From the IMG/VR virus record IMGVR_UViG_3300044513_002309, positions 1-41,775 of that record: a stretch of DNA of 41,775 nt; one strand, written 5' to 3'. Source of the stretch: a virus (taxonomy: Duplodnaviria; Caudoviricetes). This document shows positions 1 to 41,775 of this stretch, in pieces (position 1 is the stretch's first letter; every line of letters starts with the position of its first letter). The notes under the pieces were generated by a model. That model was given only the letters and a program-made list of their open reading frames with translations, did no database searches and was not told where the DNA came from. A program made the translations under genes and the position numbers.

Positions 1-1836
1 TTGTGTTTTTTGGGTTTTGTTGTGTAGTGTTGTGTAGATGTGTTGGTCGATTGTTTGTGGGTTGATGAGGTTGTGGATTGTTGCTGGGTGGTTTTGGCCG
101 ATTCTGTGGATTCGGGCGCAGGTTTGGTGGTATTTGGCGGGTGTCCATGGTGCTTCGATGAATAGCATGTTGTGTGATGCTGTTAGGGTGTGTCCGTGTG
201 CTGCTGCTTCGATTGAGATGACGATGTTCATGCAGTTTGTGTTATTTTGGAATTCTTGTTTTGCTTTTTCGGTGTCTTTTGGGGGTTGTCCGCCTATGAT
301 CATTGGGGCGTTGAGTTCGTTGGCTAGGGTTTGTACTATGTGGCGGTGGTGGGCGGCGATGACGATTTTTTGTCCTTGGGTGTTTGCGTTTTCGATCCAT
401 TCTAGGGCGTGGGGTATTTTGGATTGGGCGGCGATTTTTCTGAGTTCGGTGAGTTGGATGAGGTTTTCGTAGTTTTGGGTTGCGTAGTGTGCTCGGATTC
501 GTGCTTGTGTGGGGTTGGTGCCTTCGTTGATGGCGATTTGTTCTTGTTGTTGTGTGTACCATTCTTGTAGGTCGTTGAGGGCGTGGTTGTACATGGTGCG
601 GTGTTTTTTGTCCATTGTGGTGTGGATTGTGTTGTATGTGATGGGTGGGAGGTCGGTGAGGACTTGTTCTTTTTCTCTGCGGATGTAGCAGTGGGTTTGT
701 AGTTTGTTGAGTAGTTCTTTGTTGTTGGTTGATCCGTGGATTTGCCAGTGTCCCCAGTTGTCTCGGTAGGCTCCGCAGTAGCGTTTGTAGAAGTTCCAGC
801 GGCCTCCGAAGTTGTCGATTTGGTCTAGGATTTCTAGTTGTGGGGCGTATTCGGCTGGCATGTTTGTGATGGGGGTGCCGGTGAGGAGTAGGATGTTGCC
901 GGTGGTTGGGATGTTTTTGGCTATGTTTTTGGCGGCTTTGGTGCGTTGTGCGTCTGGGTTTTTGCAGTAGTGTGATTCGTCTAGGATGAGGGTTTGGTAT
1001 TTTTGGTTGTTGAGGTGTTGTTTTTGGGCGTGGATGTTTGGGTAGCCGATGATGGTGTAGTCGGTTTCGGTCAGTTCGGGGGTTTTGCGGCCTTCGATGG
1101 TTTGGATGGTGCGGTGGGGTAGTGCTTGTTCGATTTTGGTTTTCCAGTCTTCTGTGAGGCTGGTGGGGCAGATGATGAGGGCGGGGTATTGGTTTGTGTA
1201 TTCTGTGGTGGCGAGGGCTTGGAGGGATTTGCCGAGGCCCATTTCGTCTGCGATGAAGGTGCGTTGTTTTTCGGCGGCGTAGGCTACGCCTGCTTTTTGG
1301 TATGGGTAGAGTTCTAGTTGTAGGTTGGGGATGGTGATGTTGGCGTCGGTGGCTTGTGTGAGGTTTTGTGCGTGTTGTGCTTTTTTGGTTTCGATGTCGG
1401 CTTGTGTGCGGATGTGGTCGGGGGTGGGGTGGTTGTATTTGTCTGCCCATTGGATGAGTTCGTGTACGTTGTTGTATGGTGTTTCCCAGTGGTTTTGGTG
1501 TGGGTTCCATTTGATGCCGGGTATGGCTTTCAGGTCGTGGATTTGTAGTGTGTCGTAGGGTACTGTGATTTTGAGGTTGTCTTTTTCAAGTCTGATGGTG
1601 GTTTCGCCTATTGGGTGGTCGGGTATTTGTAGGCGGATGAGTTCTTCGTCCACGTCGATGTTCCACGAGTTGGCGAAGGATATGGCTCGTTTGCGGGCGG
1701 CGAGGGGTATTGTCCAGTGTTTGTTGAGTTTGTCCCAGCGTGCTTGTGGGAATGATGTTTTTAGGGCTTGGACTTCATCTTTGTTGTATGGGGTTTTTAA
1801 GATAAGGTTTTTGCCTTGTAGGTATAGTCGTTTCAT
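1..1836 (-). CDS. SNF2/SMARCAL1-like (HARP-domain) helicase/annealing ATPase; 3' end truncated by the window edge
   Basis: Absent from the ORF track because it has no stop. Hand translation from ATG 1836: MKRLYLQGKNLILKTPYNKDEVQALKTSFPQARWDKLNKHWTIP (HARP-like), FIADEMGLGKS (motif I, ~1242), ILDESHY (motif II), LLTGTP, QTCARIHRIGQ (motif VI). ATGA overlap with the upstream ORF. Confidence 0.9.
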   Translation of the reverse strand, partial: MKRLYLQGKNLILKTPYNKDEVQALKTSFPQARWDKLNKHWTIPLAARKRAISFANSWNIDVDEELIRLQIPDHPIGETTIRLEKDNLKITVPYDTLQIHDLKAIPGIKWNPHQNHWETPYNNVHELIQWADKYNHPTPDHIRTQADIETKKAQHAQNLTQATDANITIPNLQLELYPYQKAGVAYAAEKQRTFIADEMGLGKSLQALATTEYTNQYPALIICPTSLTEDWKTKIEQALPHRTIQTIEGRKTPELTETDYTIIGYPNIHAQKQHLNNQKYQTLILDESHYCKNPDAQRTKAAKNIAKNIPTTGNILLLTGTPITNMPAEYAPQLEILDQIDNFGGRWNFYKRYCGAYRDNWGHWQIHGSTNNKELLNKLQTHCYIRREKEQVLTDLPPITYNTIHTTMDKKHRTMYNHALNDLQEWYTQQQEQIAINEGTNPTQARIRAHYATQNYENLIQLTELRKIAAQSKIPHALEWIENANTQGQKIVIAAHHRHIVQTLANELNAPMIIGGQPPKDTEKAKQEFQNNTNCMNIVISIEAAAHGHTLTASHNMLFIEAPWTPAKYHQTCARIHRIGQNHPATIHNLINPQTIDQHIYTTLHNKTQKTQ

Positions 1837-2033
1837 CTTACGTTTATCGTTTGGTCTAACCATTCTTGTACTTCGTTGAATCCGCATTCGGTTAGTTGTT
1901 GTTTTGCTTCGGCTCGTTTTTCTGGGCTGTGTTTTATTTTTTCCCAGTTTTCGTCTGAAAGTATTTCTCGCATTTTGCGGATACTTTCGATAGCCGTGTA
2001 GTTTTTGTTTCTACCGAATCTTGGCTTTGTCAC
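1833..2033 (-). CDS. hypothetical protein (66 aa)
   Basis: ORF with 4-nt overlaps with both neighbours. Confidence 0.65.
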   Translation of the reverse strand: MTKPRFGRNKNYTAIESIRKMREILSDENWEKIKHSPEKRAEAKQQLTECGFNEVQEWLDQTINVR

Positions 2034-2389
2034 AGTTCGTACATGTCTTGGGGGAGGACGGGTTGTGTTTCGTAGTGTGTACTTGATGCGAAACCTGCGT
2101 AGGTTTGGTCTACGAATAGGGGCGTGTTGGGTCCCATGTAAGCGCTGTAGATGTTGAAGTCTGCGTATTCTTCTGCTTCTTCGGGTGTCATACCTTGGTC
2201 ATCTACGAGAGTTCGTATAACTTTTTGTTTGCTGTAGACTGCTAGGGTGCGTCGGCTTCCTTCTTCCCAGATTTCGGTGTGGCCGATGCACGCTACTTCT
2301 AACCCGTCTGCGAATAGGGCTTCGGGGTTTGCTTCTTGTAGGTAGTCTAATGTTGCTGCATATGTGGGGATGTATTCATAGGGTTCCAT
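2030..2389 (-). CDS. hypothetical phage protein
   Basis: ORF (ALFADGL...AVYSKQK...EEAEEYADFNIYSAYMGPNTP); start moved to ATG 2389, 7 nt after a -10 box. Confidence 0.75.
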   Translation of the reverse strand: MEPYEYIPTYAATLDYLQEANPEALFADGLEVACIGHTEIWEEGSRRTLAVYSKQKVIRTLVDDQGMTPEEAEEYADFNIYSAYMGPNTPLFVDQTYAGFASSTHYETQPVLPQDMYEL

Positions 2390-2396
2390 ACGCCCT

Positions 2397-2425
2397 ATTT
2401 TACCACAGATTGTGTTTGGAGGCAA
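2397..2425 (-). promoter_or_regulatory. sigma-A-like promoter, leaderless
   Basis: TTGCCT-17nt-TAAAAT-7nt-ATG. Confidence 0.65.
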
Positions 2426-2428
2426 ATC

Positions 2429-3403
2429 TTAGTAGTTGCCGCCGCCGTCTGGGAGCAGTAGGAGTGGGTCTCCGTCGTCATGGCTGATGCCGTATGAGGG
2501 GAGTTCTTCCCATAGTACTTTATCGTAAGGGATTTCTGGGTGGTTTCTGCTGAGCCATGTGCGTGTAATGGTGCAGTTAGGGTAGAAGAATCCGCCGTCG
2601 TCTCCCCAGCGTTGGAAGAAGTGTTCGTTGGAGTTTGATTTGTTGGTGAGGAGGTCGTCTGCCATGATTTCGTATGGGACGTGTCCTCCTGCTTTTTCTA
2701 CTTCTGATTCGGCTACGAGCCGGTTGCACCAGTGTGCTACGACTGCTGGACGTTTTACTCCGTTTTGGGTGGGTTGGGCGGCTCTGTGTACTGACCGTCC
2801 GTGCCATACTTGTAGGTCGCCTCGTCGGGCGTGGAGTTGCACGATTGGGGCGTCGATTTCTTGACGGTGGTCTTCAAATTCTATAGATGTTATGTGCCCT
2901 CCGCCATCTGGGGTTGGCTTTTGTGAAAACCGTTTACGATAGTTTAGGTCCCATTTGTGTGATCCGGGTATTGCTTCGATTGCACCGTTTTCTGCGTTGC
3001 AGTCACCTAATGCTACCATTCCGCCGACGTAGTTTTGTGGTCCTACTTCGTGTGGGTGGTTTGCGTCGATGTGCCAGCCGGTGTGTTGTACTGTCATACG
3101 TGTTTTGGTGACGTGGAGCGCTACGGCAATGTCGATTTCTTTGAAGAAGTCGTTTACGCCTTTGTGGCAGAGCACTTCTTTTAGTTCGGGGACGTGCATG
3201 TATGCTTTGTCGTCTTCCCATCCAGTGAAGTTTGGATTTTCGGGTGTGTCGAATTCGGCGTCCCAACGGTTTCCGTATGAGTCTAGTGACTCTTCGGGAA
3301 CTGCGTTGGGGATGATCGCAAAGCCGTACTTTTCGTAGAATTCGGCTGTATCTGTTCTTTCGCCGTTGTATTCGTAGTTGTCGATAATCGTTATTTCGCT
3401 CAT
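2429..3403 (-). CDS. PhyH-family Fe(II)/2-oxoglutarate dioxygenase
   Basis: FYEKYGFAIIPNAV, WHID (HxD), ENGAIEAIPGSH, GDLQVWHGRSVHR. Confidence 0.85.
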   Translation of the reverse strand: MSEITIIDNYEYNGERTDTAEFYEKYGFAIIPNAVPEESLDSYGNRWDAEFDTPENPNFTGWEDDKAYMHVPELKEVLCHKGVNDFFKEIDIAVALHVTKTRMTVQHTGWHIDANHPHEVGPQNYVGGMVALGDCNAENGAIEAIPGSHKWDLNYRKRFSQKPTPDGGGHITSIEFEDHRQEIDAPIVQLHARRGDLQVWHGRSVHRAAQPTQNGVKRPAVVAHWCNRLVAESEVEKAGGHVPYEIMADDLLTNKSNSNEHFFQRWGDDGGFFYPNCTITRTWLSRNHPEIPYDKVLWEELPSYGISHDDGDPLLLLPDGGGNY

Positions 3404-4314
3404 ACGGTTAGTTTATCACTTTTTTCTTTTTCCCACCATTCAATCTGCTTTTCTGCCTTGTTGATGGTGTTGATGTGTGATTGGACTAGTTCGTCCATTG
3501 TTTGGGCGTGTGTGTATCCGCCTGCGAGCACGTAGGCTACGGGCGTGTCTGCTGAGTATGTTTCGCTGAACACAACTTGGTCTCGGTATGCGAGGTCTGC
3601 GTGCGAAATGCGGGGGTAGGGGTCTGTGCCTGCATTGTACAATACGAGGTCGATCTGATCGTCCCACAATAGGTCAAATGCGGTTTGCATTTGTTCAATG
3701 TATTCGTCGTCGCTGTGTGCGCTGAGAATAAAGTGGGTGTCGTCCTCTACATAGTCGTCAAAGTAGTTCGTAGAGATGTCTACCTGCCGCACTTGCTCGT
3801 CAATGCCGAGATGTCGAAGTGTTCTGACGGTTCCTCCGCCGCAGTGTGCGTCAAAATCTAGGATAAGAATCTTCATTGACGGGTTCATTTCAAGCATGAA
3901 GTTTGCAGCAACAGCGAGGCCGTTGACTGTGCAGAATCCGCCGCCTCTGTTGTGGTCAGCGTGATGCAGACCGGAGGATAGGCTTCCAGCGATAGTCTTG
4001 TTCTTGTAAGCGTGGGATGCGGCGTTAATGACTCCTAGTGTGGAGTTGAGTGCCATTTCCCAGATACCGTAGTCCCATTTAAAACCGTTAGACTCTGCCA
4101 TGTGCCCACCTGTTTGGAGGGCTTCATAGTATTCAGGTGTGATCGCCTTGCGGATTGCTTCGTCTGCGTCTTGCAGGCTGAAGTGTCCGTTCTTGGCGGG
4201 GTCACTGATATGTTCGTGGCCGATAGCGTCTGCAATGTGCTTGCTCTTGCGAGTTGTGTCGAATGCGTGCTTGGCTCCGGTGTATTTTTCGTTCCAGTAA
4301 ATTGTGTGTTGCAT
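3400..4314 (-). CDS. histone deacetylase/AcuC-family Zn-dependent deacetylase
   Basis: GLHHA, GGFCTVN, LDFDAHCGGGT, YNAGTDP, AGGY motifs. Confidence 0.9.
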   Translation of the reverse strand: MQHTIYWNEKYTGAKHAFDTTRKSKHIADAIGHEHISDPAKNGHFSLQDADEAIRKAITPEYYEALQTGGHMAESNGFKWDYGIWEMALNSTLGVINAASHAYKNKTIAGSLSSGLHHADHNRGGGFCTVNGLAVAANFMLEMNPSMKILILDFDAHCGGGTVRTLRHLGIDEQVRQVDISTNYFDDYVEDDTHFILSAHSDDEYIEQMQTAFDLLWDDQIDLVLYNAGTDPYPRISHADLAYRDQVVFSETYSADTPVAYVLAGGYTHAQTMDELVQSHINTINKAEKQIEWWEKEKSDKLTV

Positions 4315-4324
4315 TTCCCTCCTT

Positions 4325-5008
4325 TCAGGGTGCGATTCTGTTATTGGCTACAAAATGTTTGTATGTTACTGGCATGGCTTCTTGAAAGAAGTATTCCAGA
4401 CTGTGAGCGTACTGTCTTATTTCCCACTGAGCAGTTTCGTCGCCTCGTAGATTAATGAAGTTCATTAGTGCTCGGGCGTTTGTTGTTGCGTAAAATTCGC
4501 TGTAGGTACCTACTGGTAGAACTAATCTAGCAATTTCTTTAGCCACGCCTTCTTCTAATAGTTTTTCGTATGCAGTGAAACTGCTATGGTACTGCATTTT
4601 TATACGGTCTTTGGAAAACTGTGGGTTTTCCATGGGTTCAAATGTGTATGCTCCGGGCTTACCTACCTGTGTTCGCATTTGTGCATTATCAGGAATGTAT
4701 GCTTCTGTACTTATTTCTGAGTACCGTCCAGAGTATTCGTTGTAAGACCATCCGATTCGATGACGGAACCATTCTCGTACAACGAAGATAGGTGCTTTGA
4801 TGTGAAATCGAAAAAAGTTGTGTTCAAATGGCGTGCCGTGCTTTTCTCGCATTAGGAAGCCAATTAGCCCTTTGTCTTTTTCGCTTAGTTCTTCACTTTG
4901 GATACCAAAACTTACTCGGGCGGCGTTTACTACGCTAAGGTCGTCAGCAGACACAGCATCTAGACGAATAAAGCCTTTATCTAGTACGTTTAGTTCTTTA
5001 GTTGTCAT
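4325..5008 (-). CDS. thyX: flavin-dependent thymidylate synthase
   Basis: AARVS, HGTPFEH, RHRxxxxxNExSxRY signature, ARLVLP. Confidence 0.95.
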   Translation of the reverse strand: MTTKELNVLDKGFIRLDAVSADDLSVVNAARVSFGIQSEELSEKDKGLIGFLMREKHGTPFEHNFFRFHIKAPIFVVREWFRHRIGWSYNEYSGRYSEISTEAYIPDNAQMRTQVGKPGAYTFEPMENPQFSKDRIKMQYHSSFTAYEKLLEEGVAKEIARLVLPVGTYSEFYATTNARALMNFINLRGDETAQWEIRQYAHSLEYFFQEAMPVTYKHFVANNRIAP

Positions 5009-5595
5009 CAGGCATCTACCCCGGTACCAATGTTGCGCTCAAGAATCACATGGCCGGTCTTTCCGGGGGCGGCAACGTATGTTGGCCCTTCGTACCCGCC
5101 GTGTTCAACGATGTGGTCCAGAAACTTAACAGGTAGGTGCTGAGGAAGGAATACGCCTTCGCCATTAAAGTCGGTGTCAACAAACTTTAACGTTCCGGTT
5201 AGTCGGTTGTCGTATACACGACCGAAGTCTTCAATCCAAAGAATCTCTTGACCGTCGTTCTTCAACTGTTCGGCTAGTGGTCGCACAGTTTCAAACTTCC
5301 AGTGAGGATTGCGGATGTGTGTCCCGTCATCAATCACAGGAGTGTTTCTGGAGATTCCTAGAATGTCTGAAATGTGTTCGTTAGCCTTGTTGCGCCACGT
5401 CGTTAGCCAGTACAAGTCTGCGCTGGATTCGATGGCTTGGATTAACTCTGGCATATAGTCGGGTACCCAAATGGTGTACTGTCCTGCCTGATGCGGGTCT
5501 GTTTGGCGATCAAAAGCCACTGTTCCGCTGGAATAAAGATGTCGCAAACTGTTGATTACGCCATCTACGTCTAAGAATACTGCATAGTTGTTCAT
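5008..5595 (-). CDS. HAD-superfamily protein (Swiss-army-knife RNA-repair type HAD)
   Basis: FLDVDGVIN, WLTTW, WK, LWIED motifs; SD AAAGGAG. Confidence 0.75.
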   Translation of the reverse strand: MNNYAVFLDVDGVINSLRHLYSSGTVAFDRQTDPHQAGQYTIWVPDYMPELIQAIESSADLYWLTTWRNKANEHISDILGISRNTPVIDDGTHIRNPHWKFETVRPLAEQLKNDGQEILWIEDFGRVYDNRLTGTLKFVDTDFNGEGVFLPQHLPVKFLDHIVEHGGYEGPTYVAAPGKTGHVILERNIGTGVDA

Positions 5596-5633
5596 AGTGC
5601 TCCTTTCACTAGCAGTGTTTTAAAATGATTCCC

Positions 5634-5662
5634 ATTTTAGCATAGGAATATTTATTTGTCAA
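5634..5662 (-). promoter_or_regulatory. sigma-A-like promoter for the HAD-thyX-deacetylase operon
   Basis: TTGACA-17nt-TAAAAT. Confidence 0.75.
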
Positions 5663-5667
5663 ATCGG

Positions 5668-6693
5668 TCAGTCGATTAGCCACTCTGGATGGTCTAGTGT
5701 CCATTTGACTGTGCGTTCAAATGACTCTTCTACGCTCATGGGCGGAGTCCATCCGTCGTTCCTTAGTTTATCACCGTTGAGTGAATAACGCAAATCGTGT
5801 CCGGGGCGACTAGAGTGGTAATCAACTAGTTCATAGTTGGGTTCTTTGCCCATAATTTCACTAATCATAGAAACAATTTCTAGATTATCTATTTCTTTTT
5901 CTCCAGAAACGTTATATCGTTGAATATCTGGAGTTGTGTCGCTGTTGTCATAAGGGGTGTGATCAATGTTTTCTAAGATGTGCTGAACGGCATCAGCATG
6001 GTTCCTAGCGTGTAACCATACCCTTGAACCGATAGTCCAGTCGCCTGCGTCATTTGGTTTGCTGTGGATTTCGATTTTATCACCACTCAAAATCTTCTTA
6101 ATTACCATTGGTACATACTTTTCGGGGTGTTGACGTTCACCGAAGTTATTCATGGTGTTTGTAATGTACAAAGGAACGTTGTATGTGCGCCAGTACGAGA
6201 ATGCAATTGCTTCCTGTGCGGATTTTGACGCCGAGTACGGGTTGGAGGGGCGGTGCGGCTCACCTTCTGCATGGTCGTGACCTACCGGTGCGGGACCGTA
6301 CACTTCATCTGTGGACACTTGAATAAACTTTTCTGGTTCGACTTCTCTTGCATACTCTAGCATGTTAAGTGCTAGGCTTACATTATTTTGTACAAAGTCA
6401 ACAGGTTCGGTGATGGAACGATCTACGTGTGAGTCTGAAGCCATGTTAACGATGTAGTCTACTTCACCGATTTGCCGCTTGATTTGATCGTGGAGAGGTG
6501 CCCGAAGGTCATGCCATAGTGGCGTTACTCTCTTAGGGTCGTAGGCGTCGATGTCTAGTATGCGCTCTACTCGGCCTGCAAACCGAAGTGAGTCTAAGAC
6601 AACAATGTCCCAGTCGGTGGTCTTTAACCAATGCTCTACTGTGTGTGAACCGATAAATCCTAGTCCGCCTGTAAGTAGTACCCGTTTGTCCAT
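5668..6693 (-). CDS. rmlB: dTDP-glucose 4,6-dehydratase (RmlB/RfbB-like)
   Basis: TGGLGFIG, SHVDRSI, STDEVYG, YSASK, RPGHDLRY; ATG 6693 with SD AAGGAG. Confidence 0.9.
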   Translation of the reverse strand: MDKRVLLTGGLGFIGSHTVEHWLKTTDWDIVVLDSLRFAGRVERILDIDAYDPKRVTPLWHDLRAPLHDQIKRQIGEVDYIVNMASDSHVDRSITEPVDFVQNNVSLALNMLEYAREVEPEKFIQVSTDEVYGPAPVGHDHAEGEPHRPSNPYSASKSAQEAIAFSYWRTYNVPLYITNTMNNFGERQHPEKYVPMVIKKILSGDKIEIHSKPNDAGDWTIGSRVWLHARNHADAVQHILENIDHTPYDNSDTTPDIQRYNVSGEKEIDNLEIVSMISEIMGKEPNYELVDYHSSRPGHDLRYSLNGDKLRNDGWTPPMSVEESFERTVKWTLDHPEWLID

Positions 6694-6704
6694 GTTTCTC
6701 CTTA

Positions 6705-6788
6705 AATATGAGACTGGCCTCCAGAGCATTTGTCTGAAGGCCAGTCGTCGCTCCTCTTATACCTAGGTGTTAGTGGTAGCGAAGCGAT
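6705..6788 (-). ncRNA. candidate two-hairpin sRNA or structured 5' leader of rmlB
   Basis: Promoter TTGACT(6823)-17-TAGTCT(6795); hairpin 6748-6787 with a large loop; 14-bp hairpin 6712-6746. Confidence 0.5.
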
Positions 6789-6848
6789 ACTTGTAGACTA
6801 TAGGCTTTTAGGCTTTTAGTCAACTGTTATCATTGTAATCGTGTGAGG

Positions 6849-8657
6849 TCACCAAGGTGTTACGTCGTCGTCAAATTCTTCGTTCTGATATGCTTCGTTA
6901 AGTTCTTCATCAGAACGGCCTGAGCCTTGAGGGGACACCGAATTTTCGTACTGTGAGAACTCTACGACTTCAAATGGCCATGTTTCCCCACGCTTGCACA
7001 GTGCAGGCCATTCTCGTGCTTCTCGCTGTCCACGATAGTGCTTAAACTCAATCAATTCAGGGTCAGTAGGGTCTGGTGCTAGTGCTAGACCAAACTCTGA
7101 CCAGCGTGACCATACGGCTGAGCCAAACGGGCGCAGGTCTCGCTGTCCTCCTGAACCTAGCGGAGCATGGTGCTCAATCCAGAGCGCACAATTGTAGGTG
7201 TGTCTGATGTAGTCTAAAAATCTTGCAATTTCGATTGATACAGATTCTGCTGTGCGCCCACCGGGGTCAATGAAAGACTTATATAGTGGGCCGAAGAATA
7301 GAATGTCTGGGCGCACTGTGGCTACATGCTCTTCGATTAGGGCTTTGTCTTTTGATGTGAGCAGGTTTACACCATCCGGCTTCATCAAAAGATGAGCATC
7401 CAAATCCTCATGCTTGTTGAACCACTTGATCTTGTCATAGATGCGTCCAGAGGTTCGCTGAATAATACGCTCAGGGTTCTCCAAGTCGATCATCAACGTT
7501 CTCACTTTAGGCATTGCATCACGACGGAACGGATGGATACCTGCGGCTGACATCAACGCAACCTGTCGTGCTAGTGTAGTTTTACCAGCGCCTTCGGCGG
7601 CAACAACAATAACTCGTTCTTGTCGTTCAAGAACGTTCGGGATAACCCAGTCGTAAGAAAGATCAACGTCACGTTCTAGAAACTCTGACCAGCCAACAAG
7701 GGTGCCAGTGTCTTCATGCTGACGGTCTTTGCTGCTGATAAACATATCAAAACTAGAAGCCACCCGTCCCATCAGAATGCTTTCGCTGATGTCTTGGCCT
7801 TGTAAGTTTGACAGGCTCTCAATCAACTCTTGTAGTGCGCTAGTGTCTGATTCAGTTTCTACTGTTTCGGAAACTGATGCAGTGTCAAACGATATAAGCG
7901 TATCCGCTAACTCTTCACCAGCGTCAATCATATCAGAAACATCGTTGTACTTTCCGGGCTTGAACACCTTCACAGTGCATCCAGCGTCAGTCAGCATCTT
8001 GTTCACTGACCGAGCGTGTAGATATCCTGCTTCGTCGTTGTCGCAGATGATAATAACGTTTGCTCCAGCAAGGGCTTCTGTATGGTGAGGCATCCACTTG
8101 TTTTGACCCTCTGCGCCTGCACCACCGGGGTTAGTTGTTGCAGTCTTACCCAGAGACTCTAGGCTGTGTACGTCCTTCTCGCCTTCTACGACGTAGATCG
8201 GACGGCCTTCTTCCTTGGCGTGGATAACTTGTGGAAGGCGGTACAGCGGCTTCTCAATATCTGAAGTTGACCAGTTCCATCCACCGTTTTCGTCTGGACG
8301 CCGTTGGCGGAAGGTCTTCTTTCCTCGCTCGTCTACAAATCGTAGAACCTCCATTGCAAGAGTGCCGTCCTCGTAGAAATACTTGTATGTATCAACAAGG
8401 TCTAACTTTGACTTTTGGGGCTTAGGGGCGTCCTTGGGAAATAGGTCTCCGACTTCTACGCCAATGGATTCGCAGATTTCTCCGAGTTCACATCCTCCAC
8501 CACGGAGACACTTCATTAAGACTTGGCCTTGCTTTCCAACCGCAACCCTGAGAGAAGGGTTGTCGTCATCGTTTCTGCATGGGCAAGTAGCGTCCCACTG
8601 GTTCTCCCCAGACTGTGTATGGTTAATTCGTGCTAATACGTTATCAATCGGTTGCAT
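6849..8657 (-). CDS. primase-helicase (Zn finger + TOPRIM + RepA/AAA_25 helicase)
   Basis: CPC..DDNPSL, VVEGEKDV, ICDNDEAG, AAEGAGKT Walker A, RPFGS; ATG 8657 with GGAG SD. Confidence 0.9.
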   Translation of the reverse strand: MQPIDNVLARINHTQSGENQWDATCPCRNDDDNPSLRVAVGKQGQVLMKCLRGGGCELGEICESIGVEVGDLFPKDAPKPQKSKLDLVDTYKYFYEDGTLAMEVLRFVDERGKKTFRQRRPDENGGWNWSTSDIEKPLYRLPQVIHAKEEGRPIYVVEGEKDVHSLESLGKTATTNPGGAGAEGQNKWMPHHTEALAGANVIIICDNDEAGYLHARSVNKMLTDAGCTVKVFKPGKYNDVSDMIDAGEELADTLISFDTASVSETVETESDTSALQELIESLSNLQGQDISESILMGRVASSFDMFISSKDRQHEDTGTLVGWSEFLERDVDLSYDWVIPNVLERQERVIVVAAEGAGKTTLARQVALMSAAGIHPFRRDAMPKVRTLMIDLENPERIIQRTSGRIYDKIKWFNKHEDLDAHLLMKPDGVNLLTSKDKALIEEHVATVRPDILFFGPLYKSFIDPGGRTAESVSIEIARFLDYIRHTYNCALWIEHHAPLGSGGQRDLRPFGSAVWSRWSEFGLALAPDPTDPELIEFKHYRGQREAREWPALCKRGETWPFEVVEFSQYENSVSPQGSGRSDEELNEAYQNEEFDDDVTPW

Positions 8658-9105
8658 ATCTCTCCAAAATGTAAGCCTCTCGGGTCTTTTCGTACAAGGA
8701 TGTAAACATAGCACGATCCGAGTTAGTTGTCAAGGCGGTGGCATTGGTACCTAGACGTTTGATGGTTTCTGCCAGCACAGGGTGAGGCTTAATGTAGTCG
8801 TAGGTGCCACTGTAAATCTTTTGTCCAATGGCTTGCAGTACTGTCCACGCTTCTTCTGGTTCGGGTGGTAGTTCTTCGCCTTCAATGCCAGCGAGTGTGG
8901 CGATACGTAGTTCTCCGGGCTTGGGCATCCACTTACGCCCAGCCATGCCCATTCGCTTAACAGTCGCTTTAGTTTCTTCGTAGGGTAGGTCGTGGATGTA
9001 TTCCCAATACCCTTTTGCTCGTACTGTTAGTGATGCGGTATCTAGTGACTTGTCCCAAGTCACGCTTAGCAGTTCTACTACTGCTTTACAATCAGTTTTT
9101 TCCAT
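8644..9105 (-). CDS. G39P-like replicative helicase loader/inhibitor
   Basis: W..IHDLPYE...KWMPKPGELR pattern; adjacent to the primase-helicase. Confidence 0.6.
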   Translation of the reverse strand: MEKTDCKAVVELLSVTWDKSLDTASLTVRAKGYWEYIHDLPYEETKATVKRMGMAGRKWMPKPGELRIATLAGIEGEELPPEPEEAWTVLQAIGQKIYSGTYDYIKPHPVLAETIKRLGTNATALTTNSDRAMFTSLYEKTREAYILERYATD

Positions 9106-9111
9106 GTGTTA

Positions 9112-9140
9112 ATCATAGCCTCCGTTTGTCGATCTGTCAA
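9112..9140 (-). promoter_or_regulatory. sigma-A-like promoter, leaderless
   Basis: TTGACA-17nt-TATGAT-6nt-ATG(9105). Confidence 0.8.
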
Positions 9141-9146
9141 TACTGT

Positions 9147-9174
9147 AAAAGAAGAAGCCCCCCTTTCGGGGGGC
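9147..9174 (-). terminator. intrinsic terminator after ssb
   Basis: GCCCCCC-GAAA-GGGGGGC followed by TTCTTCTTTT on the minus strand. Confidence 0.85.
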
Positions 9175-9190
9175 AGGCTCTCCTTTCGTA

Positions 9191-9625
9191 TCAGAAATCT
9201 TCAAACGGGTCTCTGTCTGGAACCGTGGCCTTCTGTTGTGGGGCTGGTCGGCTTGCGCCGCCACCGCCTCCGCCGCCACGGCGACGTATAAGGCTTTCAA
9301 TTCCAAACGTGTTGACAGCAATAGCGTCTGCAACGATCTCTACCGTTGAGCGCTTTTCGCCCTCGCTGGTTTCCCATGAGCGCTGTTCAAGACGGCCCTT
9401 GATGATGACGGGCATTCCCTTTTCTAGAACTGCCGCTGCCTGTTCTGCGGTTCCCCGCCAAGCAACGACGTTGAAGAAAGAAGTTTCTTCTTGCCATTCG
9501 CCGTTGACTTGGAAGCGCTTGTTCGATGCGACTGAAAACGACAGTCGTGCGTTTCCGTTTGCACCGAACTTGAGTTCTGGGTCAACGGTCAGGTTTCCGC
9601 TTACTGTAATATCTGCATTGCTCAT
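9191..9625 (-). CDS. ssb: single-stranded DNA-binding protein
   Basis: GNLTVDPEL, FFNVVAW, GRLEQRSW, Gly-rich linker, acidic tail DPFEDF. Confidence 0.95.
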   Translation of the reverse strand: MSNADITVSGNLTVDPELKFGANGNARLSFSVASNKRFQVNGEWQEETSFFNVVAWRGTAEQAAAVLEKGMPVIIKGRLEQRSWETSEGEKRSTVEIVADAIAVNTFGIESLIRRRGGGGGGGASRPAPQQKATVPDRDPFEDF

Positions 9626-9664
9626 TATCTTCTCCTATCATGTTCGCTATTTACAGATGTTCGT

Positions 9665-9693
9665 AGTTTACACTACTATGTTGCTCGTGTCAA
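9665..9693 (-). promoter_or_regulatory. ssb proximal promoter
   Basis: TTGACA-17nt-TAAACT. Confidence 0.65.
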
Positions 9694-9755
9694 TACTTGC
9701 CTTTCCCCGATGCGGTCGGTGTGACCACATCGGGGTCGGGTGTATCAGCAAGCAA
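9694..9755 (-). ncRNA. candidate small structured RNA or ssb leader
   Basis: Consensus promoter immediately upstream; 13-bp stem 9705-9735 inside an outer CUUGC/GCAAG helix. Confidence 0.4.
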
Positions 9756-9760
9756 TTGGT

Positions 9761-9789
9761 ATTATAGTCTACCGCTTCGGTGCTGTCAA
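9761..9789 (-). promoter_or_regulatory. consensus sigma-A promoter
   Basis: TTGACA-17nt-TATAAT. Confidence 0.85.
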
Positions 9790-9853
9790 TACCTAGTTTA
9801 CGTCTTCCTGCTATATTGGACCCTACTGGCAGAAGAACAAGAAACGAAAGTAC

Positions 9854-9882
9854 TTGATCGAAAAAATTTATGAGACTAGACT
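9854..9882 (+). promoter_or_regulatory. sigma-A-like promoter, leaderless
   Basis: TTGATC-17nt-TAGACT-6nt-ATG(9889). Confidence 0.65.
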
Positions 9883-9888
9883 AACAGC

Positions 9889-10092
9889 ATGTCTGAAAAC
9901 GTGTTAGAAGCCAAAGAAGCATTATTTAACTATTTCGTAGATATGCTCGTAGATTTGTCCGATCCAGAGGATGACGAAAGAGACATGGCCTACGACGACA
10001 TGGTGCAAGTAGTAACAATTCTATTTGAAGGACTAGACTTAGAAGTAGTCAGTGAGAAAGACGGCGTACTACAAGTACAAATCGCTCTTTAA
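9889..10092 (+). CDS. small acidic hypothetical protein
   Basis: 67-aa ORF with its own leaderless promoter. Confidence 0.7.
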   Translation: MSENVLEAKEALFNYFVDMLVDLSDPEDDERDMAYDDMVQVVTILFEGLDLEVVSEKDGVLQVQIAL

Positions 10093-10683
10093 GTGATGAC
10101 CTATGTGTGATAGGAAGTGCTTACGGCACATGACACGGTAGTCTACATCATCGGCGTTATCAACTACTGTTTCGCTTCCGGCACTGGCATTACGCCCACC
10201 CAAATACAATGCGTTATGTGTGGCCCGATCACCGCACCAGCATCTCATCCCGTTGTTGACATGAACGATTCGGTCACATAGTTCGATAAGACGCTTGCTT
10301 GCTGTAAAAAGTTCACCTTTGTATGAAGTCAATAGGCCGTAGGCGTATACCTCTATGTCTTGAACATCCACCAAGTGGGCTAGTTGCTCAATTTGAGAAA
10401 TACTAAAAAACTGTACTTCATCTACAAAGACGTATTTAATTTTATGGTCGGTTTCTTTTTCTTTTTCAGAAACTATGTCAATGATGTCCGATTCATCTGT
10501 GATGCCACACGACAAAGCAATTCCACCCATACGGTTAGTGCACACTGATTCGCCAGATCGGTCGTTTTTGTTTAGCAGCAAAACCTGACCGGGAAATGCG
10601 TCCTCCATATTGAAGTGCGATTGCAAGAGGTGTGTGGTCTTGCCTGAAGACATCGTTCCTGTGAGGAAAGTTAAGCGTGGCAT
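10069..10683 (-). CDS. tdk: thymidine kinase
   Basis: GTMSSGKT, VFVDEVQF, YGL...F..S.RL, CWCG...CRKH zinc lasso; ATG 10683. Confidence 0.92.
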   Translation of the reverse strand: MPRLTFLTGTMSSGKTTHLLQSHFNMEDAFPGQVLLLNKNDRSGESVCTNRMGGIALSCGITDESDIIDIVSEKEKETDHKIKYVFVDEVQFFSISQIEQLAHLVDVQDIEVYAYGLLTSYKGELFTASKRLIELCDRIVHVNNGMRCWCGDRATHNALYLGGRNASAGSETVVDNADDVDYRVMCRKHFLSHIGHHLKSDLYL

Positions 10684-10684
10684 G

Positions 10685-10903
10685 TCACTCCTGTTGGGCG
10701 CTGTTCCATACGGAAGAGCGGTCGGGGCGGTAAGTTGGGGATACTGTATTCGGAACGTTTTCAAAACCTGATACGCCGGGAACTGAGTATACTTTCTTGA
10801 CTGGGCTTTCACATTCCGGGCACTCTGTTAGAGAGTCCTCTGAGAAGGTTTGAAACACTTCAAAGACCCCACAGGTCTTGCATTTATAGTCGTATGTAGG
10901 CAT
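10685..10903 (-). CDS. FmdB-family zinc-ribbon protein
   Basis: MPTYDYKCKTCG...CPEC...KKVYS; leaderless (TATAAT-7nt-ATG). Confidence 0.85.
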   Translation of the reverse strand: MPTYDYKCKTCGVFEVFQTFSEDSLTECPECESPVKKVYSVPGVSGFENVPNTVSPTYRPDRSSVWNSAQQE

Positions 10904-10990
10904 GTCTTTTATTATACCGCTTGATTGACTTTTGGCAAGCCCTCTCCACGGTACAATAGTACTAGGTGTTAGTGGTAAGTGGGGTATTTT

Positions 10991-13585
10991 ATGCTGCGTA
11001 CAGGCAGAACCTACAAAAGAATGGCTAAAGCAGCGCTTGTGTGGGTTTTTGCACTAGCGTGGTTCGCTCCTGTCCCAGCAGCCGCCGCTTCATACACAGT
11101 TACCGAAGAATCTGACTGGTACTTTGAGGTCTCGGAAGACGCTACTAATGTTGTCATCTACGGCAACTCAAACAGTTCTTGCACCCAGTTGACATCTGAC
11201 CCGTTCTTGTGGCTGTACGACTTGTCAGGCACAGTACTCGCATCAAATGATGACGGTAACCACAATGATGAAACGCAGTGTGTTTCATCAAAGATCGACA
11301 CAACGCTAGATGCTGGCGTCTACCGTCTCCACGCTGGATACTGCTGTAGCCAAAGAGGAAACGGTTACGACGGTGGAGAGTACTCCCTTGTCACTGATCT
11401 AACGCTCGCCACAAACTTCAGCACCTACAACGGAGTCAGATTCTCTTACACCCCCGCATACATCGAGCAAACAATTGACGTTTCTTCGTATGCGGGAGAG
11501 ATTGATTCAATTGTTGTCACCCCTCTTGTTAAGCGTTCCTACGATGTTAACGACTACGTGGCCACACAGTATGCCGCTTACGACTCGGCAGGTAACTTGC
11601 TACAAGGTAACCTGACAACATCAGCACCTACTTCTTGGGTTGAAGTCGGGTCTGGCTGGTTCCAAGCCTCGGTGTCTACTAACGTTCAAGATTCGACAAA
11701 CTGGGATACTATAAAGATTCGTATTTGGGCTAAAGACGGTGAAGGATGGGGCGGCAACTATGGCACCCAGATCAAAGAAGTTTCGTTTCAAGCGAAACTA
11801 GATGGCTCGGGAGTGTGGACTGATTTAACAAGCCTACTCACCAACCCATACTTTAACTCAATCAACAGTAACTCACCGCCGAACGGTTGGACATCAAACG
11901 TATCATGGGACACATGTCAAGGACTTACCTCGCAGACCCTGTGTGGCTTTGTTGTAAACACTTGGACTTGGGCCACTCCTGCCACGACGACAACTACCAC
12001 AACGACCACGACGACAATTCCTCAAACGATAGGCGATCCTACCAACTTGACTTTAACGGTTGACTACTACAACGGCACGGTGAAGGCCGACTGGGATGCC
12101 CCAACTGACGGAAACGTTGATCCAGAACGTTATGCTATCGGGTTTGGCCTGAACGACGATGGAAACGCTGGACCGTATGGTGTGGCAACTGGTAACGTCG
12201 GAGACGAAAACGCTTTAGTTACTGAGTACACGTTCAGTGCTTCTTACATTGAGCAGTTATTCAACGAAGCGCACGGTTTGTTTAATGTTCAGGTCCGTTC
12301 GGACAACGACACGGACGCTTTGTACTCTAGTTGGACATCCGTTGCCTCCACGTCCATCATGAATATGCCCGACGTGGTTGACAACCAGACTTACGAGCGA
12401 GATGACGCTACTGGCGACCTCACTTTTAGTTGGGATGCTTCTAGCGACGGCTTTGTTGATCCTACGCATTATAAGATCGCTTGGAATCAACTTGGCAATC
12501 CGTGGGAAATAGATGAGTCTAACATTACTTACACTCAAAACATTTCTTCGACTTCTCACACAGTTTCTTACGATGACTTAGGTAGTGCAACGTGGTTCTT
12601 TAACATTCTTGCTTGCGGTTCTGAAAATGATTGTCACGTTGGTGAGACGATGGAAATTCAAGTTTCGGAAGGCACTCCTCCGACAACCACAACTACCGTT
12701 CCACCAACCACAACAACTACTACGACCTTGCCTCCAACCACGACCACAACCACTACAATACCTGTAACGACAACAACGACGTTGCCGCCAACGACTACGA
12801 CGACGGTAGCGCCTACAACAACGACAACGGAGGCACCGCCATCAACGACGACGACAACCGTACCGGCTACGACGACTACGGTAACCCCGACTACAACTAC
12901 ATCCACAAGCACTACCACGACAACCACCACATCGTCCACATCGTCCACATCGACAACGACTACGACAACAGTCGCCCCCACTACGAGTACAACAACGAGT
13001 ACGACGATCCCGAGGACGCCGCCTACAACAATCACCGTGCCGCCGACGCTAGAAGAAGAACGAGCGGCTGAAACTAAAGTAGAGTTTGAAGAACTTGGTA
13101 TTGATACTGAGGGCGTTGACTTAATCGAAGTTGATGAAGCGGAAATTAAAATTGTTGAAGAACTGGACGAGTTAGATGAAGAACTAGCCGAAGAGTTTTT
13201 GGATGTTGTTGACGGCGATATCACTGTTGAAGAGATTGAAAGCCTTGTCACTGACGAAAACTTTGATGAGATTTCTGACGACGCTAAAACTATTCTTGTC
13301 GCTGCTGTCAACGAAGCAGATGATGAAGTAAAACACGAGTTTGAAAACACCGTAGATATTTTTGATGACGAAGCCTACAACGAGTATGTCGCTGAGGGGT
13401 CTACTGTTGACACGGAGACTCGTCGTACAGTTGTTGCTGCTAGCGCAGCCGTAACTGTTGCTGCCGCTGCTGCATCTGCTGGTCCTTCTGGTGGCGGTGG
13501 TTCTGGTGGCGGAGGTGGAGGCCCCGGAGGCGACTCTGGTGGCGGAGATAAAAAAGGAAGTTCTAGAAGAAGAAGGTCTCGGTGA
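10991..13585 (+). CDS. secreted/membrane-anchored mucin-like protein (signal peptide, PPC-like, FBA-like lectin, 2 FN3-like, Thr-rich stalk, acidic domain)
   Basis: Hydrophobic signal ending in AAA; DPFLWLYD..NDDG; KDGEGWGGNYG; WDAP and FSWDAS; long Thr tracts; C-terminal Ala/Val segment, Gly run and basic tail. Start uncertain (10979/10991/11021). Confidence 0.8.
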   Translation: MLRTGRTYKRMAKAALVWVFALAWFAPVPAAAASYTVTEESDWYFEVSEDATNVVIYGNSNSSCTQLTSDPFLWLYDLSGTVLASNDDGNHNDETQCVSSKIDTTLDAGVYRLHAGYCCSQRGNGYDGGEYSLVTDLTLATNFSTYNGVRFSYTPAYIEQTIDVSSYAGEIDSIVVTPLVKRSYDVNDYVATQYAAYDSAGNLLQGNLTTSAPTSWVEVGSGWFQASVSTNVQDSTNWDTIKIRIWAKDGEGWGGNYGTQIKEVSFQAKLDGSGVWTDLTSLLTNPYFNSINSNSPPNGWTSNVSWDTCQGLTSQTLCGFVVNTWTWATPATTTTTTTTTTTIPQTIGDPTNLTLTVDYYNGTVKADWDAPTDGNVDPERYAIGFGLNDDGNAGPYGVATGNVGDENALVTEYTFSASYIEQLFNEAHGLFNVQVRSDNDTDALYSSWTSVASTSIMNMPDVVDNQTYERDDATGDLTFSWDASSDGFVDPTHYKIAWNQLGNPWEIDESNITYTQNISSTSHTVSYDDLGSATWFFNILACGSENDCHVGETMEIQVSEGTPPTTTTTVPPTTTTTTTLPPTTTTTTTIPVTTTTTLPPTTTTTVAPTTTTTEAPPSTTTTTVPATTTTVTPTTTTSTSTTTTTTTSSTSSTSTTTTTTVAPTTSTTTSTTIPRTPPTTITVPPTLEEERAAETKVEFEELGIDTEGVDLIEVDEAEIKIVEELDELDEELAEEFLDVVDGDITVEEIESLVTDENFDEISDDAKTILVAAVNEADDEVKHEFENTVDIFDDEAYNEYVAEGSTVDTETRRTVVAASAAVTVAAAAASAGPSGGGGSGGGGGGPGGDSGGGDKKGSSRRRRSR
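12673..13045 (+). repeat. Thr-rich low-complexity tract (ACN codons)
   Basis: PTTTTT units built from mixed ACN codons. Confidence 0.9.
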
Positions 13586-13596
13586 AAGGAGGCACC

Positions 13597-13821
13597 ATGA
13601 AAGAAAAAATTAAACTAGCAGTTGGAGCCGTCCGTCGAATGGGTAGAGAAATGCTATACCTTGGATGGACTTTAGCAGGGACGGGGTTAGTGTTAATCAC
13701 ACTTTCTTCAACCACGTTAAAGCAAGGAATATATATTTCCTTCGCTGGTCTTGCATTCCATCTGGTGGGTACTGTATTAGACTATGTAGATGATGAGAGA
13801 AGCGATGACAGCGACGACTAA
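13597..13821 (+). CDS. small 2-TM membrane protein
   Basis: Two hydrophobic segments; SD AAGGAGG. Confidence 0.75.
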   Translation: MKEKIKLAVGAVRRMGREMLYLGWTLAGTGLVLITLSSTTLKQGIYISFAGLAFHLVGTVLDYVDDERSDDSDD

Positions 13822-14056
13822 ACTTATTTGGAATACTGCCGGTAGAATTTTCGCCGTGTTCTTGATGAATGCTATGGCGATTATTGGCAGTTCAAGCCTT
13901 ATTGGTGGTATTGAGCCGTGGAAGGCTGCTTTCCTTGCTGGCGCTACGGCGGCGGCTACGGTGTTGCAGAAACTTGCTGCGGCTTATGCTGATGATGGTA
14001 AGGTTACTGTTGACGAGATTGATGCAGCGTTTAGTCTTTCGCAACGTAAAAGTTAA
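13790..14056 (+). CDS. holin-like membrane protein with an EF-hand-like DDGKVTVDEID tail
   Basis: Two hydrophobic helices; cluster context; start may be 13805. Confidence 0.55.
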   Translation: MMREAMTATTKLIWNTAGRIFAVFLMNAMAIIGSSSLIGGIEPWKAAFLAGATAAATVLQKLAAAYADDGKVTVDEIDAAFSLSQRKS

Positions 14057-14159
14057 GATAATATTTACATAAATGTGCTCTGATGGACGCATATTGCGTA
14101 TGGTAGAATATTAGTAAGGCAAATAGCCTTGTAATTATCCCCTAACAAGGAGAATACTT

Positions 14160-14357
14160 ATGGATATGAGCATCTACAAGCAGGTTGGAGAACGTGCCCT
14201 CATGACATTCGCCCAGACATTTCTGGCTATGTTTGTCGTGGCGGATCTGAGTTCAGCCAAGGGTGCTGCGACGGCTGCTGTTGCCGCCGCCCTTTCAGTG
14301 GTGAAGTCATTCGCTGCTACCAAGGTTGGCGACAAATCAACGGCTTCTCTCGTCTGA
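14160..14357 (+). CDS. holin (r1t-like)
   Basis: ERALMTFAQTFLA...AAALSVVKSFA...ASLV; SD AAGGAG. Confidence 0.75.
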   Translation: MDMSIYKQVGERALMTFAQTFLAMFVVADLSSAKGAATAAVAAALSVVKSFAATKVGDKSTASLV

Positions 14358-14408
14358 GCGTAGTGCCCGTATCGCTTGATTAACCACCTAGCGATACACT
14401 AGTATATG

Positions 14409-14497
14409 GTTGTTAGCGGGATTGGCTTTTGCTCCTTTTGTGTCGTTCCCTAACAGGGAAGAAACCCCGGTCACTTAGGTGACTGGGGTTCTTTCTT
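14409..14497 (+). ncRNA. candidate anti-SD-loop sRNA ending in an intrinsic terminator
   Basis: Possible promoter TTGATT-18-TAGTAT (14376-14405); hairpin 14411-14455 with loop UUUUGCUCCUUUUGU; terminator follows. Confidence 0.45.
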
Positions 14498-14499
14498 TC
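14463..14499 (+). terminator. intrinsic terminator (12-bp stem)
   Basis: AACCCCGGTCAC-TTAG-GTGACTGGGGTT followed by CTTTCTTT, between convergent units. Confidence 0.75.
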
Positions 14500-14779
14500 T
14501 GCGGGTACGTTTTTGTGGAATGTGCTTCAATCGTTCAATCTGAATAGAACGCCATTGACCGTGACCATGCGACCCTCCCCACAGATCAATCCACTCACTC
14601 TGCGGGTCTAGGTTTGTGTTGACCACGTGGCGGATGAACTTGTACTTGCCTTGCTCGCCTTTGATGCGGCATTCATCCCCTTTGGTAAGGACTACTTGCG
14701 TCGATATTTGGTATGAGTCAGATACAACCCATCCTTCTGGCGGGCCGACAGGTTTGGTTGCTTTGAGTTTTCTAGCCAT
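14471..14779 (-). CDS. hypothetical protein of a type seen in actinophages (SH3-like)
   Basis: GDECRIKGEQGKYKF..HV...EWID..GG...WRS; SD AAGGAGG; promoter TTGACA-17-TATCCT at 14804-14832. Confidence 0.75.
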   Translation of the reverse strand: MARKLKATKPVGPPEGWVVSDSYQISTQVVLTKGDECRIKGEQGKYKFIRHVVNTNLDPQSEWIDLWGGSHGHGQWRSIQIERLKHIPQKRTRRKKEPQSPK

Positions 14780-14828
14780 AGTAGTTTCCTCCTTAGAAAT
14801 GAAAGGATACTACATATGATAACGCCTG

Positions 14829-15803
14829 TCAAATAGATGCGTAGATTGTATCGGCAATTGTCTCTCGGATTTCTTCATTTTCATCCAAGAACGCCTTCGT
14901 GTTGGCACGGCCCTGTCCAATGTTCTCACCCTTGTAGGCGTACCACGCACCCTTTTTATCAAGGATACCCATCTCTACAGCAATGTCTACGATATCTCCG
15001 GTGCGGCTGATTCCTTCACCGTATGAAATTTCAAACTCTGCCTGACGGAAAGGCGGGGCGCATTTGTTCTTCACAACCTTAACTCGTGTCTTGTTGCCAG
15101 ACGCTTCTCCACCATCCTTTAGTGTTTCAATGCGGCGAATGTCCATTCGGACTGACGCATAGAACTTAAGTGCCTTGCCACCAGTAGTTACTTCAGGTGA
15201 ACCAAACATTACGCCAATCTTTTCACGCAACTGGTTAATCATGACGAGTGTGGTCTTGGAGTGGTTTAGATTCGCCACAATCTTTCGCATGGCTTGGGAC
15301 ATAAGACGTGCGTGAAGACCAACGTGACTATCTCCCATCTCGCCATCAATTTCTGCACGAGGCGTTAGCGCCGCAACTGAGTCCACAACCACAACGTCTA
15401 GAGCGCCCGACTCAATCAATTTGTTCGTGATTGTCAGGGCCTGCTCGCCGGTATCTGGCTGCGATACGAGAAGATCGTCAATGTTGCATCCAATTGCCTT
15501 GGCGTACACAGGGTCTAGTGCGTGCTCTGCGTCGATGAACGCACACTTACCGCCGTTCTTTTGAGCCTCTGCGATAATGTGAAGTGCAATAGTTGTCTTG
15601 CCGGAAGACTCGGGGCCGTAGATTTCTGTAACCCGTCCACGAGGTACGCCTCCAATGCCCAAAGCCAAGTCAAGGGCGATAGAGCCAGTTGAAATAGTTT
15701 CAATCTGCATAGATGCAGCATCGCCTAGGCGCATAATACTTCCAACACCAAACTGCTTTTCAATTTGACCTAGGGCATCTTCAAGAAGTTTTTCTTTATC
15801 CAT
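14829..15803 (-). CDS. recA: recombinase RecA
   Basis: [40 protein letters not shown]. Confidence 0.98.
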
Positions 15804-15809
15804 AGTGGT

Positions 15810-15838
15810 ATTGTAGGCTTTCGGTGGCTTAGAGTCAA
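15810..15838 (-). promoter_or_regulatory. recA promoter, leaderless
   Basis: TTGACT-17nt-TACAAT-6nt-ATG. Confidence 0.8.
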
Positions 15839-15859
15839 GGGGGCTGATACTATATCTGT

Positions 15860-16225
15860 ATGAGTAAGCGTGGACCGAAGCGGTTGGTCACTCAGGCGGT
15901 GCGCTTGGGTGAATATGGGCAAACTAAATGGCACATTGAATTAGAGTGTGGGCACTCTACTAGTAGTGTGCGTAAGCCTAAGGTGAGCGAAGACCGTCTC
16001 TGCTGCAAGACGTGTATTGCTCCGCCTGCTCCTGTGCCTCTTATGGAGGTACTGTCCGGGGACAGAGAAGACCGTGACTTCTTTGCCCCTTACGACCCTA
16101 TGGAGGATATCAGGGTACGAGCGGCTATTGCTTCTAAAGTTGGTGTACCAATGGATCAGGTAGAACTTGTTAACGGGACAGCAACTGTATTCTTAGATGC
16201 TCAGCAAGTTAAGCGATTAGTGTAA
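15860..16225 (+). CDS. hypothetical protein with an LECGH...CxxC zinc-binding motif
   Basis: 121-aa ORF divergent from recA. Confidence 0.65.
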
Positions 16226-16541
16226 GGTAGACAACTATCTGCAAGTAGTGCAGTGCTTGGTCCGGGTAGACGTACCAGTAGGGCTTTGGCTTTCCAGTTT
16301 TCCACGGAAGATACTGGTAGAAAAATGCGTCTGTTAACCAGTGCCCTACAGCAAAATATGCAAACAGCCAAGGAGTGACTGCACCGCCCAACCAGTATAT
16401 GGTTCCACATATGACCCCCGTATACACCATGACATGCTCGTAAATTGCGAATAGTCTTTTTGATTTAAGTTTTATCAACCAGTCAGGTTGGAGTGCAACA
16501 TCCGCAAAGTGGTGTGCCGCTAGAAGCCATATTAATCGCAT
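16209..16541 (-). CDS. DUF3307-like membrane protein
   Basis: AHHFADVALQ, H, HWLTD, DQALH motifs within TM helices. Confidence 0.75.
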   Translation of the reverse strand: MRLIWLLAAHHFADVALQPDWLIKLKSKRLFAIYEHVMVYTGVICGTIYWLGGAVTPWLFAYFAVGHWLTDAFFYQYLPWKTGKPKPYWYVYPDQALHYLQIVVYLTLIA

Positions 16542-16951
16542 AGTAAATCATTTCTAATCTTGGTACTACTAACACCTTCTGTGTATTCAGTAAACTGAAT
16601 CGGTATGTCTAATTCTAGGATTGTGGCCTTTCCCGGAAAGTCATAGTTGTCGTTTCCTCTTATGAACACAAACTCGTGGGCGGGGTAATTGTGGTATGCT
16701 TGCTTAAATGTTAATCCGGGGTCATCTGTGTGCGTGACGAGAACGTCATCCGCCAGTCCAGTTATTTTCAAGTTGTTAATTCTTTGTTCCAGTGATTGGA
16801 TAGGTATTTTCTCTTTGATTCGCCAGCAAGACTCGTCAGAATGTAAGACTACAACTACCACGTCAGCGCTTGACCGCATATGCTTCAGCAGTTTTATATG
16901 GCCTTCGTGACATAGGTCCATGATTGCAGCAGTAAGTGCTACTTTAGCCAT
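16532..16951 (-). CDS. TagD-like cytidylyltransferase
   Basis: DLCHEGH (HxGH), HSDE, RGND, GVSSTKIR; ATG 16951 with GGAGG SD. Confidence 0.85.
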   Translation of the reverse strand: MAKVALTAAIMDLCHEGHIKLLKHMRSSADVVVVVLHSDESCWRIKEKIPIQSLEQRINNLKITGLADDVLVTHTDDPGLTFKQAYHNYPAHEFVFIRGNDNYDFPGKATILELDIPIQFTEYTEGVSSTKIRNDLLCD

Positions 16952-17472
16952 TTTGTTTTTCCTCCCGGATTTGGAATACGCCATGTGTCATACCAGTCGG
17001 TAAGATAACCGTCAATGTCGTTGGGAACACTGAAATCGTAGCCTAAATAATTTTTTGTTGTAAGGGGGGAAACTAAATGTTTTGGCCTGACCAGATGCCC
17101 ATCTTCTTTTATGTTGATTAGTAGCCCGTCGTCGGTAGGGTGCGGCCACCAATGTAAAACGTCAAATATGATATGGGTTTCTTTATGTACATAAGCCGCC
17201 TGCATTGGTCGGTCTCCGTCACTGACAACCCTTCCGGGAAAGAACTCATCTTCTGGTAGCCTTGATCTGTCCCAGTGCCCTAATACGGCAATATCTAAAT
17301 CTGTGTCATGTGGTATAAACTCGTTATCTCGCTCTAGCCCTAGTAGTGTTCCTGCTGATAACCAGTATTGATCTAGGAACTCTAGCCCACGGAGGAGGAC
17401 TTCCGTTACGGGCTTTCCTTCTAGGGGCTGTAGACTGTGCTGGTGCCATTCCAGTTTGATCTGCTCGTACAT
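16939..17472 (-). CDS. LicD/fukutin-family nucleotidyl/phosphotransferase
   Basis: WLSAGTLLGLER...FIPHDTDLDI; VP...YL..WY..WR.P. Confidence 0.88.
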   Translation of the reverse strand: MYEQIKLEWHQHSLQPLEGKPVTEVLLRGLEFLDQYWLSAGTLLGLERDNEFIPHDTDLDIAVLGHWDRSRLPEDEFFPGRVVSDGDRPMQAAYVHKETHIIFDVLHWWPHPTDDGLLINIKEDGHLVRPKHLVSPLTTKNYLGYDFSVPNDIDGYLTDWYDTWRIPNPGGKTKWLK

Positions 17473-17499
17473 GGGTTTATCTTACTCGTTTTTGGCAAT

Positions 17500-17919
17500 A
17501 CTGTCCCTCCCTTTCGTGTGGTAGTTGACGCTATCTCACGAGAGGTTGGGACGAACCCAGTAGTTATATTCAAGGCTGTTCACTTCATGGACCCCAAACA
17601 CCGCCTATTTTTTCAGCGATGCCCACTCTCCCTAGATATGGCTCTAGTTGCCCGTGTGCCGGAACCGCATGGGCGTTTGCTTGTTCCGAACCTGTTCCTC
17701 AAGGCTTGATGTTCTCCGTGCAGTGACTGGCATCCCGTCAAGGATGTTGTTCCAGTGTATCGTGTGCTTCATATCGTTCCTCTTTGGGCAGGCGTGCCCG
17801 AGTATGTATTCAAAGTACCAGTTGCGTAACGAGTGTAACCCTCCGGTCCTTCAGTGAACGTTTATGTCATCGGGATTTCCCGGTTGCAGTCTTTTGGTAG
17901 TTGGCTCCTTTTGTAGTTT
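17500..17919 (-). ncRNA. candidate large multibranch structured RNA (~400 nt; ends approximate)
   Basis: Promoter TTGACA(17954)-17-TACCCT(17926); long-range helix 17845-17859 with 17578-17593 enclosing several hairpins; no convincing CDS. Confidence 0.55.
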
Positions 17920-18042
17920 GCTCCTAGGGTAGTCGTATTGGCGGTCTGTGTCAACTGTGACTTTATTGACTTGTCTGCTTGACACCAACGATGTACGATA
18001 CGGAATAATCGCAAATTGTATCATTTTACAGAAAGGAAATCA

Positions 18043-18282
18043 ATGTTTGATTTGAATACGCCTGAATGGTTCGCTGAAGTACCGTGTATTGGAGAAGATC
18101 GCCTGTTCTTTTCTGCCCATCCGTCTAAACGTCGCATGGCAGTAGCCAAGTGCATAGAGCAGTGTGATAACACTGAGAAGTGTTTACGGTTTGCACTTGA
18201 TAATAAGATGACTCAAGGTGTGTGGGGCGGTAAGACTGGTCCAGAACTTTTAAGGCTGCTAGAAGCGGATGCGTATGCATAG
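18043..18282 (+). CDS. whiB: WhiB-family Fe-S transcription factor
   Basis: Four Cys (C..LFF..C..C..C) plus GVWGG; SD AAAGGA. Confidence 0.88.
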   Translation: MFDLNTPEWFAEVPCIGEDRLFFSAHPSKRRMAVAKCIEQCDNTEKCLRFALDNKMTQGVWGGKTGPELLRLLEADAYA

Positions 18283-18667
18283 GGAAGTTGAAAGTTTCGA
18301 TCCAGATGTTTTAGCAGTTTTAACTAGAGGCGGGGTTGAGATAACTTTCGTGACAGCGAGCCGTCATGCACTTGATGATAAAGATTATGCCGTGTTGCTG
18401 TGGTCTAATAAGTCGATGACTGTTGGGGTTTCTGAAGAGTATTTGTACTCTGAAATTGACGAGTATGTTGTTGATGGAATATTGAGTGCGGCTGATTTGG
18501 AGTCTGAATATTTGGAAGAAGCAGTCAAAGAGGCGGTTCAAGAACAGGCAGTTTCTTTGTTTGCTAAAAAGTTAACAGAAGTCTTCGATAATGCTATGCA
18601 GAGTGTCGATGACCCTACTTTACGTAACTTAGATTATTCATTGGAACGACTGCTGAATGAGGATTGA
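18269..18667 (+). CDS. acidic hypothetical protein
   Basis: ORF overlapping the whiB end. Confidence 0.7.
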   Translation: MRMHREVESFDPDVLAVLTRGGVEITFVTASRHALDDKDYAVLLWSNKSMTVGVSEEYLYSEIDEYVVDGILSAADLESEYLEEAVKEAVQEQAVSLFAKKLTEVFDNAMQSVDDPTLRNLDYSLERLLNED

Positions 18668-18692
18668 CATAACACTGTTTCCACTATAGAAT
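18664..18692 (+). promoter_or_regulatory. sigma-A-like promoter for the recombination operon
   Basis: TTGACA-17nt-TAGAAT. Confidence 0.8.
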
Positions 18693-18723
18693 ATGGGTAG
18701 TTACTATTTACTAAGGAGATTAC

Positions 18724-19236
18724 ATGTCTGATTTGTCTGGGCCTTCCTCAACCTTGCATGAGGTCCAATCTTTGCTTTCCACCCTTGATGGATGGATTAT
18801 GCAGTTGAATAATTCTGTAGAAAATTCTGAAACTTCCGATCTGTTGCAGTTTGCGAGCGATTTGCACGCCGCCAAGTCTCATGTTTCAGAACTGTTCAAC
18901 GAAGTTCAATCAATTGTTACTGAACACGTAGGCCATCTAGCGGTCCCCGTTACTGTCGATGGTGCAACGGTAGAAATAAAGTCGGGTTCCCCACGAAAGA
19001 CATGGGACCATCAGTCGCTAATTGAAGACGTGAGTAAGCGCATTGTTGACAGTAGTGTTGACTTGAATACTGGGGAAGTGATTAAGTCCCCCGTGGAAAT
19101 GATTCGTGAGGCTTTACAGTTTGCGGGCATCTCGTATTGGAAGGTCACCAAGTTGAAGGAACTTCATTTAGATGCAGACGAGTATTGTGAAGTTGGAGAG
19201 TCTAAGAAGAATCTAGTTATTAGGAGAAATAAATGA
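18724..19236 (+). CDS. hypothetical protein (recombination module)
   Basis: 170-aa ORF with SD AAGGAG. Confidence 0.8.
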   Translation: MSDLSGPSSTLHEVQSLLSTLDGWIMQLNNSVENSETSDLLQFASDLHAAKSHVSELFNEVQSIVTEHVGHLAVPVTVDGATVEIKSGSPRKTWDHQSLIEDVSKRIVDSSVDLNTGEVIKSPVEMIREALQFAGISYWKVTKLKELHLDADEYCEVGESKKNLVIRRNK

Positions 19237-19895
19237 GCCATATGTTAGTTGCGTTATCTGAACCGTTTGACTCTTCAGTTGAGCGTCAGTTAAAGAAAGG
19301 TGGAACCAGCCTTACTTACATTCCTGTTAGTGAAGTTATTAGCCGCCTGAACCGTGTGCTAGGGGTTGACATGTGGTCTTACGAAATTATTTCGTGTGCC
19401 CGTGACGGTCTTGATCCAGATTTTGTTGTAGCGCATGTTCGTTTGACTGCTACGTTTGTTCCCACGAATGATGCCCCTGCTATCAAGATTGTCAAGGATG
19501 GTATTGGCGGTCAAAAGATCAAGCGTACCAAGAATGGTGATATCGTTGATCTAGGCGACGAAATGAAGGGTGCGGTGTCGGACGCTTTGAAGAAGGCAGC
19601 ACAGCACTTGGGTGTTGGTTTGTACCTCGCCCGTTCCGAAGAAGCAATGCACTTGGAGCGTGTTGAAGAAGAAGCAGATTCGCCAATTAGTGCTGAGCAC
19701 TTTGAGAAACTGCGAGGCGTTCTGAATAATCAGCCACAGGATGTTATTGATGCTTGCCGTAGTCACTGGGATACAATTTCTGATGGCGCTGAGTTCGTCA
19801 ATGAGAATGTAACAGCAAATTATTTGAGAGCGATGCTTGACTTTGTTAAGACCAGTAACGTTGAAGCGGCAGAAGAAGAGACGGATGCAGGATAG
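19233..19895 (+). CDS. Rad52/Rad22-family (Sak-like) single-strand annealing protein
   Basis: LTYIP...VISRLNRVLG..WS, KDGIG, KGAVSDALKKAA..LGVGLYL. Confidence 0.85.
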   Translation: MSHMLVALSEPFDSSVERQLKKGGTSLTYIPVSEVISRLNRVLGVDMWSYEIISCARDGLDPDFVVAHVRLTATFVPTNDAPAIKIVKDGIGGQKIKRTKNGDIVDLGDEMKGAVSDALKKAAQHLGVGLYLARSEEAMHLERVEEEADSPISAEHFEKLRGVLNNQPQDVIDACRSHWDTISDGAEFVNENVTANYLRAMLDFVKTSNVEAAEEETDAG

Positions 19896-20667
19896 TTTAG
19901 ACTTGGGTCCTCTTTCTTATGAGTACCCAAAGTACATGTCGCCTAGTTCTATTGGAACTTTTCAGCAGTGCCCCTTGAAGTTCAAGTTTTCTAGGCTAGA
20001 TAAATTACCTACGGAATCTACAGAGGCACAGCACCTAGGCTCGTTTGTTCACGAGGTTCTTGAAGAACTGTTTACCTATCCACGTGAAGAGCGTACTGAG
20101 GCCACTGCCAGAAAGTTGGCTCGTGATTTATGGGAAAGTAAGTGGTCAACCGAATTTCACGCACTTAAAGAAAAGTGTGATGAGAATGAATTCCGCTGGA
20201 AGGCTTGGTGGTGTATTGAAAACTACTTCGGCATGGAAGACCCCACCTCTTTTGATGCAACAGGTATTGAAGCCAAGATGGACGGTGAAATTGATGGCGT
20301 GCCTATCTTTGGCATCATTGATCGTTATACTGTTGAAGATGGAAAGTTAGTTATTTCTGATTACAAGACAGGCAAAAAGCCTCGCCCACAGTATGAGTGG
20401 GAAAAGAAAATGCAAATCACCATTTACAGTATTTTACTAAAAGAGCAAACCGGTATGGATATTGAGCGTGCTGAGTTACTGTATGTGAAGTCTGGGCAGT
20501 TTGCAAAGTACACTGTAGACGAAAAACTTGAAAACGCTGTGCGTGTTGAAGTACGTAACACATGGAATGAAGTTAAGTCAATGTGTGACTCCGGCGAGTT
20601 TGAAACTAGGACTGGACCATTGTGTAACTGGTGTGATTTCAAAAGACTTTGCCCGGAATGGAACTGA
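19885..20667 (+). CDS. PD-(D/E)XK RecB-family exonuclease with an Fe-S Cys motif
   Basis: SPSS..F.QCP, G..VH..LE, GIIDR, DYKTG, CNWCDFKRLC. Confidence 0.9.
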   Translation: MQDSLDLGPLSYEYPKYMSPSSIGTFQQCPLKFKFSRLDKLPTESTEAQHLGSFVHEVLEELFTYPREERTEATARKLARDLWESKWSTEFHALKEKCDENEFRWKAWWCIENYFGMEDPTSFDATGIEAKMDGEIDGVPIFGIIDRYTVEDGKLVISDYKTGKKPRPQYEWEKKMQITIYSILLKEQTGMDIERAELLYVKSGQFAKYTVDEKLENAVRVEVRNTWNEVKSMCDSGEFETRTGPLCNWCDFKRLCPEWN

Positions 20668-20670
20668 ACC

Positions 20671-21129
20671 ATGTCTGCTGTAAAAGATTTTGAGATAGTT
20701 GTTTCTGAAGATATCAAAAACAAGGCTTCACAGCAAGACAAAGACCTATTAAGACTTCCTGAGAACCATGAAGCATGGAAAGAATGCTTACTCAATATAA
20801 TAAAAACCGTTTCAGATAAAATGGGCGTATTGCAGACTGAGATAGACCAACTAAGGTCTATGTATAGTGGGTTTGATATTGATCCTGCCGCTAGTTTGGA
20901 AGATCAAAAAGAAAAAGCCGCACGGTTTAGGTTTTACGCTGAAAAGCGATTAGCCGAAGTAGACAGGCTAATTACTCTAGGCGCACCTGCTGACCCTTCG
21001 CTGTCTCTTGCCACGTTTCTACGTGAGGCTATTGTTGCGCATCGTAGTTGGCATAGAGAAAGAGGTTTGGTTAATTCTGAAGGCGACGACTGCTTATATG
21101 CTGCTTTAGATGGGGAATGGAAGTTTTAA
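20671..21129 (+). CDS. hypothetical coiled-coil protein
   Basis: ORF within the operon. Confidence 0.75.
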   Translation: MSAVKDFEIVVSEDIKNKASQQDKDLLRLPENHEAWKECLLNIIKTVSDKMGVLQTEIDQLRSMYSGFDIDPAASLEDQKEKAARFRFYAEKRLAEVDRLITLGAPADPSLSLATFLREAIVAHRSWHRERGLVNSEGDDCLYAALDGEWKF

Positions 21130-22244
21130 TGAAGATAGGTTTTGCTTCTAACGACTGGTCTAGGTCTATGCACACCGTTACGGGATCGCCTGTAATGGGC
21201 GGTTCTGGTCATATTAGATTAGGGCAGTATTTAGGCCCTATGCGCAAAAGAGGCGTGGATTGTGTTGTGGGTATTTTGGCTCATAATAGTATGACTGGTA
21301 CGTTTGGTGTTCATAGTTTTGATGGTACGGGCGATCATTTTGATTGTGACGTTATCGTCATGCAGCGATACATGCATATGCAAGTTTTACCAGATATGAA
21401 GAAAGCACAGAGCGCTGGTCAAATCGTTTTACAAGATGTTGATGACTGGTATTGGGGCTTGAGTGAAAAGAATGCTGCGTTTGAGGCGGGTGACCCTAAG
21501 AAAAATCCAAAAGAAAATATAAATTGGTATAAACAAATCATCGAACAATCTGACGGTATTATTACGTCTACTCCTTTTCTTCAAAAGAAAATGTTGGAGT
21601 GGAACGACAACGTGGGTCTGCATACTAACCACGTTAATGTTGAACAGTTTAAAAATGTTAAAAGGTTTGAATCCCCTAATGCTAAAAAAATTGTTGTTGG
21701 GTGGATGGGTTCCACCGCACACAGAAGCGGTGATCTTGAAATATTGAAGCCTTACAGTAAGACAATTTCACATTTTGCTAATTGGCACCACACCGGAAAT
21801 GTTGATGCTGCTGGGTGGCCTAAATTCCACAGAGAGATTGGAGTGGAGGCAGGTATAACTACTTACTCCCCGTTTTTAGCCCCTTATGAGTTGCAAAACG
21901 GATTTTTATTTAATGTCGGTATTGTGCCTTTAACTGAAATACCTTTTAATCACGCTAAATCTTATATTAAAGGTTTAGAGTATGCTGCTGCCGGAGTGCC
22001 GTTTGTATGCTCCATGTCGCCGCAATACGAAGAACTAACACAAGAACACGGGATAGGTATTTTGGCAGAAAGTCCTGCCCAGTATCCTAAATTATTAAAA
22101 AAGTTTACCGACCAAGACTTTATTAAAGAGTCTTCCATTGCTCTGCGTAAAAAAGTTAAGCGGTTTGATATAAAAATTGGCGCAGGCAAACTTTATACAA
22201 CTATCAAAGAGTTACACAAGGAGGCTTGGCGTGAAAAGAGGTAA
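21129..22244 (+). CDS. GT-B (GT4-like) glycosyltransferase
   Basis: VMQR, DVDD, VGWMGS, GIVPL...FNHAKSYIKGLEYAAAGVP. Confidence 0.85.
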   Translation: MKIGFASNDWSRSMHTVTGSPVMGGSGHIRLGQYLGPMRKRGVDCVVGILAHNSMTGTFGVHSFDGTGDHFDCDVIVMQRYMHMQVLPDMKKAQSAGQIVLQDVDDWYWGLSEKNAAFEAGDPKKNPKENINWYKQIIEQSDGIITSTPFLQKKMLEWNDNVGLHTNHVNVEQFKNVKRFESPNAKKIVVGWMGSTAHRSGDLEILKPYSKTISHFANWHHTGNVDAAGWPKFHREIGVEAGITTYSPFLAPYELQNGFLFNVGIVPLTEIPFNHAKSYIKGLEYAAAGVPFVCSMSPQYEELTQEHGIGILAESPAQYPKLLKKFTDQDFIKESSIALRKKVKRFDIKIGAGKLYTTIKELHKEAWREKR

Positions 22245-22722
22245 ACCGTTAAAACGCACTCCTTTGAAAAGGGGCGATAGTCAACTTAAGCGCACTCCTT
22301 TAAAACCTCGCTCCAAGAAGATGGAGGACATCTATGTTGAGCGCCGTGCTCTAGTTAAAGAGTTATTGGAATCCCACGACTACTGTCAGGCGTGTTTGGT
22401 GTACCACGTATTTGATGCTTTTGAAAATAGTCCCCCAAACGGTTCTCCACCTGTCTTCGGGGTAGTTAAACCTAACAAGACTAGAGATATTCATGAACTG
22501 ATTAACAGATCACAAGGTGGAAGCATAACTCAGCGAAATAATTTGCTGGCAGTATGCAGACCTTGCCATAATAGAATAACTACAAATCCAAAAGAAGCAG
22601 AAAGGCTCGGATTGCACTTAGAGAGTTGGTGCAACACCGAAGATTACTTCGTAGAAGCAGAAAGGGTCCGAAATGAGTGGGCGTCAGGAAATGTTACAAA
22701 GCCTCATTGGTTCAGCGATTAG
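22231..22722 (+). CDS. HNH endonuclease with a basic LKRTPL repeat N-terminus
   Basis: CQAC...HE...RSQGG...NLLAVCRPCH; GTG start with AAGGAGG. Confidence 0.8.
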   Translation: MKRGKPLKRTPLKRGDSQLKRTPLKPRSKKMEDIYVERRALVKELLESHDYCQACLVYHVFDAFENSPPNGSPPVFGVVKPNKTRDIHELINRSQGGSITQRNNLLAVCRPCHNRITTNPKEAERLGLHLESWCNTEDYFVEAERVRNEWASGNVTKPHWFSD

Positions 22723-23572
22723 CGAGCATCCAGATTTACTGTCTGAAATTAATTCTTTAGCAGATGGTTTTCCCGATAGTAGTTTACCTCTACTAGACAG
22801 GGAGAACGTTGATTACAGTCAGTTGACTGATTTGCAACGACAGTGGAGAGATGACGGGGTTGTAATTTTAAAAAACTTCATCCCAGACAACATGATTGAA
22901 GCCTACCGTCAAGATTGGATTCAGCATAACAGAATCAATCATGATAGACCTCAAGGCTATCCGGGAGAGTGCGCTTACTTTCAAGTACCTAGTTTGATGA
23001 ACCTATCAACTTATAAGCCGCTACATGATGTGTTGGAGCAGTTAATTGGTGATCAGATGGGTGTCCACTTAAACTTAACGGGATGGAAGTCTACGCAACG
23101 TAATTGGCACCAAGACGGATACTTAAACCCTGATTCTAACAGGGACCATTATCTCGCCGTGTGGGTAGCCCTGAACGATATCCATGAAGATTCAGGCCCA
23201 TTTGAGTACGTTAGAAAGACGCACATGTTGCCCACTATTACTCAAGAGGCTACTAAAATGCGCATCCCCGTATCATTACGAGAAGACCCCATGTGGCCAA
23301 AGTATTCGGAAGAGTTTCTTACTCCCATGTTTGAAGATATTTTGAATCGTGGTAATCTACAGAAAGAGCAGTTTATTGCCAGTAAGGGGGATGTTCTGAT
23401 TTGGCACGCACGGTTAATGCATCGTGGCACCATTCCAAACAATCCTGATCTTTGGCGTGAAACCGCAATTCTACATTACTCCGGGGTTAATAATCGGCCA
23501 GATATGCCAGAAGCCGTTCAGCACGGTGATGGTGGGTGGTACTTCCCTATTAACCAAAATATCCCACTCTAA
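22673..23572 (+). CDS. PhyH-family Fe(II)/2OG dioxygenase
   Basis: DGVVILKN, WHQD, VWVAL, SGPF, GDVLIWHARLMHRG. Confidence 0.88.
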   Translation: MSGRQEMLQSLIGSAISEHPDLLSEINSLADGFPDSSLPLLDRENVDYSQLTDLQRQWRDDGVVILKNFIPDNMIEAYRQDWIQHNRINHDRPQGYPGECAYFQVPSLMNLSTYKPLHDVLEQLIGDQMGVHLNLTGWKSTQRNWHQDGYLNPDSNRDHYLAVWVALNDIHEDSGPFEYVRKTHMLPTITQEATKMRIPVSLREDPMWPKYSEEFLTPMFEDILNRGNLQKEQFIASKGDVLIWHARLMHRGTIPNNPDLWRETAILHYSGVNNRPDMPEAVQHGDGGWYFPINQNIPL

Positions 23573-23952
23573 TGCCTACTAGTTATGGCAAGAGCGCCAA
23601 AGCGAAGGCTACTAAACTTCACAGTCTTTACGTCCGCACTAGAGATAACTTTACTTGTCGCTGGTGTGGTGCAACTAAGGAACAGGGTAAGCAGATACAA
23701 TGTGCTCACATTATTTCTCGTAGCATTTCTGCTACTAGGACTGACGGTAGGAATGCGGTTGCTTTATGCGCATCATGCCATTGGGCACAATCAAAGAACC
23801 CTTTAGTGTGGGCACGCTGGATTGAGTCAGAACTGGGCAAGGAACATCTAGATGACCTTCTTGAACGAGGTGTTCCCGGTATTAAAGTTGATTGGCAGGC
23901 TGAATGTGAAAGGCTTGAAATCGCCCTTGCCACTTTGGGTACAAAGTGGTAA
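23572..23952 (+). CDS. NinG/HNH-like nuclease
   Basis: SLYVRTRD..CRWCG..QCAHIISR..TR..NAVALCASCH. Confidence 0.75.
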   Translation: MPTSYGKSAKAKATKLHSLYVRTRDNFTCRWCGATKEQGKQIQCAHIISRSISATRTDGRNAVALCASCHWAQSKNPLVWARWIESELGKEHLDDLLERGVPGIKVDWQAECERLEIALATLGTKW

Positions 23953-23955
23953 CAT

Positions 23956-24312
23956 ATGTCTATGAACTCGTACAGAACTGCGCCGATTAGCCCTGTTGAA
24001 GTAGAATCAGAGTTGATCAGATTAACTTCCGAGATGGAGCGAGAGACTGAAGAGTTTGAGGTTTTGGCTAAAGACTATGCCGCAAAAGAAGCGGAATACA
24101 AAAAGCAGTGGTTTAAAGAGTACTTGGCTGCTGAAGGTGCGGTCAAACAGAAAGAAAGTTGGGCAGGTTACAAAACAAGTGAGTTGCACTATGACTCAAT
24201 GATTGCTGAAGCATTAGTTAAGGCGAAGCGGGAAAAACTGCATTCACTTCGTACCGCTTGTGATGCGCTTCGCACAATTGCAGCAAACGTTAGATCACAA
24301 AGTAAATTCTGA
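23956..24312 (+). CDS. helical hypothetical protein (possibly UvsY-like)
   Basis: Coiled-coil-like ORF; family call weak. Confidence 0.65.
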   Translation: MSMNSYRTAPISPVEVESELIRLTSEMERETEEFEVLAKDYAAKEAEYKKQWFKEYLAAEGAVKQKESWAGYKTSELHYDSMIAEALVKAKREKLHSLRTACDALRTIAANVRSQSKF

Positions 24313-24322
24313 GGAGACTTCA

Positions 24323-24955
24323 ATGTCTGATAAAAAATATTTAAACGTAGGATGCGGCCACCATTACGCTGCTGGATGGATCAATACAGATGTGTGGGAG
24401 GACGAAAAAACATGTCCAGATGTACTAGTCCGGCGTGATGAACCTTACCCTTTTGAAGATAATTACTTTGACGCCATATACTTAGGCCATGTATTAGAAC
24501 ACATTTCGTGGACTAAGATTGGAGTCTTTTTGAAAGAGATGGTGCGTGTCGCTAAGCCGGGAGCGCCTGTTCTGGCGGTTGGCCCTGACGTTTACCGTAC
24601 AATCCAGCGATGGAAAGAAGGTAAAGAACCTTGGGATATGGTTAGGTCAGTTATGGAACATCAAGACATTGACGCACAACTGTATCATACTGCTGATGAC
24701 GGTTCATACGTTGCTTCTCCGCCTCCCACGCCTGAATGGTGGGATGGTGCGGCGCACTACTGGAACTGCCACGAAGCCCGCTTAGACCAAGTTATGAAAA
24801 CACACTTTGGCGAAGTTCAGATTTACTCGTCTTTTATTGAGAGCGACCTACCCGGAAATCGCCAAACTTGGTATGATTCAAGAAATAATATCACATGGCC
24901 AGTCGTAGGATATTGGTGGTGGCAGTGCGCTGTAGCAGGTAAGGTTATAAAGTGA
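24323..24955 (+). CDS. SAM-dependent methyltransferase (type 11)
   Basis: LNVGCG, GWINTD, FDAIYLGHVLEH, RVAKPG; SD GAGGAG. Confidence 0.85.
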   Translation: MSDKKYLNVGCGHHYAAGWINTDVWEDEKTCPDVLVRRDEPYPFEDNYFDAIYLGHVLEHISWTKIGVFLKEMVRVAKPGAPVLAVGPDVYRTIQRWKEGKEPWDMVRSVMEHQDIDAQLYHTADDGSYVASPPPTPEWWDGAAHYWNCHEARLDQVMKTHFGEVQIYSSFIESDLPGNRQTWYDSRNNITWPVVGYWWWQCAVAGKVIK

Positions 24956-25731
24956 TTCATAACATTTCAGAAAATATTCAAGGGCTTTCAGTAGACATTG
25001 AACTATTAAAGCCTTTAGAGAATAACGCTAGACGTGGAGATGTAGATGCAATCATGGCATCGTACTCCAAGTTTGGACAGGTCAAGCCTATCGTTGCGGT
25101 TAGTGATACTGATGGGACACTGACTGTTATTGCTGGCAACCATCAGTTGGAGGCCGCTAAACGTTTGGGTTGGCAGGAAATTGCTGTATCTATTGTTGAT
25201 CTTTCTACAGAAGATGCTTTAGCGTTTGCTTTAGCCGACAACAGAATTTCAGATTTGGGAACCACCGATACTGACCTGCTGTATGAGATGCTTAGCGATG
25301 CACTGGGGCATGATGAGGATTTTTTTGATGCGCTAGGGTGGGACGACTTTTCAGTTGCCGCTATTGAAAATACTGTGATTGAAAATCAATTCAACGAAAA
25401 TTCCGACCCCAATGCAGGATGGACTGCACCCGAAATTGTTGTAAATAATGTACCCTCTGCACCCGAATATACTTCATCTTCTTCAGAAGATGCATCTACA
25501 CCAGCACGGCCTGTTTCTGTTGAAAATATTGTAACTCAAGGTAGTACTGTAACAGGAAATTCAGGATCACAAAATGCGGCTATCCAGTTTACTCTTGTTT
25601 TTGACAGCGCAGAACAGCAATCAAAGTGGTACGGCTTTCTGAAGTGGCTTCAAGAAAGCAGCGTGTACGATGGTGATACAACTAGCGAACGACTTTTAGA
25701 TTTTATAAGTCAACATTCACCAAAGGGATAG
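24952..25731 (+). CDS. ParB/Srx N-terminal domain protein
   Basis: LKP..NNARR, FGQVKPIV, IAGNH..EAAK.LG, LADNR. Confidence 0.88.
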   Translation: MIHNISENIQGLSVDIELLKPLENNARRGDVDAIMASYSKFGQVKPIVAVSDTDGTLTVIAGNHQLEAAKRLGWQEIAVSIVDLSTEDALAFALADNRISDLGTTDTDLLYEMLSDALGHDEDFFDALGWDDFSVAAIENTVIENQFNENSDPNAGWTAPEIVVNNVPSAPEYTSSSSEDASTPARPVSVENIVTQGSTVTGNSGSQNAAIQFTLVFDSAEQQSKWYGFLKWLQESSVYDGDTTSERLLDFISQHSPKG

Positions 25732-25732
25732 T

Positions 25733-26905
25733 ATGCCTAGAAAGCGAATGTTTTTAGACATAGATTGCGTAGAGGCCGCTCGTCACCGCATCCGCCACGT
25801 CTATGATACCTTTGACACAGTGTGCGTTCAGTTCTCTGGAGGGAAAGACTCCACTGCCTGCCTTTACCTCGCTAAAGAAGTTCATGAAGAGCGTGGACTT
25901 GGGCCAGTTAAAGTTATATTCAGAGATGAAGAAATGCTTTCCCCTTCTATTGAAGAGTACGTCACTCGTGTCAGCCAGTATGATTGGGTCGATATGGAAT
26001 GGTATTGTTTACCACAGGGACAGGAGTTGTGGGTATTAGGAGCACGACAATACGTGTTATTATGGTCAAAGGAAAGGGAAGCACAGGGAAGACTGTTTCG
26101 ACCCTATCCAGAGAACGCTATTCGTGCAGAACACTTTGGTTTAAACCCTAGCGAGGCCATCCCTAAACGTATTGATGAGTATACAATGCAAGGCAAGAAG
26201 GGCAGAACTGCGTTCATTACGGGGATTAGGGCGAACGAGTCAATGATTCGTTACCGAACAGTAACGCAGAAGTTGCACGAAAACTACATCAACCGTCCTT
26301 TCAAGTTGTCTAAAGCGATTCCTATGAGATTCGCAAAGATTATTTATGACTGGACTTCGGATGATGTTTTGAAATACATTTCTGAAGAGCACGACGCCGA
26401 GTACTGCGCTTACTATGACTACGCCGCAATGAGTGGTGCTAACCAGCGGGTAGGTATTCCGCTTCACTCGGTGGCGGCAAGAAGACTTACTGATGTAATT
26501 CGCACAGAGCCTGAGTTCTACGATGACCTAGTACGTTGTTTTCCATCAATTGACGCACAGCGTCAGTTATGGTCTGAATTTGACATTGAACAAGTAATCG
26601 ACCTTTACTCCAGCGAGGGATGGAAGGGCGTCAAGTACTGTATTGACGATAACATTTTGACTGACGGTATGCATAAAGCCGCAATGGTGTACTCTAACGA
26701 ATTTAAGAAGCGCCATGCTAAAGACCCATATGGTTACCCAATTGATCATCTAGTCCGCACTTTACTGTTAAACGCATTTGCTGGCACCCCAAGCCCTGTA
26801 GGACCGAAGACAAAAGCACATAACAAGCGAGTTGCGCTATTAGAACAAGAAGAGCAGATGCTCATGGATGCTGACAGCCTTGACTTACAGGACGACAGCA
26901 GGTAG
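25733..26905 (+). CDS. PAPS-reductase-family PP-loop protein (IbrA/DUF3440-like)
   Basis: QFSGGKDS, FRDEE, GIRANES..R, IYDWT..DV. Confidence 0.85.
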   Translation: MPRKRMFLDIDCVEAARHRIRHVYDTFDTVCVQFSGGKDSTACLYLAKEVHEERGLGPVKVIFRDEEMLSPSIEEYVTRVSQYDWVDMEWYCLPQGQELWVLGARQYVLLWSKEREAQGRLFRPYPENAIRAEHFGLNPSEAIPKRIDEYTMQGKKGRTAFITGIRANESMIRYRTVTQKLHENYINRPFKLSKAIPMRFAKIIYDWTSDDVLKYISEEHDAEYCAYYDYAAMSGANQRVGIPLHSVAARRLTDVIRTEPEFYDDLVRCFPSIDAQRQLWSEFDIEQVIDLYSSEGWKGVKYCIDDNILTDGMHKAAMVYSNEFKKRHAKDPYGYPIDHLVRTLLLNAFAGTPSPVGPKTKAHNKRVALLEQEEQMLMDADSLDLQDDSR

Positions 26906-26908
26906 TCT
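26880..26908 (+). promoter_or_regulatory. internal leaderless promoter
   Basis: TTGACT-17nt-TAGTCT-6nt-ATG(26915). Confidence 0.7.
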
Positions 26909-26914
26909 ATACAG

Positions 26915-27436
26915 ATGGAGAATGTCGCTGTAACAGAATTGAAACGTGGCGGATGGGCAACAGCATGTTATATTGTAAGCCCTGACTACAAGCGTTTATT
27001 GACTTCAATTTCTACGTATGGGATTTTAGCCCCGATTGTCACAAAGGCGGATTACACAATTATTGATGGGCACCATCGGTATATAGCCGCACAGGAATTA
27101 GGTCTTAGTGAAGTGCCAGTAATTACAGTGGATTGTAGCGACATTGACGCAGTGTTGTTACATATCGACATGAATAGGTATAGAGGAATTGTTGTTGCTA
27201 AGTTTTTGTCGAATTTAATTGGTTACATTTTGGAGAACAGCGACTATTCTTATGACGATTTGCGTAACCGCATGGCTCTATCTAAAGAAGAGTTCGAAAT
27301 TCTTGCAGACGGTACGTTAGTTAAAATGCGTAAAATTAAACAACACTCTTACTCACCTGCTTGGGTTCCAGTAGAATCTGCTTCAGGCGAGACATTGACA
27401 ATCGAAAAAGTGACAGGACATTCGGAACAAGTATAG
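26915..27436 (+). CDS. ParB-like nuclease-domain protein (IbrB-like)
   Basis: SI..YG...PIV, IIDGHHR, MNRYRG, SYSPAW. Confidence 0.85.
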   Translation: MENVAVTELKRGGWATACYIVSPDYKRLLTSISTYGILAPIVTKADYTIIDGHHRYIAAQELGLSEVPVITVDCSDIDAVLLHIDMNRYRGIVVAKFLSNLIGYILENSDYSYDDLRNRMALSKEEFEILADGTLVKMRKIKQHSYSPAWVPVESASGETLTIEKVTGHSEQV

Positions 27437-27446
27437 GAGAAACATT

Positions 27447-27773
27447 ATGGAAATGAATGCATATCAAGCAGCGGCTAAAGAAACTGCTGTTTTCCCTCCA
27501 GATAGCGGTATTGTTTATACTGCCCTAGGCTTAGTGAGCGAGGGTGGCGAAGTTGCGGATAAAATTAAAAAGATTATACGTGATCAGGGCGGAGAGTTTT
27601 CTGATGAGGCTCGTGAAGCAATCAAGAAAGAACTTGGCGACGTATTGTGGTACGTTGCAGGTCTAGCGTGGGAATTAGGTTTCACTTTAGACGATGTTGC
27701 TGAAACGAACATCTTGAAATTGTCTAGCCGCTATGAGCGTGGCAAGATTGGTGGCTCTGGGGATGATCGCTGA
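27447..27773 (+). CDS. MazG-like NTP pyrophosphohydrolase
   Basis: LGL.SEGGEV..KIKK, ELGDVLWY, N..KL..R...GSGDDR. Confidence 0.9.
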   Translation: MEMNAYQAAAKETAVFPPDSGIVYTALGLVSEGGEVADKIKKIIRDQGGEFSDEAREAIKKELGDVLWYVAGLAWELGFTLDDVAETNILKLSSRYERGKIGGSGDDR

Positions 27774-28701
27774 GTCGTGGCGTTCGCTAGTAACCGGAGT
27801 TTCAGGCTCGTCTATCGAAGCGTTACTTTCTGCGGCTAAAGCCGACTACTCTGTTGTGACAAACGACGTTTATGTGCATGATCGGTTTTTAGACTCTTTT
27901 GTGAAAGTACCTAATAGGTTTGTGACAGGTAGAGAAGTTGATGAGCGCCTTGAAAATTGGGAAGTTGTAAAAGACCGTTACGAGGTTGAGCAGAATAGCC
28001 GCATTCTTCAGCGAGCAACTGCTCTGATTTCTAAGTATGGTGACTCTGCGGTTTTAACTGGTTGTGGTATTTTGGATGAAGGGCGAAAGTTTTTTGCAGT
28101 AGTTAATACTGGTTCTTTAAGCCTACCCACTTCAAGCGGGGATGTTGATATTATTGACTCGTATGTTGTTGTTCTGACCTCCCACGATGGTAGTATGCCC
28201 ATCTGTTATTACAACTTAGATAGTAGAAGATTAAATAACACCACTTACCGATTTACAGAAAGTGAAACTTCTGAGTTCAGCATCCGTAAACGACACACAC
28301 CTAGTGAAGTTGATCTAAACAAAGAGGCTTCTGAAGTAAAGGCGATGAGAGCACAGTGGTCCGAGCATATGAGCGACAGTATTGGAAAGTTGTTCGTTCC
28401 TATGTCTCCGGGTTCTGTAGATAAAACGTTGGAACAGTTCTGGCCTACTGCGTTTGCGGCCACAGAGAAGAAACGTGAACATGCAGAAAATGTCCAAGAA
28501 GCCATTAAAAAATTGTATAGAAAGTCGTATAATGTTGGGGCTTTTGGTGAATGCAGATGGGCACTACTTAATGCGGTTAATGAGTACATTGACTTTCATA
28601 GAAACATCCCAAGCAGCGAAGCAGCACAGCATTCATTAGAAGTTGACAATTATAGTCACCGATTAAAGTTGAGTGTGTTTAAATGGTTGAGTACGTTTTA
28701 G
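27763..28701 (+). CDS. DUF932-family protein
   Basis: V..RY...QN, G.L..GRKF, TSHDGS, RHT, WALLNAV.EY.D. Confidence 0.7.
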   Translation: MIAESWRSLVTGVSGSSIEALLSAAKADYSVVTNDVYVHDRFLDSFVKVPNRFVTGREVDERLENWEVVKDRYEVEQNSRILQRATALISKYGDSAVLTGCGILDEGRKFFAVVNTGSLSLPTSSGDVDIIDSYVVVLTSHDGSMPICYYNLDSRRLNNTTYRFTESETSEFSIRKRHTPSEVDLNKEASEVKAMRAQWSEHMSDSIGKLFVPMSPGSVDKTLEQFWPTAFAATEKKREHAENVQEAIKKLYRKSYNVGAFGECRWALLNAVNEYIDFHRNIPSSEAAQHSLEVDNYSHRLKLSVFKWLSTF

Positions 28702-29237
28702 ATGATCTAGTTATAATTAGAGACTTTACCGAGCATTGCGATGCACTGTTAGAAATGGTCCAAAACCCCCTTGAAGGCGAAATAGTGGAAATGCCTGACA
28801 GGTGTTATAACTTTTTCACCAAGCATGTAGTTGACGGTGGAAGTTCAGATTCGTTTGAAGACATCACTATATTAAGATACTCAGAGCAGATTAGGGATGC
28901 TTTGTTAGAAGTTTTTTCTTTCAATGGTGTGATGAATAATAATTTACCGGCAGTTGTGTACCCTGAAGGGTGCGGCATGGGTCTACACGATGATATGTAT
29001 CATAATTCCGATGACCCTGAGCATCGTGAAAAGGTACATGTGTACAGTTCAGTTCATTATTTGAATGATGATTACGAAGGTGGAGAATTAGTTTTCCCTG
29101 ACTTGGATTTGACAATAAATCCTGAAAAGAATATGCTATTACTATTCGGATGCCATCACAAACACCGTGGCAATCCAGCAACGGGCGGTATAAAGATTTC
29201 GTCCACAAAGTTTTGGAGGAACGCAGATGCAGTTTAG
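28683..29237 (+). CDS. 2OG-Fe(II) oxygenase (prolyl-hydroxylase-like)
   Basis: HDD, YLNDDYEGGELVFP, distal His. Confidence 0.85.
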   Translation: MVEYVLDDLVIIRDFTEHCDALLEMVQNPLEGEIVEMPDRCYNFFTKHVVDGGSSDSFEDITILRYSEQIRDALLEVFSFNGVMNNNLPAVVYPEGCGMGLHDDMYHNSDDPEHREKVHVYSSVHYLNDDYEGGELVFPDLDLTINPEKNMLLLFGCHHKHRGNPATGGIKISSTKFWRNADAV

Positions 29238-29808
29238 TTCTAGTGAACAAGAAAATTTCGTTATCGAAATGACACAGATGAAGCACGGTGGTCACTATGT
29301 CGAACTTGGTGCTTTTCATTCCCACGAAGGTAGCAATACTCGTGTTTTAGAACAAGAGTTTGCGTGGCGTGGCGTGTCGTTTGAAATTGATGAGAAGCGG
29401 CGAGAGCAGTTTACTGACAATCGTTCAAATCCCTGTTTTGGAGATGCGCTAGATTTTGACTACACCGAGTTTTTTAAATGGGGTCAATGGCCTAAGCAAA
29501 TTGATTATTTACAAGTAGACATTGATAATGGCTATGATCATGCGATGCGCCCGGAGGGAAGTGCGTATACCTCATTATTGGGTCTTATCTCCCTCCCGTT
29601 AAATTTGTACCGGTTCTCGGTCATAACGTTTGAGCACGACGTTAACATGTACTTTAGGAACGAGTCTATCCGTGATGCCCAAAGAGAAATTTTAGATGCA
29701 TTAGGATACACTTTAGTCGTGCGAACCATTCATGAAGATTGGTGGGTTGACCCAACTGCGATTGAACCTGATGTCTTTAGACCGCATTTACGTTGGGAAG
29801 TTCTTTAA
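29227..29808 (+). CDS. FkbM-like methyltransferase
   Basis: YVELGA..GSNT..LE...WRG..E, IDYLQVDID, FSVITFEHD, EDWWV. Confidence 0.75.
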   Translation: MQFSSSEQENFVIEMTQMKHGGHYVELGAFHSHEGSNTRVLEQEFAWRGVSFEIDEKRREQFTDNRSNPCFGDALDFDYTEFFKWGQWPKQIDYLQVDIDNGYDHAMRPEGSAYTSLLGLISLPLNLYRFSVITFEHDVNMYFRNESIRDAQREILDALGYTLVVRTIHEDWWVDPTAIEPDVFRPHLRWEVL

Positions 29809-30077
29809 TCTACTTCAATAAAGATACATTCTCCGGGGCACTCTTCGGCTGATTCAATTACATCTTCCAACATATTTTCTGGCACATCAGCCATACCCTC
29901 GGACATCCGGTAAACAGGTCCGTCTGCATCACCGCTAGGCCCATTTAGGCTAGGCCACGTTGCTTCCTTAACGTATGCCAATCCATCGTCGTGCATCTCA
30001 AATACACTTGGACATATTTCTGCACATAGCCCATCACCCGTACATAGGTCTTGATCAATCCAAACTTTCATTGTCAC
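29805..30077 (-). CDS. single-cluster ferredoxin
   Basis: KVWIDQDLCTGDGLCAEICP...CPGECI (CxxDxxC..CP). Confidence 0.9.
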   Translation of the reverse strand: MTMKVWIDQDLCTGDGLCAEICPSVFEMHDDGLAYVKEATWPSLNGPSGDADGPVYRMSEGMADVPENMLEDVIESAEECPGECIFIEVD

Positions 30078-30080
30078 CTC

Positions 30081-31397
30081 TCATATTATTATTTCAATTT
30101 TACGGCGAGTGCCCATTCCTAATCCAGCACATGCATTAAATGCGTGGGTTGCGGCGTCCACTTGGTCGTCGTGCACTCTGGCTTCGGGGAACGCCGACAT
30201 TTCATCAATGAAATCCGTGTTCCACGACGCTCTAATAAGTTTTACGTTTCCGTTTGCAACTGCTGCTGCAAAAGGTTTGGCTCTAGTTACTTTATCTCCT
30301 GTGGCCCGTTGACCAGTGAAGGAATACCCCGGAAGTACGTACCTAGCATACTGGTCGATGAGGTTTTTACCGGCAGACCCCGGTTCTTGTTCCATTTGAA
30401 TAGATATTTCAGGACCGTCTTCCGCAGCGGTTTCTTTAACAAACCTTTCAACTTTTTCACCCTTTGCCCGTATGCGGCGTACATCCATAATGTAAAAAAT
30501 ACCGTTGTCGAATGCTCCTAAGCAGCCAACAGTCCAGTCAGGGTCGGGATTAGAGTTTGTGGGTTCTGTGCCAGCCAAGTCCCAAAATCGAAGCATCTTC
30601 GTATCTTTACTTAGTTCAGGTACTTCGCTTGGCTCAATGATTTCAAAGTTGTTTCTGTTAAACATTGACCCAAGTGTTGTTGCCCACCAGTCGCCAAATT
30701 CAAGACGTTTTCTTTCGATTGGGTCTAGTTCTGCAAGCATGGCTCGGTACGATACTGGATCAATGCCGGGGTTGTCTGTTAGCATTGATGGAATAAATAT
30801 CCTACCGTGGTCTTTTCCTTCGACTAAAAATCTTTGGCGCACCCAGTTGGGTGCAGGGTTTGTTGCACATCTCATTCTGAGAGGGACTGTAGATAGTGGT
30901 CCGGTTGCTGGACGGCGAAGACGAGAGAACATATATCTGTAGTCTGATTCTCTAATCTCGGTGACCTCATCCATTCCAATGAACTGAAACTCTGAACCTT
31001 TGTAACGAAGATAGTCGTTTACATTATTTAGGTAGCCGAATGTAATTCTTGCTCCTGATGGGAATGTAGCCGTGTATTGATTAGCATTCCAATGTACGTC
31101 ATCAAACTGCATGATCCATTCTCTAAAGCGGTCCATGAGAGCGCCGGGAAGGGCAAGGTCAGCGTATGTCCGACGAAAAAGAATCGCTGAGTAGTTAGGT
31201 ACGTCCACGTACTGCAATGCCGCCATAATGAGTGCAGATGACTTACCTCCACCAGCGGCTCCACCAAACATAACTTCTTGGCCTTCTGAACGAAGAAAAA
31301 CTTTCTGTGTTAGGGATGGTTCCTCAACCCAATAGTCTGACCTTTTCGGCTCTAAGTATTCTTTGATTTTTTGCCAGTCGGTTGTTTCTGTGGACAT
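30081..31397 (-). CDS. terL: terminase large subunit
   Basis: GGAAGGGKS, IGMDE, ATNP, WDLA, EQEPG, HDDQVDA; ATG 31397 with AGGAG. Confidence 0.93.
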   Translation of the reverse strand: MSTETTDWQKIKEYLEPKRSDYWVEEPSLTQKVFLRSEGQEVMFGGAAGGGKSSALIMAALQYVDVPNYSAILFRRTYADLALPGALMDRFREWIMQFDDVHWNANQYTATFPSGARITFGYLNNVNDYLRYKGSEFQFIGMDEVTEIRESDYRYMFSRLRRPATGPLSTVPLRMRCATNPAPNWVRQRFLVEGKDHGRIFIPSMLTDNPGIDPVSYRAMLAELDPIERKRLEFGDWWATTLGSMFNRNNFEIIEPSEVPELSKDTKMLRFWDLAGTEPTNSNPDPDWTVGCLGAFDNGIFYIMDVRRIRAKGEKVERFVKETAAEDGPEISIQMEQEPGSAGKNLIDQYARYVLPGYSFTGQRATGDKVTRAKPFAAAVANGNVKLIRASWNTDFIDEMSAFPEARVHDDQVDAATHAFNACAGLGMGTRRKIEIII

Positions 31398-31403
31398 ATC
31401 TGC

Positions 31404-31432
31404 TTGTCTCCTAGACAAATAAAAGGTACAGT
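31404..31432 (+). promoter_or_regulatory. leaderless promoter of the portal operon
   Basis: TTGTCT-17nt-TACAGT-6nt-ATG(31439). Confidence 0.6.
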
Positions 31433-31438
31433 ATACCT

Positions 31439-31597
31439 ATGAGGAATCTTCTAAATCGTTCTGCCGCCGCTCATACACTGATGGGGGCGGGTATAATATT
31501 AGTAGGGCTTGGTATTAGTATACTGAGTTTGGGGTGGGGTCTGGCAAGTGCTGGCCTTGCTTGTGGAATTTACGGTTATTTGCTAGGGGCTGAATAA
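31439..31597 (+). CDS. small 2-TM membrane protein (52 aa), absent from the ORF track
   Basis: MRNLLNRSAAAHTLMGAGIILVGLGISILSLGWGLASAGLACGIYGYLLGAE*; TAATG overlap with portal. Confidence 0.75.
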   Translation: MRNLLNRSAAAHTLMGAGIILVGLGISILSLGWGLASAGLACGIYGYLLGAE

Positions 31598-33063
31598 TGG
31601 CATGGAACTCAGGATCGAATAAATCTTTACAGGATATTTTAAGCGGACAACAGAAAGCCGCTAACATTTCTGTTGGCGCTCCCGTATCATACAGCCCATC
31701 ATTGACTGGCAACGCACGTGGCTACCATGATAATTGGGACATCACCAAAGCATATAGAGAAGGTGTTGCCAAAGTAACTTGGGTTTTTCGGTGCATTGAT
31801 GTAATTTCGTCTAATCAAGCACGCTTGCCTATGATTTTCCGCAAGGATAACAATCCTTTTGGCGAGATAGTAGCAGATCATAATATGTTGAAGATTTTCA
31901 ACAACACTGCTAATATTGGTGAAAATGCGTTTGCGTTCAGGTATCGTTTGTCTAGTCAGTTGTTGATGAGTAGCCGTGGCGCTTTTGTAGAAATTGTTCG
32001 TGGGCGTGGTGGTAATCCGGTTGCTTTGCATCTTTTGCCTCCTCAGAATACTTCCCCGATCCCTGACGACACAAAGTTTGTCAAAGGGTTTGAAGTTAAG
32101 ATTTCTGATCAGGTAAAACGAACAATCAAGCCTGAGAATGTTATTTGGATTCGCAGACCGCATCCTCTTGATCCTTATCTTTCTATGACTCCTATGGAAG
32201 CCGCTGGGGTTGCAATTGAGTTAGAAAACTTGGCTAAGATTTACAATCGCAACTTCCTAATCAACGACGGTCGCCCCGGCGGTCTCCTTGTTCTGCGAAG
32301 TGAGATTGCGGATGAAGACAAGGAAGAACTCCGTTCACGGTTCCGTGGAAACATTGGCCGTGTAGGGTCTGTCGGAGTCATTTCTTCTGATGATGGTGCA
32401 GACTTTGTAGATACTGCGGCTAGCCCTCGTGATGCTGCTTACATTCAGATGCGTACAGTCACGAAAGAAGAAATCCTTGCTGCGTTTGGTGTCCCTGAAT
32501 CTATTATTGGTAACTCCTCCAACCGAACTTTCTCTAACGCTATGGAAGAAGGCAAGGTGTTCTGGATGGAAACCATGTCTCCTCACCTTGATCTGATTGC
32601 TCGTTCTTTCGACAAGATTGATGACTCATACTTTATTGATTTTGACGTTGCAAATGTACCTATCTTGATTCTTTCTAAACAAGAGCGTGAGCGTCATTAT
32701 TTGACTGAGTTCCAGACTGGTCTCATCAGTACCAATGAGTACCGGGAAGCCTCTGGACGCAAGAAGGTAGAATCTGATCTTGCTGATTCACTTTTGTCTA
32801 ACCCTAATCAGACGCCTATCGCTAATACAGAGAAGCCCATGAATGAGGATACGGATGTAGAGGGCGGTGTCCCCCTAGATGTACAGGCGCAAAATGCCCA
32901 GCAGGCGCAGGTGACTGAGTTCAGCCCAGAAGAGGCCGCTTTCGTTGAGGCCGGTACGGTTGAAGGTACGGAAGCCATTGAGGTGCCCGCATCAGAAGTT
33001 CCAAGTGAACTTGAAGGAGATGAACCGGAGGGTAGGAAGAGCGACCCTTTTCAGCAAACCTGA
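31597..33063 (+). CDS. HK97-family portal protein
   Basis: VFRCIDVI..ARLP, LLPP, PGGLL, I..AFGVP..IG, NEYRE. Confidence 0.92.
   Translation: MAWNSGSNKSLQDILSGQQKAANISVGAPVSYSPSLTGNARGYHDNWDITKAYREGVAKVTWVFRCIDVISSNQARLPMIFRKDNNPFGEIVADHNMLKIFNNTANIGENAFAFRYRLSSQLLMSSRGAFVEIVRGRGGNPVALHLLPPQNTSPIPDDTKFVKGFEVKISDQVKRTIKPENVIWIRRPHPLDPYLSMTPMEAAGVAIELENLAKIYNRNFLINDGRPGGLLVLRSEIADEDKEELRSRFRGNIGRVGSVGVISSDDGADFVDTAASPRDAAYIQMRTVTKEEILAAFGVPESIIGNSSNRTFSNAMEEGKVFWMETMSPHLDLIARSFDKIDDSYFIDFDVANVPILILSKQERERHYLTEFQTGLISTNEYREASGRKKVESDLADSLLSNPNQTPIANTEKPMNEDTDVEGGVPLDVQAQNAQQAQVTEFSPEEAAFVEAGTVEGTEAIEVPASEVPSELEGDEPEGRKSDPFQQT
33045..33051 (+). other. putative -1 ribosomal frameshift heptamer C CCT TTT
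   Basis: X XXY YYZ in the portal frame, three sense codons before its stop; the -1 frame is open from 33036 into MuF. Confidence 0.65.
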
Positions 33064-33854
33064 AATTTGGTGACTTATCTAAATACTCTTCTTGGGAAGA
33101 AAAAGCATTATACCGTGTTGATTCTTTAGAAAATCAGGTGTCTAAGCAATTAGACGACATTATTGACTCTCAGGAGAGCACTGTTTTAGGAACTTTATCA
33201 AGTCCAGCAGTAGCGGCGTTACTCGGTGTCGGAGCAGATGCTAACTTTGCCTCAATTGTCCCTATGAGTGAGTTGTCAGTGTCCACGTTGCCTCTGCTTG
33301 AGTCGATGCGAGGCATTTATGAGAAAGCAATTACTGACAATATTGATGAGGGTTATGGTGCTACGGTTTCAGAGCAGCGGGCACAGGCTGCTGTTTCTGA
33401 GCATTTAGCAACTGTAAATAAGTTCAATTCTACTACGCAAGATCAGGTTGCAGAGGCTTTAGCCGCCGCATCTTTAGCGACTTCTGAAGATGGAGATGAT
33501 CTTGATGCTGCGTTAAAGATTGCTTTAGCCTACACACTAATTAAAGCGGTTTTCAATAAATTACGAAGTACTAGAAAACGGTTGATTGTTGATTCAGCAG
33601 TTTTGGGTCCCTATAATCAAGGTCTTTTTGATTCCGCTGAGTCTCGTCCTGCTGATTCGGTACAGATAAACAAAGAGTGGGTTTCTTTAAAAGACGAGCA
33701 GGTCCGTATCGCTCACAGGCAGTTACATGGCGATAAAATTCCTGTTGGGCAACCATTTTTCGTTAGTGGAGTTCCCATTCGGTTCCCTAAAGACCCGTTG
33801 GCCCCTCCGGGGTTGACCATAAATTGTAGGTGTGTTCTAAAGTTCACAAGATAA
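33051..33854 (+). CDS. MuF/SPP1 gp7-like head morphogenesis domain (probably a frameshift extension of portal; nominal GTG at 33138)
   Basis: KEW...D..VR.AH...HG...PF...FP.DP...INCRC; no SD before the GTG. Confidence 0.85.
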   Translation, partial: SANLKFGDLSKYSSWEEKALYRVDSLENQVSKQLDDIIDSQESTVLGTLSSPAVAALLGVGADANFASIVPMSELSVSTLPLLESMRGIYEKAITDNIDEGYGATVSEQRAQAAVSEHLATVNKFNSTTQDQVAEALAAASLATSEDGDDLDAALKIALAYTLIKAVFNKLRSTRKRLIVDSAVLGPYNQGLFDSAESRPADSVQINKEWVSLKDEQVRIAHRQLHGDKIPVGQPFFVSGVPIRFPKDPLAPPGLTINCRCVLKFTR

Positions 33855-33952
33855 ATATATAAACATAGGTGCATTTTATTTATATAAACCCTAATCTATC
33901 CAGATTGCGTAGGGTGTAACATATGAGTGTTGTACCGTTCTGAAGGAGAGTC

Positions 33953-35569
33953 ATGACTACTTTAGTTGAATACTCGGATGTCGCTGAAGGCACCGATCCA
34001 GCATTTGATTTCAAGGCAATTTCAGGCCAAATTGGCATTGATAAAGCACAGGGCATTGTAGAAGCCTTTGTCTCCGGTATAGGTAACCGAGACTCTGTAG
34101 GTGATGTTGTCGTTTCAGGAGCATTTAATGGCTCACTCAAGCGTCGTAAGCCACGGGTTGTTTGGGGACACGACTGGAACCAGCCTATTGGTAAAGTTTT
34201 AGAGATTTATGAAGTACCTAAGAGCGATCCTCGTCTTCCTGAAAAGATGAAGAAGGCTGGAATTGGTGGACTTTTCGCTAAGGTTCAGTTTAACTTAAAC
34301 ACTGAGCGTGGTCGTGAGGCATTTGCAAACGTGGCTTTCTACGGCATGGAGCAAGAATGGTCGATTGGTTATAAGACAATCACCGCAGACTTTGACACAG
34401 GCCGTCAAGCAAATATGCTGAAGGAAGTAGAACTTTATGAAATTTCTCCTGTTCTGCACGGCGCTAACCAACTCACTGGAACCATCTCAGTGAAGGACGA
34501 TAATGAAGGCACTTCTGAGAAGGGTGGAATGTACAACATGGACGACGATAAGGACGCTCCTTCAAATCGTGCAGACGCCGTTTCTTCCATGATGGGTCGT
34601 ATGCTTTCCCAAGCCCTCAAAAAGCCTGTACAAATTTTAGAAATTAACGGAAATTCCGTTGTGTTCCAGACCGGTGAAGACATGGTTTGGATGGCTACAT
34701 TTACTCGTGAAGGAGAAAGAATAATGGTTGGAAAGCCTACTCGTGTTAAGCCCACCACGACCTACGCCCCCGTGGGCGATGAGGCCCCTCCGTCAATGAT
34801 GGTAAAAGACCCAGATGAGAAGGATGCTGAAGAGCCTGAGGGCGTTCGGGATGCAGACGACGAGCAAGGATCATGGGCAACTCCAGACATTGCGCTGGCT
34901 TGGTCGAAAACGTTTGGCTGCTCAGGTTACCACTCACATGGCGGTGGCTTCCTTCCGTGCGAAACTCACGAAGAGTATCTTGAGGCTCTAGAGAAGTTTG
35001 ATGGTAATGCAAATATCAACTCCCATAATAACTACTTGGCAGGCGTTGAAGTTGAAGAGTCAAAAGATGACTCATGCGGATGTGAGTATGAAAAGGGTGA
35101 GTGTTCATGCGACACCGAAGAAAAGGGACATGGATACATGCGGAGTGAAAAGCCTGATTATCTAAAAGACCCTATGGCCCTTCTGCTTATGGCTTACAAT
35201 GAAATGTTAAAAATTCGTGGTGCCGGTGAACTTCGTGAAGCCACACTTGGTCTAATTAACGAAGTTGAGAAGTTCCTAACCACTGCACCGATGTCTCGTC
35301 CTGCCGAGCAAGGCGAAAAGGCCACATCAGGCTTTGTTGTCCACGTTAAGTGTTCTGAACTAGAAGCATTTAGTGTCAGCAAAGCAGTTGCTGATGTTCC
35401 AGTATTTGCGTTTAAATCTGATACTGGAGTGGACCTTCACTTCTCAACAGGTGTTGAGCATGAGGAATTGTTAGGAAAGGTTGCTGGTGCGCTGGCTGCT
35501 CTTAATTTCGATCCTCAAATTACTGTATCCAAGCCCGACCACCTTGACACTGAAGACGGTGTTGAGTAA
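33953..35569 (+). CDS. HK97-type prohead protease with a long C-terminal extension (DUF3721-like motif)
   Basis: D.VGDVV..GAF, WGHD..PIG, WSIGY, LYEISPV..GAN; SD AAGGAG. Confidence 0.9.
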   Translation: MTTLVEYSDVAEGTDPAFDFKAISGQIGIDKAQGIVEAFVSGIGNRDSVGDVVVSGAFNGSLKRRKPRVVWGHDWNQPIGKVLEIYEVPKSDPRLPEKMKKAGIGGLFAKVQFNLNTERGREAFANVAFYGMEQEWSIGYKTITADFDTGRQANMLKEVELYEISPVLHGANQLTGTISVKDDNEGTSEKGGMYNMDDDKDAPSNRADAVSSMMGRMLSQALKKPVQILEINGNSVVFQTGEDMVWMATFTREGERIMVGKPTRVKPTTTYAPVGDEAPPSMMVKDPDEKDAEEPEGVRDADDEQGSWATPDIALAWSKTFGCSGYHSHGGGFLPCETHEEYLEALEKFDGNANINSHNNYLAGVEVEESKDDSCGCEYEKGECSCDTEEKGHGYMRSEKPDYLKDPMALLLMAYNEMLKIRGAGELREATLGLINEVEKFLTTAPMSRPAEQGEKATSGFVVHVKCSELEAFSVSKAVADVPVFAFKSDTGVDLHFSTGVEHEELLGKVAGALAALNFDPQITVSKPDHLDTEDGVE

Positions 35570-35572
35570 AAT
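35544..35572 (+). promoter_or_regulatory. sigma-A-like promoter
   Basis: TTGACA-17nt-TAAAAT. Confidence 0.7.
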
Positions 35573-35596
35573 ACTCAAGAGCAATAGGAGTTCAAA

Positions 35597-37426
35597 ATGA
35601 GTGAAAACATGAATGACGATCTTCAGAAGTTTGAGGATATTGAGGCGCTTCTTTCCGTTGAGGAGAAGGGTGCGCATGAAGACGAGAAGGGCGCTCCTTC
35701 TGTGTTCATGACCGACATCCGTTTCAAGGAGGCTGTGGAAGCAGGCGACTTGTTAGACGAAGAGGCTTTTGCTGCTCTTGATCCCGATGATCAGAAGGGC
35801 TACGAAATGATCAATGTCGTCAACGAGGAAACTAAAGAGCCTATGGGCTGGATGTTCCGTTTCAAGTCAGATGATGAAGAGACTGAAGATACTGAAGGCG
35901 AAGAGACTGAAGATGCTGAAGGCGAAGAGACTGTAGAAGAAAAGTCTGCTGATCCTGAGGATGAAGAGATGCCTGAAGACGCAGAAGACCCTGAAGAGTC
36001 TGTTGACTTGGGAGAAAAAGTAGCGTCAATCATGATGCAGATGGTTGGAGAAGAAGAAAAGATGCCTTCAGTTTTCCTAACTGATGCTCGCTTTAAGGAA
36101 ATGGAAGAGGACGAAGACCTTATTTCTGAAGAGAAGTATGCTGATCTTGATACCGACGCCAAGGATTCTTACGAAGAAGTTGATGTTTACGAAGAAGGCA
36201 CAGGCAAGGGTTACGGGAAGCGCTATCGCCGCCGTAGTCCCCTTGAAGTGAACGCAATGCGTAAGGGCGAGCATATGGAAGACGAAGAAAAGTCTGAAGA
36301 TGCGGAAGATGCTGAGGAAAAAGCAGAAAACGGTGGTGACATGACTGACATGTTTGATACCGCAGAAGAGGCACTTGAGCGTGCGGCTGCTTTAGGTTGC
36401 GAGGGCACTCATGGTGCTGGAGGCAAGTTCATGCCTTGTGCTACCCACGACGAATGGCAGAAACTCACTGCTGAAAAGCCTGAAGGTGAAGAAAAGCCTG
36501 AAGGTGAAGAGAAGTCTGAAGAGTTCCTATGCGGTTTCCAGCGTAAGTCTGTAGATCAGCCATGTGATTTCTGCGGTGGAGGTTGCGCTCCTGAAGATGG
36601 GCTTCCCGGTCTTGCTGAAATTGAAGGCATGGTTAAAGATGCCCATGCGGGCGAGATTATGTCTTCCGGTTATTCAGCAAATGACGACATGTTCGTTGTC
36701 GATGTAAAGCGTGAAGATGGTTCATGTATTGAAGTGTTCGTTTCTGGTGATGGTGACGAACTCGGATGGCTCCGAATTGACGAAACCTCTCTTGAAGGCA
36801 AGTCCGCTGAAGAGATTACAATCGTGTCGAAGGCTGATGCAGAATCAACTGCTCTTGATTCCTTCGCTTCTCTTGCTGACGGCAAGAAGGGCGAAGTTAT
36901 GAGTGTCATGGTTGATATCTTCGGTGATGAAGATGTGTACGTTGTTGAAGTTGACTCTGAAGAGAAGAGTTTTGATTTCTACGTATCAGTCGAAGGGAAA
37001 GTTCTCGGATATGACGAGTACGACCTTCTTGACGAATTTGCTTATGACATCAGTGAAGAGGATGAGATTAAGGCCCTTGAAGCCGAACTTGAAATTAAGC
37101 GTATGTATTCACGTGAACAGCGTGAGTCGATGGCAGAGTCCGGTGAAGCAATGGAAGATGGTTCTTTCCCAATTGCAGATAAGGCTGATCTAGAGAACGC
37201 TATCAAGGCATGGGGACGTGCAGGCGACAAAGAAGCCGCTAAGGCTCATATCATTAAGCGAGCCAAGGAACTTGGTGCAGAAGATATGATTCCAGAAAAC
37301 TGGAATGATGCCCCTGAGCAAACGGCTGATGAGGCCGAAGAGAAGACTGCCGAGGTTGAAGATGATTCTGCAATCCTTGAACAGTTGAACGAGTTCCGTG
37401 CACTCATGGAGGATGGTCTTTCCTGA
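35597..37426 (+). CDS. acidic multidomain head/scaffold-like protein (duplicated domain, DUF3721-like, Cys cluster, 2 PepSY-like, DUF6582-like)
   Basis: PSVF.TD.RFKE x2; LGCEGTH..GGKFMPC..H; two PepSY-like segments; DGSFPI...L.NAI...GRA...AHI.KRA..LG...IP.NW. Confidence 0.8.
   Translation: MSENMNDDLQKFEDIEALLSVEEKGAHEDEKGAPSVFMTDIRFKEAVEAGDLLDEEAFAALDPDDQKGYEMINVVNEETKEPMGWMFRFKSDDEETEDTEGEETEDAEGEETVEEKSADPEDEEMPEDAEDPEESVDLGEKVASIMMQMVGEEEKMPSVFLTDARFKEMEEDEDLISEEKYADLDTDAKDSYEEVDVYEEGTGKGYGKRYRRRSPLEVNAMRKGEHMEDEEKSEDAEDAEEKAENGGDMTDMFDTAEEALERAAALGCEGTHGAGGKFMPCATHDEWQKLTAEKPEGEEKPEGEEKSEEFLCGFQRKSVDQPCDFCGGGCAPEDGLPGLAEIEGMVKDAHAGEIMSSGYSANDDMFVVDVKREDGSCIEVFVSGDGDELGWLRIDETSLEGKSAEEITIVSKADAESTALDSFASLADGKKGEVMSVMVDIFGDEDVYVVEVDSEEKSFDFYVSVEGKVLGYDEYDLLDEFAYDISEEDEIKALEAELEIKRMYSREQRESMAESGEAMEDGSFPIADKADLENAIKAWGRAGDKEAAKAHIIKRAKELGAEDMIPENWNDAPEQTADEAEEKTAEVEDDSAILEQLNEFRALMEDGLS
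35876..35933 (+). repeat. 24-bp in-frame tandem repeat (EETED[T/A]EG, ~2.4 copies)
   Basis: GAAGAGACTGAAGATRCTGAAGGC. Confidence 0.85.
36473..36508 (+). repeat. 18-bp in-frame tandem repeat (EKPEGE x2)
   Basis: GAAAAGCCTGAAGGTGAA x2. Confidence 0.85.
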
Positions 37427-37443
37427 TTGGAGGTTAGGTTCAC

Positions 37444-37623
37444 ATGAGACCTGCTGAAGTCGGAAAGCGAATCACCCTTGCCAACGAAGCATTATTTAAC
37501 CTAGGTTCTAGAACGTTTCTTGGCTCTGCTTGGAGCCAAGAGCCTGTAGAATACATAGATAGGGACGGTGTTACTTACGAGTTCCAACCGCTAGAAGAGT
37601 TTGGGGATTTAGATGCTGACTGA
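37444..37623 (+). CDS. hypothetical protein (59 aa), absent from the ORF track
   Basis: MRPAEVGKRITLANEALFNLGSRTFLG...DAD*; GGAGG upstream. Confidence 0.65.
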   Translation: MRPAEVGKRITLANEALFNLGSRTFLGSAWSQEPVEYIDRDGVTYEFQPLEEFGDLDAD

Positions 37624-40600
37624 AATCAAAAGACCAGAAGTCGGCCCTAACGCAGACGCTCTAACAAGCCTCACACGAGGCCGTGGCCCCCGTCGTGGTA
37701 ATCTTGAAGAGTTGCTAAAGTATTGGCGACCTATCATGAAGAAGCCGGGAGGCTTTAGACGCTGTGTAGTCATTTTGATGGATAAGCCGCAGTTCGGCGG
37801 TAAGCCTCAGCGTATTTGCGCTTGGCTTCACCACGAGATTACTGGTAAGTGGCCGAACGAGGGTAAAGGTAAGCGTGGCCGTGAAGGTAAACGCCGCAGC
37901 CGCAGTGTTCGTCGTGTCAGAAGTGCTGCTCGCAGGGCCAAGTCAGACATGCTGACTCCACAAACTTTTGATATTTCTCCGTTACGTGTTGCGATTCGTG
38001 AGTCTAGAGAATTTGGTGGTATTCTAGTCCAGCCTATTGCGGGTAGACAGAATGTTGTTGAACTTAAAGCGGCGCTGTTTTCTACTTACTCGGATCGTGT
38101 TGTTGTTTCTTCTGAGATTAGCGAGAAGCGTGTTGGTGTTGTCGGCTCTAGTACTGCGGTTGGTCAGGCGGCACAGGCTGCTGGAAGTATTATTCTTCCG
38201 GGCGATATTTCAGATTTTCGCAGTCCTATCCGTTCACAGATTTATGAGACTTTGACTCCGGGTGGAGGCCGTGGTCTTCCTAGCGCACGCCGCTTGGTGC
38301 GGGGTGCCCGCCGTGGTGGTCAAGGTGCCCGAAACAAGTTCCGCTGCCCTCCGGGTTTCCAAAAAGGCGGCACGTTTACTAACGCTCAGTTCAGCACTTG
38401 CGGTGCACAGATTTTAGGTATTCCGGGTAAAGGTGTAGGTTCGCCCTCTTCGGGTGCCCAGCGTGCTTTGGCTGCTCTGGCTAGGGATGCTTCGCTCGTG
38501 CGTGAAATTGGTGATCTGCGCAGTAACCGAAACCCTTATGACATTATTCGTGCGGCACAGATTCCTGTTGCCCCCAAGAAGGGCAGCGCCACCCGACGCC
38601 AGACTTCAATCAATAATGTTTTGTCTCGTGCGGAAGAGTCAGATTTTTCAATTCGTGCGGTTCGACGTGATGGTGTTATTCTGGAGCCAGTAGTTTCCCT
38701 TCAGGCTCTCGGTAAGTTAGATGAGTTTGATGACTTGGCTGATGGCACTCTGATTGATACATATGTTAACGGTCAAATCGGTCGGGATATTGTTCCAGCG
38801 TTTTCCACAGGCTTACGAGATGTTTATGTAGATATTCCGGGTTCTGGCTCTGTCCGAATGACCCGTGTTGGTGGCGAGTTGTCGGCATCAGAGATTGATA
38901 ACTTGCGGAGAGTTTTCCCAACTTCTATTCGTCGTGCTGCTGATTTGCCTGATCCTAGTGCGGGTATTAGAGATTTTGCTGACAGGTCTAATGGCAGGTT
39001 CACTGTTGAGTTTGGTGAATTAAAGAATAATCAGTTCGACGTTTCTAATTCAAAGAATAAACTTATCCGTGTTCAGACTGCTGGTGGTAAAACGCTCACT
39101 GTTCCGCAGTGGGTTTACGAAACTTTCTTGTCTCGTTCTGCTCCACGGCGTGCAAAAGATGCCCCTGTTTACGAAATTATTTCTGAAAAGAAATCAGATA
39201 ATCCTTTCTTAATTTCAACCAAGTCTCAGATTTCTGCTTTGCCTGACATCAATACGAAGCAGGATGAAGTTGATGCTCGTGCCAGCATGTTTACGCAGAT
39301 GCTGGAAGACACAGATTTTAATGTAAAAGCACGTGCTAGTCGTGGTGCCCGAAGGGCTGCTAGGGGTGGTAGGACTCGTGCAATTTTCGATTCTAATTTG
39401 AACCGCTACCGTTGTCCTCCGGGAACACGCTACGGTGGCCGCATTTCAGACAAGTTTGGTCGTAACTGTGGTTATTCGCTTCCACGACAGATTGTAAACG
39501 AACTTGTTGATTTTGGCGTGCGTATCGAAGAGCGCTTAGATAATCGCAAGCGGCGTCGTCGTGGTGTTGATACTCAGCCGGGAGATAGGCGAGGAATGGG
39601 TCCTGATGTCCGTGCGGATTTGGATGATATTTTCAAGCGGCTTGACAATATTGAAAAAGAACTGGGTATCGCTTTCGATAAGGTAGAAGATCGTCGTCCG
39701 GGTCGTGTTGGTGCTACGATTGGTGAGCGGCGGGCACGTCAGGACTTGACTGATCGTGAGAAGGATTTGTTAGAGGGTAACGAGTTGGCTGAGGCGATTG
39801 AGGACCTTGGTCGCATTATCGACAATCCTGATTTTGACAATGCTAGCGATGAAGAGTTGCGTGAGGCATTTAATAGGGTTCAGAAAGCAGCCAACTTGGA
39901 GGCAGGTCGTTTGACCGAGACTCCTCCTCGTTCTCCTGAGCAGCGGAGTATGTCTCAGCGCATTTTGGATGCGATTGCTCGTGTGCTTAGGCGTTTGGCT
40001 GATCGTCTTGATGGTGGCCGTGGTCGTGACCGTGATCGTGATCGTGGTCGTGATCGTGGTGGTAGAGGTGCTGGTGCCCCTGATGCCCCTAATGCTCGTC
40101 GTGCCCCTCAGCCTCGTCGTCGTCGTGATCGTGATGCTGATAAGCCGTCTCTTGAAAATATTCTTGATGAGTTGCAGGATAGAGCAAGAAACTACGATGC
40201 ACAATCTGGCGGCATGACTGGTAACTTCATTGACGATTTGAATGATAGCGAACTTGATAACTTTATCCAAGGTTTGGAAGACAACCTTGAGGACTTGGGT
40301 GATGAAGGTCGTGACATGCTTGGTCGTTTGCGGGGCGAGCGTGATAGGCGTCGTCGGGATGACAACGGCGTTTTGGCTATGCTGAATGACATGCAAGACC
40401 GGCAACGGGCCTTTGATAAGATTCCGGGCGGCAAGACCGAGATGTGGGTTGATCAACTTAATGATGGCGACTTAGATAGATATATTGACGCTTTGCAGCG
40501 TGCAGACGCTGATTTTATTGGCAAAGAGGGCGCAAAGATGTTGCGTAACTTGATTGCTGAACGTGATCGTCGTAACCGTCCGCCTAAGAGCGGTGATGAT

Positions 40601-41775
40601 GTTCTTCGTGAAATCCGCAGACGTGGAAAAGCATTTGATGTTGTTTCTGGCGGCATGACTGCTGACTTTGTTGCTGATCTTGATGACAGTGAGTTAAACC
40701 GGTTCATCGGAGGTCTTCGTCGCCACGAACTTGGTGATGAAGGCCGAGACATGCTGGAACGTTTAGAAGCCGAAAAACTTTTACGGGAAGGCCCGCCTCG
40801 CCCTCATCGTCGCCGTATTGAAAATATCAATATTGGTCGCCGTGCGGCTGGCGGACGCAATCGTCGTAGGGATATTGCTGCGTTTGAGGAGTTAACTCCA
40901 GATAATCGTCGTAACTTACGGCATCAGGCTGGTGTAGAGTTTGACGAGTTGGCTGAAGAGTGGCGTGTTGCTTTAGGTGCGGACGATATTAATGGTTTCT
41001 CCGAAAATGATATGCGGAACTTTGTTGCACGAAAAGTTAAGAACAACGATGAAGACGCCCGTGTGTGGCGTCGCCGTTACAACGATTATCTTGAGTTAAA
41101 TGAACTTAACCGAAAGTTGGAAGCGGCTGAAACTGATGAAGATGTAGATAATGCTTTGCGTGAGCATGTTGGCCGTCTTGCCGCCAACCGTAGAGATTCG
41201 ATTGTTAACGCTCGTGACGTGAATGCCGCTGACCGGCCAAACCGGAATAGTGGAAGTGAGCGCCGGGGCGATCCTGAGCCTCCTCCCGGTGACTGGGTGG
41301 AATTGATTCAAGAAATCAATGAAGTTGACCGTGCTGGAAATATCCAATACTACAACGATGCTGAGTTGAATGATCGAATCGACATTCTTGACGCAGAGTA
41401 TAACCGCTACGGTGCACGTGGTGACCTAGATGGTCCTCCGCCACGTCGTTTGACTCAAGCACGTGATAAAATGCGTAGAGAGCGTGACCGCAGGAATGCA
41501 GGAGCACCTGATGGGGATAACAACATTCCTGAACCACCAGAAGACCGTACCCCTCCCGGAGACATAGAGCAGCGAGTCGGTAATGTTCTTCAGATGAGGG
41601 CAGCAGATTTCGAGAATATGGGAATTGACGAAATTGCGGCCTTGCAAAGATCAATTGGCCGTGATATTAACCGTAGGCGTAACGAAGGTGTAGATGTTCC
41701 TGAGTCCTTTGAGCGTGCTGATCGTCGTTTAAGAGATCAGATTGATGTGCTTGGTCGCATACAGCAGTTCCAAGT
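37613..41775 (+). CDS. very large multidomain virion-associated protein (>1380 aa, truncated at the window end)
   Basis: Open frame from ATG 37613 (spot-checked in frame to the end); N-terminal KYW..PGGFRRCV..CAWLHH..TG.WP domain, two RCPPG..GG..CG motifs, three ~70-aa repeats. Confidence 0.8.
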   Translation, partial: MLTEIKRPEVGPNADALTSLTRGRGPRRGNLEELLKYWRPIMKKPGGFRRCVVILMDKPQFGGKPQRICAWLHHEITGKWPNEGKGKRGREGKRRSRSVRRVRSAARRAKSDMLTPQTFDISPLRVAIRESREFGGILVQPIAGRQNVVELKAALFSTYSDRVVVSSEISEKRVGVVGSSTAVGQAAQAAGSIILPGDISDFRSPIRSQIYETLTPGGGRGLPSARRLVRGARRGGQGARNKFRCPPGFQKGGTFTNAQFSTCGAQILGIPGKGVGSPSSGAQRALAALARDASLVREIGDLRSNRNPYDIIRAAQIPVAPKKGSATRRQTSINNVLSRAEESDFSIRAVRRDGVILEPVVSLQALGKLDEFDDLADGTLIDTYVNGQIGRDIVPAFSTGLRDVYVDIPGSGSVRMTRVGGELSASEIDNLRRVFPTSIRRAADLPDPSAGIRDFADRSNGRFTVEFGELKNNQFDVSNSKNKLIRVQTAGGKTLTVPQWVYETFLSRSAPRRAKDAPVYEIISEKKSDNPFLISTKSQISALPDINTKQDEVDARASMFTQMLEDTDFNVKARASRGARRAARGGRTRAIFDSNLNRYRCPPGTRYGGRISDKFGRNCGYSLPRQIVNELVDFGVRIEERLDNRKRRRRGVDTQPGDRRGMGPDVRADLDDIFKRLDNIEKELGIAFDKVEDRRPGRVGATIGERRARQDLTDREKDLLEGNELAEAIEDLGRIIDNPDFDNASDEELREAFNRVQKAANLEAGRLTETPPRSPEQRSMSQRILDAIARVLRRLADRLDGGRGRDRDRDRGRDRGGRGAGAPDAPNARRAPQPRRRRDRDADKPSLENILDELQDRARNYDAQSGGMTGNFIDDLNDSELDNFIQGLEDNLEDLGDEGRDMLGRLRGERDRRRRDDNGVLAMLNDMQDRQRAFDKIPGGKTEMWVDQLNDGDLDRYIDALQRADADFIGKEGAKMLRNLIAERDRRNRPPKSGDDVLREIRRRGKAFDVVSGGMTADFVADLDDSELNRFIGGLRRHELGDEGRDMLERLEAEKLLREGPPRPHRRRIENINIGRRAAGGRNRRRDIAAFEELTPDNRRNLRHQAGVEFDELAEEWRVALGADDINGFSENDMRNFVARKVKNNDEDARVWRRRYNDYLELNELNRKLEAAETDEDVDNALREHVGRLAANRRDSIVNARDVNAADRPNRNSGSERRGDPEPPPGDWVELIQEINEVDRAGNIQYYNDAELNDRIDILDAEYNRYGARGDLDGPPPRRLTQARDKMRRERDRRNAGAPDGDNNIPEPPEDRTPPGDIEQRVGNVLQMRAADFENMGIDEIAALQRSIGRDINRRRNEGVDVPESFERADRRLRDQIDVLGRIQQFQ

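Follow-up and report, generated by a model that had tools for sequence, protein, structure and literature searches.

A conserved signal at the portal-MuF junction of a tailed phage very likely directs a -1 ribosomal frameshift

The window, which is the whole stretch of DNA analysed here, is a single contig of 41,775 bases from a tailed phage, in which a terminase gene on the minus strand is followed by the genes for portal, MuF and an HK97-family prohead protease and by an acidic 609-aa ORF. The portal gene (31597..33063, +) encodes a 488-aa HK97-type portal that ends in an acidic C-terminal tail (PF04860, E 1.4e-54; TIGR01537 above cut-off). The MuF region (33051..33854, +) lies in the -1 frame relative to the portal and provides 267 aa after the predicted shift; it is SPP1 gp7-like and belongs to PF04233 and phrog_2468. 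The next gene encodes the protease (33953..35569, +; PF04586, phrog_80; TIGR01543 just below cut-off), which also has a DUF3721-like stretch, and the acidic ORF after it (35597-37426, +) contains DUF3721 and has the look of a scaffold-type protein bearing numerous protease sites. The gene for the terminase large subunit (30081-31418, -) opposes the portal gene, a strand arrangement unusual for head modules; a minus-strand ORF of similar size also lies upstream of the portal in one relative, L285. A TATATAAA-like motif is repeated at 33853-33892, before the protease gene, and also occurs 3' of the portal stop in L029, L030 and L083, being kept with or without MuF. This putative element may be a late promoter or may serve as a binding site. 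The stretch at 37444-39770, about 2.3 kb, contains no ORF of at least 80 codons and no tRNA called by ARAGORN.

Identical pieces of this DNA were present in metagenome runs from an estuary. The closest cultured portals, among the matches listed, are those of actinophages (39-44% identity), and prophage-like relatives near 40% identity are found in genomes of Actinomycetota, so that the host is likely to be actinobacterial. When 15 other starts in the window were scored with an anti-Shine-Dalgarno (anti-SD) motif, 10 of them reached -5 kcal/mol or stronger, which indicates that the host reads SD signals. Host-like genes are located at 2429-6729, 14829-15803, 22673-23572 and 28683-30077, comprising two PhyH-type dioxygenases, a histone-deacetylase-family protein, a GDP-mannose dehydratase-like enzyme, a 2OG-Fe(II) oxygenase, a ferredoxin-like ORF called by eye, and RecA, for which the top single-copy PDB matches are presumably mycobacterial.

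The 3' end of the portal gene reads GAC CCT TTT CAG CAA ACC TGA. The first-pass annotation had proposed that a programmed -1 frameshift at this site produces a portal-MuF fusion, and the slippery heptamer on which the proposal was based, C CCT TTT (33045..33051, +; Pro-Phe in the portal frame), is indeed present in the X XXY YYZ phase of the portal. The portal stop codon TGA (33061..33063, +) lies 9 nt 3' of the heptamer, and this distance is variable across homologues, from 3 to 54 nt. The -1 frame is bounded by a TAG stop (33033..33035, +) located 12 nt 5' of the heptamer, and, as had been claimed, it stays open from there for 272 codons to 33854 and contains the PF04233 MuF domain. An internal SD-like GGAGG (33027..33031, +; core GAGG 33028-33031) precedes the heptamer with the proposed spacing of 13 nt. 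The predicted fusion would have 485 + 267 = 752 residues. No intrinsic terminator was called at the portal-MuF junction.

To place this junction among its relatives, we examined 400 sequences, consisting of 399 loci and the window; the loci were the best 80 matches per scan, and close kin are thus over-represented. We excluded 285 duplicates, 8 loci in which the portal ran off the end, 2 lacking a portal, 2 with insufficient downstream DNA and 1 partial sequence, which left 102 distinct portal ends. MuF is in the -1 frame in 48 of these, including the window, whereas 27 are in-frame fusions and 11 are long in-frame extensions; MuF is in the +1 frame in 5, 10 have no MuF, and one is odd (L315, a Kitasatospora contig in which MuF, at ~3500-4700, overlaps the portal ORF extensively and out of frame, which may reflect a mutation, a sequencing error or recoding).

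Considering that in-frame fusions are frequent in the more distant relatives (27/102 portal ends), one base might be missing from the assembly and the true gene might be an ordinary in-frame fusion. When eight DNA runs were compared, X4 was the sole run with a full-identity piece across the junction: a contig of 380 nt at depth 15, spanning 33009-33388, matched the window with 0 differences and 0 gaps. Two X4 pieces cross the junction, the identical one and one from a diverged relative, and runs X5, X7, X8 and X9 gave no coverage there. The extra base that would turn the locus into a plain fusion, for which the first-pass annotation had suggested a check of reads, is therefore missing from the X4 contig, and the contig argues against an indel. 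As X4 may itself be the sample from which the window came, the homologues are the stronger evidence: the same -1 offset, together with a portal stop, recurs in 47 further distinct junctions that come from other assemblies. An assembly error is thus barely credible, and one uninterrupted portal-MuF ORF in the window is ruled out by the TGA at 33061, the -1 frame of MuF and the X4 contig.

The MuF region scored 40 bits against PF04233, with a gathering cut-off of 29.6, and its gene adjoins the portal, as in the MuF1 / SPP1 gp7 family. A further match was to the C-terminal portion of phrog_2662, a fused family. Among 7,998 candidates for longer MuF homologues, the one match was an 820-aa Streptomyces portal, and no structural relatives were found among solved structures by profile or Foldseek. 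In an AlphaFold model built with 24 sequences (mean pLDDT 84), residues 20-53 form one helix. A gene caller would pick the GTG at 33138..33140 (+) as the MuF start. This codon had been described as lacking an SD, which was borne out by a duplex energy of -0.1 kcal/mol, compared with -7.7 and -9.2 kcal/mol at the portal and protease starts, respectively. It corresponds to MuF residue 35, within the predicted helix, and is probably not a true start. On its 5' side, at the start of the helix, lies a W-E-x-K motif (33093..33107, +), a candidate prohead-protease site.

We surveyed the MuF start in the 43 of the 48 sequences whose MuF frame is complete. Trp20 is retained in 40/43 and Lys23 in 42/43, and an ATG, GTG or TTG 5' of this conserved Lys was found in 1/43, so the SD-led MuF start that would speak for independent translation is lacking in the homologues. 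No such codon occurs within the first 60 codons in 17/43, and an SD-led start within 60 codons was found in 3/43, each elsewhere. Across 31 sequences, residues 20-34 differ by codon position as 0.42/0.34/0.58 in the -1 frame; being most variable at third positions, they vary like coding sequence, yet they lie 5' of any conserved start. MuF could still be a separate protein with its own weak or non-standard start, perhaps coupled to the portal stop, the overlap being incidental. A CTG overlapping the portal stop is present in the window, and in the +1-frame subclade (5/102) an ATG is located 11-14 nt 5' of the portal stop, which suggests that free MuF is workable. However, the CTG is not conserved among the junctions listed, a start codon occupies the GTG column in only 4/43, start codons 5' of Lys23 are nearly absent, and an independent start would leave the invariant heptamer and GAGG without explanation. 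We therefore consider separate translation of MuF in the -1 group very improbable.

Wherever MuF is in the -1 frame (48/48 junctions) the heptamer is kept, as the frameshift proposal had anticipated for homologues, in the forms CCCTTTT (39), CCCTTTA (7) and CCCTTTC (2). As the variation is confined to the seventh base (T, A or C), it is compatible with tandem slippage. The codon 5' of CCT is of seven kinds, each with a final C. The GAGG at -17..-14, the T at -12 and the G at -6 are invariant in 48/48, and a -1-frame stop lies at the same offset in every junction (TGA in 29, TAG in 16, TAA in 3). Of the 12,845 codons examined in the portal core, 17 carry an in-phase heptamer, whereas 48/48 distinct -1 junctions have one at the same place, so that the heptamer at the junction is more than chance. 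The 48 junctions are of one origin, and their shared phase therefore counts as a single observation.

As a control for conservation, we used the portal core of the 44/48 sequences with full portals, from which 35 lineages below 90% nucleotide identity (median 0.69) were taken. At the junction, five codons have an invariant third position (48/48), versus 0/361 in the core of these lineages, and for the 19 lineages below 80% identity the core value is 1/362. The most distant member, L088, with 63% portal identity, keeps the GAGG and its spacing to the heptamer although the amino acids between them differ. Together with the fixed synonymous positions, this points to a constraint on the RNA. Since a Lys-Ser just 5' of the signal is also conserved (EKS, RKS or KKS in 43/48), some of the constraint on this side may concern the protein. 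An SD model accounts for neither the invariant G at -6 nor the fixed -1 stop.

The conserved 24-nt element might instead bind a protein, cause a pause or encode an amino-acid motif (a protease site, for example), with the fusion being noise. The retained Lys-Ser in the portal frame fits such a role, as do the G at -6 and the T at -12, which go beyond what the heptamer and GAGG require. Against this, synonymous positions are fixed while a Phe/Leu change is tolerated, L088 retains both elements with different amino acids, and the element is gone wherever MuF exits the -1 frame: the heptamer and the SD-like motif are both absent from 15/15 MuF-less or +1 relatives. Such another function seems highly unlikely to us, even more so than separate translation.

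A programmed frameshift would be expected to have stimulators, and we analysed the flanking RNA in the 35 lineages. The anti-SD duplex, calculated with the same anti-SD motif, peaks at offsets -22 to -18 with means of -8.8 to -9.8 kcal/mol, and averages about -9.5 kcal/mol for the SD-like GGAGG; the weakest lineage gives -5.0 to -6.1 kcal/mol, and the strongest 1% of portal-core windows reach -7.4 kcal/mol. According to the accessible part of PMC5009743, an internal SD stimulates -1 shifts from 9-14 nt upstream, and the 13-nt spacing of the GAGG in 48/48 junctions falls within this range. No conserved 3' hairpin was detected in a search of hairpins only: the mean z values in three window sizes were -0.18, -0.15 and -0.09, with z < -2 in 1, 0 and 2 of the 35 lineages.

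In 35/35 lineages the SD itself is predicted to base-pair with either the heptamer or the spacer, at -6.3 to -15 kcal/mol, so that another RNA-level role is possible. This pairing may be a by-product of G-rich and C/U-rich motifs, or it may shield the SD against initiating ribosomes; no compensatory changes were found in the stem in the 35 lineages. The same hairpin would be relevant if the polymerase, rather than the ribosome, slipped: a base added in the C/T tract, aided by a nascent hairpin between GGAGG and the pyrimidines, would give the same fusion with an identical junction peptide, and the accessible text of PMC5009743 describes a stem-loop-mediated case at T5C5 in Roseiflexus IS630. 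As stated in the same text, however, context-free transcriptional slippage requires a T run of ~9. Here the run is 4 long, and just 3 in 9/48 junctions from several lineages. The stem also lacks compensatory support, and its G(-13):C(0) pair is broken in 3/35 lineages while C(0) is kept. Transcriptional slippage is therefore improbable, though slightly less so than separate translation of MuF.

Taken all together, we regard with considerable confidence a conserved programmed -1 ribosomal frameshift as the best explanation of the portal-MuF junction, judging from comparative sequence data. It is very likely that a fraction of ribosomes slip back one base at C CCU UUU and thereby make portal-MuF.

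The relatives that lack this arrangement give some indication of its history. All six cultured actinophage relatives checked have both Pfam domains in one chain, and the 11 long in-frame extensions include Cantare, in which the MuF domain is present by Pfam. A tree was built from 48 selected portal cores (midpoint root; the tool warned of long branches). Its 19 frameshift, 5 MuF-less and 2 +1 rows group together on one branch with support of 94/94, just below the tool's threshold, and of 99/96 without L088. The 22 rows outside this branch are all in-frame fusions or long in-frame extensions. In the simplest reading of this tree, the frameshift would have been gained within a fused lineage. The +1-frame subclade (L052, L053, L054, L124 and L374) has a weak SD (-3.9) at its ATG, and its MuF may have a separate start or be reached by a +1 shift. 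In the MuF-less subclade (L029-L042, L082, L083, L085, L111 and L142) the frameshift signal is wholly gone and an AT-rich spacer directly follows the portal. In L288 and L292, the portal is in frame with the helical part of MuF and ends before the C-terminal Cys-x-Cys region. We also considered a reverse switch in the fused relatives, where 3/27 sequences have a TTTCCCT that is followed two codons later by a -1 stop. In close kin the Phe-Pro is retained but TTTCCCT has been lost by synonymous change, so a reverse switch is unsupported among fused relatives; no slippery site is shared at the junction in the 19 linkers listed.

Compared with known systems, the portal-MuF site is similar to E. 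coli dnaX and the IS3-family elements such as IS911 in its X XXY YYZ heptamer, its internal SD 9-14 nt 5' and an N-terminus common to two products, as far as the accessible text of PMC5009743 describes them. It differs in its heptamer, which is C CCU UUN rather than A AAA AAG, and in the stimulator, as dnaX and IS911 are described in the same text as using a 3' stem-loop, which was not found here. The portal-MuF site is accordingly not classed with the full dnaX/IS911-type cassette, the 3' stem-loop having failed to appear in the 35 lineages. The products differ as well, since the shift at this junction would lengthen a virion protein, whereas the dnaX shift truncates a polymerase subunit and the IS shift makes a transposase.

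Phage frameshifts are documented for tail chaperone, capsid and tail genes in the accessible portions of the literature (among PMC7911831, PMC6316719, PMC3556154, PMC10299305, PMC4276943, PMC5009743, PMC2628397 and PMC3483164). The proposed portal-MuF shift resembles those of T3/T7 gp10, Lactobacillus A2, Listeria A118/A500/PSA and SPP1 gp17.1* in that slippage close to the 3' end of a structural gene yields a fixed share of C-terminally extended subunits. In the accessible descriptions, however, these cases concern major capsid or tail proteins with mostly external Ig-like extensions, whereas here a 12-subunit portal would receive a whole MuF. The site is also similar to the lambda tail assembly chaperone G/GT, where a phage -1 or -2 shift sets a short:long ratio, but G/GT involves other genes at another position and is absent from the mature virion. 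As the site lies between portal and MuF and not in a chaperone gene before the tape measure, it was not assigned to the G/GT class. A similar C3-U-run is found at the CCCUUUUUUU shift site of phage 9g, according to the accessible part of PMC4276943.

In-frame portal-MuF fusions are described for Microbacterium EA3/EA5/EA8 and EB phages in the accessible part of PMC7302621, and further fused actinophage relatives are Gilgamesh gp46, Cantare gp7 and the Gordonia phages Gray, DalanDe, GMA6 and FlyingTortilla. The actinophage fusions have the same two domains in the same order, with portal cores ~39-44% identical to that of the window. Every portal subunit is encoded with MuF in these phages, whereas here a stop codon intervenes and the shift alone would join the two. 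The MuF gene is directly 3' of the portal gene, like gp7 after gp6 in SPP1. As given in the accessible text of PMC5576092 and PMC6316719, SPP1 gp7 binds the portal, enters the head through it, has a copy number of one or two and promotes infection; the available text of PMC5576092 adds that roughly one in three tailed phages encode MuF and that MuF can carry toxins. While SPP1 gp7 is a separate portal-binding protein, here MuF would be joined covalently to the portal through recoding. We found no portal-MuF frameshift in the literature searched, mostly open-access main texts, and supplementary survey tables may bear on its novelty; neither 'portal' nor 'MuF' is mentioned in the accessible text of PMC5009743, nor 'frameshift' in that of PMC5576092. 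In mechanism, the proposed shift resembles the SD-stimulated dnaX/IS shifts without 3' structure, and its target, the portal, is unlike those of the capsid and tail extensions.

The proposed mechanism would begin with the anti-SD of the elongating ribosome pairing with the GGAGG and straining the ribosome. The tRNA-Pro would then shift from CCU to CCC, a move in which it gains pairing by our reasoning from wobble rules, and the tRNA-Phe (or Leu) would shift to UUU. The products would be the plain 488-residue portal and the 752-residue portal-MuF fusion. Since there is no 3' hairpin, the shift rate is probably modest, so that a 12-subunit portal ring would bring few MuF domains into the prohead. 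We infer that the fusion is a minority product that sets the stoichiometry of MuF.

In a more speculative step, the prohead protease from the adjacent gene would then free MuF by cutting at the W-E-x-K. HK97-type proteases cut after Lys; a paper on their specificity was not found in the literature searched. The motif [EQ]-x-K-[AT]-L was present in 14/14 streptomycete-type fused linkers examined, ~110-125 residues into an almost lysine-free linker. In the acidic ORF at 35597, [ED]-x-K-[SAG] was seen 10 times against 2.9 expected, and 0/2,000 shuffles were as high. No such enrichment was found in the portal, MuF or protease, so that for MuF the idea of release is an argument from position, and release of MuF by the prohead protease is put forward here as a hypothesis. 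A Lys-Ser-like motif near portal residue 10 (31597-31640), present in most relatives with an intact N-terminus, is another candidate protease site, and the protease of a different phage cleaves its own portal, as reported in the accessible part of PMC10052503.

These elements can be combined into a Gag-Pol-like loading scheme, which we offer tentatively and which we would sooner expect to fail in some part than to hold as a whole. In this scheme, an SD-only -1 shift would fix the MuF-bearing share of the 12 portal subunits and the protease would release MuF at the conserved E-x-K. The junction states would always be fused, frameshift-fused, separate or lost, and the frameshift would have been gained within the fused lineage to cut the MuF dose.

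The junction affects annotation, as gene callers begin MuF at a probably false internal codon, and the site would represent a compact natural -1 shift with an SD and no 3' structure detected. It is an open question how minor head proteins are held to one or two copies in each virion. If the proposed frameshift is true, the shift rate would set the MuF load, which would be a testable answer to this low copy number.
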